Positions 1 to 64,000 of a stretch of 64,000 nt of DNA are shown here, in pieces. Position 1 is the first letter of the stretch, and the number at the start of each line of letters is the position of its first letter. The position numbers were made by a program, and so were the translations under genes. A model generated the notes under the pieces. It had not been told where the DNA came from and ran no database searches. It saw only the letters and a list, made by a program, of their open reading frames with translations. The DNA lies in assembly GCA_016296065.1 (NCBI GenBank), contig JAEDKA010000002.1, positions 39,493 through 103,492 of the forward strand, given 5' to 3'. The stretch is from Kiritimatiellia bacterium. Lineage in GTDB: Bacteria; Verrucomicrobiota; Kiritimatiellia; RFP12; UBA1067.

Positions 1-151
1 GTTCAGGGTGCCGGTCTCGGATTCCGGGCGGGCGTTCTTCAGGGTCGGACGGGCAGCGGCGCGGGAATAGGCCGAATGTCCGGCCCGGCAGACGCGGAAT
101 ATGGTAAAATATGCCCAGTGCCCCGCCATGGGGGCAAAGGAGGCAAATATC

Positions 152-1522
152 ATGTCGTCTGTATTCGAGAAGATAATGTCGGACCGCGTGAAGTACTCGT
201 GCAACGTGAAGACGCTGGGCGAGTGCAAGCTGCCGTCGCCTGTCCGTCACAAGAAGTACGTCGCGGATGGCGAACGCGTGTTCGCGACGGAGAACGAGAC
301 CTTCGCCAGGTACGCCGAGACAAGGCTAGGGCATCTGCCTACGTTCGAGAAGGCCGGGCCGAAGGAGCGCATCTTCCACGACCCGAGCTGGACGCGCGTC
401 GGCATCGTGACGGCCGGCGGACTCTGCCCCGGGCTCAACACGGTCATAAAGGGGCTTGTCGAAATCCTCAAGTTCGATTACGGCGTCACGAACGTCTATG
501 GCATCCGATACGGCTACGCGGGGCTTAATCCGAAATACGGCTACGAGCCGAAGATGCTCGACCCGGATGCGGTGGACACTATTCACGAGGTTGGCGGCAC
601 GGTGCTCGGCTCGAGCCGCGGACAGCAGCCGTCCGACATCATGGTGGACACGCTCGTCAGGATGAACATCAACGTCCTCTTCTGCATCGGCGGTGACGGG
701 TCCCTTCGCTGCGCGAGCGACATTGCCGCCGAAGTCGCGCGCCGGAATCTTAATATTTCCGTCGTGGGCATCCCGAAGACCGTCGACAACGACCTCATGT
801 TCGTCGGACGCAGCTTCGGCTTCGAAAGCGCCGTCGCCGAGGCGGCGGAAGTGATACGCAATGCGCATGTCGAGGCGAAGGGCACGCCGCACGGCATCGG
901 GCTCGTGAAGCTCATGGGACGCGATTCCGGCTTCATCGCGGCGGCGGCCACCATCGCCAACCCTGTCGTGAACTTCTGTCTCGTCCCCGAAGTGAAGTTC
1001 GAGATGGAGGGGCAGTGCGGCCTCCTCGCCGCGTTGGAGCGCCGCTTCGCCGCCGGGAAGTCGCACGCCGTCATCGTCGTGGCGGAGGGCGCGGGGCAGG
1101 AGCTCCTCGAGGGCGCCGAGGAGCGCGATGCGAGCGGAAACATCCTAAAGAAGGACATTGGAGAGTTCCTGAAGCGCCGGATCGCCGCCCACTTCAAGGC
1201 GAAGGGCCTCGACTCCAGCGTCAAGTACATAGACCCCAGCTACATCATCCGCAGCTGTCCCGCGCGCGGAACGGACGCGATACGGTGCTATGAGCTCGCC
1301 CGCGCGGCGGTACATGCCGCGATGGCCGGGCGCACCGACTGCGTCGTCGGGAACGTCGGCGAGAGCTGTTCGCTCGTGCCCATAGCCCTCGCGACGATCG
1401 AGCGCCAGAAGCTTGATACCGACAGCCAGGCCTGGAGGAGCGTCCTCGACGCGACCGGCCAGGAGTTTTACTTCAATGGAGTAGCCCGCGACATCTTTGC
1501 CGGCGACGCCTTTGCTCCGTGA
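152..1522 (+). CDS. 6-phosphofructokinase (PFK family, ATP- or PPi-dependent)
   Basis: GGDGS and GIPKTVDNDL motifs typical of PFK; start moved to MSSVFEK at 152, which has RBS aaaggagg and an upstream TGGTAAAAT promoter. Confidence 0.85.
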   Translation: MSSVFEKIMSDRVKYSCNVKTLGECKLPSPVRHKKYVADGERVFATENETFARYAETRLGHLPTFEKAGPKERIFHDPSWTRVGIVTAGGLCPGLNTVIKGLVEILKFDYGVTNVYGIRYGYAGLNPKYGYEPKMLDPDAVDTIHEVGGTVLGSSRGQQPSDIMVDTLVRMNINVLFCIGGDGSLRCASDIAAEVARRNLNISVVGIPKTVDNDLMFVGRSFGFESAVAEAAEVIRNAHVEAKGTPHGIGLVKLMGRDSGFIAAAATIANPVVNFCLVPEVKFEMEGQCGLLAALERRFAAGKSHAVIVVAEGAGQELLEGAEERDASGNILKKDIGEFLKRRIAAHFKAKGLDSSVKYIDPSYIIRSCPARGTDAIRCYELARAAVHAAMAGRTDCVVGNVGESCSLVPIALATIERQKLDTDSQAWRSVLDATGQEFYFNGVARDIFAGDAFAP

Positions 1523-1571
1523 ACGCGAATTTCCAGTGAACCGTCCGCCGCGCTGCGGCGTTTGACAGGGC

Positions 1572-3698
1572 ATGAAAAGCGATCTAGTTGTCTTCTGCGC
1601 CGCCGTCTCCGGCGCGCTTGCGTGTTTCGGACAGGAGCCGGCGGCTGATGGCGCCGCTTCCACTAACTCCGTCGCCGACCTCGGCACGGTCCTGGTGGAG
1701 GGCTCGGCGCTCTCCAGGTACCGCCCGGAGACGGTCAGCTCCGGAACCTTCACCGACGTTCCGCCCGAAAAGCTGCCCTGCGTGGTCGACACGCTCACCG
1801 AGGACTTCATCCGCGAGCACAACCCCACGGACCTGAACGACCTCCTCCGCCACGTGCCGGGAATAGAGACCGGCGGAACCTCGCTTCTCGTGCGCCAGCC
1901 GGGGCTCTTCACCATCCGCGGCAAGGGCGGCACTGAGCCGGCGATCGACGGAATGTACTCCGTCGGACGCGGCCCCGGGCTTTTCATGGATCCGTTCCTC
2001 ATGGAGCGCGTCGAGATCGTGAAGGGCCCGATAGCCTCCCTCGCGGGCGGCTCCGGCGCGGCCTCGAACGCCAACGGTGCCGGCGGCTCGATCAACATGT
2101 ACCTCAAGGGCGCCCACCTCGGGGGCGACGAGGTGAACCTCCAGGCCAACACGTCCGTCGGGAAGCACACCTTCCGCCAGCGCGGGATGGCCGACGCCAA
2201 CGAGACGTTTGCGGACGGGAAGGGCGCGGTGCGCGTCGTGGGGACGGCGGACTACTACGAGCCCGCGTACATCCACGAGGGATCGCAGAAGGGCGCGCGC
2301 GGCCGCGAGTCGTTCTCCGTCGCGCCGAGCTTCGTGTTCAAGCCGAACGACGACGTCACGTTCGGGCTCAAGACGATGTTCCAGTACGCCGACACGCCAA
2401 GCTACATCGGCGTTCCCGTGTGGCGCGGCCGCCCCGGCGGAGGCTATCGCTGGTACGAGTCGTCGTGCCTGCCCGGGGATCGTCAGCACTACGAGGGAAT
2501 GCTGATCAACCCCTGGGTCGACTGGCAGGTGACGGAGAACTGGCTCCTCAAGTTCGGCGGCGCGTTCCAGTTTGCGTCCATGGACCAGACGACGCGCGAG
2601 CCGTACGCCGGACGCGGCGCGGAGCTTCTGAACTACTACGACACGGGGCTATGGAGCTCCGGCGAGAAGTACATGACCTCAGGCTTTTCGGAGTCGAAGT
2701 CGCTCCTGCGCACCTACAGCGCCTACGGACGCTCGATCTACGACACGGAGTTCGACTTCGGGCTCAGGAACAGCTTCCTCACCCAGCTCGACACGCGCTA
2801 TAGCGACGGCTCCGTCTTCTCCGCGGCCTCCACGCGCCACGGCGTGACGCTGCAGGACTCCGTGACGTGGGGCTGGCTCTCGCTGCTCGGCGGGGTGAGG
2901 TACGACTACATCCACCTGAACGACGCCGCTGGGACGGCGGGGCAGGACGGGCACGGCGTGTCGCCGCGCGGCGGGATCTCCGTCCAGCCGCTCGACTGGC
3001 TCGTCTTCTTCGGCAACATCTCGCAGACGCGCACCCCCATGCTCAGCATGAAGGGCGCGGACGGAGATCCGCTGACGAAGCCATGGTACGCGACGCAGGT
3101 CGAGGGAGGCGTGAGGATCAAGACCTTCGAGCGCCTGTGGCTCACCGCGTCCGCATACCGCATCGAGCAGGAGAACACGCCGTCGCAGATCGCGAACACG
3201 ACGTACTACGAGCAGGAGGGGCGCAACACCTCGCGCGGCGCGGAGCTGTCGCTCTCCGGCGACATCACGGACAACTGGACGATGATGGCCATGTACGCGT
3301 ACAACAAGTACACCGACCGCACCGTCGCCCCGGGCGAGAAGGGGCGCGACTTCGAGCGCTACCCCGCGCACGCCGTGACGTTCTCCACGTCGTACCGAAT
3401 CTCGTCCGGCCCGCTGGAGGACGTTGTCCTCGGATGCGGCTTCCGCTTCCGCTCGATGAGCTATGCGTGCGTTCGCGGCGTTTATCAGGACAAAAACCTG
3501 AGATTTGATCCGTCCTACCTCTTCGACGTCAACGTGTCCATGCCGCTCTCCAAGTTCGGCGGACCGGAGAACTGGACCCTCACGCTCGGCGTTCGGAACC
3601 TCTTTGGGGAGAAGTACTTCGACACGGCGCGCCACTACTACGAGTGCCTTGTAGGCGAGCCGCGCACGTTCGAGATCGGGCTTCGCGCGAGGTTCTGA
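1572..3698 (+). CDS. TonB-dependent outer membrane receptor
   Basis: signal peptide; plug-domain-like N-terminus (DTLTEDFIREHNPTDLNDLLRHVPG); long beta-barrel-like body; C-terminal aromatic residue (…RARF). Confidence 0.8.
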   Translation: MKSDLVVFCAAVSGALACFGQEPAADGAASTNSVADLGTVLVEGSALSRYRPETVSSGTFTDVPPEKLPCVVDTLTEDFIREHNPTDLNDLLRHVPGIETGGTSLLVRQPGLFTIRGKGGTEPAIDGMYSVGRGPGLFMDPFLMERVEIVKGPIASLAGGSGAASNANGAGGSINMYLKGAHLGGDEVNLQANTSVGKHTFRQRGMADANETFADGKGAVRVVGTADYYEPAYIHEGSQKGARGRESFSVAPSFVFKPNDDVTFGLKTMFQYADTPSYIGVPVWRGRPGGGYRWYESSCLPGDRQHYEGMLINPWVDWQVTENWLLKFGGAFQFASMDQTTREPYAGRGAELLNYYDTGLWSSGEKYMTSGFSESKSLLRTYSAYGRSIYDTEFDFGLRNSFLTQLDTRYSDGSVFSAASTRHGVTLQDSVTWGWLSLLGGVRYDYIHLNDAAGTAGQDGHGVSPRGGISVQPLDWLVFFGNISQTRTPMLSMKGADGDPLTKPWYATQVEGGVRIKTFERLWLTASAYRIEQENTPSQIANTTYYEQEGRNTSRGAELSLSGDITDNWTMMAMYAYNKYTDRTVAPGEKGRDFERYPAHAVTFSTSYRISSGPLEDVVLGCGFRFRSMSYACVRGVYQDKNLRFDPSYLFDVNVSMPLSKFGGPENWTLTLGVRNLFGEKYFDTARHYYECLVGEPRTFEIGLRARF

Positions 3699-3699
3699 C

Positions 3700-4480
3700 C
3701 TCAATTTCGCCCTAATCGCGCACTTGATTGGGTGCAACGGGCGATTTATGCAAGGATGCAGCAAAGTGCCCGCATCTGCGCATAGCGCATATATTGGCGT
3801 ATATGTGTTTGCGCCTGCGTCGACGGAGCGACGCAACCCCCTGTAGCGCGACGGGATGCTCAGCGCCTCCCATGGAGACGCGGCTTCCAGCCGCGTTGCC
3901 CCCTAAACGTTCTTGCCTATAACTAATTCCCAGCCATTGCTTTCGCTACTTGGAGTTCTGGAGTTTTGGAGAACTTGAGATTCAGACGCGTTCTCCCAAA
4001 CTCCGAGACTCCCAATAGCGAAAGCAATCAAATGCTGCGGCGACGCAACCCCCTGCAAGCGATCCGTTCACTACAGGGCCACCCTACAGGGGGTCCGTCG
4101 CGCGGGGCCTTGCGGCTGCTTCGCAGTTCGCGCTACGCGCTCACCCAACCCGACGCCTTCGGCGCGGGCGCATCCCGCGACGGACATTCGCAGCTATCGC
4201 ACAGAATCAAAAGAATCGGGAGCGCGCGAGAAAAGCGAATGGAAAATGACTTTCTAGTCAACTGCTCCACGCCCTTCCTTGTTGCGTCGCGGAGCGACGC
4301 AACCCCCTGCCAAGATTCGTGGTCGCGCGTCAGCGCCAAACACACATATACTCCAATATATGCGCAATGCGCAAATCCTGGCAATTTGCCACGCTCTCGC
4401 ATAAATCTCTCGGTGCACCCGACCTCAATTTCGTCCTCATCGCGCACTTGATTTCCGCCCCCAGGTAATGGTATAATTAC
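3700..4480. repeat. composite non-coding repeat region: 32-bp direct repeats at both ends, ~85-bp inverted repeats inside them, three copies of GCGACGCAACCCCCTG and long palindromic hairpins
   Basis: 3700-3731 = 4421-4452 (direct); 3733-3815 is approximately the reverse complement of 4330-4415; hairpin 3943-4025; motif at 3826, 4036, 4283 with an inverted copy near 4093. Confidence 0.55.
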
Positions 4481-4483
4481 AGC

Positions 4484-4711
4484 ATGAAAATCAAAAAGCC
4501 TATGAAGGCGCCAGGCGCCGAAACCACTGGCGGGGCCGCAATCGCCGACAGGTTCAAGCTTGATCCTGTCGACAACGCCGCGAGCCGCGCTGGGACCGTC
4601 AGCAAGAAGTCTGCGACGACCGCGCTTATCTTCGGGCTGATCGCCCTTGCGGTCACGATTGCCCTTACGGCGACGATCTACCAGCACTGGAACTTCCTGA
4701 TGCCGGTCTGA
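4484..4711 (+). CDS. small hypothetical membrane protein
   Basis: 75-aa ORF with a C-terminal hydrophobic helix, directly upstream of nadC. Confidence 0.3.
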   Translation: MKIKKPMKAPGAETTGGAAIADRFKLDPVDNAASRAGTVSKKSATTALIFGLIALAVTIALTATIYQHWNFLMPV

Positions 4712-4724
4712 GGAGCGTCTCGCC

Positions 4725-5612
4725 ATGAAGGATGTGATGCTGAGCACCCGGGCCAAAGCCGCGGTGAAGCTTGCGCTTGACGAAGACCTGGCCGATGCGG
4801 CGGATGCGCGCCGCACTAAGTGGTGCGACGCCACGAGCGAGGCGCTGGTCGACCCGAAGGCCGTCGCAACAGGCGAGATATACTCCAAGGGGACGGGGTG
4901 CGTGGTTGCCGGCGCTACGGTCGCGAAGGCCGTCATGAAGGCGGTGGATCCGAAGATCAAGGTCAATATCCTCAAGCCGGACGGCTCCGTCGTCAAGCCT
5001 GGCGAGCCGATTCTGACTTTCCGCGGCAAGGCGCGTTCGATCCTCGCCGCGGAGCGCACGGCGCTCAACTTCATGCAGCGCATGTGCGCGACGGCGACGC
5101 TGGCGAAGAAGTTCGTGGACGCGACGAAGCGCTATGGGACCCTTATTCTGGACACGAGGAAGACGACTCCTGGCCTTAGGGTGTTCGAGAAGTACGCCGT
5201 CACCTGCGGCGGCGGTACGAACCACCGCTTTGGAATGTATGACCGCGTCCTCATGAAGGACAACCATCGCCGCCTCTGGAAGGGCGGGAATCCCGACGAG
5301 CTTGACCAGGCCGTAGTCGCCGCACGCAAGAAGTTCCCGAAGCTCGCCGTAGAGGTGGAGGTCGAGAGCCTCAGGGAGTGCGCGAGCGCGCTCAAGGCGA
5401 AGCCCGAGTGGATCATGCTCGACAACATGAGCTGCGCCGACATGAAGAAGTGCGTGAAGATGTGCCGCGGCATCTCGAAGACCGAGGCGTCCGGCGGCAT
5501 AACGCTCGAGCGCGCGAAGGAAGTCGCCGCAACAGGCGTCACCGCGATCTCGCTCGGCTGCCTCACCCATTCCGCCGGTTCGGTGGACCTTTCGCTCGAG
5601 TGGCGGACGTGA
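4725..5612 (+). CDS. nadC: nicotinate-nucleotide pyrophosphorylase (quinolinate phosphoribosyltransferase)
   Basis: strong similarity to NadC, including LDTRKTTPGLR and MKDNH motifs. Confidence 0.85.
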   Translation: MKDVMLSTRAKAAVKLALDEDLADAADARRTKWCDATSEALVDPKAVATGEIYSKGTGCVVAGATVAKAVMKAVDPKIKVNILKPDGSVVKPGEPILTFRGKARSILAAERTALNFMQRMCATATLAKKFVDATKRYGTLILDTRKTTPGLRVFEKYAVTCGGGTNHRFGMYDRVLMKDNHRRLWKGGNPDELDQAVVAARKKFPKLAVEVEVESLRECASALKAKPEWIMLDNMSCADMKKCVKMCRGISKTEASGGITLERAKEVAATGVTAISLGCLTHSAGSVDLSLEWRT

Positions 5613-5670
5613 CAGCGCCGTCGGATGGCCCGGACGATGCAATTTCCATACAGTTACAGAGACAAAGACA

Positions 5671-6969
5671 ATGAAAGACCTTAAGGAAGCCTACAAGACC
5701 ATCGAAGCGGACCATTTCGCGCCCAAGATGGAGATTTCGTTCATCGACGGCGATAGCCGCCAGACCTTCCAGTACGAGAAGGTGACATGGAACATCGGAG
5801 GGGAGGAGAAGGGACTCCGCTACGGAGAGAACCCCGGACAGGAGGCCGCGCTCTACAGGCTCGTGAACGTGAACCTCGTTCTCGGAGACGTCGAGATGCT
5901 TCAGGCGGGGCAGTACCTCGCGTCTGTCCCGGAGCTTCTCCAGAGCGGCAAGCACCCCGGCAAGACGAACGTCACCGACACTGACAACGCGCTGAATATC
6001 CTCCGCTACCTGATGGAGAAGCCCACGGCCGTCATCGTCAAGCACAACAACCCGTGCGGCGTCGCGACGGGCTCCACGCTCGCGGAGGCGTACTTCCGCG
6101 CGAACAAGGCCGATCGTCTCGCCGCGTTCGGCGGCGCGATCGCGCTGAACCGCGAGTGCGACATGGAGACGGCGAAGCTCATCGTCGAGAACTACGCCGA
6201 AGTGGTCGTCGCGCCAGACTTCAAGCCGGGCGTGATGGATCTCTTCGCGACGAAGAAGAACCTCAGGGTCTTCCGCATCAGGAACATGTCGCGCCTCACC
6301 GATTTCGTCGCGAAGCACGTCGTGGACTTCAAGTCCCTGATCGACGGAGGCATCGTCGCGCAGACGTCGTTCAGCGCGAACGCGAGGAAGCCCGAGGACT
6401 TCATGCCTGCGTACTGCAACCGCAAGATCACGAACAAGGAGACGGGAGAGGTCCGCTTCGAGGAGCACAAGATCGCCCGCCTCCCGTCCGCGAAGGAGTA
6501 CGAGGACCTCGTGTTCGGCTGGCTCGTCGAGGCCGGCGTCACGTCCAATTCGGTCCTCTACGTGAAGGACGGCGCCACTGTCGGAATCGGCACCGGCGAG
6601 CAGGATCGCGTCGGCGTCGCGGAGATCGCGCGCGACAAGGCGTACACGAAGCACGCGGACTGGATTGCGTGGGAGAAGTACCAGAAGCCATACAACGACC
6701 TCCGCCTCGTCTTCGGCGAGGAGGACGGCGCGAAGAAGCAGGCCGAGATCATGGAGCAGACGAAGTCCGAGAAGGGCGGGCTTCCCGGCTGCGCGATGGT
6801 GTCCGACGCGTTCTTCCCGTTCCGCGACGGAGCGGAAGTCGGCATCCGCGAGGGCATCACCTCGATCGTCCAGCCTGGCGGCGCTATCCGCGACTGGGAC
6901 GTCATCGACTGCTGCAACGACGCGGGCGTCGCAATGGTCTTCACCGGCCAGCGCTCGTTCAGGCACTGA
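5671..6969 (+). CDS. AICAR transformylase domain protein (PurH-like, lacks N-terminal MGS/IMP cyclohydrolase domain)
   Basis: LRYGENPGQ and KHNNPCGVA motifs of the PurH AICARFT domain; 432 aa. Confidence 0.7.
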   Translation: MKDLKEAYKTIEADHFAPKMEISFIDGDSRQTFQYEKVTWNIGGEEKGLRYGENPGQEAALYRLVNVNLVLGDVEMLQAGQYLASVPELLQSGKHPGKTNVTDTDNALNILRYLMEKPTAVIVKHNNPCGVATGSTLAEAYFRANKADRLAAFGGAIALNRECDMETAKLIVENYAEVVVAPDFKPGVMDLFATKKNLRVFRIRNMSRLTDFVAKHVVDFKSLIDGGIVAQTSFSANARKPEDFMPAYCNRKITNKETGEVRFEEHKIARLPSAKEYEDLVFGWLVEAGVTSNSVLYVKDGATVGIGTGEQDRVGVAEIARDKAYTKHADWIAWEKYQKPYNDLRLVFGEEDGAKKQAEIMEQTKSEKGGLPGCAMVSDAFFPFRDGAEVGIREGITSIVQPGGAIRDWDVIDCCNDAGVAMVFTGQRSFRH

Positions 6970-7109
6970 TACCGTGCCATGCTGCGCATAGCCTTTTTGA
7001 CGGCCGCCGTGTTGGCGAACTGCACGGTGGCCGCCTCGAACGGGGACTGCGGACAGGGAGTTCTGGGGCGACACGCTGCGAACTGAACGAGCTCGGGCGC
7101 AGCGGCGAT

Positions 7110-7228
7110 CTGGTAAAACGCGCTTCCAGCGCGTTTACGTCGGCGGGGGTGAAACGCGCAAGATGCGCGTTTTACCAGTTGGTGGCGGTTTTTTGAAACG
7201 CGCAAGATGCGCGTTTTACCAGTTGGCG
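7110..7228. terminator. three tandem GC-rich hairpins (one inverted copy, two direct copies of AAACGCGCAAGATGCGCGTTTTACCAGTTGG); probable bidirectional terminators
   Basis: hairpins at 7113-7138, 7152-7174 and 7196-7218, each ending in a T-run. Confidence 0.5.
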
Positions 7229-7278
7229 CGGGATTTGCTTATTGTTGGCGTCGAAACCGACAGAAAGGAAAACACGCC

Positions 7279-7473
7279 ATGAAGCCAAAGGCAAAGAAAA
7301 TCAGGATGACCGATGCCGAAATCAAGGAGGCGACCGAGCGCGACAAGGAATGGATGGACAGCATCGGTCCGGATGACGAGATCGTCGTCGACAAGAAAAT
7401 CCTCGGCGGCATCCTCGGCACTCTACCCCTCATACCCAAAAGGGGCATTGTAGTGGGATGCGCAATCTGGTAG
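7279..7473 (+). CDS. small hypothetical protein
   Basis: ORF with RBS gaaaggaaaa; charged N-terminus and hydrophobic C-terminus. Confidence 0.35.
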   Translation: MKPKAKKIRMTDAEIKEATERDKEWMDSIGPDDEIVVDKKILGGILGTLPLIPKRGIVVGCAIW

Positions 7474-7512
7474 AATTACGCTGTTGACTAGTAAAACGAC
7501 AAAGGGAAAGCT

Positions 7513-10029
7513 ATGAACAAATCAGTTGCCGCAGTATGTGCCCTTGCGGGCGTCGCGATTGCCGGAGCGACCTTTGCAGCGAACGAGGCAAGGATCGCAC
7601 TCCGCCCTGGAGACAAGGGACCGGATGTCCCCAAGACACTTTACGGGATATTCTTCGAGGACATCAACTACTCCGCCGACGGCGGAATCTACCCCGAGCT
7701 CGTGGCCAACCGCGGCTTCGACTGGGACAACGGCTCGACGCGCGGATGGGAGAACGACTTCCGCGGCGACGCGCAGGCGCGCGTCTCCATCGAGCACGGA
7801 CGCCCCGTGCACGAGGTGACCGCGAGCCATGTGAGGATCGACGCGTACGGCGCGGGAGGCGGCAAGGGCGCAGGACTCCGCAACCGCGGCTACCACGGCA
7901 TGTACGTCGAGAAGGGGAAGAAGTACGACCTCTCGTTCTATGTCCGCGGAATCGACGGATACAAAGGCGGCGTGCGCGTGGTGCTTGAGGCCGACGGACG
8001 CGTCCTCGCCGAGAAGCGCGTCGCCAATTCCGAGATGAACGTCGGCGGAGCGCGCGGTGACGCCATCTTCCCGGAACTGCCGGAGTGGACAAGGGTCGAA
8101 TCCGTGTTTGAGCCTTCGGAGACGACACGCAAGGCTACGCTGTCCATCCTGGCCGACTCCGCCGGAATCGTCGAATTCGAGCAGGTTTCGCTTTTCCCTC
8201 AGGACACGTTCAACGGCAGGAAGAACGGCCTGCGCAAAGATCTCGTGCAGATGCTAAAAGACCTGAAGCCCGGGATAATGCGCTTCCCGGGCGGATGCCT
8301 CGTCGAAGGCCGCGACTGGAACCTATGGTACGACTGGAAGATCTCAGTCGGCGACGGATCGCTTGAGTCGCGCCGGTGCATCTGGAACACGTGGGACTAC
8401 TGGCAGACGATGGGGCTCGGCTACTTCGAGTACTTCTGCCTCTGCGAGGACCTCGGCTGCGAACCGCTTCCCGTAATGGCGTCTGGCCTCACCTGCCAGT
8501 TTGCGAAGCCAGTCGACGCCGCGCCGATGGAGTCGATGCCCTACTTCGCGCAGAACCTCCTCGACCTCATCGAGTTCGCGAACGGCGATGTCTCGACGAA
8601 GTGGGGCGCGCTGCGCGCTAAGATGGGCCACCCCAAGCCGTTCAACATGAAGTACCTCGGCATCGGCAACGAAAACTGGGATCAGGTGTTTCTCGACCGC
8701 TTCGAGGCGATCGCGAAGATCATCCGCGAGAAGCATCCCGAGATCCGCATCGTTTCGTCCTCCGGCCCCGGCCCGGACGGACATTCCTTCGACTACGCCT
8801 GGAAGCGGCTGGACACGAAGCTTGCCGACGTCATCGACGAGCACTACTACAAGCCGCCGGAGTGGTTCCGCGAGCAGGGCGGACGCTACGACGGCTACGA
8901 CAGGTCGGGCAGGAAGCCGAACGTCTACGCCGGCGAATACGCATGCCACGTAAAGAACAGGGACAACAACCTCTACTCCGCGCTCTGCGAGGCCGGCGCG
9001 ATGACCGGCTTCGAGCGCAACTGCGACGTCGTCGAGATGACGAGCTATGCGCCGCTTTTCGCCAAGGTCGACTCCTTCAAGTGGAAGCCGGACCTCATCT
9101 GGTTCGACAACGCCGGATGCTTCGGGACGCCCAACTACTATGTCCAGCAGATGTTCGGCGTGAACCGCCCGACTCGCATCGTCCCGTCGTCTGAGAAGGT
9201 GTCTGGCGACGCCGCGTTCTCGTGCGAGGGAGAGCTCGCGCTCCACACATGGAACACGGCGGCCGAGTTCAAGGACATCAAGGTCGTCGACGGAAAAGGG
9301 AAGACGCTGCTCTCGTCCATGCCCGATCCGTCCAAGTGCAAGGTTGAGCGCAACGGACTCTGGACGCTTGCAGGCGGCGTGCTCAAGCAGTCGAACACCG
9401 GTGCGACGGACACGGCGCTTACGCTCCCCTGCGGCGTTGTCGGAGATGCGACTGTGACGTTCAAGGCGCGCCGCACTGCGGGCGACGAAGGGTTCCTCTT
9501 CAGGTTCCGCGCGAAGGACGGACGCCATGCGCACGTCAACATCGGCGGCTGGATGAACAAGGAGCACGGACTTGAGACGCTCGGCTTCCCCGCGGCGCTT
9601 CCGCCCAAAGTCGCCGGGTCGCTCGAGAACAACCGTTGGTACGACGTCAAGGTCATGCTCAAGGGCGACACCGTCACCGCTTCGCTCGACGGACGCGAGA
9701 TATTCTCCGCCGTGCACGTCACGGAGCGCGCTCAGAAGGACTTCTTCCACGTGTGTGGATTCGACGCCGAGAAGGGCGAGCTGGTCGTCAAGTGCGTGAA
9801 CATCTCCGACGAGGCGCGCGAGCTTACCATCGACTTCGGCATGGCGCTCAAGCCAGGAGAAGCGCGCAGGATCGAACTTTCCGGGAAGGCCGGCGAAGTA
9901 AACGACCTTGCGAACCCGAGGCGCGTGGCGCCTGTCGAGAAGACGTTCCGCTTCGCCGGCGGGCGCCAGTTCAAGACGGAGCTCGCGCCCAATTCGCTCA
10001 CGGTGTTCAGGCTGCGCGCCACCCTGTGA
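7513..10029 (+). CDS. alpha-L-arabinofuranosidase, GH51 family, secreted
   Basis: signal peptide; MRFPGGCLVEG and WKISVGDG motifs of GH51; TGGTAGAAT promoter at 7472. Confidence 0.8.
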   Translation: MNKSVAAVCALAGVAIAGATFAANEARIALRPGDKGPDVPKTLYGIFFEDINYSADGGIYPELVANRGFDWDNGSTRGWENDFRGDAQARVSIEHGRPVHEVTASHVRIDAYGAGGGKGAGLRNRGYHGMYVEKGKKYDLSFYVRGIDGYKGGVRVVLEADGRVLAEKRVANSEMNVGGARGDAIFPELPEWTRVESVFEPSETTRKATLSILADSAGIVEFEQVSLFPQDTFNGRKNGLRKDLVQMLKDLKPGIMRFPGGCLVEGRDWNLWYDWKISVGDGSLESRRCIWNTWDYWQTMGLGYFEYFCLCEDLGCEPLPVMASGLTCQFAKPVDAAPMESMPYFAQNLLDLIEFANGDVSTKWGALRAKMGHPKPFNMKYLGIGNENWDQVFLDRFEAIAKIIREKHPEIRIVSSSGPGPDGHSFDYAWKRLDTKLADVIDEHYYKPPEWFREQGGRYDGYDRSGRKPNVYAGEYACHVKNRDNNLYSALCEAGAMTGFERNCDVVEMTSYAPLFAKVDSFKWKPDLIWFDNAGCFGTPNYYVQQMFGVNRPTRIVPSSEKVSGDAAFSCEGELALHTWNTAAEFKDIKVVDGKGKTLLSSMPDPSKCKVERNGLWTLAGGVLKQSNTGATDTALTLPCGVVGDATVTFKARRTAGDEGFLFRFRAKDGRHAHVNIGGWMNKEHGLETLGFPAALPPKVAGSLENNRWYDVKVMLKGDTVTASLDGREIFSAVHVTERAQKDFFHVCGFDAEKGELVVKCVNISDEARELTIDFGMALKPGEARRIELSGKAGEVNDLANPRRVAPVEKTFRFAGGRQFKTELAPNSLTVFRLRATL

Positions 10030-10056
10030 GGGGCGTGGCAATCGCAGGGATTTGAC

Positions 10057-10650
10057 ATGGCGGTATTCCCCGAGACCTCGTACACGCTCATAAAGAAGCT
10101 GTCAGCGGATGTCACATCCGTGAGCGAGGCGGCGTGGGTGCGATTCTTCGACCTCTACGTCCCCGTCATGCGCAGGTTCGTGGAGTGGAACGACAAGACG
10201 CGCGATCCGGACGACGTCGTGCAGGACGTCCTCGTGAAGCTGCTGGACGCGGTTCGGAAGGGGCGCTACGATCCAGGGCGCGCGAAGTTCCGCTCCTTTC
10301 TCGCGACTGTCATCCGAAACCACCTCGTGTCGCTCTACCGCAGGGATGCGGCGCGCGGCGCGGGGTCCAACGTCTCCATCGGCGAGCTTCTGACGGAGCC
10401 TTCCGTTCCGGCTTCGCAGGGCGATGCGCTCGACCTTGCGTGGGCGCGGGCGCGCCACGAGGCGGCGGTGGAGCATGTGCTCACGAAGACGGCTCTTTCC
10501 GCGCAGTCGAAGGCCGTCTACCGAGCGCACGTCCTCGAGGGGCGTCCGGCGGGGGAGGTCGCGGCTGAGTTCGGCATCACGAAGGGCAACGTCGCGAAGA
10601 TAAAGTTCCGCGTCGAGGGCATGGTCGCCGCGCTCGAGGGCGAGCTGTAG
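10057..10650 (+). CDS. RNA polymerase ECF-type sigma factor
   Basis: sigma-70 region 2 and region 4 signatures; ~197 aa. Confidence 0.8.
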   Translation: MAVFPETSYTLIKKLSADVTSVSEAAWVRFFDLYVPVMRRFVEWNDKTRDPDDVVQDVLVKLLDAVRKGRYDPGRAKFRSFLATVIRNHLVSLYRRDAARGAGSNVSIGELLTEPSVPASQGDALDLAWARARHEAAVEHVLTKTALSAQSKAVYRAHVLEGRPAGEVAAEFGITKGNVAKIKFRVEGMVAALEGEL

Positions 10651-11024
10651 AAGATTTGGGCTCTTCAAAGTTTTTAGTGGAAGAGCATGGGTAAAAACTC
10701 CGATGGTTAGGGTTCTCGCTACCGCTTCACTGCTTCGCGCTTTTCAACCACGATCAATTGGCTCCATTCATAGTGTTTAGAGCGGCCTTCGGCCGATTTA
10801 TGCGACGCAGTCGCATCCCCAAATACTTCTATCGACATATGCAAAGTCGTTGAGTGGCGCGAAGCTGCGGAGCGGTAGCGGGAGCCCCAACGCTCGGAGT
10901 TTCTATTACTTAGAGGCATGCTGTTCCACTAAATTCTTCGATGAACCAATATTTTTTTCGCGGATGGTGGAATTTCATCCGTTTCCGTGCGTACCTTGCT
11001 TCAGAAAGGAAAGCGAGGTGCAAC

Positions 11025-11762
11025 ATGAACAACAACGGAAACAGAAACGGATTCACTCTTGTCGAGCTGCTGGTGGTAATCGGCATTCTCGGCATACTGA
11101 TGGGGGCGCTGTATCCTGCGATAACCGCAGCGATGCTGCGCGCCCAGACGTCTGCTACGGCGATGAAGGGGCACAAGCTATTCGTCGCCGTGACGCAGGC
11201 GAACACGGAGCGCGAGGCGCGGGGGCTCACCTCGGTGTGGCCGCACCAGAGCGAGGAGGACGGACTCAACACGGAGGATACCGAGGACATCGCCGGACGC
11301 CAGTTCGGATCGTCCACGGAGTACTTCAAGGAGCTGTTCGACCTCGACAGGTACGGCAGCGAGCGCTGGGCTCCGTATGTCGCGGGGATTGACCTGGACA
11401 TGCTGTGCGCGCCCGGCGTGCCGCCGGTCGTCGGCACGGCGCTGCAGGCGAGGAACGTCGCGTGGGCGGTGGCGTCGGGCGTGACGGCGGAGATGGAGGA
11501 CATAGTCCCCGTATTCGCGACGCGCAACATCGACACATCGGTGTTCCCGACGTCGGGGAGCAACGACATGTCCGCGAAGCACGACGAGGTGAAGCTGGGG
11601 GCGAAGTACCCGCAGCCGTTCGGAAACAAGGCCGGCGTGATCGTCCACAAGGGCGGCGCGACGCAGATCGTGACGCCGCGCTACGCGAAGCTCAACCACA
11701 TCTACGGACGCCAGAGCTTCACCGTCCCGGCCGGTGTCACGATGAAGTACCTGGAACCGTGA
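11025..11762 (+). CDS. prepilin-type N-terminal cleavage/methylation domain protein (pseudopilin-like)
   Basis: MNNNGNRNGFTLVELLVVIGILGIL N-terminus; start moved to 11025, which has RBS aggaaagcgagg. Confidence 0.75.
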   Translation: MNNNGNRNGFTLVELLVVIGILGILMGALYPAITAAMLRAQTSATAMKGHKLFVAVTQANTEREARGLTSVWPHQSEEDGLNTEDTEDIAGRQFGSSTEYFKELFDLDRYGSERWAPYVAGIDLDMLCAPGVPPVVGTALQARNVAWAVASGVTAEMEDIVPVFATRNIDTSVFPTSGSNDMSAKHDEVKLGAKYPQPFGNKAGVIVHKGGATQIVTPRYAKLNHIYGRQSFTVPAGVTMKYLEP

Positions 11763-11775
11763 CTGCCGGGGGGCG

Positions 11776-11990
11776 TTTGACTGGGGGAAGCGGCGTCTCG
11801 CCGCTTCGTCGTGACGCGCCGGGTCGGTGCGTCTCCTTGGATTGCGATGCCAGGTGGCTGAACCAAGGAGATGCGGCGTCTCGCCGCGTCGTCGTGACGC
11901 GCCGGGTCGGTGCGTCTCCTTGGATTGCGATGCCAGGTGGCTGAACCAAGGAGATGCGGCGTCTCGCCGCGTCGGTGTGGCGGAGCTGGA
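11776..11990. repeat. ~83-bp tandem direct repeat (2.5 copies) containing GC hairpins
   Basis: unit ggagatgcggcgtctcgccgcgtcgtcgtgacgcgccgggtcggtgcgtctccttggattgcgatgccaggtggctgaaccaa repeated head-to-tail. Confidence 0.7.
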
Positions 11991-12107
11991 AGCTCCACCT
12001 CCTTGTGAGAGGACGGGCGACGAACGACATAGGACAAACGATGGCGGCGATGGGCGCGCCGCGTTCCCTGCCGCGATCCTCAGTCCTTCGTCGTCCGTCG
12101 TCCGTAC

Positions 12108-12215
12108 TAATCCGTCGCATCGCATCGGATTGCTTTCGCTGCTGGGAGTTTCGGAGTCTTGGAGGATAGAGCCTCGGGAGTGCGCCGTATCGCCCACAGG
12201 GGGTTCCGTCGCTCG
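12108..12215. repeat. REP/MITE-like element (same family as 3940-4110)
   Basis: shares ttgctttcgctgctgggagtttcggagtcttggag and cagggggttccgtcgc with the 3.9-4.1 kb copies. Confidence 0.4.
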
Positions 12216-12303
12216 TCGTCTTTCCGCAATCTGATTACCCGCGAACGTGCGTTAAGGAATATGGTACAATATTCCGGCAATGGTAAAGGAATCAGGTGTC
12301 AGC

Positions 12304-12870
12304 ATGGAAATGTCGCGAGAGGCGAACAAGGAGCGGGAGAAAATGACGCTGCTCCACGTCTGCTGCGGACCGTGCGCGAGCGCGTGCGTTCCGCGGCTGA
12401 AGGACGAGGGGCGGCGGGTGACTATGCTTTTCGCCAACTCCAACATCGACACCGCCGAGGAGTTCGAGCACCGCCGCGCGGAGGCCGAGCGGCTTGCGGC
12501 CCACGACGGCGTCGCGTTTGCGTCTCTTCCCTACGACCACGCCGACTGGCTGGAGAAGGTCGCGCGCGGATACGAGGACGCGCCGGAGAAGGGGGCGAGA
12601 TGCGAAAGGTGCTTCCGCTACAATCTCGGCAAGGCCGCGGAGTGGGCGGCTGCGCACGGGTTCGACTCTTTCACCACCTCGCTCACCGTCTCGCCGCACA
12701 AGCCGAGCGCGATGGTCTTTGCGGCCGGACGCGAGGCGGCGGTCGGCGGACCGTCTTTTCTTGAGTGCGACTTCAAGAAGCGCGAGGGCTTCAAGCTCTC
12801 CGTCTCCAGGGCGAAGGAGCTGGGGCTCTACCGGCAGTCCTACTGCGGATGCGAATTTTCGCGCCGCTGA
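12304..12870 (+). CDS. queH: epoxyqueuosine reductase QueH (DUF208)
   Basis: LLHVCCGPCA…CERC…CGC Cys motifs; promoter aatatggtacaatat. Confidence 0.8.
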   Translation: MEMSREANKEREKMTLLHVCCGPCASACVPRLKDEGRRVTMLFANSNIDTAEEFEHRRAEAERLAAHDGVAFASLPYDHADWLEKVARGYEDAPEKGARCERCFRYNLGKAAEWAAAHGFDSFTTSLTVSPHKPSAMVFAAGREAAVGGPSFLECDFKKREGFKLSVSRAKELGLYRQSYCGCEFSRR

Positions 12871-12926
12871 ACCTTTTGCCGCCTCTGCGGCGTTTAACCA
12901 GGTAAACGGAACTAACAGGAGAAGAC

Positions 12927-13643
12927 ATGGAGGCTTTGAAGGCGAGCGGCGTATGCCGCAGGTACGGGAACCAGGAGGTCCTGAAGGATTTCTCCCTCAC
13001 TGTGCAGGAGGGAGGCTTCGAGGCGCTGATGGGTCCGAGCGGCAGCGGCAAGTCGACGTTTCTGCATCTGGCGGCCGGGCTTCTCTCCGCCGACGCGGGC
13101 GAGATACTCGTCGGCGGCAGGGACGTCGTGAAGATGGGCGACACGGAGGCGACGAAGTTCCGTCGCCGCCACGTCGGCGTGGTGTTCCAGTCGTTCAACC
13201 TCCTCAACGAGAAGACGGTTCGCGACAACATCGTCCTGCCGCTGCGCCTCGACGGTGCGAAGGTTGACGAATCGCGGCTGGCCTCCCTCGTCTCGGCCCT
13301 CGGCATAGATGGCATTCTCCACAAAAAGCCCGAGGAGCTCTCGGGAGGCGAGCAGCAGCGCGTCGCCATTGCGCGCGCGCTTCTCGCCGAGCCTGACGTC
13401 GTTCTTGCGGACGAGCCGACGGGAAATCTCGACGCGAAGGCGTCTAGGGCGATATGCGCGCTTCTCGGCGACCTTCACAAGTCGGAGAAAAGCGCCATTC
13501 TGGTCGTCACGCACGATCCGCAGGTCGCAGCCGCCGCGCAGAAGGTCCATTTCCTGAAGGACGGCAGGATCGCCGCCTCGCACGAGACGCAAGGCGACCC
13601 CGAGCTCGTTTCGAAGCTGTACCTCGAGACCTACCGCGGATAG
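12927..13643 (+). CDS. ABC transporter ATP-binding protein (MacB/LolD-like)
   Basis: Walker A GPSGSGKST; signature LSGGEQQRVAIARAL; Walker B. Confidence 0.85.
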   Translation: MEALKASGVCRRYGNQEVLKDFSLTVQEGGFEALMGPSGSGKSTFLHLAAGLLSADAGEILVGGRDVVKMGDTEATKFRRRHVGVVFQSFNLLNEKTVRDNIVLPLRLDGAKVDESRLASLVSALGIDGILHKKPEELSGGEQQRVAIARALLAEPDVVLADEPTGNLDAKASRAICALLGDLHKSEKSAILVVTHDPQVAAAAQKVHFLKDGRIAASHETQGDPELVSKLYLETYRG

Positions 13644-13649
13644 TGGAAT

Positions 13650-15815
13650 ATGAAAGCTAGGCATATCTGTGCGGCGCTTGGGATTGCCGCGGCCGTGGGG
13701 GCCGTGGTGTTCATGCAGTCGCTCGTCGCGACGAACGACCGGCAGGCGGTCGCGATGGCGGAGCGGATGCTCTCCGCCGTTCCCGTGGGGGAGGGCGCGA
13801 AGAGCGTGCAGCTGCAGCTCGACTTCCGTCCGGACGGACACGTCCTTCAGGGTCCGCCGATGATGGCCTTCGCGGCGACGCGCGAGGGGATCTCCGGCGC
13901 GCTCGTCACCAAGGCGCTCTTCGCACAGCGCCGCGTGAAGAACCTTCCATCTGTCGGCGACGAGCTCACCCTCGTCGGGAGGAAGGGCGCGTACCGCGTG
14001 AAGATAGCGGGCTTCATTGACTGGGAGCGTCCGGTGCGCGGCTATCCCAACATGTTCCTCCCGCCGGACGCCGTTCTTGAGATCGACGAGGAGTGGCAGG
14101 ATTTCGCGCCCGTCACGGCCGAAGAAGCGGCGCCGATGTTCATGTCGGACGCCGGACGCAACATGGACAGGGCGAAGGGACTGCTCCTCTGGGCCGCGGC
14201 GCTCACGGCGCTATGCCTCCTGCTGAATTCGCTCTACCTGTCCGTCGAGGCCCGCAGACGCGAGACGGCGATACTGCGCATGGTAGGCATGACGCGCGGC
14301 GGAGTCGCCGCGCTTGTCGTGCGCGAGGCGCTGGCGCTCACCTTCGCCGGACTCCTCCTCGGCGTGGCGGCCGCGCTCGCGGCGCTCCACATCTACGTCG
14401 CGTGCGATCCGGCGACGTTCCCGTCCGGCGCGGCAGTCGGCGTGAAGGGCATCGTCCTCTCCGCGCTGACCGCGCCCTTCGTGGCGCTGTTCGGAGTCCT
14501 GCTCGCGCTCAAGCCGGCGCTCTCCGTGCGTCCGCTGGAGGCGGCGTCCGGACGCGCCCCGCGCAAGCGGCATCTCGGCATGCTCGTCGCCTTCGCGTGC
14601 GGATTCGGCGCGTTCGTCGCGGTCGAGGTGTGGGGCTCGTCGCTGACGAAGCCGTTCGTGCCGTCGCCGGAGTGGCCGGACGCGATAGTGTCGATCCTTC
14701 CCGGGGGCGTCTCCAGCTTCGACATCGAAAAGCTCCGCGACCTTAAGGGCGTGAGGCGCATCGGCGAGCTGCAGCCGCTCCAGGTGAACATTCTCCCGCT
14801 GGAGGAGCTTTCCGGATTCGGCGCCGGCGGAGGGCGCGGCGGAAGGGGCGGCCCGCCCCGCAAGGCCTACCGCAACGCTCTCCTGCTCGCGAGCGCGTGG
14901 CTGCCGGACTTCAAATTCTCCGCCGGCGACAGGGCCTCGGCCGAGAAGGCGCTCGCCGAAGGCGACAACTGCGTCGTCACCGAGATGATGGCCCGCGCGC
15001 ACGGACTCTCCCTCGGCGGGGAGCTCAAGGTCGATGCCGGGCGCGGACTCGAGATCGCGCTCAAGATCGTCGGAATCGTCGACCTCAACTGGCATATGGT
15101 GACGAGCCGCGGACTTCTCCGCGGGATGAACCGCATGCCCGTGAACACCGACGGACCCGTCTTCGTCTCGTTCGACACCCTCGCGGCGTGCGACATGCGT
15201 CCGCAGGAGTTCGTCAAGATGACGCACGTGTGGCTGGACTACGATCCGGAATTCCTCGCCGGGCGCGGCGTATTTGCCGCGGGGCGCGAGGTTGAGCGCG
15301 AGATCGTGGAGGCGCTCGACGGCGCGTGGAGCGAGGACAAGGACGGCGAGGTGCGCGGAAACACCGTGCGCCTGCACGCACGCGACGAGGTGGCGGACGG
15401 AACGCTTGCGCACGGCACGGACCTAGTCGGCGCGATGGCTCGCGTCCCGTTCATCTTCCTCGCCGTCATATCGCTCGGCTTCGTCGCCATGCTCGTCGCG
15501 TCGTTCGAGTCGCGCCGCCGTGAGTTCGCCGTCATGCGCGCAGTCGGCGCGACGCGCCTCCAGCTTGCGAGGGTCCTGGTTGGGGAGGCGCTCCGCGTCG
15601 CATCCGCCGCGGTCGTGCTCGGACTTTTCGGCGGCGCGCTCGTCGGATGGCTCTGCACTGCCGGAACGCGCGCGGCGATGGCGAACTGGGGGCTTCCCGC
15701 GACGTTCTCCGTTCCGTTCGCCGTGATAGCCGAGGGCGCTTTCGGCGCGGTCGTGTTTGCGCTTCTCGTCGCCGTTCCGGCTTCGCTTGCAATCGTCCGC
15801 CGCCGCCGCTCGTAA
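13650..15815 (+). CDS. ABC transporter permease, FtsX/MacB family (two FtsX domains)
   Basis: 721 aa with N- and C-terminal 4-TM FtsX-like regions; adjacent to the ATPase. Confidence 0.8.
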   Translation: MKARHICAALGIAAAVGAVVFMQSLVATNDRQAVAMAERMLSAVPVGEGAKSVQLQLDFRPDGHVLQGPPMMAFAATREGISGALVTKALFAQRRVKNLPSVGDELTLVGRKGAYRVKIAGFIDWERPVRGYPNMFLPPDAVLEIDEEWQDFAPVTAEEAAPMFMSDAGRNMDRAKGLLLWAAALTALCLLLNSLYLSVEARRRETAILRMVGMTRGGVAALVVREALALTFAGLLLGVAAALAALHIYVACDPATFPSGAAVGVKGIVLSALTAPFVALFGVLLALKPALSVRPLEAASGRAPRKRHLGMLVAFACGFGAFVAVEVWGSSLTKPFVPSPEWPDAIVSILPGGVSSFDIEKLRDLKGVRRIGELQPLQVNILPLEELSGFGAGGGRGGRGGPPRKAYRNALLLASAWLPDFKFSAGDRASAEKALAEGDNCVVTEMMARAHGLSLGGELKVDAGRGLEIALKIVGIVDLNWHMVTSRGLLRGMNRMPVNTDGPVFVSFDTLAACDMRPQEFVKMTHVWLDYDPEFLAGRGVFAAGREVEREIVEALDGAWSEDKDGEVRGNTVRLHARDEVADGTLAHGTDLVGAMARVPFIFLAVISLGFVAMLVASFESRRREFAVMRAVGATRLQLARVLVGEALRVASAAVVLGLFGGALVGWLCTAGTRAAMANWGLPATFSVPFAVIAEGAFGAVVFALLVAVPASLAIVRRRRS

Positions 15816-15835
15816 ATTTGCTATAATATACGGCC

Positions 15836-16759
15836 ATGAAGAATTGTTGCATGTTTGCGGGCCAAGGTGCCCAGGTTCCGGGGATGGGCAAGGACTTTGC
15901 CGAGGCCGATCCCGAGGTGATGTCCCTCTTCGACAGGGCGAACGCCGTTCTTGGCTTCGACCTCAAGAAGACGTGTTTTGAAGGTCCGGCCGAGGAGCTG
16001 ACGAAGTCCAACATCTGCCAGCCCGCCATCTTCGTGACGAGCTACGCGGCGTATCTCACTCTGCAGAAGCGCCGTCCTGTCTCGTTCGACTGCGCGGCGG
16101 GCCTTTCGCTCGGCGAGTGGGGCGCGCTGTGCGCGGCCGGGGTTCTGGACTTCGAGTCAACGCTCAAGGTGCTCGAGGCGCGCGGCAGGTTCATGCAGGA
16201 GGCGTGCGAGGCAACTCCCTCCGGGATGATCGCGATTGTCGGTGCGTCCGCGGACCAGCTCAAGGCGCTCTGCGATGCGACGGGCTGCACGGTCGCCAAT
16301 GTCAATTCGGCGGCGCAGCAGGTTCTATCCGGCTCGAAGGACGCGATAGCGGCGTGCGCCGCGAAGGCGAAGGAGCTCGGCGTCAAGCGCGCGATACCGC
16401 TCGCCACGGCCGGCGGGTTCCATTCCGAGTTCATGCGCCCCGCGCGCGAGAAGCTCGCTCCTGTGCTGGACTCCATCTCGTTCTCCGCGCCGAAGTTCCC
16501 GGTCCTTTCCAACGTGACGGGGAAGCCCCACGCCTCCGACGGCGCGGCGATCAAGGCGATGATGCTCGAGCAGGTGACGGGCACGACCAACTGGGCAGCG
16601 GACGTAGAGGCTGCCAAGGCGCTCGGATGCGGCATGTTCGTCGAGTTCGGCCCCGGCAAGGTGCTTTCCGGTCTCGTCAAGAAGATCGACCCCGCGCTTG
16701 CGACGGCGAACGTCGCAGACCTCGCGTCGCTCGACGCTACGGTCGCGGCCCTCGGCTGA
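15836..16759 (+). CDS. fabD: malonyl-CoA:ACP transacylase
   Basis: GLSLGEW active-site motif; FabD-like throughout. Confidence 0.85.
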   Translation: MKNCCMFAGQGAQVPGMGKDFAEADPEVMSLFDRANAVLGFDLKKTCFEGPAEELTKSNICQPAIFVTSYAAYLTLQKRRPVSFDCAAGLSLGEWGALCAAGVLDFESTLKVLEARGRFMQEACEATPSGMIAIVGASADQLKALCDATGCTVANVNSAAQQVLSGSKDAIAACAAKAKELGVKRAIPLATAGGFHSEFMRPAREKLAPVLDSISFSAPKFPVLSNVTGKPHASDGAAIKAMMLEQVTGTTNWAADVEAAKALGCGMFVEFGPGKVLSGLVKKIDPALATANVADLASLDATVAALG

Positions 16760-16880
16760 GAATCCAGCGGCCGCCTGACCGGCGGCCGCTCCGCTTTTTT
16801 TTCTCCCCCTGCCCTATTGACATACATACCCGAAGGTATGTATAATATTCGGGTTTTTGAAGTGGGAAAAGGGAAAGACT

Positions 16881-18383
16881 ATGAGAAGTGGCATTCTGAC
16901 GACATCCGTGTTTGCGCTTGCGGCCGCAGGCTGTGCGTATCTTCCGTCCGTCGGGCCGGACTACTCCGAGCCTGCGATTGACGTCGGTGGGGAGGGGCTG
17001 CGCGCGTTGCCGGACGCGGGGTATCCGACGACGAACCGCACCGACATCGGCGAATGGAAGCCGGCGGATAGTGCGGACGATGTGCGTACGCTCGTCACAA
17101 CTAACGACATTGCGCGCTGGTGGTGCAGGTTCAATGACAACGTGCTGACGAACCTTGTCTCCGAAGCGGTGGAGGGTAATCTCTCGTACCAGATGGCGCA
17201 GCGCAGGCTGGAGCAGTCGCGGTGGGCGCTCTTCGGCTCGTACGCAGCATTCAGTCCGACCGTCGCAATGTACGGCAGCGGCACGATGACGCATGCGGAG
17301 CGCTACACGTCCTCGCAGTACGCGTCCTGGCGCTCTACGGGTTCTAAGCGCAGCTACGGCGACATATTCCGCGGCGGATTCGACGCATCGTGGGAGATTG
17401 ACATCTTCGGCGGCAACAGGAGGGCGACGGAGGCGGCCGAGGCGGAGATGGAGGCTACCGAGTGGAATCTGGCTGACGCATGGGTGACGCTCACATCCGA
17501 GGTCGGACGCGAATACATCGAACTGAGGACGACGCAGCAGCGCATCGCCGTTGCGCGCACGAACCTGGTTCTTCAGACTGAGACGTACGACATCCTGAAG
17601 TCGCGCTTTGATTCCGGAATCGGCGACGAGCTGGCCGTAAACCAGTCGAAGTACATCGTCGACCAGACGCTTGCGACGATTCCGCCGCTGCTCGCGCAGG
17701 AGGAGAAGCTCATGAACGCGATTGCGGTTCTCGCCGGCGGCATGCCGGGCACGCGCCACGACGAGCTCAGGGAATGCCCCAACCGCGACTGGCTGCTTGA
17801 CCCCGCCAGGGTGGCGGAGGTTTCTCTGGACATGCTTCGCGCGAGGCCGGACGTCCGCGCGGCGGAGCGCCGTCTCGCCGCGCAGACGGCGAAGGTCGGC
17901 GTCGCTAAGTCGCTCTGGTTCCCGAAGCTGTACATAAACGGAACCCTCGGGCTGGAGTCCGTAAAGGCGCACAAGTTCCTCGGTAAGGGCGACTTCTACG
18001 GCGCTATAGGTCCGTCGATAAGCTGGCCGATTTTCCAGGGCGGCAGCATCTACGCGAACGTGAAGGCCGAGGAGTCGAGGATGGACGAGGCGTTTCTCGC
18101 GTATGAGAGCGCTGTCCAGAACGCATACCGCGAGGTCCGCGACGCATACGCCGCGTACACGCAGGAGTATCACCGATACCAGGCGCTGCAAGGCGCCGTC
18201 AAGGCTGCGCAGGACGCGGTCGCGATTTCGAACGACCTGTACAAGAACGGACTCAGGGACTTCACCGCCGTCATCGACGCACAGCGCTCGCTGCTCTCGC
18301 TCGAAGAGGCGCTCGTCGTCTCCCGCGGCCAGATCACAGTCGACCTCATCGCGCTGTTCAAGTCCCTCGGCGGCGGCTTCTGA
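16881..18383 (+). CDS. RND/ABC efflux outer membrane factor lipoprotein, NodT/TolC family
   Basis: lipobox LAAAGC; two TolC-like repeats. Confidence 0.8.
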   Translation: MRSGILTTSVFALAAAGCAYLPSVGPDYSEPAIDVGGEGLRALPDAGYPTTNRTDIGEWKPADSADDVRTLVTTNDIARWWCRFNDNVLTNLVSEAVEGNLSYQMAQRRLEQSRWALFGSYAAFSPTVAMYGSGTMTHAERYTSSQYASWRSTGSKRSYGDIFRGGFDASWEIDIFGGNRRATEAAEAEMEATEWNLADAWVTLTSEVGREYIELRTTQQRIAVARTNLVLQTETYDILKSRFDSGIGDELAVNQSKYIVDQTLATIPPLLAQEEKLMNAIAVLAGGMPGTRHDELRECPNRDWLLDPARVAEVSLDMLRARPDVRAAERRLAAQTAKVGVAKSLWFPKLYINGTLGLESVKAHKFLGKGDFYGAIGPSISWPIFQGGSIYANVKAEESRMDEAFLAYESAVQNAYREVRDAYAAYTQEYHRYQALQGAVKAAQDAVAISNDLYKNGLRDFTAVIDAQRSLLSLEEALVVSRGQITVDLIALFKSLGGGF

Positions 18384-18546
18384 CCGGATGTCCGTTTCGC
18401 GTGGCCTGTTGCGGTTCCCGCAGTTGTTCCACGGCTGTGCGCAATCTGGTCGCCTGGCAAAGATATCTGTTTCGCGGCTTGAAAATTCCTCAAATTGCCC
18501 CATTGACGGCGGCCGCGAAGATATGATATACTATCACACGTTTTTC

Positions 18547-18623
18547 GGGCTATTAGCTCAGTTGGTTAGAGCGCTTCCTTGACATGGAAGAGGTCAGTGG
18601 TTCGAATCCACTATAGCCCACCA
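18547..18623 (+). tRNA. tRNA-Val (GAC)
   Basis: cloverleaf drawn by hand; anticodon loop TTGACAT; CCA encoded; upstream TTGACG-17-TATGATATACT promoter. Confidence 0.9.
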
Positions 18624-18649
18624 ATCCCCATAGATGGCATGAGGCAGGA

Positions 18650-18680
18650 GACCGCGGCACACGCTGCGGCCTTTTTGTTT
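18650..18680 (+). terminator. rho-independent terminator after tRNA-Val
   Basis: ccgcggcacacgctgcgg hairpin followed by cctttttgttt. Confidence 0.5.
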
Positions 18681-18753
18681 ACTTTGATGAAACTGCCGCA
18701 GTCCGCAGTCGGAAAAATATGATATAATATCCGAATTTTAAGGAGTAAAAAGA

Positions 18754-18960
18754 ATGGCAAGGCTAACGTTCAAGGAGGAACTTTGCAAGGGATGCGGTCT
18801 GTGCGTGACCGCGTGCCCCAAGAAGATTCTGGCTATTTCGAAGACGAAGCTCAACCACAAGGGCCACGCCCCGGTAGAGCTTACGAAGCCCGAGGAGTGC
18901 GTCGGGTGCGCGAGCTGCGCGCTGATGTGCCCCGACTGCGTCATCACTGTGGAGAGATAA
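18754..18960 (+). CDS. korD: 2-oxoacid:ferredoxin oxidoreductase delta subunit (4Fe-4S ferredoxin)
   Basis: two CxxCxxCxxxCP clusters; 68 aa. Confidence 0.8.
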   Translation: MARLTFKEELCKGCGLCVTACPKKILAISKTKLNHKGHAPVELTKPEECVGCASCALMCPDCVITVER

Positions 18961-18961
18961 G

Positions 18962-20026
18962 ATGAGTTCAAAAGTACTGATGAAGGGCAACGAGGCGATC
19001 GCCGAGGCGGCGATACGCTGCGGCTGCCGCCACTATTTCGGCTATCCCATTACGCCGCAGACGGAGATCGCGGCGTACATGTCGAAGCGCATGCCAAAGA
19101 TCGGCGGGACGTTCCTCCAGGCGGAGAGCGAGATCGCCGCGATCAACATGGTCTACGGCTGCGCGTCCACCGGACGCCGCGCGATGACGTCGAGCTCCAG
19201 CCCGGGCATTTCGCTCAAGGCCGAGGGCATGTCGTACCTCGCAGGCGCCGACCTTCCTGCGCTCATCGTCAACGTCCAGCGCGGCGGTCCCGGCCTCGGC
19301 GGCATACAGCCGTCGCAGTCCGACTACTTCTTCATGACGCGCGGACCCGGGCACGGAGACTTCCACATCATCGTCCTCGCCCCGGCGACTGTGCAGGAGA
19401 TGGCGGACATGACGCGCCTTGCCTTCGAGCTGGGCGAGAAGTACAGGATGCCGGCGATGCTGCTTGCGGACGGCACGATGGGACAGATGATGGAGCCCGT
19501 CGTCCTTCCCGAGGACACGGTCGATCCCGAGACGATCCCCGCCACGAAGCCCTGGGCGACGACGGGCACGCAGATGAAGCGCGAGCACAACATCGTCAAC
19601 TCCCTCTACCTCAAGCCGGACGAGCTCGAGAAGACGAACTTCGAGCGCTTCGAGCGCTACGCGAAGCTCGAGAAGGAGGAGTGCCGCTGGGAGGAGTACC
19701 TCATGGACGACGCGGAGGTCTGCGTTGTTTCGGTCGGCATCACGGCCCGCGTCGCGAAGAACGCGATCGTCGCCGCGCGCAAGGAGGGCATCAAGGTCGG
19801 CATGATCCGTCCGATCACCCTCTATCCGTTCCCCAAGGAGCCCCTCGCCAAGGCGGCGTCGAAGGTGAAGAGCTTCCTCACGGTCGAGCTGAACATGGGC
19901 CAGATGAACGAGGACGTGAAGCTGGCGATCAACTGCTCGAAGCCGGTCAACATGTGCAACCGCGTCGGCGGAATGATTCCGAGCGCGGACGAAGTGCTCG
20001 CCGCGATAAAGAAGGAGGCGAAGTAA
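18962..20026 (+). CDS. korA: 2-oxoacid:ferredoxin oxidoreductase alpha subunit
   Basis: KorA/PorA-like sequence. Confidence 0.85.
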   Translation: MSSKVLMKGNEAIAEAAIRCGCRHYFGYPITPQTEIAAYMSKRMPKIGGTFLQAESEIAAINMVYGCASTGRRAMTSSSSPGISLKAEGMSYLAGADLPALIVNVQRGGPGLGGIQPSQSDYFFMTRGPGHGDFHIIVLAPATVQEMADMTRLAFELGEKYRMPAMLLADGTMGQMMEPVVLPEDTVDPETIPATKPWATTGTQMKREHNIVNSLYLKPDELEKTNFERFERYAKLEKEECRWEEYLMDDAEVCVVSVGITARVAKNAIVAARKEGIKVGMIRPITLYPFPKEPLAKAASKVKSFLTVELNMGQMNEDVKLAINCSKPVNMCNRVGGMIPSADEVLAAIKKEAK

Positions 20027-20027
20027 A

Positions 20028-20780
20028 ATGGCAATTGTTTTCCAGAAGCCGAAGGCGCTCACCGACGCCGTTCTCCACTACTGCCCGGGATGCACCCACG
20101 GCATCGTGCACCGCCTCGTCGCTGAGGCGATAGACGAGCTCGGCATCGAGGGCCGCACGATCGGCATCGCGCCGGTCGGATGCTCCGTGATGGCGTACGA
20201 CTACTTCAGGTGCGACATGATCGAGGCGTCGCACGGGCGCGCCCCGGCCGTCGCGACGGGAGTCAAGCGCTCCATGCCCGACAACATCGTCTTCACCTAC
20301 CAGGGCGACGGCGATCTCGCGTCCATCGGACTGTGCGAGACGGTCTCCACCGCGTGCCGCGGCGAGAACATCACGATCATCTTCATCAACAACGCGATCT
20401 ACGGCATGACCGGTGGACAGATGGCGCCGACCTCGCTCATTGGGCAGGTCACGCAGACCTCGCCGTACGGACGCGACCCGAAGACGCAGGGAATGCCGAT
20501 CAGGATCTGCGAGCTTCTCGCGTCCCTCGACGCCCCGGCGTATCTCGAGCGCGTCGCCGTCAACTCCGTCGCGCACGTGCGCCAGGCGAAGAAGGCAATC
20601 CTCAAGGCGTTCAAGAACCAGGTCGAGGGCAAGGGCTTCTCGCTCGTCGAGGTCGTCTCGACGTGCCCGACGAACTGGGGCCTCACGCCCGACAAGGCGT
20701 GCCAGTTCGTCGAGGAGAAGATGATTCCGTTCTATCCGCTCGGATGCTACAAGGACCGCACGGCGGGGGAGGCTAAGTAA
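20028..20780 (+). CDS. korB: 2-oxoacid:ferredoxin oxidoreductase beta subunit (TPP-binding)
   Basis: CPGCTHG and GDG TPP motifs. Confidence 0.85.
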   Translation: MAIVFQKPKALTDAVLHYCPGCTHGIVHRLVAEAIDELGIEGRTIGIAPVGCSVMAYDYFRCDMIEASHGRAPAVATGVKRSMPDNIVFTYQGDGDLASIGLCETVSTACRGENITIIFINNAIYGMTGGQMAPTSLIGQVTQTSPYGRDPKTQGMPIRICELLASLDAPAYLERVAVNSVAHVRQAKKAILKAFKNQVEGKGFSLVEVVSTCPTNWGLTPDKACQFVEEKMIPFYPLGCYKDRTAGEAK

Positions 20781-20781
20781 G

Positions 20782-21321
20782 ATGACATACGAAACTATAA
20801 TGGCTGGCTTCGGCGGACAGGGGCTCCTGTTCTCCGGAAAGGTCCTCGCGCATGCGGCTCTCATCGAGAACAAGGAGCTTTCGTGGCTTCCGTCGTACGG
20901 ACCCGAGATGCGCGGCGGAACGTGCAACTGCTCCGTGATCGTCTCCGACGAGCCCGTGGGCTCTCCGATCATCGCGCACCCGAACGTGCTCATGGTGATG
21001 AACGAGCCGTCCCTCGACAAGTTCGAGGACACCGTCGCGCCCGGCGGGACGATCTTCGTCGACTCCGCGCTCATCGGACGCAAGGTGCGCCGCACCGACG
21101 TCGACGTCGTATACATCCCGGCGACGCAGATGGCGAAGGACATGGACGCTCTCTCGCTCGCGAACATGATCATCCTCGGCGCGATCGTCGAGAAGCTCCG
21201 CTGCGTCAATCCCGACACGATCGAGACTGCGCTCCGCGAGACGATATCCGCCCGCAAGGCGAACCTCCTCGACCTCAACCTCAAGGCGGTCGCGGCGGGA
21301 CGCGCGTTCATCCGCGGCTGA
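20782..21321 (+). CDS. korC: 2-oxoacid:ferredoxin oxidoreductase gamma subunit
   Basis: KorC/PorC-like; translationally coupled with korB. Confidence 0.85.
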   Translation: MTYETIMAGFGGQGLLFSGKVLAHAALIENKELSWLPSYGPEMRGGTCNCSVIVSDEPVGSPIIAHPNVLMVMNEPSLDKFEDTVAPGGTIFVDSALIGRKVRRTDVDVVYIPATQMAKDMDALSLANMIILGAIVEKLRCVNPDTIETALRETISARKANLLDLNLKAVAAGRAFIRG

Positions 21322-21406
21322 AGAAATCGATGCCGCCCATCCGGTAGCGCGTCCGCGCGAGATTTGGTATAATATCCTTTAATACCGCAGCGTGGCGGCA
21401 TCTTTA

Positions 21407-21484
<78 letters not shown>

Positions 21485-21537
21485 TTTCAAACGGTACAAA
21501 GGGAATCTCTCCTTATTGCCGTGTAATTCAGACCCAA

Positions 21538-21572
21538 GAAAACCCCAAGTAATCTGGGGTTTTCGCTTTTCT
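21538..21572 (+). terminator. rho-independent terminator after tRNA-Pro
   Basis: aaaaccccaagtaatctggggtttt hairpin followed by a T-run. Confidence 0.6.
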
Positions 21573-21661
21573 TGGCTATAGAGAATCGTGTGCATGGTTG
21601 CCGTAGAGCGGCTCTGATCAAGATTCTGTTTGCATCACATACGCCACCAGTCGGTCAAAAA

Positions 21662-21830
21662 TATGGTATAACATGCACCGTCGGGGCAGTTGTTTTGGTA
21701 GTACGGAGAAGGAGGTGTGCGGGTGCCGCGTAATAGCAACGTAGAAAAGTTGTTATTTCGCAACGACTGCTCCGCCAACATTGGCGGCAGACTCTCAGAA
21801 CGGATGTTCTGGGGGTTTTTCTTTTGCCTG
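21662..21830 (+). ncRNA. candidate small RNA (promoter + ~150 nt + intrinsic terminator, no plausible ORF)
   Basis: atatggtataac promoter at 21662; terminator cagaacggatgttctgggggtttttcttttg at 21795-21830. Confidence 0.3.
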
Positions 21831-21901
21831 AAAATCCGTGGGTGCGGAGGGAAAAAAATTTAACAAACCCCCTTGTGGCTAAAAAGGCAATATGATATAA
21901 T

Positions 21902-21916
21902 GTGTCTCGTCAACAC
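21902..21916. promoter_or_regulatory. GTGT-N7-ACAC palindrome abutting the -10 of the Nudix gene (NrtR-type operator core)
   Basis: gatataat then GTGTctcgtcaACAC; the NrtR family is described as binding palindromes with a GT-N7-AC core. Confidence 0.4.
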
Positions 21917-21946
21917 AAATGAGATGATTTCCAAAAGGCACATATC

Positions 21947-22819
21947 ATGAAGCGCACGGCAGATGACATGAAGAAGATCGCGGAATACCGCAAGACGCTC
22001 GGCAAGTATCCGAAGCCGAGCGTCACGGCCGACATCATCGCCGTGCGCCCTGCCTACAGCGAGCTTGAGGAGAGCCAGTGGCGGGAAAATCCGGAGTTCG
22101 CGCTCGAGGTGCTGTTCATCAGGCGCGGGCAATGGCCGTACGAGGGAAGCTGGGCGCTTCCCGGCGGATTCATCCGTCCGACGGAGTCCGTTGACGAGGG
22201 CGCGCGGCGCGAGCTGCGCGAGGAGACGGCCCTTGAGTCCGAGCACCTCATCCCCGTCGGCGTCTTTTCAAAGCCCGACCGCGACATGAGGGCGTGGGTC
22301 ATCTCCAACGCGTTCGTGTCCGTGCATAGACGCGGACAGGGCTGCCACGTGAAGGGCGGCGACGATGCGGCGTCCGCCAAGTGGCTCACGCTGAAATTGC
22401 CGACTGTCGGGGATGGCAGGTTCCATCTTCCGTTCTACGACGGCGTGAAGCAGGCCTTCTGCCTTTCCGGCACCTACCGCGAGGAGGACCTCGGCGGCGG
22501 AACGGTTCTCTCCGTTGAAAAGAATCCGCTCGCGTTCGACCATGCGGAGATCATCGCGCAGGCGTTCCTGCGGATGCTCTCGTTCGACACGAAGAAGCTC
22601 GTGTTCTTCTTCCTGCCGGAGAAGTTCACGCTCTCCAACTACATCGACGTCTACCAGTACCTCACGCGCTACTCCGTAAGCCCGGCCAACATCCCGAGCT
22701 TCCGTCGCCAGCTCACCGCGACGAAGGAGCCGCTTCTTGAGGTGTGCGAGGGCGAGTGGGAGGACCTCGGCGGACGCGCCCACGCCCCGGCTAAGTTGTA
22801 CAGAAGGAGAAATGATTAA
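21947..22819 (+). CDS. Nudix hydrolase / Nudix-related transcriptional regulator (NrtR family)
   Basis: Nudix box GFIRPTESVDEGARRELREETAL plus a C-terminal region with LAFDHAEII, FTLSNY and FRRQL motifs typical of the NrtR winged-helix domain. Confidence 0.7.
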   Translation: MKRTADDMKKIAEYRKTLGKYPKPSVTADIIAVRPAYSELEESQWRENPEFALEVLFIRRGQWPYEGSWALPGGFIRPTESVDEGARRELREETALESEHLIPVGVFSKPDRDMRAWVISNAFVSVHRRGQGCHVKGGDDAASAKWLTLKLPTVGDGRFHLPFYDGVKQAFCLSGTYREEDLGGGTVLSVEKNPLAFDHAEIIAQAFLRMLSFDTKKLVFFFLPEKFTLSNYIDVYQYLTRYSVSPANIPSFRRQLTATKEPLLEVCEGEWEDLGGRAHAPAKLYRRRND

Positions 22820-22890
22820 CAGCCGTTTGCCTAAAGGGCATCAACATTTCACAAACAAACATCATATAGCCAAAAAGGAAAGAAGAAAAA

Positions 22891-23757
22891 ATGAACAGAA
22901 ACAAGGCTAAGGGGATGCTGTGGGGACTGATCGTCGGCGACGCGTTCGGGAGCCCCATACAGTTCAGTGGCAAGGACAACCATCCGTGGATCACGGAGAT
23001 GGTGGCGTGTCCGGTGTTCAGGCTTCCGCCCGGCTACTGGACGGACGACGGCTCGATGGCCATGTGCATAATGGACTCATACGTCCGCAAGGGCGGCTAT
23101 GACCTGAAGGACATCGGCGACACGTTCGTGAAGTGGTTCATGGACGGATACCTTTCGTCAAAGGAAGGGGAGTCGTTTGACGTCGGCGGCGCGACGTGGT
23201 CCGCCTGCCAGCATATCGCGTTCGACCACAGATATGTCAATGGACGCGAAGACGGGCAGGGCAACGGATCCATCATGCGCTTCGCGCCGTCGTACCTTCT
23301 CGCGCAGAAGGAGGGCGACCCCGCGAAGGCGATGCACGAGATCAGCGACCTCACGCACAGCTCGAGCAGGATTCGCGAGGTCGTGGATCGCTTCGCAAAG
23401 GTGCTGGACGAGCACATGGCGGGCAATCGCACATCGGAGGCATCGCCTTACAAGACTCGCGCGGCGGTGAACAACTCCGGATGGGCGGTCTCGACGCTTG
23501 ACGCCGCGCTCTGGGCGTTCAACACGACGCAATCCTTCGAGGACGGTCTCATTGCCGCCGTCAACCTTGGCGGCGACTCTGACTCCATCGGTGCGGTCTT
23601 CGGGCAGATCGCCGGGGCATACTATGGCTTCGACGCGATCCCCGGGCGATGGGTGAAGGCGGTCAAGACATGGGAGAAGGTCGATTCCCTGATTGAGGGT
23701 TTTCTCGACGCAGTGGAATGTCGCTCCGCCGGCGACATAAAGGAGGGCGGCATTTAG
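22891..23757 (+). CDS. ADP-ribosylglycohydrolase (ARH/DraG/Tri1 family)
   Basis: GLIVGDAFGSP and GGDSDSIGAV motifs of the ARH family. Confidence 0.8.
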   Translation: MNRNKAKGMLWGLIVGDAFGSPIQFSGKDNHPWITEMVACPVFRLPPGYWTDDGSMAMCIMDSYVRKGGYDLKDIGDTFVKWFMDGYLSSKEGESFDVGGATWSACQHIAFDHRYVNGREDGQGNGSIMRFAPSYLLAQKEGDPAKAMHEISDLTHSSSRIREVVDRFAKVLDEHMAGNRTSEASPYKTRAAVNNSGWAVSTLDAALWAFNTTQSFEDGLIAAVNLGGDSDSIGAVFGQIAGAYYGFDAIPGRWVKAVKTWEKVDSLIEGFLDAVECRSAGDIKEGGI

Positions 23758-23798
23758 TAGAATTGGCGGCGTAAACCAAACAGGAAAGGAACACGCTG

Positions 23799-24836
23799 AT
23801 GAAATTCACCGAGAAGACGATCGAGGAAGCGACGAGCAAGATGTGCGAGGACTCGTTCTGGTCCGAAGTGTACGAGAACGCGCCCGAAGGCGCGAAGAAA
23901 CGTCTGCGCGTCGCGTTCTGGGGCAATGCGCACATGCGCGAGAGGGAGGATCTTGACGCATACCGCATTGAGCGCGAGCGCATCGAGCGCGAGGAGATGA
24001 CGTACGAGGACGCCATGTATCTCGCGCGGCGCTTCCCCGAGGGCGCGGGGAAGACGCACTACGCGGAGCTCGCCGAGCGCATTGCGCGGCGTCCGATGAT
24101 GACGGACGCAAAGCTCGACGCGGCGATCGACGCGCTCGCCGCGATGCTTCCGGCGGAGGACCGCGCGCTCGTCGCGGCGAGCAGGGAGCGCTACGACCGC
24201 TGCGAGGACGGATTCTTCACGAAGGAACTGTTCTGGAAGGCCGTCGGAGGAGACGGCGATTCATGCGGACTCGTCGGCGACTGCTTCGCGCACGGACACG
24301 GGGTGGATCCGGACCCGGAGCTTGCGCTCTACTGGTTCCGCCGCGGCGCGTTCGGAGGAGACGCCGACTGCTGTCTCCATCTCGCATATATCCACGAGGA
24401 CGAGGAGTCGGGGCATTTCGACATGCCGGCGGCGGTGTTCTGGATGATGGAGGCGCTGCGGCGCGGAGATGCCGACGCCAAGCGCAACTTCGGCTACCGG
24501 CTTGCGCTTGGGGACGGTCCGTGGGAGAGATACAGGAATCCGAAGGCGGGCGTCGCTCTCATAACGGAGGCGACGCAGGACGATCCGCACGGGTACGCCT
24601 ACTACAACCTCGCGCTATGCTTTGAGCGCGGCGCGGGCGTCGAACGGAACATGGAAAGGGCGCTGGAGCTGTACATGGAGGCGAGGCGGCGCGGACACTA
24701 CGCGGCGGACGATGCAATCAGCCGCATAGAGACCCAGATGGCCGCGGCGGACGAGGGTGCGGAGCGGAAGCCTGCCCGCAGGGTGCCGGCGAAGAAGCCA
24801 GCGAAGAGGAAAAAAGGAAAGGGGACGCGGAAATGA
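23799..24836 (+). CDS. Sel1-repeat protein
   Basis: multiple Sel1-like repeats (A..YNLALCFERGAGVERNMERALELY); lysine-rich tail; upstream promoter TTTAGTAGAATTGGCGGCGTAAAC resembles the island cassette but lacks the palindrome. Confidence 0.7.
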   Translation: MKFTEKTIEEATSKMCEDSFWSEVYENAPEGAKKRLRVAFWGNAHMREREDLDAYRIERERIEREEMTYEDAMYLARRFPEGAGKTHYAELAERIARRPMMTDAKLDAAIDALAAMLPAEDRALVAASRERYDRCEDGFFTKELFWKAVGGDGDSCGLVGDCFAHGHGVDPDPELALYWFRRGAFGGDADCCLHLAYIHEDEESGHFDMPAAVFWMMEALRRGDADAKRNFGYRLALGDGPWERYRNPKAGVALITEATQDDPHGYAYYNLALCFERGAGVERNMERALELYMEARRRGHYAADDAISRIETQMAAADEGAERKPARRVPAKKPAKRKKGKGTRK

Positions 24837-25399
24837 ACACAAGGATCGAAACCGACCTGATGATGGACGACATGCTCTCCAGGATCCTGGAAGACGTCAG
24901 GAACCGATATCCTACGGCCCTCTCCGAGCCAGAGGAGAATCCGCCTCCCGCGCCGCCGCTCCGTGCGGAGGATGCGGTGGACGCAATCGGATGGGACGGC
25001 GCGGACGAGTTCAAGCTGGCCGATTCCTTTCCGCGCACCCTCGCGCGCATGCTGCGCGAGAAGGGGCTCACCGGGCCCAAGGTCTACAACAAGATCGGGA
25101 TGGACAGGAAGGAGTTCTCCAAGATTGCAAGCATCGCGGAGACGAAGACGCCGATCAAGGGAGAGGTGCTCGCCCTTGCTGTCGGCATGGGCCTTTCGCC
25201 GGCCGAGGCGAGGGAGCTCATGGCGAGCGCGGGATTCGCGTTTTCGCTTTCCAGCAAGGTAGACAACATCATCATGTACTTCCTGCAGAATGGCGAGAAG
25301 GACATCGTCAAGATCGACGCCGCCCTCTGGAAGCAGGCGAACACGTCGGTCAACACGATCCTGCAGCGGCGGAAGGGCTCCGCGCGCTCGGCGCGGTAG
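24833..25399 (+). CDS. hypothetical protein with HTH-like segment, start overlaps the Sel1 gene stop
   Basis: ATGA start/stop overlap; LARMLREKGLTGPKVYNKIGMDRKEFSKI resembles an XRE-type HTH. Confidence 0.5.
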   Translation: MNTRIETDLMMDDMLSRILEDVRNRYPTALSEPEENPPPAPPLRAEDAVDAIGWDGADEFKLADSFPRTLARMLREKGLTGPKVYNKIGMDRKEFSKIASIAETKTPIKGEVLALAVGMGLSPAEARELMASAGFAFSLSSKVDNIIMYFLQNGEKDIVKIDAALWKQANTSVNTILQRRKGSARSAR

Positions 25400-25792
25400 C
25401 GCCCGAACCGTCAATTGGTGGCAGCCTGTCGACCGAAACGCTCCGGGATGTTTCGCGAAGGTCTCCCAAACCGTCGGGTCTTGGCGTCGCGACGGCTTCC
25501 GCGCTTCCAACAACAAGCTGCGCTTAGCCTGCCATGCCTCGGCGTCTATCACTGGTTGCGTATGATACGCCTCCTACGCCTGCGAGCCAAGACCACTCCT
25601 CTTGTGAGACCTTCGCCTCCACACCCCTCCGCTTGAATTCACCACTATTTCCCAGCCACGTCGGGCCACCAATTTCCTCTCGTGCGCCCCCGCGCCTCAT
25701 GCGCTCCGCTTGAATTCATGGCTTTGCTCGCTTGTGAATCAGACATGAACGGCTACGCTTCGTTGGTTATGCGATTGCGAGGCGAGCTATGA

Positions 25793-25821
25793 CTGGGGGA
25801 AGCGGCGTCTCGCCGCTTCTG
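25793..25821. repeat. REP-like hairpin GACTGGGGGAAGCGGCGTCTCGCCGCTTC (second copy at 11774)
   Basis: identical 29-mer at two loci; 9-bp perfect stem. Confidence 0.45.
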
Positions 25822-26452
25822 GCACTCTGCGCCTCTGCGTTAAACATGAAACATCAAACTTCAAACATCAAACATCTGTACGCTCTACACGGCTAAACCT
25901 CAACCTCCCGATTTTCACAATGCCAACACGGGAGGGTCCAAATATGCTATACAACAAGTAATCGCAAACCAAGGAGACCCAAAGGAATCGACCTGAAACC
26001 ATCGCCAAGCCGACCGTGCGCGAGGTGATGGAGGAGTTCACTCGAATCCCGCTCATCGACGGCAAGACGTTCTGGGAGCTGGAGAACGAACTCGAGTGGG
26101 TGTAGCGGCATCTCCCGGCACTCTCATTTATATGCGGCAAATCCGCCGCTTGCAAAAGTAAACGTGGGTTTGAAAAGGTAAACGTTGGTTTGGTATCGTG
26201 AAGTACGGTTACATTTTCAAAAGTGGTCGCCATGCACGTGCCTGGCGTGCAAAAGCGCGGCCTGAGAGGCGGCTGCGCGGCGTTTGCGCACGCTTGGCCG
26301 GGATTTGCTACAATAGCCTCCCCTACCCACGACGCCTGGAAAGTTTCCGGCTTGCCGACTGGCGTCAAGGGAACATCCCCATGGAGGGGCTGGGCCTCCC
26401 GACGGAGGCTCAGTTTATTTCTCGTGCTTCAGTGCCTTTTTCGTTCTGTCCT

Positions 26453-27595
26453 TCATTTCACGCCGTTCCGCCTGAGGATGATGCGGTCGGCGTGGCGCTT
26501 GAACTTCTTGCCGAGCACGTACGGGTCGAGCGTCACCTCGTTCGCGGGGACCTTCACGATGCCGAGGCGGTCGAGGAGCCGGCGGCCTTCGTAGCCGTAG
26601 GCCTTCGCGAACTTGTCGTATGGCGTGGAGCCTTCGAGCGAGGCGCGCGTGTAGCTGTTGACGTGCGAGAGCGCGACGTTGACGTCGTCCTGTCCCAGCG
26701 AGTTGAAGCTCGTGCCCTTGATGAGGATGCGCCTGAGCTCCTCGTGGTTCCGCTCGACATGGGGCTTCTGCGTCGCGCAGTACGGGTCGCAGTAGAAGAC
26801 CCTCGTGCGGGGGATCAGCCGGTACGGGTTGTTGTCCGCGCGGGCGTTCTCGGTCATGACCGGGTCGGAGAACGGCGCTCCGTTGTCCTCGAGGATCGCG
26901 GGGAAGAGCTTCATGAACAGCGGCCTTCCTGCGGTGCGGTAGAGCATGTTCACGATGCCGGTCCACGTCTGGGCGGTCTCGCGCTCCTTGAGGAATGCCA
27001 TCATGAGCTGGCAGGGGAACTGGATCGTGAAGAGCACGCATCCGCCTACCTGGCCCTTGAGCGTGTCGGCTTCCGGCACGAGTGCCCCGGGGTTCTGCTC
27101 CTTCCAGAGGACGAAGAGGTCGTGCGTCCTGTTGACGCGGCACTTTGCGTCGGTCTTCGTCGCGGCCTGCTTCGGGCGGGGCCTGCGGGAGCATGCGTAG
27201 GGGAGGTCTCCGCGCCCGACGTCGAGGGCGTCCAGCCCGTCCGACCCGATGTAGCTGTAGACGGTCCTTTCGCTGAGCCCCCCGAAAGCGTCCGCGTTCG
27301 ACGCCATGATGTGGCGGACGGACTGCTTGCTGAGGAGCCCGTCCTTCAGTGCGGCGTTCATCTTCGCAAGAGTCTCGTCCGAGGCGTGGACGTGGCTGCG
27401 CGAGACGCGCAGCTTCGACTCGCGGTCGGCCTGGGCGACCCTGGCGACGTAGAACTTCTTCGGCAGGTGGCAGATGCGCTCGTTCGTGCATCCGTTGCAG
27501 ACGAAGGGCGGTGCGACGAGCCTGTCGCACGTGCGCGCCTCGTAGTCCCTGCACTGGAGGAAGCACTGGTGGCAGTTCTTGCACCACTTGTCCAT
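26453..27595 (-). CDS. IS30-family transposase, DDE catalytic part (Cys-rich N-terminus)
   Basis: CDPYCATQKPHVERNHEELRR matches the IS30 catalytic motif (DPY..WQ.G..EN.N); 380 aa. Confidence 0.75.
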   Translation of the reverse strand: MDKWCKNCHQCFLQCRDYEARTCDRLVAPPFVCNGCTNERICHLPKKFYVARVAQADRESKLRVSRSHVHASDETLAKMNAALKDGLLSKQSVRHIMASNADAFGGLSERTVYSYIGSDGLDALDVGRGDLPYACSRRPRPKQAATKTDAKCRVNRTHDLFVLWKEQNPGALVPEADTLKGQVGGCVLFTIQFPCQLMMAFLKERETAQTWTGIVNMLYRTAGRPLFMKLFPAILEDNGAPFSDPVMTENARADNNPYRLIPRTRVFYCDPYCATQKPHVERNHEELRRILIKGTSFNSLGQDDVNVALSHVNSYTRASLEGSTPYDKFAKAYGYEGRRLLDRLGIVKVPANEVTLDPYVLGKKFKRHADRIILRRNGVK

Positions 27596-27632
27596 GCCGC
27601 AGTTGGTGTCGCAGACGTGCGTGCGCCTGCAT

Positions 27633-27821
27633 TCACCGTACCACCTGACACGTCGAGTTCGTCTCCTTGAAGCCCTTGTTCGAGTCGACCCTCCTGTTCT
27701 TGATCTCGTTTGTTATGGTCTGTGGCGGCCTCTTCACGTAGGCTGCGATCTCGGGGATCGTCCACCCGCGCTTGAGCCCATCCTCTATTCCTTCCCGTTC
27801 GACTATGGTCATCTGTGCCAT
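27633..27821 (-). CDS. IS30-family transposase N-terminal HTH ORF; reading frame differs from the DDE ORF (frameshifted or disrupted)
   Basis: TIVEREGIEDGLKRGWTIPEIAAYVKRPPQTITNEIKNRR matches the IS30 HTH_38; 37-nt gap and a +1 frame offset to the downstream ORF. Confidence 0.6.
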   Translation of the reverse strand: MAQMTIVEREGIEDGLKRGWTIPEIAAYVKRPPQTITNEIKNRRVDSNKGFKETNSTCQVVR

Positions 27822-27899
27822 GTCAGTATCCTTTCTGATGTGGGCATCCCAGTCTGGCGACATGCCCGGCCATCGTGCCAAGCCGGGAAGTATAGCGAA

Positions 27900-28082
27900 T
27901 TTGCAGAACTAAACGAGGGTCATCCCCAAGGGGATGATAGCTGGGAGATATTATGCTCTCCATCAATCATATGCAAGGAGAATCAATGTCCTTTGAAGAA
28001 CTAAACGTTTCCAAAAACCATGTTTACTTTTCAAACCACAGACAGCTCTTTACAAAGGTGGGGATATTCCAGGTCTCACATC
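27900..28082 (+). mobile_element. IS4-family element terminal remnant
   Basis: shares ccaaaaacc…caaaggtggggatattccag with the tail of the IS4-type transposase fragment at 42540-42597. Confidence 0.4.
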
Positions 28083-28331
28083 AGCCGCGATTTTTGCTAT
28101 AATATTGTGCAGACGGTACAAGAAGATCTTGCTGTCGTCTCAGACCAGCTTCCGAAAACTACGACATTCTGAAGTTGCCAATAAACGGTTTGCGAGGTGC
28201 AACACATTTGGATGCGCCTTGTCGTGTGTTTATTGGCGGCTGTCGTAGGCCTTCGGAAGATGCACGGCATGGCGTGTCCTTTATATAAACTTAAAGGACG
28301 CGTCCTCTCGGGTGCGTTGGAAAGTCATAAG

Positions 28332-29291
28332 ATGGACAAGATGCAACCAGATGCGTCGAAAATTTCGATAGACGACAACCTTGCTAAGATTAAGTTGTTC
28401 TTGCGTGAGGTCATTCTAGAACCACGCAGGAAAATGCATAAATGGTCTATAATAACAAATCAAACGCCAAATCTTAAGATTGGGTATCCTGGACAACATC
28501 TTGCATCCCTAATTCTTGGAATGAAGGGGACAGGTACTGGTGCTCGAGGAGACGACATCGTTGACGGAACTGAAGTTAAGTCTTGCAGCCGTATCGATCA
28601 ACTTGATAAATGCAAGAAATGCAACGGCAACGTGTTGCGATCACAGAAAAATTGTCCAACATGTGGGTCTTCGGAAATCAAGCGGAACGATGATTCTAAG
28701 TGGTTGATAGCTATTCGAAGTGAAAGTGAACTTGAAATGTATCTTCGTAGAATTCCGAGGATGTTACTTATCATTTCTGATTATCCCGGCTTTGATTACA
28801 ACGACTTCTCATCCATGCGAATTAGAGCATACGAAATCTGGAACCAGTCATCCAGGGCGGCTGGTTTTCGTAATATTCTTACCCACTACTTTAATAACAT
28901 CTTTCTTGAGCATATCAAGAAGAACCCCAAGGCTACTCCTGCCCCTTACAATTTTTGGCCGGACTCTTTCGCATTTTACATGTGTAACCCGATCAAGATC
29001 TTTGAATCAATAATTACCGACATTGACGGCGACGATCCTGGAATTTCAATAACGCACTACATTGAGCCAAACAGGGATCGTAGTTCTCTCGCAAGCGAAT
29101 CAATGCCATCGTCCCTCCTTGTAGAGGAGGAAAAAGAATGCCTTCGTGCTAAGGGTGTTGATTTCTGCGTGGACGGTACAATTGATGAAACAATGAGAGT
29201 CTTTTTGCCGATACGCCTTGGCAAAGCGGTTTCTCACATGCGAAAATACCAGCGCAAGACAGGGCGTTCGACTTCACCCAAGCGGAAGTAG
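28332..29291 (+). CDS. putative Type II restriction endonuclease (PD-(D/E)XK-like)
   Basis: low-GC gene convergent with, and overlapping the 3' end of, the methyltransferase; GDDIVDGTEVKS resembles D…E.K; start moved to MDKMQ at 28332. Confidence 0.5.
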   Translation: MDKMQPDASKISIDDNLAKIKLFLREVILEPRRKMHKWSIITNQTPNLKIGYPGQHLASLILGMKGTGTGARGDDIVDGTEVKSCSRIDQLDKCKKCNGNVLRSQKNCPTCGSSEIKRNDDSKWLIAIRSESELEMYLRRIPRMLLIISDYPGFDYNDFSSMRIRAYEIWNQSSRAAGFRNILTHYFNNIFLEHIKKNPKATPAPYNFWPDSFAFYMCNPIKIFESIITDIDGDDPGISITHYIEPNRDRSSLASESMPSSLLVEEEKECLRAKGVDFCVDGTIDETMRVFLPIRLGKAVSHMRKYQRKTGRSTSPKRK

Positions 29292-30452
29292 ATCAGTTAC
29301 TTCGCTCGAATAGCGCTTTTTAATTGCCTTAATATATTGCTCGTCCATCTCAATTGTGAACGACTCACGATTGAGATGCTCAGCTGAAATCATTGTGGCT
29401 CCACTTCCGCCAAAAGGGTCAAGTACTTTGTCGCCAGGATTAGACGATGCCTTGATAAGGCGTTCAATCAATTTAATAGGTTTCTGGGTTGGGTGATATC
29501 GCTTCTCGCTATAAAAATCAATATCGGTCCACACGTCGCTATACCCCATTAAAGGATTGAAAGTCTGAACGATTTTATCGTAGGGGAAATTGAAATCAAG
29601 AATATCTTGAAGTTTGGCCCAGATTTCTCTGGTTGGGAATTGTTCACAAATATTCTTTCCTGTGTATATTGACCACATTCCTCCGCCATTTGACTTAACA
29701 CCTAGACGTTCATTAATTTCTTTTGATGTCAGCCCAAGTGCCTTTTGTCGCTCTTTTAGCAAATTTCTGGAGAATTCAATGTTGCTCTTTGTCAAGAATA
29801 AGATACTCTCTGTAACGCACGGGAACATCTTGTAGTTCTTGGTTGCTCTGCCCGCAACGGCTTTTATCCCCTTGTCAACTATTATCTGCTGGCGAAGGGA
29901 GAAGCCAATGTCTCGTAATGTTGGCAAGAGCAGGGCAAGCATCCTGAAATATCCAAAGAGATAGAAGGTTCCACCAATGCGCAATTTTTTATATACATCT
30001 GTCATCCACTGCTTCGACCATTCAATATAATCTTCTTCTGTCCTCCATTGGTAATCCCATTTTTCTCCAATCACTTTCCAATATGGAGGATCGGCGATAA
30101 CTAGATCCATTGTGGGAATTTCTTTACACTTCAAGACTTTAAGGCAATCTCCTGCATAAAGAGTGTGGCGACCTAACCTTGAAGTATGAAGTTCAAATGG
30201 CGACGAATCGTTGATAGATGGAGAGGCAATAGAGATTTGCTGATCTTTTTTAAGACGTGTACGCTTGCTATGAATGGTTTGATCGCTTTGTGTATCTTGT
30301 TTGATAGCATTGTCAGCGATAACTAGCTCTGGCAATGTGCTTGCAACACCCAATGCTACATTCTTGCAAAATGACCTTCTGCTGAGACTTTTATTTCCCG
30401 AAGGCCCGATTCGTTTATTGCTTTTAATTGTTTCTAGATTTGAATTAGACAT
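29274..30452 (-). CDS. DNA methyltransferase, beta-class N6-adenine/N4-cytosine (DPPY before FGGSG)
   Basis: IADPPYW (motif IV) followed by DPFGGSGAT (motif I); low GC. Confidence 0.85.
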   Translation of the reverse strand: MSNSNLETIKSNKRIGPSGNKSLSRRSFCKNVALGVASTLPELVIADNAIKQDTQSDQTIHSKRTRLKKDQQISIASPSINDSSPFELHTSRLGRHTLYAGDCLKVLKCKEIPTMDLVIADPPYWKVIGEKWDYQWRTEEDYIEWSKQWMTDVYKKLRIGGTFYLFGYFRMLALLLPTLRDIGFSLRQQIIVDKGIKAVAGRATKNYKMFPCVTESILFLTKSNIEFSRNLLKERQKALGLTSKEINERLGVKSNGGGMWSIYTGKNICEQFPTREIWAKLQDILDFNFPYDKIVQTFNPLMGYSDVWTDIDFYSEKRYHPTQKPIKLIERLIKASSNPGDKVLDPFGGSGATMISAEHLNRESFTIEMDEQYIKAIKKRYSSEVTDLLPLG

Positions 30453-30473
30453 GCTAAGACCTTGTTTGAGCTA

Positions 30474-30674
30474 CTATTTTACGATGTCAACAATGTCTCC
30501 AATATTGCAATTCATTACCGTGCATATACGCTTAAGAACGGACATGCTTACATCGTCTCCGCGCGTCATTTTCGCAATGGTAAATGATGATATGCCGGTC
30601 GCATGTCGGAGATCGGTCTTGTTCATGTCCTTGTCAATTAGCAGCTTCCACAGCTTTTTATATGAAACACTCAT
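30474..30674 (-). CDS. HTH XRE-family controller (C) protein of the R-M system
   Basis: 66 aa; helix-turn-helix LRHATGISSFTIAKMTRGDDVSMSVLKRI; 21 bp upstream of the MTase on the same strand. Confidence 0.6.
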   Translation of the reverse strand: MSVSYKKLWKLLIDKDMNKTDLRHATGISSFTIAKMTRGDDVSMSVLKRICTVMNCNIGDIVDIVK

Positions 30675-30926
30675 TTGCTACTCTTGTCTTATGCATATAA
30701 GATGATTTGTGGTTATTATAACAAAAAAACGGCTGAATCACAATAGGGGTTGCAATCATTTCCAAATTTGATATTTGTACAAACTAATGCAATGTTTGGA
30801 GATGCTAACGTCTAGTTTGTATTGGGGGTCAGCGTTATTCTTCGCGAATCTCCGCGCATCCTTGAAGAACTTCTGTTTGATTCAATCACAAGTGCGACGA
30901 CATAAGATTTGGTATAATGCACAGCA

Positions 30927-31853
30927 ATGGTAAAAAGTTGGCTATCGGCAAGTGTTGCTATCGTGATTTGGGGCGTGACGTTCGCCTCGACGCGGGTGCT
31001 ACTGGAGGAGTTCTCGGCGCTTGAGATCAACATCGTGCGGTTCGCCCTTGCGTGGGTGGCGCTCGCATGCGCGGCAAAAGTGCCGCGGAAGGGCGGGGTG
31101 TGCGCGGCTCCGTGGTGGCTGTTCGCGGCGATGGGCTTCACGGGCGTGTTCGCCTACCAGTTCCTCGAGAACTGCGCGATCTACTATACGAACGCGAGCA
31201 ACGTCGCGATACTCGTCTCGTTCGGGCCGGTCGTTACGGCCATAATGGCGCGGGCGCTGACAGCAGACCGCTCGCTTTCGCCGCGGCTCATCTTCGGGTC
31301 GCTAGTGGCGGTTGTTGGCGTCGCGTTCGTCGCACTGAACGGCGTCGTCAACTTTCAGCTGCGTCCGCTTGGCGACGCGATGGCGCTCTGCGCGATGGTA
31401 AGTTGGGGCATCTACTCCGTCCTCATCGAGAAGGCGAACCGACTTGGCGTGGAGCCGATTGTAGCCGTCAGGAAGTCGTTCGGCTGGGCGCTACTTATGA
31501 TGCTTCCGTTGGCTGTTTGGGGCGTTACGCCTTCCGGATTTGTCGCGCTCGATGGATCGTATTCCGTCACTATTGACGCCGACGCGAACCTTGACCGCTT
31601 TGCCTCGTTCTGGAATTGGGTCAACCTGGGCTTTCTCGGCGTTCTGGCGTCCGCTGCATGCTTCGTCCTCTGGAGTCGCGCGTGCAGGGTCATCGGCATG
31701 GTGCGGACAACGATTGGCCTTTATCTCACGCCAGTTGTCGGCGTGGCTTTTGCGGCGTTGTTCCTGAAGGAGCGGCTTACTTGGCTTTCGGTCGCCGGCG
31801 GAGTTCTTATTCTCGGCGGCGTGGCGATCGCGAACATGAGAAGGGAGGCGTAG
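30927..31853 (+). CDS. EamA/DMT-family transporter
   Basis: ten predicted TM segments; two EamA-like halves; promoter gatttggtataatgc. Confidence 0.8.
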   Translation: MVKSWLSASVAIVIWGVTFASTRVLLEEFSALEINIVRFALAWVALACAAKVPRKGGVCAAPWWLFAAMGFTGVFAYQFLENCAIYYTNASNVAILVSFGPVVTAIMARALTADRSLSPRLIFGSLVAVVGVAFVALNGVVNFQLRPLGDAMALCAMVSWGIYSVLIEKANRLGVEPIVAVRKSFGWALLMMLPLAVWGVTPSGFVALDGSYSVTIDADANLDRFASFWNWVNLGFLGVLASAACFVLWSRACRVIGMVRTTIGLYLTPVVGVAFAALFLKERLTWLSVAGGVLILGGVAIANMRREA

Positions 31854-31855
31854 AA

Positions 31856-32170
31856 ATGAGAGGCGTGATATTCCTGATGGCGTTTACGGTCGCGTTGTCT
31901 GCGTGCGCGGGAGACGAGACAAAGGTCGTCTTGTCTACGAACGACGTCGCTGCGGTGGTGCAGCGCGTCCAGTGCCATTCCGTCACGAAGTCCGGCAACA
32001 GGTGCAAGCGCAAGGCGGCGCCCGGCAAGCTCTATTGCCGCCAGCACGCAGCGCAGTCGTCTGCGGCGAAGCCGGCGGAGACTTGTGCCTACATTTCCGA
32101 CGACGGGAAGCGCTGTGCGGCGTCTGCCGCTTCTGGCAGCCGATTCTGCGCCAAGCACCAGGACAAGTGA
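31856..32170 (+). CDS. small lipoprotein with duplicated Cys/His zinc-ribbon-like motif
   Basis: lipobox LSAC; two repeats C-x(8,9)-C-x10-C-x2-H. Confidence 0.5.
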   Translation: MRGVIFLMAFTVALSACAGDETKVVLSTNDVAAVVQRVQCHSVTKSGNRCKRKAAPGKLYCRQHAAQSSAAKPAETCAYISDDGKRCAASAASGSRFCAKHQDK

Positions 32171-32309
32171 CCGCGGCAAAAGTGCCGTGGAAGCGATGAA
32201 AATTCTCCGCCCAGTTTTAGATTCGATTTGGTACAATATTTCTTGTCAGGAGGGGTGTGTGGCAGAAGATCGTCCACAAAAGTGAAACAATGTTGGTGGA
32301 GTAGCGGAA

Positions 32310-32450
32310 ATGGCGATGCCGCAGAGAGACGATACAATAGAGGCGATCAAGCGATTGGACGCGTTACTTGAGTATGCCGTCATGCATGGTGACGCGGCAG
32401 AGGCCGAGCGCATCCGCGCGGAGCTTCGCAAATTGACGGACGATATCTGA
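32310..32450 (+). CDS. small hypothetical protein (46 aa)
   Basis: ORF below the ORF-track size cutoff; RBS gagtagcggaa; promoter gatttggtacaatat at 32228. Confidence 0.25.
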   Translation: MAMPQRDDTIEAIKRLDALLEYAVMHGDAAEAERIRAELRKLTDDI

Positions 32451-32476
32451 TCTCCGCGGCGGAAGTGCCGCGCATT

Positions 32477-32532
32477 TTGTCGCTCGGCTGGCGACATGGG
32501 GCGGGGCGGGATTTGGTAGAATAGGCGGCGAA
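32477..32532 (+). promoter_or_regulatory. island promoter-operator cassette A (palindrome TTGTCGCTCGGCTGGCGACA + G-rich spacer + TTTGGTAGAATAGGCGGCGAAA)
   Basis: one of six near-identical cassettes; -10 TAGAAT at 32516; the right half-site overlaps a -35-like TGGCGACA. Confidence 0.6.
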
Positions 32533-32559
32533 ATATCAATGACAGGAAAGGAGAAGAGC

Positions 32560-33915
32560 ATGACGGCATACTTTGAAATTCGAACATCCGACGGCAATCA
32601 ATATGTCTGGCCGGAACCGCTCGGAGACAAGGGCGAGGCGCGGCTTGTAATAGAGAAGGTCGGCCACTCGGTGGAATGCGGGCTGCTGTTTGCGTACACA
32701 GACAACTATCCGTACATTGACCTTGAGTTTAACTCTGGCACTGTCCACTATGTCATAAATCATCGGCATTCGCGTCTCTATTGGGATGGATGCGTATGGG
32801 CGCGCAATTCTATAGAAGATGTCCGCTACTCACTGCCTGACCGCGTGCGGCTTTGTGTCAATGGCCGATATTTTCAGGATGTTGACTATGAGGAATTTGC
32901 GCGGGTTGTTCGGAATACGAAATCCGGTTTCGGAGAGCCGCAATACAGGTGTTCCGTGGTGATAACCGATCCGAGAGTGCGCTTTTTGGCGCTAGCTTCC
33001 CTTGCCTATTTTGACGTCAATGGTGGAAGGGCGAAATGTGAGCTTTACAAGCGAATGAACCCGACTTGCCAGGAGGCATTGGCGGCATTGCGGAGGTTTG
33101 GCCTTGACGTTGGACTCGGTCCCAACAAGGCGGATGAGCGGACCGTGTACGGACATCTTGAAGATTTCAGTGCCGCAAGCATGAAGGAGACCCCGGCTCA
33201 AATTCTTGGTCGAACAATACCTCTTAGAGTTGAATGTGAAGGTCTTTTGGAGCCTGGTAATCTTGGGTCTGGCACTTTGACTTTGAGTCTCTCGAATGAA
33301 CAGACGGGTGTAGTGCTGCGAGGAGTTGAGATGGTTGGGGGAATCCGCAGGAATTATGCATTTAGAGTCCCGACAGAGTGGGCTCGGAAAAGTGTCGTGA
33401 ACATAATAGAGAAGATTTCGGTTTCACCCACGATGCCGGCAGATCGTGAGGGATGCACAAGCCAAAATGTCTTAAGGATATTCAAAGGAGACAGCGCGTT
33501 TTCGCTATCATGGGGTGGGGTTGTCGGTGGTACTTGGCATCCGCTTGTGCGAATGGCCAGGAAGCTCAGGCTCGTCTACGACATGCTGAAAGAGGATGCT
33601 GCAGAGGGTGTTGAAGAGTCCGATATACGCCTCATAGGCGAGTTTAAGATTGCGCATGCTCACGTGAAAGACCAGAATGAGGCGTTTGCGGTGTTCCCTG
33701 CGGGGAAGCGGGTATTTCTGCGTTGCGGTGAGGACGGGGCGAATGTAGTGTTCGTGCAGGGCAGTGAAGATGGAGATGTTCTCGGTGAGGTTCCTACCGT
33801 GTTTGGCGATGTTCACAGCGCACTGCTAAACGGTTGTCACAGTGTCACTGCAAGAATCGAATCGCCATGCAGCCATCAGGGTAAACCTTCGGCTTGCGTT
33901 GTGGTTGTCGAGTGA
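32560..33915 (+). CDS. hypothetical protein (452 aa), cassette-driven
   Basis: RBS aggaaaggagaag; no recognisable domain by eye. Confidence 0.6.
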   Translation: MTAYFEIRTSDGNQYVWPEPLGDKGEARLVIEKVGHSVECGLLFAYTDNYPYIDLEFNSGTVHYVINHRHSRLYWDGCVWARNSIEDVRYSLPDRVRLCVNGRYFQDVDYEEFARVVRNTKSGFGEPQYRCSVVITDPRVRFLALASLAYFDVNGGRAKCELYKRMNPTCQEALAALRRFGLDVGLGPNKADERTVYGHLEDFSAASMKETPAQILGRTIPLRVECEGLLEPGNLGSGTLTLSLSNEQTGVVLRGVEMVGGIRRNYAFRVPTEWARKSVVNIIEKISVSPTMPADREGCTSQNVLRIFKGDSAFSLSWGGVVGGTWHPLVRMARKLRLVYDMLKEDAAEGVEESDIRLIGEFKIAHAHVKDQNEAFAVFPAGKRVFLRCGEDGANVVFVQGSEDGDVLGEVPTVFGDVHSALLNGCHSVTARIESPCSHQGKPSACVVVVE

Positions 33916-34147
33916 TGAAATTCAACAGACCAAGGTACTTTGGCGATAATGGCCGGGGTTTGGTAGAATAGGCGGTGTATGGCGGAGTCCATGCCAGGGA
34001 TGGTTCTCGCAGCGCTGTTCCACGATTGCTGCAAGAGGGGGATGCCTGGCGATAGGGGATAATTGGGGGCCTGGCACGGGGTGTGCTAATAGTCTGGTGT
34101 GTGCGCGGCGGTTCGCGTGCGAAGGAAAACGAAAAGGAGGTTCGGCT

Positions 34148-35479
34148 ATGAGGCAGGTTAATGTTAAGATCGGTGACATCACCGAGGAAACGGTTGATGC
34201 AATTGTGAATGCGGCGAACCGCAGCATGCTTGGCGGCGGCGGGGTGGATGGCGCTATACACAGAGCAGCGGGGCCGCAGCTCAAGTCCGAATGTGAAAAG
34301 TATCCACCAGATGCGCATGGGTATCGTCTAAAGACAGGAGAGGCGAAGATTACGATTGGATGCAATCTTTCTGCGAAGTTCGTGATACATACGGCGGGGC
34401 CGGACTGCAGTGAGGTTCGTGATGCTGCTGAGCAGGATCGGCTGCTGACGGCATCGTGGCGCAACTCCCTTGCCATTGTCGCCGAGCGTGGATTGAAGTC
34501 CGTCGCGTTCCCGTCAATTTCGACCGGAATCTATGGTTTCCCTAAGGAACGGGCGGCAAAGATCGCCGCTGCCGAAGTAGCCAAGTTCCTCGCCGACTAT
34601 CCCGATGTCGAAGTGCGGATATGCCTGCTGGGTCACGATGCCGAGTCGACGAAACGGCTTTACGAGGATGCGTTTGCCCATTCAATGCCCACGTCATTTC
34701 CTACCATTTCCGTTTCCAGACGAGCCCGGTTCCCGGATGAACTTTCATACGATGTCATTGCAGGTGAGTTTAGGCAGACAGCGAACGGTGCAACGTGTCC
34801 GCGTCATGGGTATATCGATGGCGTTCACTACATTGCGAAGTGCGAGACATTCCAGCAGTTGGTGAATCGCCCCAAGACCACTTCGGAAAAACATGTTCAC
34901 AACGAGTTCGTCGCGGACGGGGTGATTCGCGGCATGGGGTTTAATGTCCCGGAGAGTAGAGAGTATAGGACGCGAGAGAATAGAGTGCTCGTTCGCCTTG
35001 CCAAGTTCATCGCGCCAACGAGTCCTCTCTGCAATGCCTGGAATGCTGCAGATAGTGAAGCGAAAGAAGCGATACGTCGACAGGTGGTTGCGGCATATCC
35101 ACTTCTGCATCTGATTGCCGGATTTGATACGTTCCAGAACGACAATGTCATTGTAACAGAGGATGGGAAACTGTGGTTTGTTGACAACGGTGCATCGTTT
35201 GGGTGGAGCGCTATGGGAGCGTACGACAAGTACTACAAATACAGTGGGAGAACAGATCCAGACGATTCCCAATATGGCTTTCTTTCGTTGCGTAATCATC
35301 CAGGGCAAAAGTTGCTTCAGAGAGTTCTGTCGGGTGTAGCGGATGCGGAACTGTGGGCTGGGGCGGCTAAGCTTGACGTCGACAGGTTCGTCTCGCTGCT
35401 TCCTGCAGACGAATATGACGTATCATCCATTCGCACCTATGCAGAGACTCTCGTAAGAGAGGCAAAAAAGCATTGTTGA
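34148..35479 (+). CDS. MacroD-type macro domain fused to a C-terminal PI3K/PI4K-like (atypical kinase-like) domain
   Basis: N-terminus: VDAIVNAAN, GGGGVDGAIHRAAGP, VIHTAGP, AFPSISTGIYGFP (MacroD catalytic motifs). C-terminus: LIAGFDTFQNDNVIVTEDGKLWFVDNGASFG aligns with the PI3K catalytic and activation loops (GDRHxxN…DFG). Confidence 0.75.
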   Translation: MRQVNVKIGDITEETVDAIVNAANRSMLGGGGVDGAIHRAAGPQLKSECEKYPPDAHGYRLKTGEAKITIGCNLSAKFVIHTAGPDCSEVRDAAEQDRLLTASWRNSLAIVAERGLKSVAFPSISTGIYGFPKERAAKIAAAEVAKFLADYPDVEVRICLLGHDAESTKRLYEDAFAHSMPTSFPTISVSRRARFPDELSYDVIAGEFRQTANGATCPRHGYIDGVHYIAKCETFQQLVNRPKTTSEKHVHNEFVADGVIRGMGFNVPESREYRTRENRVLVRLAKFIAPTSPLCNAWNAADSEAKEAIRRQVVAAYPLLHLIAGFDTFQNDNVIVTEDGKLWFVDNGASFGWSAMGAYDKYYKYSGRTDPDDSQYGFLSLRNHPGQKLLQRVLSGVADAELWAGAAKLDVDRFVSLLPADEYDVSSIRTYAETLVREAKKHC

Positions 35480-35658
35480 TTGAATGATGTATGTTGTTCC
35501 ACTGGCGAGATGTGGAAGGGTCGACCACCGGCCGGCCAGGATTGTGGCGCGCTCAGTGATCGCGCAACGGCGTGGCACAATGAGGTGGAGCTTCCAGCTC
35601 CTCCCGTCCGGGCACGTGGCGCGGCGAGACGCCGCACCTCCTTGTCTGTCGCATGAAA

Positions 35659-35714
35659 TGTCGCTCCGCTTGCGACATGGGGTGCGGCGGGATTTGGTAG
35701 AATAGGCGGTGAAA
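35659..35714 (+). promoter_or_regulatory. island promoter-operator cassette C
   Basis: TGTCGCTCCGCTTGCGACA + tggggtgcggcgggat + TTGGTAGAATAGGCGGTGAAAG; 15 nt upstream of the CYTH gene ATG. Confidence 0.6.
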
Positions 35715-35728
35715 GAAAGGAGAGTCAG

Positions 35729-36205
35729 ATGGCGCTTGAGATAGAGAGGAAGTTCCTTGTGAAGGGCGACGGATGGCGCGGGCTGGCGCAGCCGGAGCTG
35801 ATGAAGCAGGGGTATGTGCCGACCGAGAACCACGTGACGGTGCGAGTGCGGACGGCCGGGGTGAAGGCGTGGATAACGTTGAAGACGCCCGCGAAGAATC
35901 TCGTCCGTCAGGAGTTCGAGTACGAGATTCCGATCGCGGACGCGGAGGCCATGCTGAAGTCGATGTGCGGAAATGTCGTGGAGAAGAAGCGATACAGGAT
36001 TCCGGCTGCGGAGCACAGGCTCGCCTGGGAAGTCGACGAGTTCCTCGGCGCAAACGCGCCGCTCGTCACGGCGGAGATTGAGCTGCCAAGCGCGGAGTTT
36101 GCCGTCCAGCTGCCGGAATGGGTTGGCCGCGAGGTCACAGAGGAAAACCGCTTTAAGAACAACCGCCTAGCGGAGCGGCCTTATTCGGCTTGGTCGAATG
36201 TCTGA
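35729..36205 (+). CDS. CYTH-domain protein (CyaB/ThTPase triphosphate-tunnel family)
   Basis: N-terminal EIERKFLV motif diagnostic of CYTH; 158 aa. Confidence 0.75.
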   Translation: MALEIERKFLVKGDGWRGLAQPELMKQGYVPTENHVTVRVRTAGVKAWITLKTPAKNLVRQEFEYEIPIADAEAMLKSMCGNVVEKKRYRIPAAEHRLAWEVDEFLGANAPLVTAEIELPSAEFAVQLPEWVGREVTEENRFKNNRLAERPYSAWSNV

Positions 36206-36291
36206 AATTTCGCTTTGGCGGCGCGGAGATCTGAGTCTCCTGGCAATTGGAGCCTACGAGCAGATTTTCTCCGCGCGCCTTTTTCTTGCAC

Positions 36292-36350
36292 TTGTCGCTC
36301 CGTTGGCGACATGGGGTGGGATGGGTTTTGGTAGAATAGGCGGCGAAAAG
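36292..36350 (+). promoter_or_regulatory. island promoter-operator cassette D (orphan: no ORF downstream)
   Basis: TGTCGCTCCGTTGGCGACA + tggggtgggatgggtt + TTGGTAGAATAGGCGGCGAAAAG. Confidence 0.6.
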
Positions 36351-36445
36351 AGTCGAAAACGAGTAGCCTTTTCGCGGGTGTAATCCGTCACTTCGACTGC
36401 CCCCGAGTGCGAACCGCCATGCGGTCGGGGGCTTTCTATTTGGCG
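36343..36445 (+). ncRNA. candidate ~100-nt small RNA transcribed from cassette D and ended by an intrinsic terminator
   Basis: predicted TSS after TAGAAT; internal hairpin GCGAAAAG…CTTTTCGC; terminator GCCCCCGAGTG…TCGGGGGC + TTTCTATTT at 36398-36445; longest ORF is 20 aa. Confidence 0.35.
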
Positions 36446-36584
36446 GACTATGTGCTCCCTGTGTCTCGCGCGAGATTAGTCTGAATCCAATTCTTCGAGC
36501 GCCGATTCGGCTTCCTCCTGCTCGCGAAGACGCTCCTCGTCCTCTGTGGTCCATTCCGTCTCTGCATTGATAGGAGGCCGGACG

Positions 36585-36752
36585 CTACTTCTCCGGGGTC
36601 ACTCTCATAGCGCGTTGCCACTCGCCGGAGTCGTCCCAGCCGTCCGCCGCCTTGCGGATCCGCTTTGCCCTTGCCTCGATCGAGCGCTTCCGCTCCGCCT
36701 CCGTCCATGTCGGAGGATTCCAGTGATAGGATGTAGTTCCAGAGTTGCTCAT
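36585..36752 (-). CDS. small hypothetical protein (55 aa, Trp-rich)
   Basis: MSNSGTTSYHWNPPTWTEAERKRSIEARAKRIRKAADGWDDSGEWQRAMRVTPEK; RBS gaagggaa; below the ORF-track size cutoff. Confidence 0.3.
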   Translation of the reverse strand: MSNSGTTSYHWNPPTWTEAERKRSIEARAKRIRKAADGWDDSGEWQRAMRVTPEK

Positions 36753-36961
36753 GTTGCGTTCCCTTCGAGGCTGCGAACTCTTCTCGGGTGAAGCGCGGAT
36801 GCCTCAGTTCGCCAGTCTCAAGCCCGCGCATCACCGCCTTCAGCTTTTCCTGGTTCACGTTGGGTAGTGTAGCATTTTTCCCTTGAGCAGTCAACGAGTG
36901 CAGGGCGGTTTTCCGGGCTTCGCGTTCATTTCTTCGGAAACTACGATAGCGGGTCGGGAAA

Positions 36962-37020
36962 TGTCGCTCCGCTGGCGACATGGGGAAGGATGGGGTTTGG
37001 TAGAATAGGCGGCGAAAGGA
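36962..37020 (+). promoter_or_regulatory. island promoter-operator cassette E
   Basis: TGTCGCTCCGCTGGCGACA + tggggaaggatggggt + TTGGTAGAATAGGCGGCGAAAGG. Confidence 0.6.
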
Positions 37021-37033
37021 AAGGACTGAAAAC

Positions 37034-37699
37034 ATGAAACAGGAACTGATCGACAAATTCAATGCCGTGACCGACGAGACGGTCGAGGACTACTGCAAGG
37101 CGAAGGACGGCGGATTCTGCTGGCTGTGGTTCCTTGAGCGGGCGCGGCTGAAGATCATGGAGAGCGGATACCTTCCGCAGCAGGGAACGGCGCTGATCGA
37201 TGCTCGCTACAACAATTCGGCGGATGCGGTCCTGAACGGACTGCTCTGCGCGGCGCGTTCGGTGGAGAGCCCGGCGATCCAGGCGACCAAGGTCCAGCCG
37301 TGGGAAGGCGGGGACCTGGAGCGGTGGAAGCAGGGGCTGCTGGCGTTTTCCGCGATGATGTTCGACGCCGGATGCGTCGCCGCGTACACGCGCGGATACG
37401 AAGACGGGTTCGATCCGGTGGAGGCGAACGCCCCCGCGGCGATTTTCGGCGACGTGGGGTTTACGGGGCTACGCGTCAAGGCGTCGGCATTCCTCCAGGA
37501 GGTCGGCGGGGAGCAGGCGAAGGATCTTGCAGGGGAAATCGGAGACTGCGCGTGCTCGCACCTCTATGCCGACCGGCATATCGTCGAGTGCGCGTTCAAG
37601 GAGGGTGCGGCACTGCGCGAGGCGTATTTTCGCGGGGTCTGCAAGGCGGCATACGTTGTCGGCGCGCTTTTTGCCGAGTTCGTCGCCGCCGGGCGCTGA
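37034..37699 (+). CDS. hypothetical protein (221 aa), cassette-driven
   Basis: ATG 14 nt after the cassette; no recognisable domain. Confidence 0.55.
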   Translation: MKQELIDKFNAVTDETVEDYCKAKDGGFCWLWFLERARLKIMESGYLPQQGTALIDARYNNSADAVLNGLLCAARSVESPAIQATKVQPWEGGDLERWKQGLLAFSAMMFDAGCVAAYTRGYEDGFDPVEANAPAAIFGDVGFTGLRVKASAFLQEVGGEQAKDLAGEIGDCACSHLYADRHIVECAFKEGAALREAYFRGVCKAAYVVGALFAEFVAAGR

Positions 37700-37806
37700 A
37701 CGATGGTAATTCTTTTTGCATTCGCCACGAGCGGAAAGGCTTCCGCCGGGTGCCGCCGATACGGCATGACTGATTGGGGAACGGCCGCCCCCAGGCGAAT
37801 GCATTT

Positions 37807-37865
37807 TGTCGCTCCGCCGGCGACAAGGAGATGGACGGGGTGTGGTAGAATTTGCGGTGGAAAGA
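37807..37865 (+). promoter_or_regulatory. island promoter-operator cassette F
   Basis: TGTCGCTCCGCCGGCGACA + aggagatggacggggtg + TGGTAGAATTTGCGGTGGAAAG. Confidence 0.55.
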
Positions 37866-37877
37866 TGAGGTCTTGGC

Positions 37878-38357
37878 ATGGAAGAGGAAGTGATAACATT
37901 TCTTTCGGACGAGCGCACGGAAATCGGGCGCATCGTTAAGTCGCAGGCTTTGGGCTTTGGCTTCGACTGGCAGTCCAGTGAGGGAGCGGTGCTGAATATT
38001 GACAGTGCTGTCGTTGCGGTCGGAATGGATGAAGCGAGCGCCGAGGCGATATTGAGTAGGACTGTGTCCCCGCAGTTCGGAGAGCAGGAGTCGTGCGCCA
38101 CCTACGCACTCGACGCGTCGCGTCCGATTATAGACGAGGATGGCGGCGAATGTCCTTATGTCGGCGAGTCCCTGGCGGACTGGATACTCTGCGAGCACTG
38201 TCTCTATGGACGCGGCCGGATAACAGTTCTTGGTGACGACGGAATGCTCCCTGCCGAATTGCAATTGATCGAGCATTTGTTCGAGAAGCTTATGGTGTCG
38301 CTCATCAAGAGAGATGGATCGCCTCGCGCCGAGGCGACGCTGACTACAGAATGTTGA
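37878..38357 (+). CDS. hypothetical protein (159 aa), cassette-driven
   Basis: acidic protein; no recognisable domain. Confidence 0.55.
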   Translation: MEEEVITFLSDERTEIGRIVKSQALGFGFDWQSSEGAVLNIDSAVVAVGMDEASAEAILSRTVSPQFGEQESCATYALDASRPIIDEDGGECPYVGESLADWILCEHCLYGRGRITVLGDDGMLPAELQLIEHLFEKLMVSLIKRDGSPRAEATLTTEC

Positions 38358-38362
38358 GGAAA

Positions 38363-38420
38363 TGTCGCTCCGCCGGCGACAAGGGGAGGGGCGGGTTTTG
38401 GTAGAATAGGCGGCGTAAAA
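38363..38420 (+). promoter_or_regulatory. island promoter-operator cassette G
   Basis: TGTCGCTCCGCCGGCGACA + aggggaggggcgggtt + TTGGTAGAATAGGCGGCGTAAAAC. Confidence 0.6.
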
Positions 38421-38440
38421 CAAAACGAAAGGAGATTGGC

Positions 38441-39082
38441 ATGAAGCATGCAACGAAATACGGCGAGGCGGCGCAGATAACCGGCGGCCAGGTCGCCGAA
38501 TCCGGCGACGAAGACGCGCGTCGGGCGTGGGCGGATCAGAAACGCGACTGCGCGGAGGCGGAGTACTTTCTCGGCGAGTGCCATGACTTCGGCGAGCACG
38601 GCCTTTCCAAGGACGATGCGCTCGCGCGCTACTGGTACGAGCGAGCGGCGCGGCATGGCGATGTGTGCGCGATGACGAATCTCGGCTACATGTTCGCGCA
38701 CGGCAACGGAGTCGAGGTGGACGGCGAGAAGTCGGTCGGGTGGTACGAGCTCGCGTCGGCGAACGGCAGCTATCTTGCAATGGGAAATCTTGCCTATTTC
38801 CATCTCACGGGCATATTCGTCGGCAAGGCGGATCCCGTGAAGGCCGTGCGGTTGTACGAGAAGGTCGTCAAGATGGAGCCGGAGTGCGAGTGCTACAAGT
38901 ACGACCTCGGGACCTGCTACGAGAACGGTGTGGGTACGGCGGTCGACATGGAGCGAGCGATTGCGCTCTATCGTGACGCGGCGCGGCTCGGGTCAGGACT
39001 TGCAAAGAAGGCGCTCAAGCGCCTTGGTGTAGACCGGAATGTTGAGTGCGGAACAGGGAAAGCGGAAGGAGTCGCGGTATGA
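38441..39082 (+). CDS. Sel1-repeat protein, cassette-driven
   Basis: Sel1 repeats (YWYERAARHGDVCAMTNLGYMFAHGNGVEVD…). Confidence 0.7.
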   Translation: MKHATKYGEAAQITGGQVAESGDEDARRAWADQKRDCAEAEYFLGECHDFGEHGLSKDDALARYWYERAARHGDVCAMTNLGYMFAHGNGVEVDGEKSVGWYELASANGSYLAMGNLAYFHLTGIFVGKADPVKAVRLYEKVVKMEPECECYKYDLGTCYENGVGTAVDMERAIALYRDAARLGSGLAKKALKRLGVDRNVECGTGKAEGVAV

Positions 39083-39891
39083 ACGAACTTGGAATGAACG
39101 AGGAATGGACGAAGGCGAAGATGCGCGAGGGATATCTCCGCGAGAAGTGCGCCGAAGAGGTGGAGGAGTACATGCACCTCACGACATGCGTCGGGCCGAA
39201 CTTGAAGACGCAGTACATGCTGTGCATCGGACAGCTTGAGTACCGCGTCTTCCAGCTCAAGACGGACGTCGCGCGTTGGCAGCGGCGCTTCACGCTGAGG
39301 CAGCAGGCGCTGAACCGGGGCGAGACGCCGAACCTGGTCCAGATCGAGGCGCAGTTGGACGAGGAGTTCCAGGACTACCTTCGCCAGGTCAAGGAACATC
39401 TTGCGGCGATCAAGGCCGCCGCGCAGCATGCGTCCATGGCAAGATTAAGCGACGAGGAGACGTCGGCGATCCGCGTTAACTACTTGAAGGCCGTCAAGCG
39501 GCTGCATCCGGACATCAACCCCGGTTTGCCCAAGGGCGCGGCGGAGCTGTGGAACAAGATACAGGAGGCCTATGCGAACGGAGACTGGAAGGAGCTTGAG
39601 TTTCTCGTTGCGATGGTCGACGGTGTGCTCGGTGGCGCGGCGACCGTTCCCGAAGACGGCGATGCCCTTGAGGCGTTGAAGAAGTCCATCGCGCGCCTCG
39701 AAAAGAGTCTTGAGGAGCTTAAGGAGCGGAGGAAGAATCTTGAACAACAGGAGCCGTTCGTCTGGAAGGACTTTCTGGGCGACGAGGAAGAGGTGGCCTT
39801 GCGGCAGGCGGTCCTTAACAAGAAGATCGCGGAGCTCGAGGAGGTCGTTTCGGAATACGAATCGCTTTGGAGCGCGAAGGAGGTGGCGTAG
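39079..39891 (+). CDS. J-domain (DnaJ-like HPD) containing protein
   Basis: YLKAVKRLHPDINPGLPKGAAELWNKIQEAYANGDW: a J-domain with an HPD motif in the central region; start overlaps the Sel1 stop (ATGA). Confidence 0.65.
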   Translation: MNELGMNEEWTKAKMREGYLREKCAEEVEEYMHLTTCVGPNLKTQYMLCIGQLEYRVFQLKTDVARWQRRFTLRQQALNRGETPNLVQIEAQLDEEFQDYLRQVKEHLAAIKAAAQHASMARLSDEETSAIRVNYLKAVKRLHPDINPGLPKGAAELWNKIQEAYANGDWKELEFLVAMVDGVLGGAATVPEDGDALEALKKSIARLEKSLEELKERRKNLEQQEPFVWKDFLGDEEEVALRQAVLNKKIAELEEVVSEYESLWSAKEVA

Positions 39892-39892
39892 A

Positions 39893-40285
39893 ATGGCAGG
39901 GGAACTTGTGATCAGCGACAGGAACTGGCTCGACGTCCGAAATTCGGCGTCGTCGGTTCCGATGCCGTTTTCGCACGAGGTATTCCTCAAGGAGTGCCAC
40001 GTCGCGGGGACGATGCACGTTGACGACGTTCTGTACAAGACGAAGTCCGTCGACGTCGGCGCTCCGCTCGTGCTGAAGCGCGAGCCGGAGAACGGTTACG
40101 ACGAGCTGGCGATCCGCGTTGAGACCGCCGCGGGCGAGGGCATCGGGTGGGTGCCTAAAAAGCACAACGACGTCCTTGCGCGGCTGATGGACGCCGGAAA
40201 GCTCCTCGTCGCGAAGGTCGTCCATAAGGAACTCGAGGACCACTGGCTGAACATGAGAATCGAGATATTCCTGAAGGACATATGA
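39893..40285 (+). CDS. HIRAN-domain protein
   Basis: LVLKREPENGYDELAIRVETAAGEGIGWVPKKHNDVLARLMDAG matches the HIRAN consensus (L..EP.NP.D.NAI.V…G..IGY…); 1 nt after the J-domain gene stop. Confidence 0.6.
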   Translation: MAGELVISDRNWLDVRNSASSVPMPFSHEVFLKECHVAGTMHVDDVLYKTKSVDVGAPLVLKREPENGYDELAIRVETAAGEGIGWVPKKHNDVLARLMDAGKLLVAKVVHKELEDHWLNMRIEIFLKDI

Positions 40286-40329
40286 CATGGTAGAATTGTC
40301 GTCAAAAGGAGGAGAAAACGAGGAGGATT

Positions 40330-40953
40330 ATGAACAAGCGCATTAAACAGCTGACGATCGCCGACAGGGTGCCTGGATTTACGAGATACGCAGAGTTCTT
40401 CGACCGGCTTGGTGGTGCTGGCTCTCCCATCCGTCCGTCGCGAGAGGAGAAGGAGCGCCTTGTCGAGCGGCTGTCGCAAATCAGAGGTCGGCCGCGTTAC
40501 CTTTTCGACGGTGTGCGCGAGGACATCCTGTCGACTGCGGAGGTCAGGGAATGCCGGCGATTCCCCGACGGACGGCTGTACGTCCGCTACGAAGTGGAAG
40601 CAATGCTGACCGACGGGAGTTGGGACGGTCCGCATGAGCTGCTTACGGCATGGGGCACCGACGGGCGGCTTGACGCCTATACCTTCTTGCATGGCACCGG
40701 ACGTGGCACGGAGGTCGCGGCGACATTGCACTTGGCCTGTAATGTCGATGGTTATGGCGACGAATACGTGAGCGACGTGGGCAGCGTCCTTGCGTTCGCC
40801 GAAGAGATGGACATCGGCGATGGGGTTGTCGTCGGGAACGACGAGTGCTGCGGTGAGTTCATGATGGCGACGAAGGAGAAGTGCGGCATCCGGCTCTGTT
40901 GGCAGGTCTTCGCATCCCCGTGGATCTTCTTCGCGTTCGTGCGTCGGGCTTGA
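40330..40953 (+). CDS. hypothetical protein (207 aa)
   Basis: promoter TGGTAGAATTGTCGTCAAAAGG at 40283 (cassette-like, no palindrome). Confidence 0.5.
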   Translation: MNKRIKQLTIADRVPGFTRYAEFFDRLGGAGSPIRPSREEKERLVERLSQIRGRPRYLFDGVREDILSTAEVRECRRFPDGRLYVRYEVEAMLTDGSWDGPHELLTAWGTDGRLDAYTFLHGTGRGTEVAATLHLACNVDGYGDEYVSDVGSVLAFAEEMDIGDGVVVGNDECCGEFMMATKEKCGIRLCWQVFASPWIFFAFVRRA

Positions 40954-41026
40954 GCGTGCGTCGGAGGCGATCCGCACCTACTTCGACAAGGGGATCCTTG
41001 GCATACAGGATTTTTGCGAATGGGAG

Positions 41027-41356
41027 ATGGCGGAGGAATACGATGAACAATCCGGGCTCGTGACATTCCACATTTCGCGCGAACTGCGGCGCGACCTTCT
41101 GCGTGCAATGCGCAAAGGCGACAGGATTGCAGAGCAGACGCTCCGCGACGCGGGGGTGAAAAATTCTGGCGCAATGGACGAACAGGAGGTCCGCGTTCCG
41201 TATGCTCCGTATCGAAAGATGCTGTCCACGCTTCGGGAAGCGCTTGACGATATCAAGCCAAGAGAAGAGTATCGTCGGCTCCAACTTTATCTCGCGCTTC
41301 GTGATGATGAGCTGGCGCAGAACAATCTAGGTAATATATACAGAAAATCAAAATAG
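41027..41356 (+). CDS. hypothetical protein (109 aa)
   Basis: ORF only; start uncertain. Confidence 0.35.
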   Translation: MAEEYDEQSGLVTFHISRELRRDLLRAMRKGDRIAEQTLRDAGVKNSGAMDEQEVRVPYAPYRKMLSTLREALDDIKPREEYRRLQLYLALRDDELAQNNLGNIYRKSK

Positions 41357-41551
41357 CGGTTAGCCGTGAGTACGGACTTTCCGAAAACTGGGAGGAGATT
41401 GATTTGACATGTGGCTGGCGAATGGTATTAGCATCGCCTCGGACGTAAAGGGCAATGGGTCGGGAAACCGGCATAGCTCATGCAAGAGATTCGCCAGCCA
41501 CTTTTATCTGACAGTAATGAAATGGTGGCGCACTAACAGGAGAAGTGCACG

Positions 41552-42481
41552 ATGAGAACCAACGAAGCGACAACTGACGACAAGTTCTGGACGGAACTTG
41601 CTCGCGCCGGGGAAGCGGGCGACATGAAGCGGTTCAACGAGCTGTTGGATTCTATCGGCAAGATACAGATCAGCACAGTCAACGATTTTGACTCTGGATT
41701 CTGGACGCCGCTCATGCATGCCGTCGAAGATGGCGATCTGAAGCGTTTTGATGAGCTAATTGCTGATGGTGCGGATGTCAACGTAGGTAATTTTGAAACA
41801 GAGACATACCCCATTACCCTTGCTGCCGAATATGGTCGTGATGAGATGTTCTTCCGCCTGGTTGAGCTTGGCGCCAGCATGGACGTGGACCAGTATTGCT
41901 GCCCATGCTGCGATATGTGGTATGGATTCAATCCTGCAGATCTGTTTGTTCTCGCAATGGAGGCGGGAAGTGTGAAAATTGCTCGCTATCTCAGCTTCAT
42001 GGGAGTGCGTCCGTGGTCGTCTACGCGGTCGCTTCGCAACTGCGGGGATACTGTCCGTGAAGTGGCGAAAGCCTCAGGGAATGGGGATTTTCTCAGGCGC
42101 GTCATTATGACGAAAGAGCTCGCACAGGGGTACATCACGAGATGGCGCGTCGAGGAAACGATAAGGTTCATCAAGCAGTCGTACCGTCTGGAGCACATGA
42201 GGCTGCTGGACTTCCAGCGGCTGAGGAACATGGCGGCGCTTGTCGTGGCTGTGGCGTACTTCGCGGCGGCCTGGCTCGGCAAGAAGGTGAAGCTCGACGC
42301 GCTCGCCAGGCACGTCGCAAAGGTCTCGCGCAAAATGTTCGAGGTGCCGGAGTTCTTCTACTACGCAATCGCGGACGGCCTCCGCTGGCTCTTCGTGCGC
42401 CACGGGAAGTGGCGCGGATGGAAGTGCCCGCGAGAGGAATGCGGCGACTTGCAGATGGAGTTCGAGCTGCTGACGGGATGA
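41552..42481 (+). CDS. chimeric ORF: N-terminal ankyrin-repeat protein fused in frame to a C-terminal IS4-family transposase fragment
   Basis: ANK repeats (GFWTPLMHAVEDGDLKRFDELIADGADVNV); from ~aa 195, YITRWRVEETIRFIKQ is the Y-x2-R-x3-E-x6-K signature of DDE_Tnp_1 (IS4). Confidence 0.55.
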   Translation: MRTNEATTDDKFWTELARAGEAGDMKRFNELLDSIGKIQISTVNDFDSGFWTPLMHAVEDGDLKRFDELIADGADVNVGNFETETYPITLAAEYGRDEMFFRLVELGASMDVDQYCCPCCDMWYGFNPADLFVLAMEAGSVKIARYLSFMGVRPWSSTRSLRNCGDTVREVAKASGNGDFLRRVIMTKELAQGYITRWRVEETIRFIKQSYRLEHMRLLDFQRLRNMAALVVAVAYFAAAWLGKKVKLDALARHVAKVSRKMFEVPEFFYYAIADGLRWLFVRHGKWRGWKCPREECGDLQMEFELLTG

Positions 42482-42597
42482 CGGCACTCGCATTCGCGGC
42501 AAAACATACTCCAAAAACCCTCCGAAGCCCGCAAAAACGCGCAAGGCCCTCCAAGGGCTCGGTAGCGTTTCCCAAAGGTGGGGATATTCCAGTGATC
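42130..42597 (+). mobile_element. IS4-family IS remnant (3' part of transposase plus terminal sequence)
   Basis: YREK-motif transposase C-terminus; terminal motif caaaggtggggatattccag also present at 28063-28082. Confidence 0.5.
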
Positions 42598-42642
42598 GAG
42601 GTGTCTTGAGCGGAGACGCGCGGATTTTGATATAATAGTCGC

Positions 42643-43425
42643 ATGGCGCAGGAAAACGACAGTAGCAATCGTCCGTTCCTCCGCGGCAGGGCCGTGGGGA
42701 GGGTGCTCTCGTTCGCGCTTGTCCTCTCGCTTGCGGCTGCCGCAGCCTGCGCGCAGCTTGCGCTTCGCGGTGCGCGGCCCGCAGGTGCGCCGGCGATGGC
42801 CGAAGGTGCGCTAGCCGCGCTCGGCGGACTGAGGTCCATCGCGGCGGAGGTCGTGTGGTTCCGCGCGGACCGCCTGCAGGACGAGGGGCGCTACGTCGAG
42901 CTCGCGCAGCTCGCGTCCACGCTCGCCTACCTGGAGCCGCACACCCCCGAGGTGTGGAGCCACGCGGCGTGGAACCTCGCGTACAACATCTCGATAATGA
43001 TGCCGACCCCAGAGGACCGCTGGCGCTGGGTCCATGCGGCGATACGCCTCCTCCGCGACAAGGGCCTCGCGCTGAATCCGCTGGAAAGCGAGCTGTACCG
43101 CGAGCTCGCGTGGATGTTCGAGCTGAAGCTCGGCACGGACCTCGACTCGGCCGCGGGCGTGTACCGCGAGAAGTGGCGCGAGATAGTGAAGGACGTCGAG
43201 CGTCGCGGCGCGTGGCCGGAGATAAGGATGGACGGCGCGGTCGTCGGGGAGGTGCGGCGCGGATACGGAATCGACGACGTGGCGGACCCGCAGTTCTCCG
43301 CCGTCTACTGGGCGCACATCGGACGCACCGTGGCGACGAAGAAGGAGGATTTCCTCTTCCTCAATGAGATCATCAGGCAGGCGCGTCAGATATACTTCAG
43401 AAAGCGCTCGGAAGCCGGGCGGTGA
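42643..43425 (+). CDS. hypothetical exported or membrane protein
   Basis: N-terminal hydrophobic segment; promoter ttttgatataatagtc. Confidence 0.55.
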   Translation: MAQENDSSNRPFLRGRAVGRVLSFALVLSLAAAAACAQLALRGARPAGAPAMAEGALAALGGLRSIAAEVVWFRADRLQDEGRYVELAQLASTLAYLEPHTPEVWSHAAWNLAYNISIMMPTPEDRWRWVHAAIRLLRDKGLALNPLESELYRELAWMFELKLGTDLDSAAGVYREKWREIVKDVERRGAWPEIRMDGAVVGEVRRGYGIDDVADPQFSAVYWAHIGRTVATKKEDFLFLNEIIRQARQIYFRKRSEAGR

Positions 43426-43434
43426 ACAGCCGAG

Positions 43435-43821
43435 CTAGAACCTGTGGATGCATGCGGTCACCTTGCCGAAGTAGTCGAGTTCCTGTCCGGGCTTTAGTCG
43501 GATCGTCGGGAAGTCGGGGTTCGCCGGTTCCAGGCGGACGCCGTTGGCGTCCTTGCGGTAGGTCTTCACCGTGAACTCGCCGTCCACCGATGCGATGATG
43601 ACGTCGCCCGAGGCCGGGCGCAGCGAGCGGTCCACGACAAGAAGGTCCTTGTCGTGGATTCCCGCGCCAATCATGGAGTCTCCGCTGACCTTGACGAAGA
43701 ACGTCGCCGCAGGGCGCTTGACAAGGAACTCGTTGAGGTCGAGCGGCGGCTCCTGGTACTGTTCGGCCGGCGAGGGGAACCCCGCGGCCACCGAGCCGGA
43801 AACCTTTGTCTTTGCTGGCAT
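43435..43821 (-). CDS. umuD: UmuD-like S24 LexA-family peptidase (translesion polymerase V accessory subunit homologue)
   Basis: GFPSPAEQY, VSGDSMIGAGI, GEFTVK: full-length match to UmuD/LexA C-terminal domain; the long upstream ORF extension is rejected. Confidence 0.8.
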   Translation of the reverse strand: MPAKTKVSGSVAAGFPSPAEQYQEPPLDLNEFLVKRPAATFFVKVSGDSMIGAGIHDKDLLVVDRSLRPASGDVIIASVDGEFTVKTYRKDANGVRLEPANPDFPTIRLKPGQELDYFGKVTACIHRF

Positions 43822-43835
43822 GGTGGCTCCAGTCT

Positions 43836-44813
43836 TCAGACCGGACGCGGCACCGCGCCAGATATCTCGTGCGCGCGGTACGGTTCTTCGAGGTACTTGA
43901 CTTCGTCGGACGAAAGCTCGAGGTCCACGGACCTCACGGCGTCGTCGAAGTGGCGTGCATTCGTGGCGCCGACGATCGGCGCGGCAACGCCCTTGGCGAA
44001 GTGCCAGGCGAGCGCGATCTCGCTCATCGTGACCGCGCGCCGCCTGGCGAGCTCGGCAACGCGTCCGACTATGACGATGTCGCTGTCCTTCGAGCGGTCG
44101 TACTTGCGGTGCAGTATCTTGTCCGTCGCGTCGCGCCTGGATCCGCTGTCCCATCCTGGGTGCGTGAGGTGCCCGCCGGCGAGCGGGGAGTAGGGGATGC
44201 GCGAGACGCCGTACTGCTCCGCCACGGGTATGAGGTCGCGCTCGTCCTCGCGGTAGAGGAGGTTGTAGTGGTCCTGCAGCGTCGAGAAGAGCGTGAGCCC
44301 GTTGCGCTCTGCGCACAGCTGCAGGTTGTGGAACTGGTAGCCGTACATGGCGGATGCGCCCAGGGCGCGCACCTTGCCGGACTTTACGAGCGCGTCGAGC
44401 GCCGACATCGTCTCCTCCATCGGCGTCGCATAGTCGAAGCGGTGTATCTGGTAGAGGTCGAGGTAGTCGGTCCCGAGTCTGGAGAGGGTGCCGTCTATCT
44501 CGCGTTCGATCGCCTTCTTCGACAGGTGCCCGTCGTTGAAATAGACCTTGGACGCGATGACGACTTTGTCGCGCCTGACGCCGAGGTCCCTGAGCGCGTT
44601 GCCCAGGAACTCCTCGCTCGTCCCGTGCGCGTAGCAGTTCGCGGTGTCGAAGAAATTGACTCCGAGGTCGATTGCGTGGCCAATCATCTTCGTCGTCTCG
44701 TCCTGCGGAAGAGTCCAGAGGTGGAAGTCCTCCGAGGCCTTGCCGTACGACATGCAGCCGACGCAGATGCGGCTGACTTCTATTCCTGTGCTGCCAAGCT
44801 TAGCGTATTTCAT
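43836..44813 (-). CDS. aldo/keto reductase
   Basis: AKR family signatures (GCMSYG…, IHRFD…). Confidence 0.85.
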   Translation of the reverse strand: MKYAKLGSTGIEVSRICVGCMSYGKASEDFHLWTLPQDETTKMIGHAIDLGVNFFDTANCYAHGTSEEFLGNALRDLGVRRDKVVIASKVYFNDGHLSKKAIEREIDGTLSRLGTDYLDLYQIHRFDYATPMEETMSALDALVKSGKVRALGASAMYGYQFHNLQLCAERNGLTLFSTLQDHYNLLYREDERDLIPVAEQYGVSRIPYSPLAGGHLTHPGWDSGSRRDATDKILHRKYDRSKDSDIVIVGRVAELARRRAVTMSEIALAWHFAKGVAAPIVGATNARHFDDAVRSVDLELSSDEVKYLEEPYRAHEISGAVPRPV

Positions 44814-44855
44814 GCATGTGTCTCCAATGTGCGCTTGTTTCGTCGAACGCGGTCA

Positions 44856-45476
44856 TTATATCATTTTCGCGGGTTCGTAGGGGCGGACGCGAAGTGTCGC
44901 GCCGAGCGACTCGGCGATGGCGCGGCAGCGTTGCTGCTTTTCGGCGCTTGTCACCGGCTCGCCCACGACCGTCATGACGACGCTAGGCACGCTTGACGCC
45001 GACTCCTTTGCGAATTCCAGCATTGCGGGATACGCAGCCTCGCCGAACTTCGGTCTGCACAGCGACTGGTATTCCTCAGGATCGTCAGTGTTGAGGCTTA
45101 TCGAGATGCAGTCCACCTTGCCTGCGAAGAGCGCTGCGGTAGGCCTTCCGTTGATGAGGTCGGAGAGTCCGTTCGTGTTAACGCGGACGCGCAGCGACGC
45201 GTCGAGAGACTTGAGGTGTCCCGCTGCGGCGAGCAGGACGTCCAGCCGCTCGGTGGGCTCGCCGTATCCGCAGAACACGACCTCGCGGAATCGTCCGAAG
45301 TCGCACGCGTCGAGGCTCGCGACGACTTCCTCGAGCGTTGGTTCGCGCTCAAGCCACAGCGAGTCGGAGCCGTATACGCCCGGCCCGTTGTGCCTGAGGC
45401 AGAACGTGCAGTCGCAGGGGCACCTATTCGTAAGGTTGACGTATATCGAGTTCTTTACCTGGTATGTGATGGTCAT
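44856..45476 (-). CDS. radical SAM protein (small, TIGR04038-like)
   Basis: CPCDCTFC (CxxxCxxC) cluster near the N-terminus; ~206 aa; minus-strand promoter gatatgatataatac. Confidence 0.6.
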   Translation of the reverse strand: MTITYQVKNSIYVNLTNRCPCDCTFCLRHNGPGVYGSDSLWLEREPTLEEVVASLDACDFGRFREVVFCGYGEPTERLDVLLAAAGHLKSLDASLRVRVNTNGLSDLINGRPTAALFAGKVDCISISLNTDDPEEYQSLCRPKFGEAAYPAMLEFAKESASSVPSVVMTVVGEPVTSAEKQQRCRAIAESLGATLRVRPYEPAKMI

Positions 45477-45621
45477 TTCGCATGTCCTTTTGCCGCCGTT
45501 CCGCGGCATGTCCGCCGCAACGCGGTCGGCGGGTATTATATCATATCCCCCACCGCGGTGGGGGTTGGGGGAGTCCGTGTCCTGTGGTAAAATTAACTCA
45601 GTGAAAATGGGAGCTGGAGCA

Positions 45622-48600
45622 ATGAACAGAGCAAATGCTATGATTTTGGCCGCCGCTGCCGCCATCGCTGGCGCGTTCACGTGCGCATGGGCGGAGGTGT
45701 CGCTGCCCGTCGTCACAAACATGGTGCTGCCGGAGGGGGTCGCGCAGGCGCGCTTCTCGAATGTGTTCGGAAGCGACATGGTCCTTCAGCGCGACTGCGA
45801 GATTCCGGTCTGGGGCTTCGCGCCGCAGGGCACGGCGGTTAGGGTCTCGCTCGACGGAGGCGCGCCGCTCTCCGCGACGGCAGATTCCACCGGACGCTGG
45901 ATCGTGACCTTCCCCGCGATCGCCACCCCGGGCGGAAGCCACACGCTCGCGCTTTCCGCCGACGGGCAGGCCGACGTCGTTCTCGCCAACATAGCGATCG
46001 GCGACGTATGGCTGTGCACGGGCCAGTCCAACATGGAGATGAGCATCTCCTGGGGCAATGTCGTCGGACAGGACGAGGCGCTTGCAGCCGCCGCGAATTC
46101 CCCAAACCTGCGCTTCTACATTGTGCCGCGCACGTCGGACAGGAGTGCGCCCCATGCGGACGTGAAGCCAGGGCTCTACGTCAACGACGGAGAGTCCAAT
46201 CCCACGGACCAGACGGTCGGCGTGTGGAAGGTGAGCAGCAGCGACTATGCAAAAGTGTTCTCCGCCGCCGGTCTCTTCTTTGCGCTGAAGCTCCAGTCCG
46301 AGAACATCGGCGTCCCGATCGGACTAGTCTCGTCGTGCAAGGGCGGAACCGACATCGAGGCATGGATGTCCGCGGAACGCTACAATTCTCTCTCCGGCAT
46401 AACGAAGCGCAATTTCAGCGGCGACAGGTTCAACCCGATGACGTTCCCGCTCTTCCCGATGGCCGTCAAGGGCGCGATATGGTACCAGGGCTGCAATAAC
46501 GTCTGGGCCGGCAACCAGAAAGACTACGATGTCCTCCTGCCGGCGATGGTTGACGAGTGGCGCCGTAATTTCACAAGCGCAGGCGGAAGTTTCCCGTTCT
46601 ACATCGTCGCGCTTTCCGCCGCCGAGCGCTCGACCACCTCGACCCCCATCGAGTCGGGTTGGGCGGAGATGCGCTGGATACAGCACCGGCTCGGCGAGAG
46701 CATTTCAAACAGCGGAACGATCGCCACCGTCGACGTCGGAGGCGATCTCCATCCGGCGGACAAGCGGACGGTCGGCGACCGTCTCGCGCGAATGGCGCTG
46801 GCCAGGACATACGGGCGCACGGGCTTCACGGACGGCGGACCGCGTCCGACAGGCGCCGTCGGCTTCGGTGACACCGTCGTCGTGTCTTTCGCCAACGCGG
46901 CGCATCTAGCGACGACGGACGGGGAGTATCCTAGCGGATTCCAGATCGCCGGCGCCGACAGGGTGTTCAGGTGGGCCGAGGCCGCCATCGTGGGCGACAA
47001 GGTGCATGTCTACGCTCCGGCCGGCATGACGGCCGCATACGTCCGCCATGCGTGGGACTCGTATCCTGTGCGCAATCTCGTCGGCGACGACGGAATCCCT
47101 TGCGACGCCTTCGAGCTCGCCGCGGCGAATCCGTCTGCGGGCGAAGTGCGTCCTCCATCTCTCCGCGACGTGCGCGTTGCCTGCGATGCAGCTACCCGCG
47201 CGTGGAGCGGATCGCTCAGGCTCCAGAGGCTTGGCGGCGACACTGCAGCGGGCACGCAGGTGTATGTCGCATACGGAACCTCCGACGGAGGCGGCGCGAG
47301 GTCCGGATGGCAGAACGTGTTCCAGATTCCCGGCACGACGTCGGTAGGGGAGTATGCCTTTCGGCTTTCCGGCATTTCCGCCGGCACGAAATATTTTCTG
47401 AAGGCATTTGTGGAGAACGGCGCAGTCGCGACGAGCGGCGAGACGCTGTCGTTTCTTGCGCCGACTGCCGCGGATGCGGATCCCGCCGCGGACATCGCGG
47501 AAAACTCCTGGTCGCTCTCTCCTGTGACCGGAGCGGCGTATGCAGGGATTGATTCGTCGAAGAAGTACGCGCTCGCGCTGAATTTCGGACCTGACTACGC
47601 CGTCAACGGCGATGACAGCTTTGTGGACACGACGGAATATGCGCCGTCGTACACAGCCGTCAACGGAGTTTCCTTCCTGAACATGCGAGGATCCGACACA
47701 ACCGTAAACACAGCGCCTTCCGGCGTGACATGGTCGGGATTCACCTGGTTCACGGGCAGGCCGGAAACATCGCCGACAATCGCCGCGAGCGATCCGCTAT
47801 CGAGGCTTCTCCGCGGCGAGTCGGACTGCGCCTACCTGTCGCCCAGGATTGTCATTGGCGGACTGAGAGCCGGCGCACTTTACGAAGTGTGCCTGTTCAA
47901 CGCGGCGCTCGCGAACGTGAAGGGCGAGGCGACCGTGTTCACCGTCGGCGAACAGTCCGATTCATCCGCGCCGTTCTCGTTCTCCTTTGCGCAGTACAAT
48001 CCATTCGGAGACGGGAGGCCGCGCGAGAATGTGCTGAAGTTCCGCAGGCGCGCGAATGCGAACGGAGCGCTGGTGTGGTCCACGGACAGGCATGACAACG
48101 CCCCCTATCTCTACTTCGCGCTGACCGTTCGGTCACTTGACGGCGAACCAGATCCCGACCCCGATCCCGACCCTGACCCCGATCCCGATCCCGACCCAGA
48201 CCCAGAACCCGATCCCGACCCTGACCCAGATCCAGATCCGGCACCGGTTTCCGGGGAAAACATCGTAACCTCTGGCGGGTTTCAGATCGAGAAGAAGCTG
48301 ATGGGAGCATTCGTTCCGCCGGACTGGCATTACGAAGGGGTGTCGTACACGGATCTCGCCTCCGCTCTAGCCGATTCCGGAGATCACTGGAGCATGTCCG
48401 GGTCGTATGCCGTTATCGCTGGCTACATTGGTGATGCCGAGAAGGGGGACTTCAACTACGACGGGTTCGGGACGACAGGAGGCGCTACTGACGGAGGATT
48501 CCCGGCGGGTCGCGGGCAGTGGGAGGGTTGTACACTCTTCACCTGCACGGCAACGCTCGTCGTTCCCGCGGCAGGCAAGTGGACGTTTGCGCTCGGTGCG

Positions 48601-49098
48601 GCGGTCGGGTCTGATTTCGCCATGTCGATGGAGGGGGGCGGCGCGACGTTTGCGATGTCCACGGCGGACTACGATTCCGGGACGAGGCGTGCCGTCAAGA
48701 CGTTCGACTTCCCGGCGGCCGGGAGCTATTCGTTTTCGCTGCAGCTGTACCGCAACGCGTCCGGTGTTGCGTTCATGGAGCTTTCCTGCGCGAAGGGCGA
48801 GGTCGCGGCGTCAGCGTTCTCGACGGACACTTTCCATCTCGTCGGGCTTGAGGGGACCGCGCCTGAAGTCGAAGCTCCCGTCGCGGGGAAGATAGACGTT
48901 TCCGGCGGCAAGGTGACTGTAAGCATCGGCAACGCAAAGGCCGGAGTCCGCTACGGCTACAGGTTCGCCGAGCGTCTGCAGGACATCGACTCTGCCGAAA
49001 TCGTCTGGCTTGACGGCGCGGACGTAGCGGACGGGGAGCTGTTGATCGAGCTGAACGTAGTGAGGCCTTCCGGATTCTTGCGTCTCGTAGCTGAATGA
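45622..49098 (+). CDS. sialate O-acetylesterase-family (SASA/DUF303) protein with DP-repeat linker and C-terminal beta-sandwich domains
   Basis: GDVWLCTGQSNME motif; signal peptide; (D/E)P repeat at 48139-48240. Confidence 0.75.
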   Translation: MNRANAMILAAAAAIAGAFTCAWAEVSLPVVTNMVLPEGVAQARFSNVFGSDMVLQRDCEIPVWGFAPQGTAVRVSLDGGAPLSATADSTGRWIVTFPAIATPGGSHTLALSADGQADVVLANIAIGDVWLCTGQSNMEMSISWGNVVGQDEALAAAANSPNLRFYIVPRTSDRSAPHADVKPGLYVNDGESNPTDQTVGVWKVSSSDYAKVFSAAGLFFALKLQSENIGVPIGLVSSCKGGTDIEAWMSAERYNSLSGITKRNFSGDRFNPMTFPLFPMAVKGAIWYQGCNNVWAGNQKDYDVLLPAMVDEWRRNFTSAGGSFPFYIVALSAAERSTTSTPIESGWAEMRWIQHRLGESISNSGTIATVDVGGDLHPADKRTVGDRLARMALARTYGRTGFTDGGPRPTGAVGFGDTVVVSFANAAHLATTDGEYPSGFQIAGADRVFRWAEAAIVGDKVHVYAPAGMTAAYVRHAWDSYPVRNLVGDDGIPCDAFELAAANPSAGEVRPPSLRDVRVACDAATRAWSGSLRLQRLGGDTAAGTQVYVAYGTSDGGGARSGWQNVFQIPGTTSVGEYAFRLSGISAGTKYFLKAFVENGAVATSGETLSFLAPTAADADPAADIAENSWSLSPVTGAAYAGIDSSKKYALALNFGPDYAVNGDDSFVDTTEYAPSYTAVNGVSFLNMRGSDTTVNTAPSGVTWSGFTWFTGRPETSPTIAASDPLSRLLRGESDCAYLSPRIVIGGLRAGALYEVCLFNAALANVKGEATVFTVGEQSDSSAPFSFSFAQYNPFGDGRPRENVLKFRRRANANGALVWSTDRHDNAPYLYFALTVRSLDGEPDPDPDPDPDPDPDPDPDPEPDPDPDPDPDPAPVSGENIVTSGGFQIEKKLMGAFVPPDWHYEGVSYTDLASALADSGDHWSMSGSYAVIAGYIGDAEKGDFNYDGFGTTGGATDGGFPAGRGQWEGCTLFTCTATLVVPAAGKWTFALGAAVGSDFAMSMEGGGATFAMSTADYDSGTRRAVKTFDFPAAGSYSFSLQLYRNASGVAFMELSCAKGEVAASAFSTDTFHLVGLEGTAPEVEAPVAGKIDVSGGKVTVSIGNAKAGVRYGYRFAERLQDIDSAEIVWLDGADVADGELLIELNVVRPSGFLRLVAE

Positions 49099-49157
49099 CC
49101 GCTATGCCGTATTTTTGGTATAATAGCGGGAAACGGCAAGGAGACGATGGAATATAG

Positions 49158-52100
49158 ATGGCTGACGAACTGACCCCAATGCAGCGGCAGTATCTCGCGC
49201 TGAAGCGCGAGATACCCCCGGGCGCGATACTGATGTTCCGCCTCGGCGACTTTTACGAGATGTTCGGGGAGGACGCGGTCGTCGCGTCCCCTATACTCGG
49301 CGCGACGTTGACGCACCGCGGCAGCCAGCCGATGTGCGGCGTCCCGTACCACGCCCTCAACAGCTACCTCGCGAAGCTCATCCGCGCCGGCAAGACTGCC
49401 GCGCTCTGCGACCAGGTGGAGGATCCTAAGACGGCGAAGGGGCTCGTCCGCCGCGAGATCACCCGCATCGTCACGCCCGGCACCGTCACAGAGGACGGAC
49501 TCCTCGACGAGACCGTCAACAACTACGTCGCCGCTGTGCACGGGCTTGGGCTTGCGCTTCTCGACCTCGCGACCGGCGAGTTCACCGTCGAGTCGTTCGC
49601 AACGCAGGCGAAGTTCGACGAGGCGATGGAGCGGTACCGTCCGGCGGAGACGCTTGCCGAGACGGAGGAGAACCGCTGGACCTTCGCGCTCGACGCGGCG
49701 ACGGACGTCCTCACGCGCCACTTCAAGGTGCTTTCGCTGGACGGATTCGGACTCGAGGGGAAGGGCGACCTCATATCGGCGGCGGGTGCGCTTCTGTACT
49801 ACGTCGGCACGACGCTGCGCCATTCCATAGCGCACGTCAGGAAGCTTGCGATACGACAGTCGGACGACGCGCTCGTCCTTGACGCGGGGACTCTGCGCCA
49901 CCTGCAGCTCGTGCCGGGAGGGGACGTTCCCAAGGCGGCGTCGCTCCTCGGAGTCCTCGACGTCACCAGGACCCCCATGGGCGCGCGCACGCTCAGGAAC
50001 TGGACGGTGCGTCCGCTCGCTCGCTCCGCCGACGTCAACGCGCGGCTGGACCGCGTGCAGGCGTTCGTAGACGACCGCGGCACACTTGCCGCGCTCAGGA
50101 GGCTCCTTACGGGTGTGCGCGACCTCGAGAGGCTCGTGCAGAAGGTCGACTCGATGCGGGCGAATCCGCGCGACCTCAGGGCGCTTGCGGATTCGCTGCG
50201 TCCGATACCGGAGATTGTCGACATTCTTCGTGCCGTGACGCGGCGGGACGCCGCATCTCCTTGTGTTGGTGGGGCGCTTGGTGTTGTGACGCGGCAGGAT
50301 GCCGCATCTCCTTGTGTTGGTGGGGCGCTTGGCGCTGTGACGCGGCGGGACGCCGCATCTCCTTGCGGTGGTGAGGCGCTTGCGCCGCAGCCGGACGTCG
50401 TTTCGCTGATTGACCGCGCGATAGTCGAGGAGCCGCCGGCGCTTCTCGCGGACGGAGGCTTCATCGCGCCGGGATACGACCAGGAGCTGGACGAGCTCCG
50501 CGAGATATCGCACGAGGGGCACAAGTGGCTCGCGGAGTTCCAGGCGCGCGAGCAGGCGCGTACGGGCATCACGAAGCTGAAGGTCAAGCACGTGTCGACG
50601 TTCGGATTCGTCATCGAGATTCCCAAGGGATCCGTCTCGCAGGCGCCGGAGGACTACATCCGCCGCCAGACGCTGACGACGGGCGAGCGCTACACGACGC
50701 CAGAGCTGAAGGAGTACGAGTCCAAGGTGCTCGGCGCGCAGGAGAAGTCGATCGCGATAGAGCAGCGGCTCTTCAGGGAGATGCTTGCGACGATCGCGGC
50801 GAAGACGGTGGAGATTCAGGACACCGCGCTCGCGATAGGCGACCTCGATGCCACGCTGGCGCTGGCGGACCGCGCGCTCGCTGCGGGGTACGTGAGGCCG
50901 GTCGTCGACGATTCGGACGTTCTCGAGATCAGGGACGGGAGGCATCCGATAATCGAGCAGCTTCCCGACGCGGAACCGTTCGTCCCGAACTCGGCGTTCC
51001 TGAACACGACGACGGACCAGATAATGCTCATCACCGGGCCGAACATGGCCGGAAAGTCGACGTACATCCGCCAGGTCGCGACGATTGCGGTGATGGCGCA
51101 GATGGGCTCGTTCGTGCCCGCGTCGTCGATGCGGCTCGGAGTGCTGGACCGGGTGTTCACGCGCATCGGCGCGGGAGACGACCTCGCGCGCGGGCGGTCC
51201 ACGTTCCTCGTCGAGATGCAGGAGACCGCGAACATCCTCAACAACGCGACGCCGAAGTCGCTCATCGTCCTCGACGAGATCGGACGCGGCACGTCCACTT
51301 TCGACGGAATCTCAATCGCTTGGTCCGTGGCGGAGTACCTTCACGGCAACGCGCGCTCGAAGGCGAAGACGCTTTTCGCGACGCACTACCACGAGCTCAC
51401 CGACCTGGCGGACACCTTCAAGGGCGTGAAGAACTACACGGTGAAGGTGAAGGAGGAGGGTTCGCGCGTCGTCTTCCTGAGGCGCATTGCTCCCGGAGTC
51501 GCGGAGAAGAGCTTCGGCATCCACGTCGGCGCGATGGCGGGGCTTCCGCAGGAGGTCGTAGCGCGCGCGTCGCAGATACTGAAGAACCTCGAGGCGAACG
51601 AGATCGACGTCAACGCGAAGGAAAAAGCGGTGAGGCGTCCGAGAAAGCGGCTTTCCGACCTTCCGGGGCAGATGACGTTCTTCTCTATCGCCGTTGCGCT
51701 GTCGCTCGTGTTCCAGTGCGGCGCGGCGACGACGATACACAGGAGCTTCCGGAACAGGGACACGGGGTATGTCAACGGCGCGACGCCCGGCTTTTCGGCT
51801 CCGTCGGCCCGCAAGTCGACCGGCGCATCGTCCGTTCCGAAGGCCGTAAGGGGCAAGTCGCCGAACAAGCTGATGGGAAAGCTTGGCGAAGTGGTGGACG
51901 GCGGTCTCATCAGCGTAGTCGACGGATCGGGGAATACCCATGCCGTCTCGCTGAGGCACATCGACGCGCCGGCGGCGGACCAGCCGTTCGGTCCGGAGGC
52001 CGCGAAGTTCCTCGGCGACCTGCTGCGCGGGAAGGAGATCGAGGTGCTATGGACGAAAAAAGACGCCGCAGGCGCGATTTCCGGCGATGTATACTACAGG

Positions 52101-52286
52101 CACGAGAAGTTCGGGATGGTCGACGCCAACATGACGATGGTGAAGAACGGCGCGGCGTGGCAGGCCTACAGGGACACGGAAAAGACATACGCGGCGGCGG
52201 AAAAGGAGGCGCGCGCGGCGAAGCGCGGGCTTTGGTCCGCGCCGAAGCCAGTGAGGCCGTCCGAATGGCGAAAGAGGAAGAAATGA
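49158..52286 (+). CDS. mutS: DNA mismatch repair protein MutS with internal tandem repeats and a C-terminal staphylococcal-nuclease-like (SNase) domain
   Basis: GPNMAGKSTYIRQ Walker A; DEIGRGTSTFDG; C-terminal ~190 aa with SNase motifs (VVDGSGNTHAVSLRHIDAPAADQPFG…AKRGLW) and no intervening stop. Confidence 0.85.
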   Translation: MADELTPMQRQYLALKREIPPGAILMFRLGDFYEMFGEDAVVASPILGATLTHRGSQPMCGVPYHALNSYLAKLIRAGKTAALCDQVEDPKTAKGLVRREITRIVTPGTVTEDGLLDETVNNYVAAVHGLGLALLDLATGEFTVESFATQAKFDEAMERYRPAETLAETEENRWTFALDAATDVLTRHFKVLSLDGFGLEGKGDLISAAGALLYYVGTTLRHSIAHVRKLAIRQSDDALVLDAGTLRHLQLVPGGDVPKAASLLGVLDVTRTPMGARTLRNWTVRPLARSADVNARLDRVQAFVDDRGTLAALRRLLTGVRDLERLVQKVDSMRANPRDLRALADSLRPIPEIVDILRAVTRRDAASPCVGGALGVVTRQDAASPCVGGALGAVTRRDAASPCGGEALAPQPDVVSLIDRAIVEEPPALLADGGFIAPGYDQELDELREISHEGHKWLAEFQAREQARTGITKLKVKHVSTFGFVIEIPKGSVSQAPEDYIRRQTLTTGERYTTPELKEYESKVLGAQEKSIAIEQRLFREMLATIAAKTVEIQDTALAIGDLDATLALADRALAAGYVRPVVDDSDVLEIRDGRHPIIEQLPDAEPFVPNSAFLNTTTDQIMLITGPNMAGKSTYIRQVATIAVMAQMGSFVPASSMRLGVLDRVFTRIGAGDDLARGRSTFLVEMQETANILNNATPKSLIVLDEIGRGTSTFDGISIAWSVAEYLHGNARSKAKTLFATHYHELTDLADTFKGVKNYTVKVKEEGSRVVFLRRIAPGVAEKSFGIHVGAMAGLPQEVVARASQILKNLEANEIDVNAKEKAVRRPRKRLSDLPGQMTFFSIAVALSLVFQCGAATTIHRSFRNRDTGYVNGATPGFSAPSARKSTGASSVPKAVRGKSPNKLMGKLGEVVDGGLISVVDGSGNTHAVSLRHIDAPAADQPFGPEAAKFLGDLLRGKEIEVLWTKKDAAGAISGDVYYRHEKFGMVDANMTMVKNGAAWQAYRDTEKTYAAAEKEARAAKRGLWSAPKPVRPSEWRKRKK
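50236..50388 (+). repeat. 3 x 51-bp in-frame tandem repeat inside mutS (17-aa repeat VTRRDAASPCVGGALGV)
   Basis: three consecutive near-identical 51-mers. Confidence 0.75.
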
Positions 52287-52372
52287 GGAAAAATGCAAAT
52301 CCCCCCTTGAAACCCAAGGGCATTTTTCGCTATAATATGTATTCATTTGTGAGAAAAAAGGACAAATAGAAA

Positions 52373-54475
52373 ATGGCAAAGCGTGACATTCCGCTCGATC
52401 ATGTGAGAAACTTCGGCATTATGGCCCACATCGACGGTGGCAAGACCACCACGTCGGAGCGTATTCTCTACTATTCGGGCAAGAACTACAAGATCGGCGA
52501 GGTGCATGACGGCGCCGCGACGATGGACTTCATGGTGCAGGAGCAGGAGCGCGGCATCACGATTCAGTCCGCCGCGACGTGCGTTCAGTGGGGCGACTAC
52601 CGCCTGTCGCTGATCGACACTCCCGGACACGTCGACTTCACGGCTGAGGTGGAGCGCTCGCTCCGCGTTCTCGACGGCGCCGTGGCTCTCTACTGCGCGG
52701 TCGGCGGCGTGCAGCCCCAGTCCGAGCAGGTGTGGCGCCAGTCCGAGAAGTACAAGGTGCCGAAGATCGCGTTCGTCAACAAGATGGACCGCGTCGGCGC
52801 GAACTTCTACAGCGTCATGGAGCAGATGAAGAACCAGCTCGGCGCGAACCCGGTTCCGGTCGTCATCCCGATCGGCGCGGCGGAGTCGTTCGAGGGTGTC
52901 ATCGACCTCATCAAGATGAAGGCGCTCTACTTCGACATGAAGAGCCTCGGCAAGACGGTCCTCGAGAAGGACATCCCCGAGGAGTACGTCGAGAAGGCCA
53001 AGGAGTGGCGCCAGAAGATGCTCGAGAGCGCGGCCGAGCAGGACGATGCGCTTATGGAGAAGTTCTTCGCGGGCGAGGAGCTCACGAACGAGGAGATCGA
53101 GATGGGCCTCCGCAAGGGTTGCCTCTCCCGCGCCATCACTCCCGCGTTCTGCGGCACGGCGTTCAAGGACAAGGGCATCCAGCCGCTCCTCGACGGCGTG
53201 TGCAAGTATCTTCCCTCCCCGCTCGACGCGGGCGCTGCGGTTTCGCAGGACAACCCCGACGAGAAGCGCGAGGTCAGCGACGATGCGCCTTTCTGCGGTC
53301 TTGCGTTCAAGATCATGAACGACCCGAAGTCCGGCGGCAAGATCACGTTCGTGCGCGTCTACTCGGGCACGATGAAGCTTGGCGCCGAGATGCTCGACTC
53401 CACGATCAACAAGGAGCAGCGCATCTCCCGTCTCTTCCGCATGCACGCCGCCAAGCAGGAGCCTCTCGACGAGGCGCATGCCGGCGACATCGTCGCGTGC
53501 GTCGGCCTCACCGAGACCAGGACGGGCGACACGCTCTGCGACCCCGAGCATCCGATCACGCTCGAGTCCATCGACTTCCCCGCGCCCGTCATCTCGGTCG
53601 CCGTCAAGCCGAAGAGCCGCGGCGACAACGAGAAGCTCGGCGTTGCGCTGCACGCGCTCGCGATGGAGGACCCGACGTTCGTCGTCAGCTTCGACCAGGA
53701 GACTTCCGAGACGATCATCGCCGGCATGGGCGAGCTCTACCTTGAGGTCATCGTCGACCGTCTGAAGCGCGAGTTCAACGTCGAGTGCGACGTGGGCGCC
53801 CCGCAGGTCGCGTACCGCGAGACGATCACGGTTCCGGTCGACAACGAGTACAAGCACGTCAAGCAGTCCGGCGGCCGCGGCCAGTACGCGCACGTCTGCC
53901 TCAAGCTCGCTCCGCAGGAGCCGGGCAAGGGCTTCGAGTTCGTCAACGAGGTCAAGGGCGGCGTGATTCCGACGGAGTACATCCCGGCGGTCGAGAAGGG
54001 CGTCCGCAAGGCGCTCGAGTCGGGTCCGCTCGCGGGCTTCCCGGTCGTGGACGTCAAGGCGACGGTCTACTTCGGTTCCTATCACGAAGTCGACTCGAAC
54101 GAATTCGCGTTCATCACCTGCGCGATGCAGTGCTTCAAGCAGGCGTTCATGAAGGCGAAGCCGCAGCTCCTCGAGCCGATGATGGACGTCGAGGTCGTGG
54201 TGCCCGAGCAGTACATGGGCGCGGCGAACGGCTCGATCAACCAGCGTCGTGGCCGCATCGAGGGCATGGAGGACCGCGCGGGCGTGAAGCTCCTCAAGGC
54301 GACGGTCCCGCTCGGCGAGATGTTCGGCTACTCGAACGCGATCCGCACCGTGACCCAGGGCCGCGGCTCCTTCACGATGATCTTCAAGCAGTACGAGCCC
54401 GTCCCGAAGAACATCGCGGCGGAGGTCGTCGAGAAGCGCATCAAGGAAGGCAAGGTCCGCCCGATGGCCGACTGA
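52373..54475 (+). CDS. fusA: translation elongation factor G
   Basis: [31 protein letters not shown]; full-length EF-G. Confidence 0.9.
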
Positions 54476-54494
54476 CCGTCGACGGGTCATTGAC

Positions 54495-54532
54495 CAAAAA
54501 AAGGCGCGGCGCATCTGCCGCGCCTTTTTTGC
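54495..54532 (+). terminator. rho-independent terminator after fusA
   Basis: aaggcgcggcgcatctgccgcgcc followed by tttttt. Confidence 0.65.
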
Positions 54533-54579
54533 TGTTTGGCACACGTCGGACGCAATATTTGGTATAATATTCGCCCGAT

Positions 54580-55896
54580 ATGAACAAACTGGCGATTGCT
54601 CTCAACAAGACACTTGCCGACGCTGCGGGATTTCTGTCCCCCGCCGGCAAGCGGATGTATTTTCCGTACGGCGGCATCCTCGGTCAGGGTGCTGAGGCGA
54701 AGACCTGCGACATCAACGCGACGGTCGGCATGGCGTTTGAGGAGGACGGGTCCCCTCTGGTCATGGACTGCTTCAGGACGGGCGTAAACCTCGACAAGAA
54801 GTCGTTCCTCTATGCAGGCAGCTTCGGTCTTCCCGCTCTGCGCAAGGCCTGGAAGGAGATGGAGTTCGTGAAGAATCCGTCCCTCAAGGGCAAGCGGTTC
54901 TCGTCACCCGTCGTGACCAACGCGCTGACGCACGGCATCCGCGTGTGCGCGGAGCTGTTCGCGGGTCCTTCCGACACGCTGGTCTGCCCCGACCTCTACT
55001 GGGACAACTACGAGCTCATATTCCAGGAGGCTGTCGGCTGCAAGATCGTCCACTTCAACACCTTCAGGCGCGGCGCGTTCGACGCGGCGGCGATGAAGGA
55101 GGCGCTTCTCGCCCCCGGCGCGAAGAAGATACTCATCCTCAACTTTCCCAACAACCCGACGGGCTACACGGCGACGCTTGAGGACGCGAAGAAGATCGTC
55201 TCGGCCGTGCGCGCGGCGGCGGCGAAGGGCAAACGCATCGTCGTGGTGTGCGACGACGCGTACTTCGGGCTCGTGTACGAGAAGGGCGTCCACGGCGAGT
55301 CGCTGTTCGCCGAGTTCGCGGACCTTCACCGGAACGTCCTCGCAGTCAAGCTCGACGGTACGACGAAGGAAGACTACGTCTGGGGTCTCCGCGTCGGCTT
55401 CGTCAGCTTCGCTTTCAAGGGCGCGACTGAGGATCAGCTCAAGGCGCTTGAGGCGAAGGCCGCCGGCAACGTGCGCTCGGGCATCTCCAACGCGACGGCG
55501 ATCGGGCAGCATCTCGCGATACGCGCGTTCGCCGATCCGGACTATGTCGCGCAGAAGCGAGAGAAGTTCGCCGTCCTCAAGAAGCGCTACCACGAGATTC
55601 GCGTCATCCTCAGGACGCATCCGGAGTATGCGAAGCACTTCGAGGCGATGCCGTTCAACTCGGGCTACTTCATGTGCGTGAAGCCCATCGGCGTGGAAGC
55701 CGAGAAGGTGCGCCGCCATCTGATAGAGAAGTACTCCGTAGGAACGATCGTCCTCTCGGGGCTCATCCGACTCGCGTTCTCGACCGTCCCGACCGCACGT
55801 CTGGGCAAGCTCTTCGCGTCCGTTGACGCGGCAATCGCCGACCTCGTCGGCGAAACCACGAAAACCAAAACCTCCAAGAGGAGAAATGCGAAATGA
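54580..55896 (+). CDS. class I/II PLP-dependent aminotransferase
   Basis: NFPNNPTGY and VCDDAYF motifs. Confidence 0.75.
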   Translation: MNKLAIALNKTLADAAGFLSPAGKRMYFPYGGILGQGAEAKTCDINATVGMAFEEDGSPLVMDCFRTGVNLDKKSFLYAGSFGLPALRKAWKEMEFVKNPSLKGKRFSSPVVTNALTHGIRVCAELFAGPSDTLVCPDLYWDNYELIFQEAVGCKIVHFNTFRRGAFDAAAMKEALLAPGAKKILILNFPNNPTGYTATLEDAKKIVSAVRAAAAKGKRIVVVCDDAYFGLVYEKGVHGESLFAEFADLHRNVLAVKLDGTTKEDYVWGLRVGFVSFAFKGATEDQLKALEAKAAGNVRSGISNATAIGQHLAIRAFADPDYVAQKREKFAVLKKRYHEIRVILRTHPEYAKHFEAMPFNSGYFMCVKPIGVEAEKVRRHLIEKYSVGTIVLSGLIRLAFSTVPTARLGKLFASVDAAIADLVGETTKTKTSKRRNAK

Positions 55897-57377
55897 AGAA
55901 AGCACTAGCGTCAGTTCTCGCGGCTCTGTCGATTTCCGCCTTTGCGGCGTGGGATCGCGTCGGATCGCTTCAGGTCGCGGATGTCGCCGCACAGGGCGAG
56001 GCCGCGGCAAAGGTCGGGCAGATGATCGGAAACCCGTTCGCGGCGGCGGCGCTCGCGGCGGCGCTGGCGGACCTGCCGACGGTCAAGTTCTTCGGGCCGG
56101 CTCGCGAAAAGGCGACGCTCCTCGTCCCGCTCTTCCTCGACACGAAGGACGTCGCGGAGAATCCGGCGGACGCGCTCGACAGTCTTGAGTACGCGGTGCT
56201 GTACCCGGTCTCGATCTCGAAGGAGGAGTTCATGAAGCGCCACGAGGGATCCGTCGAGAAGGACGGCGTGGTGATCGTGAAGGGCGATCTTTCCGGCGAG
56301 GACAAGGACGATGAGAAGACGTACGTCGTGTTCTCGCAGGACGGCAAGTGGGCAGGCGCCTCCGACGACATCGAGCAGGCCAAGCTCGCGCTCGCCGAAG
56401 TCAAGGTCGCGGAGAAGCCGCTCAAGGGCGAGGTCGCGCGTCTGCGCGTCGGGCCCAAGGCCGTCAAGTCCCTGGTCGAGGCGGTGAAGGCCTCGGCAAA
56501 GGAGATGTCGCCGGAAGACAAGGCCGCGCTCGACTCGCTCAAGTCCTTCGCCGTCGGGTTCAAGGTCTCGGATCGCGGCGTGGACATGAACGGTTCCGTG
56601 TCGTTCGCGGACGGATCCGAATTCGCCAAGGTCGGGCTCAAGCCGCTCGGTGCCGATCCATTCGCCTTCGCGGACAAGAGCGTGCTCGCGGCAAGCGTAA
56701 AGGCGGAGGACGCCGGCAACAACGACATCATGACGGACAAGAAGTGGAACGATCTGCTCGCCGTCGTGAAGAAGCACGGAATCGACCTCGCCAAATTCTT
56801 CTCGCGCGGGAAGACGGGCATCGCCGAAATATACACCTTCGACATTCCCGCGTTCGTGAAGTACATGACGGAAAACATGGAGGCGCTGTCCAAGGTCGAC
56901 TCCGAGAAGCTTCTCGAGGACGTCAGCAAGATCGGCGAGGGCGAGAAGTTCGCCGCGAAGGCCCCGGCGTATGCCTCCGCAGTCTCCGTCAAGGACTTCG
57001 AGTCGCAGTGGAAGATCGGCGAGCGCTTCGCCGCGACGCTTCCCGAGGCTGCGGGCAGGAAGCCTTTCTACGTCTACTTCTGCTCCGTCTCCTCCATCCT
57101 CAAGGCTGTCGCCCCTCACGCCCTCGCGCAGGTCCCGGAGGAACAGCGCGCGGCGATGAAGCCCGTCGTCGACGCCTTTGCGGTCGAGACGAAGACGGGA
57201 ATCGCTTTCATGCTGTGGCGTCCGAAGGAGGGCGGCTCGATGCGCATGACGCTCCGCTTCTCGGCGGACGAGATACGCGGCGTCGGCGGGCTGGTAGGCG
57301 CGGCCATGATGCTTGGCGGCCCTGCGCATACCGGAGTCGACGTTGAAGATGGCGACGACGGAGACGATGAAGACTGA
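55893..57377 (+). CDS. hypothetical secreted protein with acidic C-terminus
   Basis: signal peptide; Ala/Lys-rich; DGDDGDDED tail. Confidence 0.6.
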   Translation: MKKALASVLAALSISAFAAWDRVGSLQVADVAAQGEAAAKVGQMIGNPFAAAALAAALADLPTVKFFGPAREKATLLVPLFLDTKDVAENPADALDSLEYAVLYPVSISKEEFMKRHEGSVEKDGVVIVKGDLSGEDKDDEKTYVVFSQDGKWAGASDDIEQAKLALAEVKVAEKPLKGEVARLRVGPKAVKSLVEAVKASAKEMSPEDKAALDSLKSFAVGFKVSDRGVDMNGSVSFADGSEFAKVGLKPLGADPFAFADKSVLAASVKAEDAGNNDIMTDKKWNDLLAVVKKHGIDLAKFFSRGKTGIAEIYTFDIPAFVKYMTENMEALSKVDSEKLLEDVSKIGEGEKFAAKAPAYASAVSVKDFESQWKIGERFAATLPEAAGRKPFYVYFCSVSSILKAVAPHALAQVPEEQRAAMKPVVDAFAVETKTGIAFMLWRPKEGGSMRMTLRFSADEIRGVGGLVGAAMMLGGPAHTGVDVEDGDDGDDED

Positions 57378-58188
57378 GGCGTACGCCAAGGTAAACCTCA
57401 CGCTTGAGGTGTTCGGGGTGCGTGGTGACGGATACCACGCGCTCCGTTCCATAGTGGCCCCCATATCGCTGTCGGACATGCTTGAGATCGAGCCGTCCGA
57501 CGGACTTTCGTCCGACACGGGATATCCCGACGACCTCATCCTCAAGGCGGCGCGCGCGCTCGATCCGTCGCGCGGCGCGCGCTTTCGCGTTACGAAGCGC
57601 ATCCCGGCTGGGGGCGGACTAGGCGGCGGTAGCGCGGACGCGGCGGCGGCGCTTGTCGCGCTGAACGAGATGTGGGGCCTCGGACGCACCCGAGAGGAGC
57701 TCGCCGAAATCGGGGCGGCGGTCGGGTCGGACGTTCCGGCGCTCGTCCTCGGCGGACCCGTGATAATGACCGGACGCGGCGAGTTCGTGGAGCGCGTGGA
57801 GTGTCCGCGCCTCGACCTCGTTCTCGTGAACCCCGGGATAAACACCTCGACGCGCGAGGTGTACGCGCGCACAGCGGTGCGCGGGGAGGGCGGACCGTCC
57901 GCGACGGACGCGTGCCTTGAGGCGCTGGAGTCGGGCGAAATCGGCCTTATAGCGGAGACTTTTGCAAACGACCTCGAGGCGGCGGCTTGCGCGATGCATC
58001 CGGAGATCGCCGACGCGATGTCCGCCCTGCGCGCGGAAGGCGCGCTGGGCGTGACGATGAGCGGAAGCGGCTCCTCGGCGTTCGGAATCGTGGAGTCCGG
58101 CTCGCGCGCGCACGAGATCGCGCTCGCGCTGCGCGGACGCGGACTTTCCGCATGGGCGGTTCACACGATCGGCGCAGATATGGTATAA
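57349..58188 (+). CDS. ispE: 4-diphosphocytidyl-2-C-methyl-D-erythritol kinase
   Basis: AKVNLTLEV…RGDGYH and PAGGGLGGGSADAAAAL GHMP-kinase motifs. Confidence 0.8.
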   Translation: MATTETMKTEAYAKVNLTLEVFGVRGDGYHALRSIVAPISLSDMLEIEPSDGLSSDTGYPDDLILKAARALDPSRGARFRVTKRIPAGGGLGGGSADAAAALVALNEMWGLGRTREELAEIGAAVGSDVPALVLGGPVIMTGRGEFVERVECPRLDLVLVNPGINTSTREVYARTAVRGEGGPSATDACLEALESGEIGLIAETFANDLEAAACAMHPEIADAMSALRAEGALGVTMSGSGSSAFGIVESGSRAHEIALALRGRGLSAWAVHTIGADMV

Positions 58189-58204
58189 TATATTTTCAAA
58201 CGGC

Positions 58205-58278
58205 TGTCCCATGGTGTAGCGGCTGCACACGGGTTTTTGATACCTAGAGTTCTGGTTCGACTCCAGATGGGACAACCA
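58205..58278 (+). tRNA. tRNA-Gln (TTG), anticodon stem weakened, discriminator A
   Basis: arm sequence matches E. coli tRNA-Gln (GGTTTTTGATACC); T-arm TCTGG-TTCGACT-CCAGA; acceptor TGTCCCA/TGGGACA; CCA encoded. Confidence 0.65.
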
Positions 58279-58372
58279 GCGGGGGATTTCGTTTATCTTG
58301 CAGCCCCTTGCATTGCGTCGGCGGATATGATATACTATGCGCCAATCATTCACCGAAAAGGAAGATAAAGAC

Positions 58373-58669
58373 ATGGTTAAGATCAGAATGCGTCGCACGG
58401 GCTGCACCAATCATGCAACCTACCGCATCGTCGCCGCGGACTCCCGTTCGCCCCGCGACGGCAAGTTCCTTGAGATTCTCGGCTGGTACGACACGCAGAT
58501 CAAGGACGAGAACTTCAAGCTCGACCTTCCGCGCGTTGAGTACTGGCTCTCGAAGGGCGCCAAGCCCTCCACGACGGTGGCGTCGCTCATCCGCCGTGCG
58601 AAGAACCCCAACCTCAAGCCGCATCACGCGACCCCGGCCAAGAAGACCGAGGCGAAGAAGGAGGCCTAA
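58373..58669 (+). CDS. rpsP: 30S ribosomal protein S16
   Basis: MVKIRMRRTG…YRIVAADSRSPRDG. Confidence 0.9.
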   Translation: MVKIRMRRTGCTNHATYRIVAADSRSPRDGKFLEILGWYDTQIKDENFKLDLPRVEYWLSKGAKPSTTVASLIRRAKNPNLKPHHATPAKKTEAKKEA

Positions 58670-58672
58670 GCA

Positions 58673-59041
58673 ATGGGTATCAAGCTTATAGACAAGATCA
58701 ACGCCGAGCAGACTGCGAAGCTCTCCGAGAAGAAGTTCCCCGAGTTCCGCACCGGCGACATCGTCCGCGTCTCCATCAAGATCAAGGAAGGCGAGAAGTT
58801 CCGCATCCAGGACTTCGAGGGCAAGGTCCTCGCAATCGACAACGGCCGTTCCAACGTTGCGGGCAACTTCACCGTCTCCCGCGATGCCTTCGGCGTCCGC
58901 GTCGAGAAGCTCTTCCCGTTCAACAGCCCGTGGATCCAGGCGATCAAGGTCGTCAAGAAGGGCAATGGCTGGCGCGCGAAGCTCTACACGGAGCGCACCT
59001 TCTGCTCGCACAAGGCTGTCCGCAAGCTGGTGAAGAAATAA
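58673..59041 (+). CDS. rplS: 50S ribosomal protein L19
   Basis: FRTGDIVRV…FEGKVLA…GVRVEKLFP…RAKLY. Confidence 0.9.
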   Translation: MGIKLIDKINAEQTAKLSEKKFPEFRTGDIVRVSIKIKEGEKFRIQDFEGKVLAIDNGRSNVAGNFTVSRDAFGVRVEKLFPFNSPWIQAIKVVKKGNGWRAKLYTERTFCSHKAVRKLVKK

Positions 59042-59169
59042 TCCCAGCGCACAGAGCCGCAAGTTCGGTGAATGAAACAGGCCGTCCCCAATGCGGGGGC
59101 GGTCAGTTTTTTGGTATAATATCACACGCTTAACACCAAAAGGAACAACCGCATTTCTAAGAAAGGAAA

Positions 59170-60354
59170 ATGAAAATGGCTGTTACGGAAACGACAACGG
59201 TATCATGGGGATCCAGGCTCGGGAATTCCATAAAGGGTATTCTCGTGGGACTCGCCCTGTTCGTGATAGGATTCCCGGTTCTGTTCTGGAACGAAGGCAA
59301 CAGCGTGAAGACCGCCAAGGCGCTCGACGAGGGCGAGGGGGCGTGCATACCGGTCGAGTCGATCGAGAAGGTCGATCCCGAGATGGAGGGACAGCTTGTC
59401 CACATGACAGGGATGGCAAAGACTTCGGATGTCCTTTCCGACGACCAGTTCGGCGTTTCCGCTACGGCGATCGCGCTCGCGAGGAAGACCGAGATGTTCC
59501 AGTGGGTCGAGCACTCCGAGACGAAGGAGACGAAGAAGCTCGGCGGCAAGGTCGAGCGGACCACGACATACACCTACTCGCAGGAGTGGGTCGAGAACGC
59601 GGTCGACTCGAGCGGATTCAAGGAGCAGGGGCACGACAACCCCGGAATGATTGAGTTCCCGTCCGAGGAGAAGCGCGCCGCCAACGTCACGTTCGGCGCA
59701 TTCCGCCTGAGCGAAGGCCAGATCGGACGCATCGGATCGGGGCAGCGGTACGCCTTCCCGACTGGATTCGTCTGCAAGGTCGAGCGCGTGCAGATACAGG
59801 GCGGGACGATCTACGTTCCCAACAAGGCTACGCGCGACAACGAAAAGAACAACCGCGACGTCGCCTCGCAGCCGCGCGTGGGCGACATGCGCGTCAGCTT
59901 CAGCGTCGTGTATCCGCACGACATATCCATCGTGGCGAAGCAGAAGGGAGACACCTTCGTCGGCTATCTCGCGAAGACCAAGAAGAAGATCGACATGCTC
60001 TCCGACGGCGTCAAGGACGCGGCGGAGATGTTCGAGGCGGCGCGCTCGGCCAACACGATGATGACGTGGATCGTTCGTCTTGTCGGCTTCCTCCTCATGT
60101 TCTTCGGACTGTCCATGGTCTTCAAGCCGCTGTCGGTGCTTGCGGACGTGCTGCCTATACTCGGCGACATCGTCGGAATCGGCACTGGACTCGTCGCAGG
60201 CGTCATTGCGTTCGTCTGCGCGCTCGTCACCATCGCCATCGCATGGATATTCTACCGTCCGGTCCTCGGCATCCTGCTCCTCGCCGCAGCAGGCGCGGCA
60301 ATCTTCCTCCTCTGGAAGAAAAAACAGGAGAAGAAGCCCGCCGTGGCCGCATAA
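59170..60354 (+). CDS. hypothetical membrane protein (TMEM43/DUF1625-like topology)
   Basis: N-terminal TM; long soluble region; C-terminal multi-TM segment. Confidence 0.55.
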   Translation: MKMAVTETTTVSWGSRLGNSIKGILVGLALFVIGFPVLFWNEGNSVKTAKALDEGEGACIPVESIEKVDPEMEGQLVHMTGMAKTSDVLSDDQFGVSATAIALARKTEMFQWVEHSETKETKKLGGKVERTTTYTYSQEWVENAVDSSGFKEQGHDNPGMIEFPSEEKRAANVTFGAFRLSEGQIGRIGSGQRYAFPTGFVCKVERVQIQGGTIYVPNKATRDNEKNNRDVASQPRVGDMRVSFSVVYPHDISIVAKQKGDTFVGYLAKTKKKIDMLSDGVKDAAEMFEAARSANTMMTWIVRLVGFLLMFFGLSMVFKPLSVLADVLPILGDIVGIGTGLVAGVIAFVCALVTIAIAWIFYRPVLGILLLAAAGAAIFLLWKKKQEKKPAVAA

Positions 60355-60425
60355 ACGCCAAAAATTTGGTATAATCCATCCATAAGTCAGTCAACAAACA
60401 AGCATTGCAAAGGAGCAAAAAGACA

Positions 60426-61340
60426 ATGAAGAAGCTTACGACACTCGCGCTCGCGGCGTTCGCAGCAGCCGCGGCTTTCGCTGAAGGCGGAAACCTCCGC
60501 TACTCCATCATGGTCAACAAGTTCGAGAACAAGGCCAACTGGCGCGGCCAGTGGGAGCTTGGCGACGCTTGGGGCACGATTCTCACCGACCAGCTTGTTC
60601 AGAGCGGCAAGTTCATCGTCCTCGGCGAGGCAGACATGCGCGGCGCGGCGATGCAGGAGCAGGACCTCGCGGCGTCCGGACGCACCGCCGGCGGCAAGAA
60701 GGCTCCCCAGATGGGACGCATGACGCCCGCGCAGCTGCTCGTCAAGGGCGCGATAACCCACGTGCAGGAGACGAAGGGCGGCAGCGGAGGCTTCTCGCTC
60801 GGAAAGGGCATCCTAAGCGGAGTGTCCATTGGCGGCAGTGCAGGTGGAGCGGAAATAAACATCACGATCTACATCTGCGACTCCGCGACCGGACAGGTCA
60901 AGGCTTCCAAGAGCGTGATCGGCAAGAGCGGAAAGCGCGGCATCGGTCTCGGCTACCACGGCAACAAGCTCGGCGGCCTCACCGGCGACCTCGAGGGCTT
61001 CGAGAAGGACAACATGGGCCAGGCCTGCACCGATGCGGTCACGCAGGCCGTCGAATTCCTCGTCGCCCAGCTCGAATCGATTCCGTGGGAAGGCTCCGTC
61101 TCTCTCGTCAAGCCAGACAAGCTCCTCATCAACCGCGGGTCGCGCGAAGGCGTCGCGGTCGGCATGAAGTTTGACATCGGCAAGGTCGAGGAGATCGTCG
61201 ACGAGGATACCGGAGAGGTGCTCGACAGCGAGATGACAAAAATCGGCACTGTCGTCGTCACCGAGGTGAAGGAGAAGATCTCCTACACGACTCCGCTCGA
61301 AGGCGCCGAGAAGGGCATGGGCGTCCATCCCGCGAAGTAA
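60426..61340 (+). CDS. secreted protein, CsgG/LpoB-like
   Basis: signal peptide; Gly-rich; weak CsgG-like pattern. Confidence 0.45.
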   Translation: MKKLTTLALAAFAAAAAFAEGGNLRYSIMVNKFENKANWRGQWELGDAWGTILTDQLVQSGKFIVLGEADMRGAAMQEQDLAASGRTAGGKKAPQMGRMTPAQLLVKGAITHVQETKGGSGGFSLGKGILSGVSIGGSAGGAEINITIYICDSATGQVKASKSVIGKSGKRGIGLGYHGNKLGGLTGDLEGFEKDNMGQACTDAVTQAVEFLVAQLESIPWEGSVSLVKPDKLLINRGSREGVAVGMKFDIGKVEEIVDEDTGEVLDSEMTKIGTVVVTEVKEKISYTTPLEGAEKGMGVHPAK

Positions 61341-61364
61341 AGTGAAGCGCAGCCAAACTTCGTG

Positions 61365-61399
61365 AAAAAGGGGCCGGCATCCGCCGGTCCTTTTTTTTC
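61365..61399 (+). terminator. rho-independent terminator
   Basis: ggggccggcatccgccggtcc followed by ttttttttc. Confidence 0.7.
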
Positions 61400-61454
61400 A
61401 TGCCCTGAAAATTTTCCGCACCCCCGTTGACAAGTCCACCCGATTTATGATAAA

Positions 61455-61470
61455 GTAATCGCGTGATTAC
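61455..61470. promoter_or_regulatory. GTAATC-N4-GATTAC palindrome overlapping the TetR gene promoter (likely autoregulatory operator)
   Basis: perfect 6-bp inverted half-sites 20 nt upstream of the TetR gene ATG. Confidence 0.4.
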
Positions 61471-61489
61471 GATAAAAGGAGTTTCGGCG

Positions 61490-62128
61490 ATGGAGAAGAC
61501 ATTTAAGAGAAAGGCACGGCAGGACGGCGTGGAGACGCGCGAGGCGATACTCGCCGCGGCGGAGGCGGAGTTCGCGGAGAAGGGCTTCGCGCTCGCTTCG
61601 GCGCGGGAGATATGCCGCCGCGCGCGGGCGAACTCGGCTCTTATGAACCGCTACTTCGGCTCGAAGGAGGCACTCTACCGCCTCGTCGCGAAGCGGCTCT
61701 TCGGCGACCTCGGCGCGCCGCTCGCGCGCCTCCACGAGAAGGCGGTCGACGAAAAGTCGTGGCGCGCGGCCGTGAGCGAATGGGTGGACGACATGCTCTT
61801 CATGACGATCCCGACCGAGCGCGCCCAGAAGCTCTGCGCGGGTCTATTTCGCCACGAGGTCACGCGGCCGACGAAATTCCACGACGAGTTCAAGGAGGCG
61901 TTTGGCCGTCCTGTCTACGAAGGGCTTAGGAAACTCCTTGCCATGAAGGTGAAGGATGAAGAGCGGCTGGAGCTTCTGACGACTTCCATCTGGGCGCAGG
62001 TCTCGGTCTATGCGCTTGCGGACGTCAAGTGGCACAAATCCTTCCGTCCGGCAGGCGTCGACAACCGCGCCTGGGCCGAGAAGGTCGCCGCGCACATCTG
62101 CGAAGGCATTTTTACACGTGTGAAATAA
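61490..62128 (+). CDS. TetR/AcrR-family transcriptional regulator
   Basis: N-terminal HTH REAILAAAEAEFAEKGFALASAREICRRA. Confidence 0.75.
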   Translation: MEKTFKRKARQDGVETREAILAAAEAEFAEKGFALASAREICRRARANSALMNRYFGSKEALYRLVAKRLFGDLGAPLARLHEKAVDEKSWRAAVSEWVDDMLFMTIPTERAQKLCAGLFRHEVTRPTKFHDEFKEAFGRPVYEGLRKLLAMKVKDEERLELLTTSIWAQVSVYALADVKWHKSFRPAGVDNRAWAEKVAAHICEGIFTRVK

Positions 62129-62134
62129 GGAGGA

Positions 62135-62368
62135 ATGGCAATGAAGAAGTTGATTGCGATAGTTCTTGCTATATCGATGCTGGGGTCGGGCTGCTGCACG
62201 GTCGCCGCGGTTAGCAATGACCTGCCCTGGGCGGCACCCGTTACAGTGCCGGTTGATATCGTGTTGATGCCGGTAGAAGTCCTCGGTCTCGAGGTTCTAG
62301 CCAGGGTCGAGACGGAAGGCAAGTGTGGCGCAATGGTCTTTATCGCACCTTTTGGAGGAGCGAAATGA
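62135..62368 (+). CDS. small lipoprotein
   Basis: lipobox LGSGC; 77 aa. Confidence 0.5.
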   Translation: MAMKKLIAIVLAISMLGSGCCTVAAVSNDLPWAAPVTVPVDIVLMPVEVLGLEVLARVETEGKCGAMVFIAPFGGAK

Positions 62369-62445
62369 ATGGCATGGGAATGAAGAACGCGTGGAAGAGG
62401 AATGCTGCCCGTTCTACACGGCGGAAACTTGAAAGGATGGCAAAA

Positions 62446-64000
62446 ATGAAAAGACTGATGATTGCGGCAATGGCTGTCGCGACGGCTTGCGCGACGTGCG
62501 AGAGCCGTGCGGACGAGAACCGCCTCAACCTGTGGCCGCTTGTCGGCTACAACGACGGCGCACTAGACTTCATCTGGCCGCTCGGACATTTCAAGGACTC
62601 CGACGAGTGGCGGTTTTTCCCGATTATCCGCGACCGCGGCCTGTTTTGCATTTTCCCCGAGCTCTGGTTCACGGACGATGGATTCGCCGTGCTTCCGCTG
62701 GCCGCGGAATACGATTTCGGGCGCGGGACGCTCTTCCCCGTTCTCTGGTGGGACTTCGAGGGTTCGGACATAACGCACAGCGTGTTCCCTGCCTACTATT
62801 ACCATGGCGGCAAGTACGGGACGACTTTCTGGGCTGCGTGCGGGCTAGCGGGGTTCAAAAGCGACAAGGGAAAGGTCTTTCATCATCGCTTTCTCCCTCT
62901 CTACTACTGGGACCGCGGCGACTTCTTCTCCATTCCGTATTCGCGCTATCGCAGCGGCGGACATCTGAAGAGCCGTTTCTTCTTCGGCCTCGCGGGATGC
63001 GACTCGGACGCAAACGGCGACTACGAGGCGTCGTGGCTCTTCCCGCTCTATGCACACGACAAAGCCAATGACGAGTTCTTGACTCCGCTCTTCGGCAAGA
63101 CAAAAGACGCGAACTGGCTAATCCCGTTTTACTACCACGACGAGAGTCTGACGCTCACTCCGCTCTTCGGCAAGACGGTCGAGGCCAACTGGACGCTGCC
63201 GCTCTACTACAAGGACAAGGAGAAGTTCCTGACGCTGATTGGCGGCAATAGCGGTGACGCCAACTGGGTCGTGCCGTTTTACTGGCGCGACAAGAGGACT
63301 TTCGCTTCGCTTCCCTATTGGCGGCAGCTTGGGTCGGACGGCGAGATCGACAGGGCGTTTTCTCTCCCGCTTCTCTCGGGCTACGAACGCGACGACAAGG
63401 CCGGCGATCGGCTTCTCTATCTTCTCATGGGGCTTGGCGGCCATGTCTGGAATGATGCGACAGGCGGCGCGAGCTGGGTGTTCCCGCTTTTCTACAGCGA
63501 CCGCGAAAGCTTCTACACTCTCCTCTACGGGCACAACCCGCGCCGCACCTGGCTCTTCCCCGTCTACTTCGACGGCGAGGAACGCACATACATAACGCCG
63601 CTCTACGGGCGCAACAAGAGGGACGGCAGCGACTGGCTCATTCCCCTCTACTACCGCAACAAGGAGTCGTTCATCACTCCGCTCTACGGGAGGTCGGGCG
63701 AGGCGTCGTGGCTCTTCCCGCTCTACTGCCGCGACGAGTCGCAGTTCAACACCCTCGTCTATTCGCATTGGGACGACGCGAAGAAGGGAACGCGCGGATT
63801 CTTCTCCCTGCCGCTTCTCTCGGGTGCCAATTGGGAGACGAATTCATGCGACAAGACATGGTTCACGCTCGCGGGGCTCGTCGGCGGATCGTCCAATGCC
63901 TCGGGCTCGCACAAGGCCAACTGGGCGCTTCCTCTTTTCGTCCGCGAAGAGAACGAGTCGTTCTATTCCATCCCGTTCGGCTGGAGCGGCGGCGGCTCGG
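62446..64000 (+). CDS. large repeat protein (~22-aa W-[LV]-F-P-L-Y-Y…F-x-T-P-L-Y-G repeats), 3' partial (runs off the window end)
   Basis: hand translation of frame 1 shows no stop from 62446 to 64000; signal peptide MKRLMIAAMAVATACA; >20 tandem degenerate repeats; absent from the ORF track, presumably because it has no in-window stop. Confidence 0.65.
   Translation, partial: MKRLMIAAMAVATACATCESRADENRLNLWPLVGYNDGALDFIWPLGHFKDSDEWRFFPIIRDRGLFCIFPELWFTDDGFAVLPLAAEYDFGRGTLFPVLWWDFEGSDITHSVFPAYYYHGGKYGTTFWAACGLAGFKSDKGKVFHHRFLPLYYWDRGDFFSIPYSRYRSGGHLKSRFFFGLAGCDSDANGDYEASWLFPLYAHDKANDEFLTPLFGKTKDANWLIPFYYHDESLTLTPLFGKTVEANWTLPLYYKDKEKFLTLIGGNSGDANWVVPFYWRDKRTFASLPYWRQLGSDGEIDRAFSLPLLSGYERDDKAGDRLLYLLMGLGGHVWNDATGGASWVFPLFYSDRESFYTLLYGHNPRRTWLFPVYFDGEERTYITPLYGRNKRDGSDWLIPLYYRNKESFITPLYGRSGEASWLFPLYCRDESQFNTLVYSHWDDAKKGTRGFFSLPLLSGANWETNSCDKTWFTLAGLVGGSSNASGSHKANWALPLFVREENESFYSIPFGWSGGGS

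Follow-up and report, generated by a model that had tools for sequence, protein, structure and literature searches.

A Nudix–winged-helix regulator and an ADP-ribosylhydrolase as the predicted core of an ADP-ribosylation-reversal locus in a Kiritimatiellia bacterium, with a detached macro-kinase fusion

A Nudix–winged-helix protein and an ADP-ribosylhydrolase (ARH) encoded side by side in a Kiritimatiellia genome probably form the conserved core of an ARG-centric system for reversing ADP-ribosylation, with a macro domain protein fused to an atypical kinase as a detached accessory module. We hold this reading, drawn from comparative sequence analysis, with moderate confidence. ARG-centric anti-ADP-ribosylation conflict systems are themselves a computational prediction (Iyer, Burroughs, Anantharaman and Aravind 2022, Viruses 14:1977, section 3.8; PMC9503650). 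We analysed a stretch of 64,000 nt (the window) from a Kiritimatiellia bacterium of gut or rumen origin (GCA_016296065.1 JAEDKA010000002.1:39493-103492). The three proteins from which an earlier, sequence-only reading had composed an island devoted to ADP-ribose are all present at the positions it gave (Table 1).

Table 1. Features of the locus; positions are counted from the first nucleotide of the window.
Feature	Position	Strand	Remarks
tRNA-Pro(TGG)	21407..21483	+	ARAGORN; left edge of variable region
Conserved Nudix-gene promoter	21872..21901	+	CTTGTGGC-N7-GCAAT-ATGATATAAT; kept in most of 33 distinct orthologous promoters
GTGT-N7-ACAC palindrome	21902-21916	+	GTGTCTCGTCAACAC; directly 3' of TATAAT (21896-21901)
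NrtR-family Nudix with C-terminal winged helix	21947..22819	+	Pfam, profile match, AF2/Foldseek
DraG/Tri1-type ADP-ribosylhydrolase (ARH/ARG)	22891..23757	+	PF03747, E 8e-54
64-nt cassette promoter/operator element, first copy	23715..23778	+	TGTCGC-N7-GCGACA ... TTTGGTAGAAT
Sel1-repeat protein	23799-24836	+	First cassette after ARH (whole cassette 23799..25399)
188-aa protein without family match	24833-25399	+	Same cassette as Sel1-repeat protein
Inserted mobile/defence DNA	26453..30452	mixed	Transposase, MamI and methylase
IS30-like transposase	26453-27595	-	
MamI restriction endonuclease	28197-29291	+	
N6/N4 DNA methylase	29274-30452	-	
458-aa cassette protein	32539..33915	+	Without Pfam match
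MacroD-type macro domain	34148..34720	+	PF01661, E 1.1e-39
Atypical kinase domain X (C-terminal 265 aa)	34721..35479	+	CtkA/HipA/PI4K-like fold
CYTH-domain protein	35729..36205	+	
DnaJ-like protein and HIRAN protein	39046..40285	+	

A core POR/OFOR operon lies upstream of the tRNA gene, and no second copy of the 3' end of this tRNA was found anywhere in the window. The span from 21947 to 35479 is not one contiguous ADP-ribose operon, because 10.4 kb of cassette, mobile and other genes separates the ARH gene from the macro gene. The single contiguous island of the sequence-only reading, which had passed over the content of this interval, is not supported: between the two genes lie the Sel1 cassette, the IS30-like transposase, the MamI endonuclease and methylase pair (GC 43% at 28-30 kb), an EamA transporter and the 458-aa HIRAN-type protein, homologues of which (52-56% identical) contain a HIRAN domain in 4 of 23 cases. 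Further on, the DnaJ-like/HIRAN pair is also kept about 7 kb downstream of Nudix-ARH in another locus (L006).

The 64-nt promoter/operator element recurs at 32474, 35655, 36289, 36958, 37803 and 38359, giving seven copies against 0.51 expected, and is found in loci L087-L090 too. The first copy supplies the final 12 codons of the ARH gene, and in front of the macro-kinase gene, at 33951, the -10 half occurs without the rest of the element. Although a shared element of this kind is a feature of integron-like or recombinase-associated arrays, the interval from 21.4 to 44 kb yielded neither a recombinase nor an integrase, and we do not assign the locus to such arrays.

The first gene encodes a protein of the NrtR family, as had been proposed. 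Its NUDIX domain (PF00293, E 6.9e-13) has an intact Nudix box, G74-x5-E80-x7-R88-E89-L90-x-E92-E93, which is invariant in 17 orthologues. The winged helix on which the proposal depended is present in the AF2 model (pLDDT 79.6) as three helices (residues 215-221, 229-240 and 246-257) and a beta-hairpin (264-287), and the best full-length Foldseek matches of the model are 2FML, AraR (5BS6) and the NrtR-DNA complex 3GZ6. A profile of the regulator likewise matched 2FML (E 1.9e-27) over the Nudix domain and most of the C-terminal region, as well as AraR and NrtR. With the NrtR proteins of Shewanella (3GZ5/3GZ6), Bacteroides (AraR) and Enterococcus (2FML) it shares the Nudix fold, the C-terminal winged helix and the LAFDH and FRRQ/PA-LY motifs. 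It differs from them in its fully intact Nudix box, in an additional beta-rich insert at about residues 141-190 and in a weak, sub-threshold match to NrtR_WHD (PF21906; 20.9 bits vs a cut-off of 27), a domain called in many of its orthologues. We predict that it is an ADP-ribose-responsive repressor, and possibly an ADP-ribose pyrophosphatase as well.

The promoter of this gene is strongly conserved. Its ATGATATAAT part is the organism's general extended -10, which recurs at 18713, 44855 and 45535 without GCAAT, whereas GCAAT (21887-21891), just upstream of the -10, is specific to Nudix promoters. The motif GCAAT[AG]TGATA was retrieved from 21 of 33 Nudix upstream regions; it has 30 matches in about 515 kb of loci and is unique in the window. 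The GTGT-N7-ACAC palindrome, previously suggested as the operator, does exist beside the -10, but its operator role is not supported: 0.41 copies are expected per window by chance, at least one copy arose in 33 of 100 shuffles, and none of the 33 distinct Kiritimatiellia orthologues has it in its upstream region, where conservation is limited to its central CGTCAAC. No palindromic NrtR box or other clear dyad could be defined in the 33 orthologous promoters, and GCAAT is, as judged from these alignments, the better operator candidate.

The ARH gene follows after a gap of 71 nt. Aligned to Tri1, DraG and TTHA1508, its metal and catalytic motifs are intact (T51-D52-D53, D97 and G227-G-D-S-D-S232). 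The absence of degenerate catalytic residues, on which the sequence-only reading relied, thus holds for these motifs and for those of the macro domain, but not for the Glu-flap residue, where the window protein and all 21 orthologues carry Gln (Gln24; GSPIQF). The Glu at this position is essential in ARH3 (Glu41), and in DraG Asp97 is crucial and Glu28 dispensable (PMC7050489). Because a residue essential in ARH3 is replaced clade-wide, the activity of this ARH could be altered. Its substrate is most likely arginine-linked ADP-ribose. The closest solved relatives, TTHA1508 (2CWC), Tri1 (6DRE) and DraG, share with it the ARH fold and the TDD, Asp97 and GGD(S/T)D(S/T) motifs. Unlike DraG and Tri1, it lies far under both equivalog cut-offs (Tri1, the best NCBIfam match, E 7.6e-53, 179.5 bits vs 490; DraG, 114 bits vs 337), lacks the N-terminal extension of Tri1 (first ~66 residues) and has neither a DraT nor a Tre1 partner in the window.

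The rank of Tri1 among the NCBIfam matches, and of 6DRE as the second-best PDB match, raises the question of immunity against interbacterial ADP-ribosyltransferase toxins, in which the ARH would be a Tri1-like orphan immunity enzyme and the cassette array (Sel1, ankyrin, macro-kinase and others) an acquired immunity stock. Immunity against ADP-ribosyltransferase toxins had also been among the suggestions of the sequence-only reading. Among immunity-type proteins, those with Sel1 and ankyrin repeats are common. The promoter/operator element common to seven cassettes and the lack of a nearby transferase would suit this explanation; no ART, SIR2 or TIR Pfam domain was detected in the roughly 40 window ORFs scanned, several of which have no Pfam match at all. 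We nevertheless consider it unlikely, given the low Tri1 score and missing N-terminal residues, the organisation of Nudix-ARH as a conserved regulated operon rather than a cassette, and a window in which neither a recombinase nor type VI secretion genes were seen. Moreover, its mechanism is the same as that of the ARG-centric explanation, from which it differs only in the source of the attacking enzyme.

The MacroD-type protein starts, as had been read, at ATG 34148, preceded by the ribosome-binding site AAAAGGAGG, and its orthologues are 443 aa long. The motifs NAAN...GGGGVDGAIH and STGIYGFP are intact, and all are kept in the alignment with O. iheyensis MacroD (5L9K); the score against NF001664 (175.7, cut-off 200) is just under equivalog level. 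The C-terminal domain, here called X, had been missed. It has a protein-kinase-like fold with a beta3 Lys, an alphaC Glu, a catalytic Asp...Asn and a DFG-type Asp. Its invariant residues comprise Lys, Glu, Asp-x5-Asn and Asp-Asn-Gly, and 49 distant representatives of the family all share Lys, Glu, Asp, Asn and Asp-Asn. X of the window has no Pfam match at E up to 1, and hence none to HipA_C, HipA_2 or PI3_PI4_kinase, and its relatives P0164, P0138 and P0216 have only weak or indirect ones. X has its minimal kinase fold, in which Lys, Glu, Asp, Asn and Asp are intact, in common with phage polyvalent-protein kinases, HipA, CtkA and PI4K; a HipB- or HipS-type partner is absent.

Comparison with other Kiritimatiellia relates these proteins to each other. 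The Nudix-ARH pair is found in 24 of 31 informative loci, with ARH downstream of Nudix and unrelated flanks; the remaining seven have no ARH nearby. In 12 sister loci, X homologues (39-46% identical) lie between Nudix and ARH, alone or as HD_4::X, PARG::X, PARG::HD_4::X, X::vWA and possibly X::ARH. Microbial PARG occupies the same slot in eight loci. HD_4 was found in L017 and L032, vWA in L025 and L006, and His_Phos_1 in L001 and L004. The macro (in the window), PARG, HD_4, X and vWA variants are swapped among loci whose Nudix proteins are 67-88% identical. CYTH orthologues (59% identity) adjoin Nudix-ARH in L004/L005 and L030, and the CYTH gene of the window adjoins the macro-kinase gene. 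Because homologues of its C-terminal domain fill the Nudix-ARH slot in 12 loci, the macro protein is, on this comparative evidence, tied to the pair through its kinase domain. The part of the sequence-only reading that linked these genes functionally to reversing or sensing ADP-ribosylation is strengthened, both by these comparisons and by the match to the systems of PMC9503650.

The same comparison bears on ordinary NAD homeostasis, in which the Nudix-winged-helix protein would be a classical NrtR for NAD salvage, with the ARH and macro proteins as unrelated housekeeping neighbours. In Firmicutes (Ruminococcus and other Clostridia), homologues of the regulator with 35-43% identity clearly stand first in pncA-nadE-nadD-pncB operons, which are the textbook regulon of NrtR. 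O-acetyl-ADP-ribose made by sirtuins is a further substrate of MacroD and ARH enzymes (PMC9503650, PMC7050489). This explanation is, however, very improbable in our view: no NAD biosynthesis or salvage genes adjoin the Nudix gene in the window or in the Kiritimatiellia loci with Pfam calls, the pairing with ARH is widely retained, and the slot is filled solely by ADP-ribose-related domains and the kinase. The leading position of its homologues in the NAD-salvage operons of Firmicutes suggests that the Kiritimatiellia locus has taken over a classical NAD regulator for a new use; the Kiritimatiellia clade pairs with ARH and not with NAD genes.

Because the wider X family resides mainly in phage MuF polyvalent proteins, the macro-kinase could have a mobile-element origin. 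Phage_Mu_F/minor-capsid domains accompany 22 of 50 distant representatives and NUDIX eight, giant members carry ADPrib_exo_Tox, and among viral structures X matches best to phage polyvalent proteins whose names refer to ART, Nudix, portal or head-morphogenesis domains. Such kinases, with small cassettes nearby, have been described in Verrucomicrobium (Iyer et al. 2017, J Bacteriol 199:e00245-17; PMC5512222), and the X family resembles the kinases of that 2017 study, as described there, in its PVC-lineage bias as well as in being frequent among MuF and minor-capsid polyvalent proteins with ART and Nudix domains. A broader version of this idea would make the macro-kinase, CYTH and neighbouring cassettes phage or mobile-element remnants, or cargo with an offensive or counter-defensive role (such as the destruction of ADP-ribose-based immune signals or modifications of the host), with a function unrelated to the chromosomal Nudix-ARH pair. 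The position of the island beside a tRNA gene, together with its IS elements and restriction-modification genes, is in keeping with it. We judge it decidedly unlikely, as X is chromosomally encoded, either by itself or in fusion with ADP-ribose hydrolases, and its close homologues sit inside the regulated ARH operon in 12 genomes, unlike the polyvalent-protein kinases. In addition, the 2.9 million viral contigs of IMG/VR yielded no relative of either the regulator or X, and the window contains neither an integrase nor an att repeat nor a phage structural gene.

Under the favoured ARG-centric reading, domain identities, motifs, gene order and fusions are computed, and we infer each biochemical and regulatory step. 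The NrtR-family protein would repress its own Nudix-ARH operon through a promoter operator, probably around GCAAT-ATGATATAAT. Once host macromolecules have been modified by a foreign ADP-ribosyltransferase, ADP-ribose freed by basal ARH would enter the Nudix pocket and lift repression; the induced ARH would then strip the modification, and the intact Nudix box of the regulator would degrade ADP-ribose and reset the switch. The macro domain may take off other linkages (acidic residues, nucleic-acid ends, O-acetyl-ADP-ribose or ADP-ribose-1''-phosphate), and the fused kinase may phosphorylate ADP-ribose or an ADP-ribosylated substrate, or serve as a HipA-like effector. The distance of the macro-kinase gene, its own promoter and the mobile DNA in between count against this reading, and any co-regulation of that gene with Nudix-ARH would be conjectural. 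The failure to define a palindromic operator, the seven Nudix orthologues with no ARH close by, the Gln in the Glu-flap, the missing phosphatase and chaperone partners typical of the class and the possible mobile-element origin of the macro-kinase also count against it. More tentatively, and with a low probability in our view, X may be a dedicated kinase of the ADP-ribose world, either making phospho-ADP-ribose for processing by macro, HD or calcineurin-type partners, or arresting growth in HipA-like fashion when switched on by the fused ADP-ribose-binding hydrolase domain. If so, the reversal of ADP-ribosylation in bacteria would gain a phosphorylation step, and X would explain both the frequent phosphatase coupling in ARG-centric systems and its own travelling with ADP-ribosyltransferase and Nudix domains in the polyvalent proteins of phages.

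The ARG-centric class, as described, has an ARG with a Nudix-HTH or WYL regulator and lacks a coupled transferase; alarmone-type HD phosphatases, vWA, Macro and links to HIRAN occur in it, and its accessories vary between close genomes (PMC9503650). The window has an ARG and a Nudix-HTH regulator without a coupled ART or sirtuin among the ORFs scanned. Neither phosphatase partners (R-P, calcineurin-like, alarmone-type HD or HAD) nor peptide-binding chaperone partners (vWA or TY-Chap) were found in it, and a rhodanese-phosphatase partner, ARPP and a restriction-type effector were likewise not detected there. The locus also departs from the description in its lineage, Kiritimatiellia not being among those listed, and in the detachment of the macro-kinase from the core. 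Here the accessory that recurs is an atypical kinase in fusion with MacroD, PARG, HD, vWA or possibly ARH, and PARG and CYTH recur too; kinase, PARG and CYTH are unmentioned in the paper's text. In its ARH/ARG core, its predicted NrtR-like negative regulator, its Macro and HIRAN-linked accessory genes, the alarmone-type HD phosphatase and vWA accessories of sister loci and the exchange of ADP-ribose enzymes between close genomes, the locus fits a variant of the class predicted in 2022, to which the kinase, PARG and CYTH would be additions.

In the Nudix protein that we take as the regulator of this locus, the Nudix box (G74-x5-E80-x7-R88-E89-L90-x-E92-E93) is intact and does not vary among 17 orthologues; the protein also contains the LAFDH and FRRQ...PAKLY motifs. 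PF21906 (NrtR_WHD) scored 20.9 bits on it, under the cut-off of 27, and is called in many of its orthologues. The profile of the regulator family matches 2FML (E 1.9e-27) over the Nudix domain and the greater part of the C-terminal region, as well as AraR and Shewanella NrtR. In the AF2 model (pLDDT 79.6), the C-terminal part consists of three helices and a beta-hairpin, and the best full-length Foldseek matches are 2FML, AraR (5BS6) and the NrtR-DNA complex (3GZ6). The model thus bears out a sequence-only reading of this DNA, which had described an NrtR-like Nudix protein with a C-terminal winged helix. Every close homologue belongs to a Kiritimatiellia genome assembled from a gut or rumen metagenome, and the gene index searched has no exact entry for the window protein. 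Homologues from Ruminococcus and other Clostridia (35-43% identity) head operons for isochorismatase/PncA, NAD synthase, a NadD-like adenylyltransferase and NAPRTase, which is the classical NrtR regulon. We assign the window regulator to the NrtR family because of its fold and the biology of these relatives. Since the latter are textbook NAD regulators, this appears to be a clear case of a re-deployed regulator.

The same reading had treated a GTGT-N7-ACAC palindrome as a site for this regulator. The palindrome, GTGTCTCGTCAACAC, is indeed present, immediately 3' of TATAAT, but it was rejected as an operator: 0.41 occurrences are expected per window, at least one copy appears in a third of shuffles, and it is missing upstream of all 33 distinct orthologous Nudix genes. 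What these promoters conserve is CTTGTGGC-N7-GCAAT-ATGATATAAT-N5-CCGTCAAC. The extended -10, ATGATATAAT, recurs in the window, and the genes behind its other copies are unrelated (the POR operon, an aldo-keto reductase and a radical SAM gene); it is the general extended -10 of the organism and probably a strong housekeeping promoter signature of the lineage. GCAAT directly before the -10, found in 21 of the 33 upstream regions, is almost exclusive to Nudix promoters, the combined pattern matching 30 times in ~515 kb of loci and a single time in the window. No clear dyad could be defined in the conserved promoter, only the Nudix-specific GCAAT beside the general -10. In many Firmicutes among the Ruminococcus, Clostridia and Treponema loci (L037-L086), the promoter before the Nudix gene is overlapped by AT-rich dyads, for instance TATCA-N3-TGATA (exact form in 6 of 48 promoters) or ATGATATTATCAT. 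The operons that follow are pncA-nadE-nadD-pncB, and we regard the dyads as candidate NrtR boxes of that clade.

The second gene encodes an ADP-ribosylhydrolase (ARH), whose nearest solved relatives are T. thermophilus TTHA1508, Tri1 (6DRE) and DraG. It scores far under the equivalog cut-offs of both Tri1 and DraG and lacks the N-terminal extension of Tri1. The TDD (51-53), Asp97 and GGDSDS (227-232) motifs are intact, and the Glu-flap glutamate is replaced by Gln24, as in 21 out of 21 Kiritimatiellia orthologues. This glutamate is essential in ARH3; in DraG its mutation has a minor effect, and Asp97 is crucial (PMC7050489). The ARH probably retains activity and shows a peculiarity of its clade. 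Its last 12 codons (ECRSAGDIKEGGI) are encoded by the first copy of a 64-nt element that precedes plus-strand cassette genes of the variable region. The orthologues stop ~10 residues before the end of the window protein; therefore, the cassette array abuts the ARH gene and has rewritten its 3' end.

Gene families in the window were assigned with Pfam and NCBIfam. Housekeeping genes (aldo-keto reductase, radical SAM enzyme, MutS and EF-G) resume at ~43.8 kb, which places the variable region at roughly 21.5-43.5 kb. The GC content of the window is ~62%, with a patch of 43-55% within 28-36 kb. A search for att repeats of the 3' end of tRNA-Pro was negative. PADLOC, run on ten island proteins, did not recognise a known defence system and gave only weak matches to Nudix, LmuB and PDC-M03B(HIRAN).

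Features of the window and their positions
Feature	Position	Strand	Remark
Core 2-oxoacid:ferredoxin oxidoreductase operon	18962-21321		
tRNA-Pro	21407-21483		
ATGATATAAT extended -10	18713-18728, 21886-21901		
ATGATATAAT extended -10	44855-44870, 45535-45550	-	
GTGTCTCGTCAACAC palindrome	21902-21916		
Nudix protein	21947-22819		
ARH	22891-23757		
ECRSAGDIKEGGI, last 12 ARH codons	23719-23757		
Sel1 protein	23799-24836		followed by a 188-aa protein without family match (24833-25399)
IS30-like transposase	26453-27595	-	
MamI endonuclease and N6/N4 methylase	28197-30452		
EamA transporter	30927-31853		
458-aa protein	32539-33915		no family match
Macro protein	start ATG 34148		AAAAGGAGG ribosome-binding site in front
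CYTH protein	35729-36205		adjoins macro-kinase
Further orphan cassette proteins	37034-37699, 37878-38357, 40330-40953, 42643-43425		
HIRAN-type gene	39710-40285		
Ankyrin::DDE_Tnp_1 chimeric ORF	41552-42481		
CAAAGGTGGGGATATTCCAG direct repeat	28053-28072, 42573-42592		
MutS protein	49158-52286		
64-nt element, full copies	23715-23778, 32474-32537, 35655-35718, 36289-36352, 36958-37021, 37803-37866, 38359-38422		
64-nt element, half copy	33951-33979		-10 half only; before macro-kinase, an eighth cassette gene

The MamI-type endonuclease and DNA methylase genes overlap tail-to-tail beside the IS30-like transposase, in a patch of 43% GC, and the whole block (26453-30452) probably entered the island recently by insertion. 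The 20-nt sequence CAAAGGTGGGGATATTCCAG is present as two identical direct copies with 14.5 kb between them. This stretch contains the restriction-modification genes, EamA, macro-kinase, CYTH and the other cassettes; the right copy comes after the chimeric ORF, and the repeats may be the ends of an inserted element. The MutS protein has all five MutS domains and an additional C-terminal staphylococcal-nuclease (SNase) domain.

The 64-nt element contains a perfect palindrome with 6-bp arms, TGTCGC-N7-GCGACA, and TTTGGTAGAAT ~20 nt further on. Full copies lie directly upstream of seven cassette genes (7 observed vs 0.51 expected). The element is also found in a close relative (L087-L090) and in none of the 86 other loci, and it looks like a shared promoter and operator of a cassette regulon. 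The 458-aa cassette protein had no match in Pfam or PDB. A HIRAN domain is present in 4 of its 23 homologues (52-56% identical), which, together with the HIRAN-type gene further along, indicates several such genes in the island. As a conserved partner of the macro-kinase it was ruled out, being missing beside the 97%-identical macro-kinase of L087.

Macro-kinase orthologues are 443 aa long. Residues 1-190 are of the MacroD type, with every catalytic motif kept, and a Pfam search with the C-terminal 265 aa gave no match. This C-terminal domain, here X, belongs to a small family with invariant Lys53, His-x-His-Asn-Glu75, Asp149, Asp154-Asn155 and Asp168-Asn-Gly. PI3K catalytic loops were the only PDB matches of its profile (E 0.03), and X is predicted to be an atypical kinase. 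An exhaustive profile search retrieved 924 representatives. The 49 nearer ones include 6 Macro, 2 PARG, 2 HD_4, 1 Metallophos, 1 vWA and 4 phage MuF/minor-capsid domains, and 50 more distant ones include 17 MuF, 5 minor capsid and 8 NUDIX domains. Giant members additionally carry ADP-ribosyltransferase, Nudix and PTP-type phosphatase domains. The top viral structure matches of X are phage polyvalent proteins whose names refer to ART, Nudix, portal or head-morphogenesis domains, and the family is similar to the polyvalent-protein kinases described by Iyer et al. 2017 (PMC5512222). No PHROGs phage family matched the kinase domain itself in X and nine relatives, and a scan of IMG/VR viral contigs found relatives of neither X nor the regulator. 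On the host side, X is found in fusions with four different hydrolases of ADP-ribose or phosphate; its companions on the phage side are transferase and Nudix domains. The substrate of X, once found, could expose a new phosphorylation step in ADP-ribose conflicts.

Our comparison covered 31 informative Kiritimatiellia loci with unrelated flanks and with Nudix proteins that share 66-88% identity with that of the window. ARH was found downstream of the Nudix gene in 24 of the 31 loci (three truncated, one with fragments only); in this place, X was found in 12 loci and a microbial PARG in eight. X stands by itself in L009, L014, L019, L022 and L024, and is fused in HD_4::X (L017), PARG::X (L026), PARG::HD_4::X (L032) and X::vWA (L025). 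In L023 (10516-12774), X and ARH share one open reading frame without a stop, behind a PARG gene, which may encode a kinase::ARH fusion protein. Orthologues of the window CYTH protein (59% identical) lie beside Nudix-ARH in L004/L005 and L030, and the DnaJ-like and HIRAN pair of the window is found again in L006, downstream of its Nudix-ARH genes. In L087, the macro-kinase is again within a cassette array, with CYTH at the array end and a type III-like restriction system adjoining. In L004 (1-8870), an RtcR - Ro60/vWA - RtcA - RtcB RNA-repair operon, a CYTH gene and a histidine phosphatase immediately precede Nudix-ARH, which hints that RNA-end repair and ADP-ribose processing may be connected.

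Given this distribution of X, CYTH and DnaJ-like/HIRAN, the macro protein is outside the Nudix-ARH operon in the window, yet it comes from the same recurrent set of partner domains. The sequence-only reading had grouped Nudix, ARH and macro proteins as one ADP-ribose island. Its observations largely stand, apart from the meaningless palindrome, and gene order and domain fusions support a shared function; contiguity does not hold, and the connecting kinase domain had been missed, so that the interpretation is partly supported. Most likely, the locus encodes a regulated system for reversing ADP-ribosylation, together with an accessory that bears a kinase.

Such a system has a published counterpart in the predicted "ARG-centric" systems, in which an ARG without a coupled transferase is combined with a Nudix-HTH or WYL repressor (Iyer et al. 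2022, PMC9503650, section 3.8). Their accessories include phosphatases (alarmone-type HD among them), vWA or other chaperones, Macro or NADAR, restriction-type effectors and ARPP, itself HIRAN-linked (PMC9503650). They were proposed to reverse ADP-ribosylation by phage enzymes, with the freed ADP-ribose as inducer (PMC9503650). So far, these systems, by which bacteria would undo ADP-ribosylation from phages or competitors, are a bioinformatic prediction; in the window locus and 30 sister loci we have a compact version that lends itself to testing, with a two-gene core and a strongly conserved promoter. A modular slot exchanges PARG, macro, HD and the uncharacterised kinase, the last being a new handle on them. 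The Kiritimatiellia loci, from a lineage outside those given in PMC9503650, match the ARG-centric template and differ from it in carrying the kinase, PARG and CYTH, none of which is named in the text of that paper.

Follow-up and report, generated by a model that had tools for sequence, protein, structure and literature searches.

WYL regulators of the BrxR/CapW type are dedicated small regulators of defence islands. Class II activator-dependent promoters are exemplified by CRP at galP1, by lambda CI at OR2/PRM, and by the C-proteins of restriction-modification (R-M) systems. The exchangeable effector locus of Pseudomonas syringae, reportedly described by Alfano and colleagues in 2000, is said to carry Hrp-box promoters. 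In EPEC, the island-encoded HTH factor RptR controls one promoter that contains three direct repeats (PMC12255303). Systems termed ARG-centric are predicted to undo foreign (phage) ADP-ribosylation (Iyer, Burroughs, Anantharaman & Aravind 2022, PMC9503650, section 3.8), and the operators of NrtR repressors are palindromes of ~21 bp (Rodionov 2008, PMC2330246).

The window, by which we mean the whole 64-kb stretch of DNA analysed here, belongs to a rumen-type Kiritimatiellae chromosome, and the units discussed below lie on a variable gene island. Taken as a whole, these units are best explained as one regulon, bound by a 188-aa HTH protein and serving a counter-ADP-ribosylation battery, a reading that we consider moderately probable.

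A repeated operator-promoter unit

The palindrome TGTCGC-N7-GCGACA occurs seven times in the window, on the + strand only (23719, 32478, 35659, 36293, 36962, 37807, and 38363), against 0.51 occurrences expected, and none of 100 shuffles reached seven or more. Repeat grouping placed the seven units in one 64-nt family (69 to 86% identity to the reference copy), and their 58-nt cores share a mean pairwise identity of 81.6%. Each full unit is a ~60-bp promoter composed of the palindrome, 17 nt, TGGTAGAAT, and a GC-rich discriminator; the gap from palindrome to T(G/A)GTAGAAT is exactly 17 nt in 7/7 window units. A first-pass annotation of this DNA had proposed paralogous promoter-operator modules in front of heterogeneous genes, which the seven-copy family and the domains of the cargo bear out. 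It had counted six copies, however, and had called the one near 23745 operator-less. The repeat is real, but that copy (23715 to 23778) contains a perfect palindrome, and there are therefore seven full units. Of the two operator-less relatives it listed, at 23745 and 40283, neither is quite as described: the true palindrome-less relative is at 33951 to 33979, and a site at 40288 keeps the -10 alone. The G-patterned spacer and AGGCGGCGAAA are found in most copies but not in all, since the 23719 copy and an orthologue on contig L011 deviate.

The -10 itself is not peculiar to the unit. TGGTAnAAT has 26 matches in the window versus 4.2 expected and precedes tRNA-Pro, tRNA-Gln, mutS, a fusA-like gene, and other core genes. 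The extended -10 is the ordinary promoter of the host genome, and TTTGGTAGAAT can no longer be taken as a unit-specific box. What sets the unit apart is confined to its palindrome, its G-rich spacer, and its discriminator, the last reading GGCGGCG in units versus AT-rich sequence in the window's housekeeping promoters. None of the seven palindromes falls among the core genes on either side of the island (~43 kb); this count covers the 64 kb of the window, and further copies may lie elsewhere in the host genome. We read the units as probable sigma-70-type promoters of the host's usual extended -10 kind, specialised by palindrome and GC-rich discriminator. Relative to the predicted transcription start site, the 19-bp palindrome, (A)TGTCGC-N7-GCGACA(T), would span about -51 to -33 and be centred at about -42.

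A search for further copies, which the first-pass annotation had also suggested, found the strict unit pattern at 1 locus in 185,579 species genomes and on 11 metagenome contigs, and in none of the viral contigs. The unit thus appears to be confined to a narrow Kiritimatiellae clade. In a sister lineage (L014/L015/L017), it reads TGTCGCC-N5-GGCGACA, then 17 nt, TG(G/A)TAGAAT, and a GC-rich discriminator; its palindrome centres vary (AGATT, GGCTT, AAGCC, AGACT), its spacers have diverged, and identity between the lineages outside the arms and the -10 is only 46%. Since the arms and the 17-nt spacing are kept whereas centre and spacer are not, the pattern is the footprint expected of a site that binds protein and has its centre near -42. 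The gap between palindrome and -10 is not absolutely fixed: it shrinks to 15 nt in units of the L037 type and, in a single L012 copy, to 10 nt.

Genes and remnants along the island

A start codon follows 16 to 35 nt downstream of six of the seven units. Units, cargo genes, and motifs given here are on the + strand. Unit 1 (23715 to 23778; palindrome 23719 to 23737, 17-nt spacer, TAGTAGAAT) overlaps the 3' end of an ADP-ribosylglycohydrolase gene of the ARG/DraG type (22891 to 23757; PF03747, E = 8e-54), covering its final 13 codons and its stop. It drives an operon of two genes, encoding a 345-aa Sel1-repeat protein with a basic C-terminal tail (23799 to 24836) and the 188-aa HTH protein (24833 to 25399), whose start overlaps the Sel1 stop (ATGA). 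Between unit 1 and the others, an intervening block (25400 to 31853) encodes an HTH_38 protein and a 380- to 405-aa protein of unknown function on the minus strand, a MamI-type restriction enzyme and N4/N6 methylase (41 to 43% GC), and an EamA transporter. An EamA-type gene is itself unit-driven in L001/L006/L008. The array varies between close strains and is set among defence-type genes, namely the MamI R-M pair in the window and an SNF2/methylase/helicase block in L037.

Units 2 (32474 to 32537), 5 (36958 to 37021), and 6 (37803 to 37866) drive proteins of unknown function with no family match, of 451 aa (32560 to 33915; GC3 0.53 versus ~0.85 in core genes), 221 aa (37034 to 37699), and 159 aa (37878 to 38357), respectively. 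A terminator hairpin (32455 to 32472) with a T-run stands directly before unit 2, and the 159-aa family recurs in L007, L012, and L014/L015. The palindrome-less remnant at 33951 to 33979 retains the G-rich spacer end, TGGTAGAAT, and AGGCGGTG; at the orthologous position, L037-L040 carry a full unit whose palindrome reads TGTCGCC-CGGCT-GGCGACA and whose spacer is 15 nt long. The remnant lies upstream of the conserved leader of a gene (34148 to 35479) whose product joins a Macro domain (residues 1 to ~180) to a protein-kinase-like fold (~180 to 443). For this C-terminal half, the AF2 model (pLDDT 84.8) and Foldseek (196 PDB matches at E<=1e-3, of which the best 50 are all protein kinases) agree, supporting the kinase-like fold predicted earlier. 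Within the leader is a sigma-54-like -24/-12 motif, TGGCACGGGGTGTGCT (34072 to 34087), which is invariant in four leader copies and is not enriched in the window.

Unit 3 (35655 to 35718), with a REP-like element (35615 to 35650) before it, drives a 158-aa CYTH (triphosphate tunnel) protein (35729 to 36205). Unit 4 (36289 to 36352), which follows a hairpin, GGCGCGGAGA...TCTCCGCGCGCC, and a T-run recognised by eye rather than by scan, is the one exception to the claim that each unit drives a cargo gene: it has no ORF and is followed by an orphan structured transcript of ~100 nt ending in a terminator (36343 to 36445; predicted MFE -47.6 kcal/mol, z = -3.79), a candidate sRNA or relic. Unit 7 (38359 to 38422) begins 6 nt past the preceding stop codon and drives an operon encoding a 213-aa Sel1-repeat protein (38441 to 39082), a J-domain-like coiled-coil protein (39079 to 39891), and a stand-alone HIRAN protein of 130 aa (39893 to 40285). 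The -10 at 40288 to 40296 (TGGTAGAAT), which has neither palindrome nor spacer, precedes a broken gene of a 448-aa family (40330 to 41356; fragments of 207 and 109 aa) that carries a frameshift and is then interrupted by an IS remnant. In L010, a full unit, now decayed, occupies the corresponding place after HIRAN, and the intact gene there encodes 448 aa with a C-terminal Sel1.

Domain searches confirmed the Macro, CYTH, Sel1, DnaJ-like, and HIRAN assignments of the first-pass annotation, the DnaJ-like protein scoring below the Pfam cut-off with its HPD motif present. The supposed ankyrin-type cargo (ORF at 41552 to 42481) is a chimera of Ank and a DDE-transposase fragment and has no unit. 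To call the cargo otherwise unrelated was also an overstatement: the genes for J-domain, HIRAN, 448-aa Sel1, and DUF6717 proteins travel together, and in L025, from another Kiritimatiellae lineage, they form plain operons without any unit. The cargo genes are therefore an older functional set and the unit a lineage-specific regulatory overlay. PADLOC found no known defence system in the cargo, the sole match being HIRAN to a candidate family.

Candidate regulator and alternative explanations

We propose that one dimeric transcription factor recognises the palindrome. If one factor acts on all palindromes, the unit-headed genes would therefore form one regulon, concentrated in the variable island; a single shared regulator, as suggested earlier, is also the most economical reading of the paralogous modules. 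The binder is most probably the 188-aa protein at 24833 to 25399, already named as a candidate, given its XRE-type HTH family, its narrow distribution matching that of the unit, and its unit-driven operon in two lineages. Its C-terminal ~105 aa correspond to an XRE/Cro-CI-type HTH of a "Macro-HTH" family and matched 5,626 representative proteins (E down to 1e-25); among ten sampled relatives, eight have an N-terminal Macro domain and six match HTH_3/HTH_26/HTH_31 in the matched region. The protein's own Pfam match has E = 0.1, its best PDB profile matches (an immunity repressor and an XRE protein) are both weak, and its AF2 model is unusable (pLDDT 49.6); its candidate HTH identity comes from family membership. 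Only 4 close clusters occur in 5.8e9 proteins, and the gene is last or penultimate in the array in every lineage recovered, with differing housekeeping genes adjoining. The 345-aa Sel1 protein is its conserved partner in three of four lineages, and a full unit leads the operon in the window and in L021. In L014/L015, the Sel1 partner survives as fragments, a palindrome-less promoter directly precedes the HTH gene, and a full unit comes no closer to that gene than 1.8 kb upstream. Made with its Sel1 partner from unit 1, the factor would control its own synthesis.

The same regulon could instead be bound by the NrtR-like Nudix and winged-helix protein at the island head (21947 to 22819, + strand), responding to ADP-ribose like NrtR repressors. 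NrtR regulons likewise place a Nudix-wHTH gene beside a draG-type gene, here the ADP-ribosylglycohydrolase gene next to unit 1, the unit palindrome with its flanking A/T has the 21-bp operator size, and ARG-centric systems are predicted to be under Nudix- or WYL-HTH factors (PMC9503650). However, the unit has GC-N7-GC in place of the GT-N7-AC core, which is present in the NrtR-like gene's own promoter palindrome (TGTGT-N7-ACACA, 21901 to 21917, unique in the window), and the distribution of this gene does not track the unit: close homologues, forming >120 clusters at >=68% identity, are spread widely across Kiritimatiellae, five of their contexts (L022-L026) have no unit-type palindrome-promoter even beside ARG and J/HIRAN/Sel1 genes, and GCA_016648615.1 has the Nudix gene and the HTH array on separate contigs. 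We regard this assignment as unlikely.

Arrays differ between strains, with mosaic arrays and chimeric units. It is quite improbable that the unit is a small mobile MITE/REP-like element that inserts a promoter before genes, its palindrome being a transposase-recognition hairpin. In L001/L006/L008, hardly any leader separates the unit from the EamA-type reading frame that it abuts, a RAYT-like gene fragment lies upstream of the unit in L001, and another REP-like family is abundant in the host genome; yet apart from the single palindrome the units have no terminal inverted repeats, target-site duplications are absent, all copies in the window sit in one island on one strand, and a related MAG has just one unit copy. 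Palindromes serving as core sites of a site-specific recombinase, with 6- to 7-bp arms around a 5- to 7-bp asymmetric centre in an integron-like cassette platform, would account for the tyrosine-recombinase-like layout, for strain-to-strain homology that often begins exactly at the palindrome 5' edge, and for differing cassette order. We consider this the least probable of the readings, as the window island and the genes called or scanned on related contigs yielded no integrase or other site-specific recombinase domain, centres differ among units of the L014 array, whereas strand exchange would require identical overlap regions, breakpoints of chimeric units also fall in spacer and discriminator, some indels (e.g., the SLFN deletion in L014/L015) have no unit at their edges, and the fixed distance to the -10 box is left unexplained. 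Finally, the cargo might comprise orphan polymorphic-toxin immunity proteins or secreted eukaryote-like effectors under a common regulon promoter. Such proteins often carry Sel1, ankyrin, J-domain, HIRAN, or kinase-like domains, and the strain-variable array adjoins a tRNA gene, but no toxin (Rhs/CdiA/WXG-type) or secretion-system gene is present, profile searches of the cargo gave no immunity-family match in Pfam or NCBIfam, and the enzymatic cargo (ARG, Macro, HD, CYTH) suggests nucleotide or ADP-ribose chemistry, not binding-type immunity. This reading, which includes the poly-immunity island of the first-pass annotation, is very doubtful on this evidence.

Under the single-regulon explanation with the 188-aa HTH protein as binder, arrays would change by deletions and insertions and by homologous recombination or gene conversion between ~60-bp units, to which the chimeric units point and which would also keep units alike within a lineage; part of their similarity could reflect recent common descent rather than selection. 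The sign of control may be read from geometry: the site is at -42, a -35 hexamer is missing, the -10 is extended, and the distance is fixed at 17 nt, as in class II promoters (CRP at galP1, lambda CI at PRM), and we therefore slightly favour activation over repression. The cargo would be a counter-ADP-ribosylation/defence battery, co-induced by a presumed common signal.

Comparison with known systems

Integron cassette arrays likewise consist of unidirectional, short, heterogeneous, strain-variable genes split by a repeated imperfect palindrome. Here, IntI, attI, and attC are absent, the repeat stands on the 5' side of each gene and serves as promoter, the centre is not conserved, and breakpoints are scattered within the unit, all of which speaks against the integron-like label first given to the island. 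The P. syringae locus offers a strain-variable array beside a tRNA gene, a regulon-promoter copy for each gene, and mobile-element debris; its Hrp box, however, is read by an ECF sigma factor and its cargo is secreted, whereas the window island has a sigma-70-type promoter with an operator and no secretion system. Class II promoters resemble the unit in having a dimer site (predicted here) with its centre near -41.5/-42, a -35 that is weak or missing, and an extended -10, and lambda CI and the C-proteins are XRE-type HTH factors with autoregulation, as proposed for our candidate. Activation, sigma region 4 contact, and a second repressing site belong to those systems, to which the unit is likened through its geometry.

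In content, the cargo (ADP-ribosylglycohydrolase, Macro-kinase, HD, CYTH, J-domain, HIRAN, and Sel1) resembles the predicted ARG-centric systems. The description of those systems concerns operons under Nudix/WYL factors, with neither a multi-copy promoter-operator unit nor a Macro-HTH-family XRE factor, and CYTH, the kinase-like fusion, J-domain, and Sel1 are not among its components (PMC9503650). Both kinds of locus have a Nudix-HTH factor and an ADP-ribosylglycohydrolase to which no ADP-ribosyltransferase is linked; they also share an HD phosphatase (here in related arrays), chaperone-like partners, variable Macro/HIRAN-type add-ons, and content that differs between close genomes. In regulation, the locus differs from RptR in having at least seven separate promoters, each with one identical palindrome at a fixed position, and a candidate factor of another family. 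Like RptR and the BrxR/CapW-type regulators, however, it would place an island-encoded, autoregulated HTH factor, here a candidate, on short repeats or palindromes in island promoters, in association with R-M and ADP-ribosylation (DarTG) genes.

A repeated operator-promoter unit within one island

The window is a segment of bacterial chromosome (60.8% GC) in which a compositionally uneven island extends from a tRNA-Pro gene (21407-21483) to ~42.5 kb, flanked by genes for PFOR subunits, an outer-membrane efflux protein, MutS, and EF-G. GC content is 41 to 43% at 28 to 31 kb, and GC3 is 0.53 to 0.82 in many island genes versus ~0.85 to 0.9 in core genes. Outside the island, MutS (49158-52286) has all five MutS domains and a C-terminal staphylococcal-nuclease (SNase) domain, an unusual fusion. 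A 12-nt tandem repeat (48132-48251) encodes an acidic (PD)n linker in ORF 44917-49098, whose 1,393-aa product has a SASA/sialate-esterase domain, and ~75-nt repeats at the right end (63080-63750) encode a W..P.YY-type motif. A putative S24 peptidase ORF (UmuD/LexA C-terminal-like), read by eye, lies just outside the island (43435-43830, minus strand).

The palindrome TGTCGC-N7-GCGACA occurs seven times in the window (0.51 expected from shuffling), at 23719, 32478, 35659, 36293, 36962, 37807, and 38363, in each case inside the island and on the plus strand. A repeat search grouped the same seven copies into a single 64-nt family, and in these 64 kb no copy of the unit lies outside the island. 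The 58-nt cores have a mean pairwise identity of 81.6%, and the palindrome centers fall into five variants. All seven copies share one layout, consisting of the palindrome, exactly 17 nt of mostly G-rich spacer, T(G/A)GTAGAAT, and a GC-rich stretch (AGGCGGCG in most copies), with a Shine-Dalgarno sequence and start codon 16 to 35 nt past the -10 element wherever an ORF is present. The first-pass annotation had recognized these repeats, which are real, but had considered the copy at 23715 operator-less; it is a complete unit, which brings the number to seven. Decayed relatives lie at 33951-33979 (the end of the spacer, -10, and discriminator, without the palindrome) and at 40288 (the -10 only).

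Not every part of the unit is peculiar to it. TGGTAnAAT was found 26 times in the window versus 4.2 expected and precedes tRNA-Pro, tRNA-Gln, mutS, the EF-G gene, and other core genes; it is the standard promoter of this organism, and annotators who meet it by itself in this clade should read it as merely that. Since housekeeping promoters have AT-rich discriminators and no palindrome, three parts are unit specific: the palindrome, the constant spacing between it and the -10, and the GC-rich discriminator. The G-rich spacer is conserved less strictly than these. Assuming a start ~7 nt past TAGAAT, the palindrome would lie at ~-51 to -33, centered at ~-42, and direct reading of the units revealed no -35 hexamer at 16- to 19-nt spacing. 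The units are sigma-70-type promoters that recur with a single palindrome at a constant place upstream.

Hairpins with T-runs, which we read as terminators, lie immediately 5′ of units 32478, 36293, and 37807 (a scan lists only that at 32478), and a REP-like element precedes unit 35659, so that most cassettes are promoter-gene(-terminator) modules. The palindrome itself was considered as an intrinsic terminator and ruled out by eye, as it has a 6-bp stem with no U-run after it. The earlier statement that each unit drives a cargo gene fails at unit 36293, which drives no ORF and has downstream of it a ~100-nt strongly structured transcript (36343-36445, plus strand; fold of -47.6 kcal/mol, z = -3.79) that ends in a terminator. 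This transcript is conserved in the related contig L009 and faces decayed minus-strand gene fragments (36448-36960), and its position is held by a RelB gene in the sister-lineage contigs L014 and L015. An Rfam search of the array at an E value of ≤1 returned no match. The transcript may be a small RNA or a relic.

Between a unit or unit-like promoter and some cargo genes (Macro-kinase, SLFN_AlbA_2, and others) is a conserved 100- to 250-nt leader with a sigma-54-like -24/-12 motif, TGGCAC-N5-[T/G]TGCT, located at 34072-34087 in the window and, in other contigs, at ~505-521, ~5099-5115, and ~5783-5799 of L012, ~9935 of L037, ~2690 of L015, and ~11383 of L025. Four aligned copies of the leader have the motif unchanged, and the window shows no enrichment for it. 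A REP-like family (a GCGGCG-TCTC/AGAC-GCCGC hairpin plus CTCCTTG) occurs between core genes as tandem copies of 83 bp and 51 bp, and single copies adjoin some units; it was found at 11784-12032, 50226-50382, 25795-25825, and 35615-35650, as well as 5′ of units in the related contigs L004, L010, and L012.

A strict unit pattern matched once among 185,579 species, in the genome of a goat-jejunum Kiritimatiellae MAG, and 11 times in a metagenome collection, with no matches in viral contigs, which indicates a feature of a narrow clade. Of the 10 matches that a relaxed pattern returned in viral contigs, seven fell within ORFs of a single phage head-morphogenesis family, and an eighth, in L030, was likewise within coding sequence. 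With a rough estimate, for an assumed collection size, of ~1 to 2 chance matches, we regarded these 10 as being at about chance level and rejected a phage counterpart. The unit is neither a phage element nor a widespread promoter class.

Conservation across lineages and mosaic arrays

Four close clusters of the 188-aa HTH protein encoded at 24833-25399 were found among 5.8 billion proteins, and their contigs led to three further lineages. In a sister lineage (L014, L015, and L017), where the homolog is 67% identical, units read TGTCGCC-N5-GGCGACA, with 7-bp arms, followed by exactly 17 nt, TG(G/A)TAGAAT, and a GC-rich discriminator, and the centers AGATT, GGCTT, AAGCC, and AGACT all occur within the single L014 array. 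Arms and spacing are thus kept while the center and spacer have diverged, the pattern expected where a protein binds a symmetric site whose place in the promoter is fixed. In contig L021, which encodes a 59% identical homolog, one window-type unit heads an operon for a 246-aa protein, a J-domain protein, HIRAN, Sel1, and the HTH protein. Every lineage has the HTH gene in last or next-to-last position in its array, the arrays adjoin different housekeeping genes across lineages (trpS/scpA; purA), and a ~350-aa Sel1 gene precedes the HTH gene in three of the four lineages. These observations are as expected of a single-factor regulon, in that a shared palindrome is conserved at an equal promoter position across lineages and is co-distributed with the gene for a putative XRE-type protein, which is linked to the array and lies in a unit-headed operon in both the window and L021. 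Strict autoregulation would be less likely in the L014 lineage, where the Sel1 gene is broken into fragments and the promoter immediately 5′ of the HTH gene lacks a palindrome.

Contigs of the same lineage are 85 to 98% identical where alignable and carry the same units in different arrangements. In L012, RadC is followed by a unit heading 280-aa, 344-aa, and HD genes, by units heading CYTH, 93-aa, and 159-aa genes, and, farther along, by a unit with a leader and a 145-aa gene, while the L010 array consists of a unit heading DUF6717, 448-aa, Sel1, J-domain, and HIRAN genes and then a decayed unit. L009 has an extra 135-aa gene and HD gene between the Macro gene and the CYTH unit, where the window has only a REP-like element, and in L037 an SNF2/methylase/helicase/422-aa block lies 5′ of a full unit heading the Macro gene. 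Some of these units are chimeric. The unit shared by L010 and L004 is 100% identical to window positions 36958-37017, with an upstream flank that matches 35615-35658 and a 38363-type 5′ untranslated region (5′UTR). In L005, a 23719-type unit stands ahead of that 5′UTR and the DUF6717 gene, and the L007 unit has a hybrid spacer. Breakpoints therefore fall at several places within the unit, which would fit homologous recombination or gene conversion between units and not a single crossover point. Furthermore, identity outside the fixed parts is 72% among window-lineage units versus 46% to sister-lineage units, and since orthologous cassettes show the same pattern, the units evolve in concert.

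Several neighboring features were also recorded. A MamI-type restriction endonuclease gene and a convergent N4/N6 methylase gene (28197-30452) occupy the 41 to 43% GC block, which looks like a recent insertion parting the first unit from the others. The EamA gene of the window has a plain TGGTATAAT promoter, and an EamA-type gene is unit driven in related contigs: a unit abuts an EamA-type frame at ~4880 of L001, ~4360 of L006, and ~3070 of L008 (unit oriented), where the first possible start codon (TTG) is ~5 to 8 nt past the inferred transcription start. This frame may have a near-leaderless mRNA or be a truncated relic. The L014 array as a whole lies between two copies of a direct repeat of ≥115 bp (1-115 and 6964-7078, 91% identical), for which Rfam gave no match and which does not occur in the window; the array may have inserted as one block, or the assembly may have broken at the repeat.

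The first-pass annotation had likened the array to an integron or a polymorphic-toxin immunity island, and neither comparison was borne out. No IntI-type tyrosine recombinase, Phage_integrase, or other recombinase was detected among the island ORFs or the called or scanned genes of related contigs. An attC site is an imperfect palindrome of 57 to 141 bp at the 3′ end of mostly promoterless cassettes; the repeat described here is of 58 to 64 bp with a 19-bp palindrome, lies 5′ of the ORF, and itself holds the -10. The core of a tyrosine recombinase site also requires an identical overlap, at the center, between recombining sites, and the unlike centers (four within the L014 array and five variants within the window) argue against a recombinase core. 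We found no direct repeat bounding the island in the window, including the 3′ end of tRNA-Pro as an att site. Nor does the unit resemble a MITE or REP element, as it has a single internal palindrome and no shared flanking duplication. As for immunity, no polymorphic toxin with a variable C-terminal domain and no immunity-family domains were found among the proteins scanned.

Candidate regulators of the unit

The 188-aa protein has a weak HTH_31 match in Pfam (E = 0.1), a direct sequence search of the PDB returned no match, and an AF2 model built from four sequences was too poor for use (pLDDT of 49.6). A HMMER scan of 1.84 billion representatives found 5,626 proteins aligning to residues 63 to 169 (E ≤ 1e-3; best, 1e-25), nearly always in the C-terminal region among the matches listed. 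Of 10 sampled homologs, 8 have an N-terminal Macro domain and 6 have an HTH_3, HTH_26, or HTH_31 match within the aligned region. A profile of the HTH domain searched against the PDB had the immunity repressor 8bny (E = 0.05) and the XRE protein 3op9 (E = 0.13) as its best hits, both weak. The Macro fusions in sampled relatives suggest that the factor is a Macro-less member of a large "Macro-HTH" family, membership that would link it by descent to ADP-ribose-binding modules. The family of this HTH domain (5,626 representative clusters) appears to be uncharacterized.

A rival factor is the NrtR-like protein whose gene (21947-22819) heads the island and adjoins an ADP-ribosylglycohydrolase gene (22891-23757). 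It combines a Nudix domain (PF00293, E = 7e-13) with the C-terminal NrtR winged helix (PF21906, E = 4e-4, which is below the cutoff in the window and is recorded for many close homologs). Operators of NrtR are palindromes of 21 bp built around a GT-N7-AC core (PMC2330246), and at those positions the unit has GC-N7-GC instead. A separate promoter (21873-21917; TTGTGG-N17-TGATATAAT) serves the NrtR-like gene and is followed by TGTGT-N7-ACACA, a palindrome that is unique in the window, holds the GT-N7-AC core, and is probably an autoregulatory operator. Nor does the distribution of this factor follow that of the unit, as the NrtR-like protein is widespread in Kiritimatiellae and none of five NrtR-like gene contexts (L022 to L026) contains a unit-type palindrome-promoter. 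One of these, L025, has the order NrtR-ARG (the glycohydrolase), AAA_5-VWA, metK, DUF6717, J-like, HIRAN, 257-aa gene, and Sel1, without units; the J-like gene shows 44.5% and HIRAN 63% identity. The cargo genes accordingly form an older, partly syntenic set, and the unit is a lineage-specific overlay. A box common to L025 promoters was considered as an NrtR operator ("regulator displacement") and ruled out, since Rfam identifies it as the SAM-I/IV riboswitch aptamer. The two aptamers (6549-6655 and 11661-11769; 48.2 and 40.6 bits, with a gathering score of 41.1) precede the AAA_5-VWA operon and the DUF6717-J-HIRAN-Sel1 operon, with metK between; both operons are unusual targets for a SAM riboswitch.

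We infer that the putative XRE-type protein, rather than the NrtR-like protein, would bind the palindrome as a dimer and control all units, including that of its own operon. A site at -42, an extended -10, and the lack of a -35 would correspond to the arrangement of class II activation known from CRP at galP1, CI at PRM, and the C-proteins of restriction-modification systems, and the GC-rich discriminator would be expected to destabilize open complexes. Repression by occlusion has nearly the same likelihood and is seen more often among island regulators, RptR (PMC12255303) being one example. Given the Macro partners of the family and the cargo, the signal may be ADP-ribose related, and one might speculate that the Sel1 protein (345 aa, 23799-24836) is a co-sensor.

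Cargo genes and a proposed role

The ADP-ribosylglycohydrolase (PF03747, E = 8e-54) is accompanied by cargo including a Macro domain fused to a protein-kinase-like fold (AF2 pLDDT of 84.8; 196 PDB matches at E ≤ 1e-3, the best 50 of which are all kinases), CYTH, a J-domain protein with an HPD motif, two Sel1 proteins, HIRAN, and DUF6717. Related arrays (L009, L012, L014, and L037) encode an HD_4-like protein, kin to alarmone hydrolases (weak, E = 0.006); SLFN_AlbA_2 occurs in L015, RelB and HipBA are nearby, and restriction-modification or helicase-methylase systems are interleaved with the array. PADLOC matched no known antiphage system among the cargo, HIRAN being assigned to the candidate family PDC-M03B (E = 4.5e-10) with a weak LmuB coiled-coil match, and PADLOC, PHROGs, and NCBIfam gave almost no informative matches. 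Distant homologs of the kinase-like domain lie in a lipopolysaccharide-core cluster of glycosyltransferases, APH-type kinases, and HldE (L041, 5554-6318) and next to DnaB_C, RmuC, and a Macro protein (L042, 1275-2048), contexts hinting at a sugar or nucleotide, and not a protein, as the possible substrate of the domain.

Altogether, the finding is real and coherent, and it is neither an integron nor an immunity array, nor is it likely to be a promoter type used throughout the genome. We read it as a probable island regulon in which a near-identical operator-promoter is present in an unusually large number of copies and also serves as a recombination substrate. A tentative extension, to which we give a rather low chance, is that the unit does two jobs jointly, as an infection-responsive switch and as a portable homology block, making it a recombinase-free functional analogue of an integron for counter-ADP-ribosylation or defense genes. 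As a switch, the XRE factor of Macro-HTH descent and its Sel1 partner would sense ADP-ribosylation stress at the unit operator-promoter; as a homology block, the unit would allow strains to swap, add, and drop promoter-equipped genes through ordinary homologous recombination. Should the regulon model hold, the island would be a clean natural example of how a variable defense-type island is wired, with one small factor and many identical operator-promoters and with each accessory gene bringing or receiving its own copy, in Kiritimatiellota, a rumen and gut phylum that has received little study. It would also offer a first handle on an XRE HTH family usually fused to Macro (>5,600 representative clusters) and would suggest that the Macro-HTH family reads ADP-ribose-related signals.

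A parallel to the cargo is found among ARG-centric systems, which are predicted to reverse ADP-ribosylation imposed by invaders, differ between close genomes, and combine ARG with a Nudix or WYL factor, a phosphatase, chaperones, and variable Macro-, REase-, or HIRAN-linked modules (Iyer et al. 2022, PMC9503650). In the window, ARG has no coupled ADP-ribosyltransferase or sirtuin (no ART or SIR2 among 30 ORFs scanned), and the Nudix-winged-helix protein, Macro, J-domain, Sel1, and HIRAN proteins and a nearby restriction enzyme are present, with the phosphatase absent. The cargo content matches these predicted systems (PMC9503650), and if the model holds, the island would provide a testable case for the predicted ARG-centric systems, which are proposed to reverse phage ADP-ribosylation.

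Follow-up and report, generated by a model that had tools for sequence, protein, structure and literature searches.

Within a 64,000-nucleotide stretch of the chromosome of a gut Kiritimatiellia bacterium (the window), we identified a 443-residue protein that joins a MacroD-type macro domain to a minimal atypical protein-kinase-like (PKL) domain. In every locus of this family that we examined (17 of 17 distinct loci), an ADP-ribose hydrolase shares a protein with PKL or lies beside it, and the hydrolases belong to three unrelated folds: ARH, Macro, and PARG. In conflicts of phages with bacteria and of bacteria with one another, ADP-ribosylation is a central weapon for both parties, and to our knowledge its reversal has been thought to need hydrolases only. 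A conserved and apparently competent kinase tied to all three hydrolase folds implies an unrecognized ATP-consuming step in undoing ADP-ribosylation, and the Macro-PKL protein is a compact place to find it. In the reading that we prefer, to which we give an even chance of being correct, this two-domain enzyme is a single-gene module for reversing ADP-ribosylation, carried in a defense or variable island.

The coding sequence runs from an ATG at 34148 to 35479 on the forward strand, stop codon included, and a GGAGG ribosome-binding site (34136–34140) lies 7 nt 5′ of the ATG. An in-frame GTG at 34097 is a candidate alternative start; the homologues P0001 and P0002 begin at the same methionine as the ATG start. 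The identical 443-residue protein is present, without a name, in NCBI and Logan assemblies. Its two domains are connected by a flexible linker (residues 182–192; 34691–34723) with a pLDDT of about 37, and the whole-protein model has a pTM of 0.57 even though both domains are modeled confidently, so their relative orientation carries no confidence.

Residues 1–180 (34148–34687) form the macro domain, which is modeled with pLDDT above 90. Residues 20–140 match Pfam PF01661 (E 9.9e-40; 135.6 bits, the gathering cutoff being 22), and among solved structures the closest are those of MacroD-type enzymes, including 5fud (E 8.7e-39, aligned over residues 5–161), YmdB, and MACROD1/2. The original prediction held that these 180 residues carry all MacroD catalytic signatures, and each of them is indeed there. 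GDIT (residues 9–12) supplies the adenine-binding aspartate, D10; N24-x6-GGVD, part of a GGGGVD that starts at residue 29 and ends at D34, corresponds to the catalytic N-x6-GG[VLI]D motif; and GIYG (127–130) corresponds to G[VIA][YF]G. With this complement of motifs, the macro domain is predicted to be an active ADP-ribose hydrolase.

The PKL domain occupies residues ~195–443 (34730–35476). An AlphaFold2 model of residues 183–443 (pLDDT 88.7, pTM 0.87) has the bilobal fold of the PKL superfamily, with its elements in the order of a kinase: a lysine strand, a glutamate helix, a hinge, a catalytic loop, and an aspartate at the DFG position. K231 (codon 34838–34840) is the nearly invariant third-strand lysine at the end of strand 226–232 and, by analogy, would contact an ATP phosphate. 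The helix-C equivalent (residues 247–262) contributes E253 (34904–34906) within an HVHNE motif; this glutamate is invariant in A1 and nearly invariant in A2. The catalytic loop (D327, D332-N333) and the metal-binding DNG (D346-N347-G348) fall within LIAGFDTFQNDNVIVTEDGKLWFVDNGASFG (residues 322–352; 35111–35203), the stretch from which a PI3K/PI4K-like kinase had originally been proposed. The motif is no chance match: all of these residues are invariant or nearly so in 59 diverse relatives, and they sit in the expected secondary-structure elements of the predicted model. Conserved R/K residues follow the DNG, in an RAxG motif. A helical C-lobe follows at residues 380–442, and this C-terminal helical part is specific to the family. 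Structure prediction, which had been suggested as the check on this region, thus returned a kinase-like fold: the model shows a minimal atypical kinase with every residue for ATP/Mg binding and phosphotransfer, and judged by these residues the domain is apparently catalytically competent.

The likeness to PI3K and PI4K extends to fold and not to family membership. When the family profile was compared with the PDB, class I PI3Ks were the only matches, and the alignment was weak (E 0.14 to PI3K-alpha, over 44 residues). It nevertheless lands exactly on the catalytic loop and DFG (FDTFQNDN ... DNG), placing Asn333 on N920 and Asp346 on D933 of p110-alpha; the Arg-His of GDRHxxN is missing, and the first aspartate is one residue off. 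The Pfam PI3_PI4_kinase model does not match the window protein even at E up to 10, and neither do HipA_C and HipA_2. Residues 181–443 have no match in Pfam or NCBIfam, and the PKL domain has none among Pfam, NCBIfam, PHROG, and PADLOC models, the last two representing known phage and defense families. In structure, the domain is about equally close to CtkA, HipA, CotH, and Rio as to the PI3K/PI4K fold. Sequence identity is 8–18% to CtkA of H. pylori (3akj), PI4K type II-alpha (4pla), CotH, HipA, Rio, and actin-fragmin kinase, with no family-model match. Pfam HipA_C, HipA_2, and APH weakly recognize the same domain in a distant relative, P0177, and one A2 member likewise has a weak HipA-model match on it. 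The best structural matches include the protein kinases CtkA, HipA, and CotH, which we count against ADP-ribose as a substrate. That the kinase-like motifs are fortuitous and the region has some other fold would fit the missing Pfam and NCBIfam matches and the nonsignificant PI3K alignment; this idea is refuted by the AlphaFold2 model, the structural matches, and the residue conservation, and we consider it almost certainly wrong.

Upstream of the gene is a gap of 232 nt containing a promoter-like site (TTGGCG-18-TAGAAT with an upstream TG, an extended −10; 33940–33969, forward strand), a degenerate version of the promoter/palindrome element that recurs between genes of the island. The sequence TTGGTAnAAT is also found 5′ of this genome's housekeeping genes (49115, 54559, 59111, and 60366), so it is the organism's general −10. 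From the position of the promoter-like site, the leader would be about 175 nt long, somewhat shorter than the ~190 nt first estimated, and the upstream open reading frame within it (MAESMPGMVLAALFHDCCKRGMPGDRG; 33979–34062, forward strand) has 27 codons, not 26, and no Shine-Dalgarno sequence. Neither feature has a supported function. The reading frame differs in sequence in L016, a 97%-identical relative, and is missing from L030, where the whole long leader is absent and the gene has a short one of ~30 nt; it probably has no functional role. Only the proximal leader (34047–34147) travels with the gene, as blastn homology to L016 starts there, and the distal part is not conserved in that relative. 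A riboswitch or attenuator was ruled out by the lack of any Rfam match to the leader, by folding no better than that of shuffled sequence (z +0.99), and by the nonconservation in L016 and L030.

Relatives of the PKL domain reveal how consistently it is paired with ADP-ribose hydrolases. ARH lies directly downstream in L001–L006, L008, L009, L011, L014, and L015. The remaining arrangements comprise a PKL-ARH fusion with PARG upstream (L010), a PARG-PKL fusion (L013), a nearby Macro gene (L007), a PKL-Macro fusion (L012), and the Macro-PKL fusion of L016 and the window; L011 additionally encodes PARG-HD-PKL. Because Macro precedes PKL in some proteins and follows it in others, the fusion arose independently at least twice. 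The usual setting is an operon of a Nudix transcription factor, PKL, and ARH. A regulator combining Nudix with an NrtR winged helix is found upstream in 12 loci, and a Nudix-HTH or WYL regulator is also present in L025–L029. In further contigs the same operon runs Nudix, PKL (alone or with vWA or HD), an occasional Metallophos, and ARH. A mutarotase-like DUF4432 gene follows ARH in three loci, and HD, calcineurin-like, and Nudix phosphoesterases often accompany the family. Thus, a search for homologues, proposed at the outset as a check on whether the fusion is conserved, finds hydrolase coupling at every locus examined, most often in an operon and not as a Macro fusion.

Close relatives of PKL are confined to gut Kiritimatiellia and Lentisphaerae, with a patchy and rare distribution (~110 clusters among 5.8 billion proteins). 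Their commonest fusion partner is a vWA domain (23 of ~120 clusters). The family also has fusions to HD_4, Metallophos, InPase, and NUDIX, and one member has an AAA ATPase. The larger family counts over 500 representative proteins at E < 1e-10, among them phage effectors packaged in the head. Profile A1 also contained macro columns, and a few proteins with only a macro domain may be counted in the totals of 2638 and 511; all 150 matches listed from the exhaustive search carry the kinase domain by a kinase-only HMM. Distant relatives are found in polyvalent proteins of phages (MuF, minor-capsid, and portal), alongside ADP-ribosyltransferase and NUDIX domains.

The surroundings of the Macro-PKL gene are best explained as a defense or variable island of a Kiritimatiellia chromosome. 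A MamI restriction enzyme and methylase lie upstream, MutS, EF-G, and an aminotransferase lie downstream, and no phage structural genes were seen nearby. Among the scanned neighbors we found no ARH gene, ADP-ribosyltransferase, or sirtuin, and no Nudix-HTH/WYL regulator stands beside the gene; five island proteins have no family match and might include an unrecognized transferase, and a 458-residue upstream protein and other island proteins match nothing in Pfam, PADLOC, PHROG, or the PDB sequences. Comparison with L016 shows blastn homology from 34047 to 35454 at 98.6% identity, resuming at 35659, with different genes upstream in the two strains. A conserved partner gene beside the window gene is ruled out by this pattern. 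The content of the cassette varies between 97%-identical strains, and the gene acts like a mobile cassette that is mosaic at the level of domains. The L016 locus contains genes for SNF2, a methylase, and a helicase; PLD-SNF2 and MmeI/Eco57I-type methylases are found at L022 and L027, and BrxA, PDDEXK, and Schlafen-like genes elsewhere.

We propose that a foreign ADP-ribosyltransferase, such as an Alt/Mod-like enzyme of a phage or a toxin from another bacterium, modifies a host macromolecule, that the macro domain would then remove the ADP-ribose, and that the kinase domain would perform an ATP-dependent step in the same pathway. Our guess is that this step adds a phosphate to a hydroxyl on the ADP-ribose unit, free or still attached, which would commit the unit to breakdown or salvage by the accompanying HD, calcineurin-like, and Nudix phosphoesterases; in the operon versions, the step could also control the level of an ADP-ribose signal sensed by the Nudix-type regulator. 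We favor ADP-ribose over a protein as the substrate, while allowing for a protein, because the ARH, Macro, and PARG folds cut different bonds and have ADP-ribose as their sole common product. The DUF4432 genes that follow ARH and the HD_4, Metallophos, InPase, and NUDIX fusions point the same way. Other considerations pull against this choice. MacroD-type domains can also take the 1″-phosphate off ADP-ribose-1″-phosphate, so a fused 1″-kinase would run a futile cycle, and the prevalence of vWA as a partner, together with the AAA ATPase, argues for a protein as the target. Neither a Nudix regulator nor ARH adjoins the window gene, and so we infer its role by extension from the operons. A broader proposal, that PKL is the first kinase dedicated to ADP-ribose, acts on the free or macromolecule-linked ADP-ribose that Macro, ARH, or PARG releases or exposes, and is used by gut PVC bacteria against phage or toxin transferases and by phages in injected polyvalent proteins, is speculative and, in our estimate, rather unlikely. 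If true, such a kinase would add to the reversal of ADP-ribosylation, or to the salvage of its product, an ATP-dependent step not known before.

The protein could instead be a sensor joined to an effector, in which a HipA/CtkA-like Ser/Thr kinase phosphorylates a host or phage protein, for example to stop growth or to disable the invading transferase. The macro domain (and ARH or PARG in relatives) would target or gate this kinase by recognizing or processing ADP-ribosylated proteins. We doubt this version while regarding it as a serious alternative: the macro domain keeps its full catalytic signature, unlike a pure binding module; one protein target would hardly account for coupling to three unrelated hydrolase folds that cut different bonds; and no antitoxin-like partner is conserved beside the window gene.

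It is also conceivable, at a distinctly lower level of probability, that the protein serves an invader. A phage or mobile-element cassette might erase host immunity based on ADP-ribose (DarT-like DNA ADP-ribosylation or ADP-ribose-derived signals) while its kinase inactivates a nucleotide signal or host factor. The mobility and mosaicism of the gene fit such a role, as do the polyvalent phage proteins that combine distant PKL relatives with ADP-ribosyltransferase and NUDIX domains, and P0010, a Macro-bearing relative, sits beside phage replication genes in a phage- or plasmid-like replication region. Against this, the window is chromosomal, close relatives belong to chromosomal operons under a Nudix repressor of host type, and a tblastn search of 50,697 phage genomes gave no match. 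Lowest of the functional readings, and quite improbable, is an enzyme pair that serves the ordinary metabolism of NAD, ADP-ribose, or O-acetyl-ADP-ribose and takes no part in conflict. NrtR-type regulators do normally control NAD metabolism (PMC9503650), and MacroD enzymes, going by the names of the matched relatives, deacetylate O-acetyl-ADP-ribose. A metabolic pair sits poorly with the rarity of the family and its confinement to gut lineages, with cassette content that differs between nearly identical strains, with the restriction, DISARM-like, and BREX genes that adjoin the gene, and with operons devoid of NAD biosynthesis genes.

MacroD-type enzymes such as E. coli YmdB, human MACROD1/2, and Oceanobacillus MacroD match the N-terminal 180 residues in full; they stand alone or have other partners, and none has been described with a kinase-like domain. 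The fusion, first suspected of being an undescribed architecture, appears in no model of the four libraries and nowhere in the literature that we searched, which also yielded no ADP-ribose kinase built on this fold. The phosphorylation of ADP-ribose at the expense of ATP does have a precedent in conflict between phage and host: the phage NARP1 pathway, which reconstitutes NAD with an ADP-ribose pyrophosphokinase and a nicotinamide ADP-ribose transferase. The NARP1 kinase, whose fold is that of PRPP synthetase, transfers pyrophosphate and acts together with a Nampt-like protein; the PKL loci examined showed no partner of that kind.

The closest parallel to the operons is the ARG-centric systems, predicted computationally to counter viral ADP-ribosylation (Iyer, Burroughs, Anantharaman, and Aravind 2022, PMC9503650, section 3.8). 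These combine Nudix/WYL regulators with HD and calcineurin phosphatases, vWA, and occasionally Macro, and are named from actinobacteria, planctomycetes, and proteobacteria; phosphatases, chaperones, and nucleases are listed, and no kinase (PMC9503650). Close PKL relatives share the Nudix-wHTH and ARH operons, the HD/calcineurin-like phosphoesterases, vWA, and the occasional Macro, and their operons likewise lack a transferase and lie in defense islands. As in those systems, the Macro-PKL gene of the window encodes a predicted ADP-ribose-removing enzyme with no coupled transferase or sirtuin among its scanned neighbors; unlike them, it is a single compact fusion that lacks their core ARH gene and Nudix-HTH/WYL regulator. 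The distant relatives, in turn, recall the polyvalent-protein kinase, which is found mainly in Verrucomicrobia-Chlamydia and Bacteroidetes (pro)phages, in proteins of phages and conjugative elements, and which has stand-alone copies, nearby arrays of small cassette genes, and a catalytic-loop insert (Iyer et al. 2017, PMC5512222). The distant PKL relatives are in MuF polyvalent proteins. The polyvalent-protein kinase is said to have lost its whole C-terminal subdomain (PMC5512222), whereas PKL keeps a helical C-lobe; its Pfam model, assuming that Pfam includes one, has 0 matches in more than 90 PKL-domain proteins; and coupling to Macro or ARH, typical of PKL, is not mentioned in that paper. 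ADP-ribose hydrolase systems with Nudix regulators and kinases in phage polyvalent proteins are thus already described. To these, PKL adds a large unnamed domain family, and the Macro-PKL protein offers a way to test the predicted host systems against viral ADP-ribosylation.

Macro-PKL, which joins a MacroD-type macro domain to a C-terminal protein-kinase-like (PKL) domain, is encoded by a 443-codon ORF on the + strand (34148-35479) with GGAGG 7 nt upstream of its ATG; the exact protein is already deposited in public assemblies without a name. Residues 20-140 match Pfam Macro (E 9.9e-40), the nearest solved structures are MacroD-type (5fud, E 8.7e-39; YmdB; MACROD1/2), and the motifs GDIT, N24-x6-GGVD and GIYG form a complete set, so the macro domain of the original prediction is correct. 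The nearest NCBIfam models are the O-acetyl-ADP-ribose deacetylase and protein-ADP-ribose hydrolase equivalogs, whose strict cut-offs are not reached. Judged by sequence, this half is apparently a MacroD-type hydrolase and is predicted to be active.

Neither Pfam nor NCBIfam has a model that matches residues 181-443 at E values up to 10. An AlphaFold2 model of the C-terminal domain, resting on 17 homologues, is confident (pLDDT 88.7, pTM 0.87), and its secondary-structure elements come in the order typical of kinases: two strands, a strand with K231 at its end and the E253 helix (HVHNE); two strands, the hinge, two helices and the catalytic loop with D327 and D332-N333; then two short strands and D346-N347-G348. 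Structural comparison matched the model to CtkA (12.6), PI4K type II-alpha (12.0 and 11.4), CotH (11.6), the HipA family (11.0-11.3), Rio1 and actin-fragmin kinase (11.0 each), the group of ATM, SMG1, MavQ, PI4KA and PI3K-alpha (about 10.4-10.6) and ordinary protein kinases (about 9), and Foldseek likewise returned a kinase fold. Searched against the PDB, the kinase-only profile A3 matched class I PI3Ks alone and not significantly (E 0.14), but the aligned stretch coincides exactly with the catalytic loop and DFG (N333 = N920 and D346 = D933 of p110-alpha). Together, the order of elements, Foldseek and this alignment support the earlier PI3K/PI4K-like reading at the level of fold, but do not support placing the domain in the PI3K/PI4K family. 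Across 59 diverse PKL members, the Lys, Glu, Asp, Asp-Asn and Asp-Asn-Gly positions show little or no variation, which argues for an active enzyme rather than a pseudokinase. The PKL domain is thus apparently a minimal atypical kinase, with activity predicted from these residues. In the full-length model, each domain is confident, the overall pTM is 0.57, and residues 182-192 and 354-362 are disordered; as modeled, a flexible linker joins the two domains of Macro-PKL, and the activation segment is mobile.

Close relatives of the PKL domain are rare. Among 5.8 billion proteins, a single-sequence search found 11 clusters and a profile search 109, all unnamed and none with a Pfam domain over the PKL region; their genomic hosts are exclusively Kiritimatiellia, Lentisphaerae and “Verrucomicrobia” MAGs from animal guts. 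A Pfam-labeled census of about 120 clusters comprised PKL alone (45 complete, about 20 partial), PKL-vWA (23), HD_4-PKL (about 15), Macro fusions (about 10) and a few each with PARG, calcineurin-like or ARH (ADP-ribosylglycohydrolase) domains. Macro occurs N- or C-terminal to PKL, and therefore the two were fused at least twice independently. Five homologous proteins (P0003, P0004, P0005, P0127 and P0011) carry a domain of ~130 aa (LDLAFIMQRVNRQL...) without a Pfam match between Macro and PKL. When 1.84 billion representatives were searched exhaustively by HMM, 511 proteins were found at E < 1e-10, and the kinase core was present in all 150 of these that were listed and re-checked. Many distant PKL proteins are 800-5000 aa long with Phage_Mu_F or Phage_min_cap2 head domains, ADP-ribosyltransferase, NUDIX or InPase domains, or tandem copies of the kinase. 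Among predicted viral structures, PKL was matched best by large proteins of the MuF, portal or ART type, from actinophages and uncultured phages.

Two conserved genes flank the PKL gene in the 15 genome loci. The 5' neighbor, in 12 of the 15, encodes a Nudix domain with an NrtR winged helix, by sequence an ADP-ribose-sensing type of regulator, whose Nudix box is nearly intact; the 3' neighbor encodes an ARH. In variant loci, PARG, Macro, HD_4 or a calcineurin-like phosphoesterase is added or substituted, fused or neighboring. Counting the window and L016, a locus with a 97%-identical protein, an ADP-ribose hydrolase is fused or adjacent to PKL in 17 of 17 distinct loci, drawn from three unrelated folds. 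Restriction, DISARM-like, BREX, PLD-nuclease and Schlafen-like genes surround these operons. DUF4432 (mutarotase-like) and DUF6717 genes also recur near PKL/ARH (relatives' loci L003 12072-13061, L005 3287-3751, L012 13901-14359; L027 3362-3727, L023 6883-7308), with a mutarotase-like gene after ARH in three loci. S-adenosylmethionine-synthetase-like genes lie directly 5' of the Nudix regulator in L027 (1335-2414) and ~2 kb 3' of ARH in L002 (6492-9116; 874 aa).

In the window, Macro-PKL occupies a variable island from ~28 to 43.5 kb. A type II restriction-modification system (MamI-type endonuclease, convergent N4/N6 methylase and small HTH gene; 28197-30674) forms its left edge, and an ORF combining ankyrin repeats with a DDE transposase-domain fragment (41552-42481) may mark an island edge. 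MutS, EF-G and aminotransferase genes lie 3' of the island. The EF-G gene belongs to a cluster named Kiritimatiellia bacterium, which places the window on a gut Kiritimatiellia chromosome; the MutS gene (49158-52286) encodes a C-terminal staphylococcal-nuclease (SNase) domain at residues 930-1027. The small unrelated genes within encode a zinc-finger lipoprotein-like protein, an unknown 458-aa protein, Macro-PKL, a stand-alone CYTH (triphosphate tunnel; 35729-36205), two unknowns, Sel1, J-domain-like, a stand-alone HIRAN (DNA 3'-end binding; 39710-40285) and one more unknown. A ~64-nt repeat precedes each of eight consecutive small unrelated + strand genes (32474-40325), with copies at 32474, 35655, 36289, 36958, 37803 and 38359, degenerate copies at 33949 and 40288, and an extra palindrome at 23719. 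It consists of a perfect palindrome (TGTCGC-N7-GCGACA), a G-rich spacer, an extended -10 (TTGGTAGAAT) that is the organism's own, and AGGCGG, and it likewise lies upstream of the homologues in L016 and the relative L030. The repeat-bearing genes look like an array of cassettes in which the repeat serves as a common promoter/operator, or possibly as a recombination site. The array recalls those of orphan immunity genes in gut Bacteroidales. It also recalls the cassette loci noted by Iyer et al. in 2017 (PMC5512222). Between 36289 and 36957, a repeat copy is followed by ~600 nt without a long ORF until the next copy, which may be a decayed cassette or specify a small or non-coding product.

Near-identical strains gain or lose cassettes: L016 has two genes between Macro-PKL and CYTH (11368-12456; a 133-aa unknown and a 206-aa HD/SpoT-like hydrolase) that the corresponding window gap (35480-35658) lacks. 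SNF2, methylase and helicase genes precede Macro-PKL in L016, and DNA homology with the window is limited to the Macro-PKL gene and 100 nt upstream. The homologous protein P0002 is 61% identical to Macro-PKL in the macro half and 93.5% in the kinase half. The changed neighbors, limited homology and mosaicism indicate a movable mosaic cassette without a fixed partner. The predicted leader and uORF are both present, at somewhat different sizes: judged from the -10 at 33964-33969, the leader is ~175 nt long rather than ~190, and the uORF has 27 codons rather than 26. The distal leader and uORF peptide bear no relation to those of L016, the L030 homologue has the usual leader of ~30 nt, and the leader shows no excess RNA structure and no Rfam match. 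We regard it as a scar of cassette insertion.

Macro-PKL sits at a defence-island location, and its kinase family is obligatorily coupled in genomes to ADP-ribose hydrolases. We infer that it would reverse ADP-ribosylation set by a foreign transferase, with the kinase half performing an ATP-dependent step of the same pathway. We favor ADP-ribose as the phosphoryl acceptor, whether free or still attached, because it is the sole common feature of the three hydrolase folds, because the family-associated phosphoesterases could process a phosphorylated nucleotide product, and because of the mutarotase-like gene after ARH. This last arrangement is reminiscent of the mutarotase-kinase pairing of sugar pathways, an analogy rather than evidence. 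However, macro domains have 1''-phosphatase activity, against which a 1''-kinase would work. This conflict, the frequent vWA and occasional AAA fusions, which suggest protein substrates, and the structural matches to CtkA and HipA, both protein kinases, make a protein-kinase effector a serious rival. Macro-PKL may instead serve the invader in counter-defence, given the PKL relatives in phage polyvalent proteins and one within a phage-like replication region.

Iyer et al. (2022) predicted host systems against viral ADP-ribosylation, with an ARG core, a Nudix or WYL repressor and phosphatases of the HD, calcineurin or rhodanese type; vWA and further chaperones accompany these, as Macro or NADAR occasionally do, and a transferase is absent. 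HIRAN is among the listed partners of ARG-system components (PMC9503650). The PKL/ARH operons share this architecture but include a kinase, which is not mentioned for those systems (PMC9503650). A polyvalent-protein kinase was described from Verrucomicrobia-Chlamydia prophages with cassette arrays close by, in a family said to lack the C-terminal subdomain (PMC5512222); none of the >90 PKL proteins scanned gave a corresponding Pfam hit. The original prediction that the fusion is undescribed holds so far, as neither a fusion of Macro to a kinase nor a kinase within operons of ADP-ribose hydrolases was found described in four profile libraries and literature searches. The components and the type of system were already known or predicted; new are the kinase module and the fact that it is universally coupled to ADP-ribose erasers.
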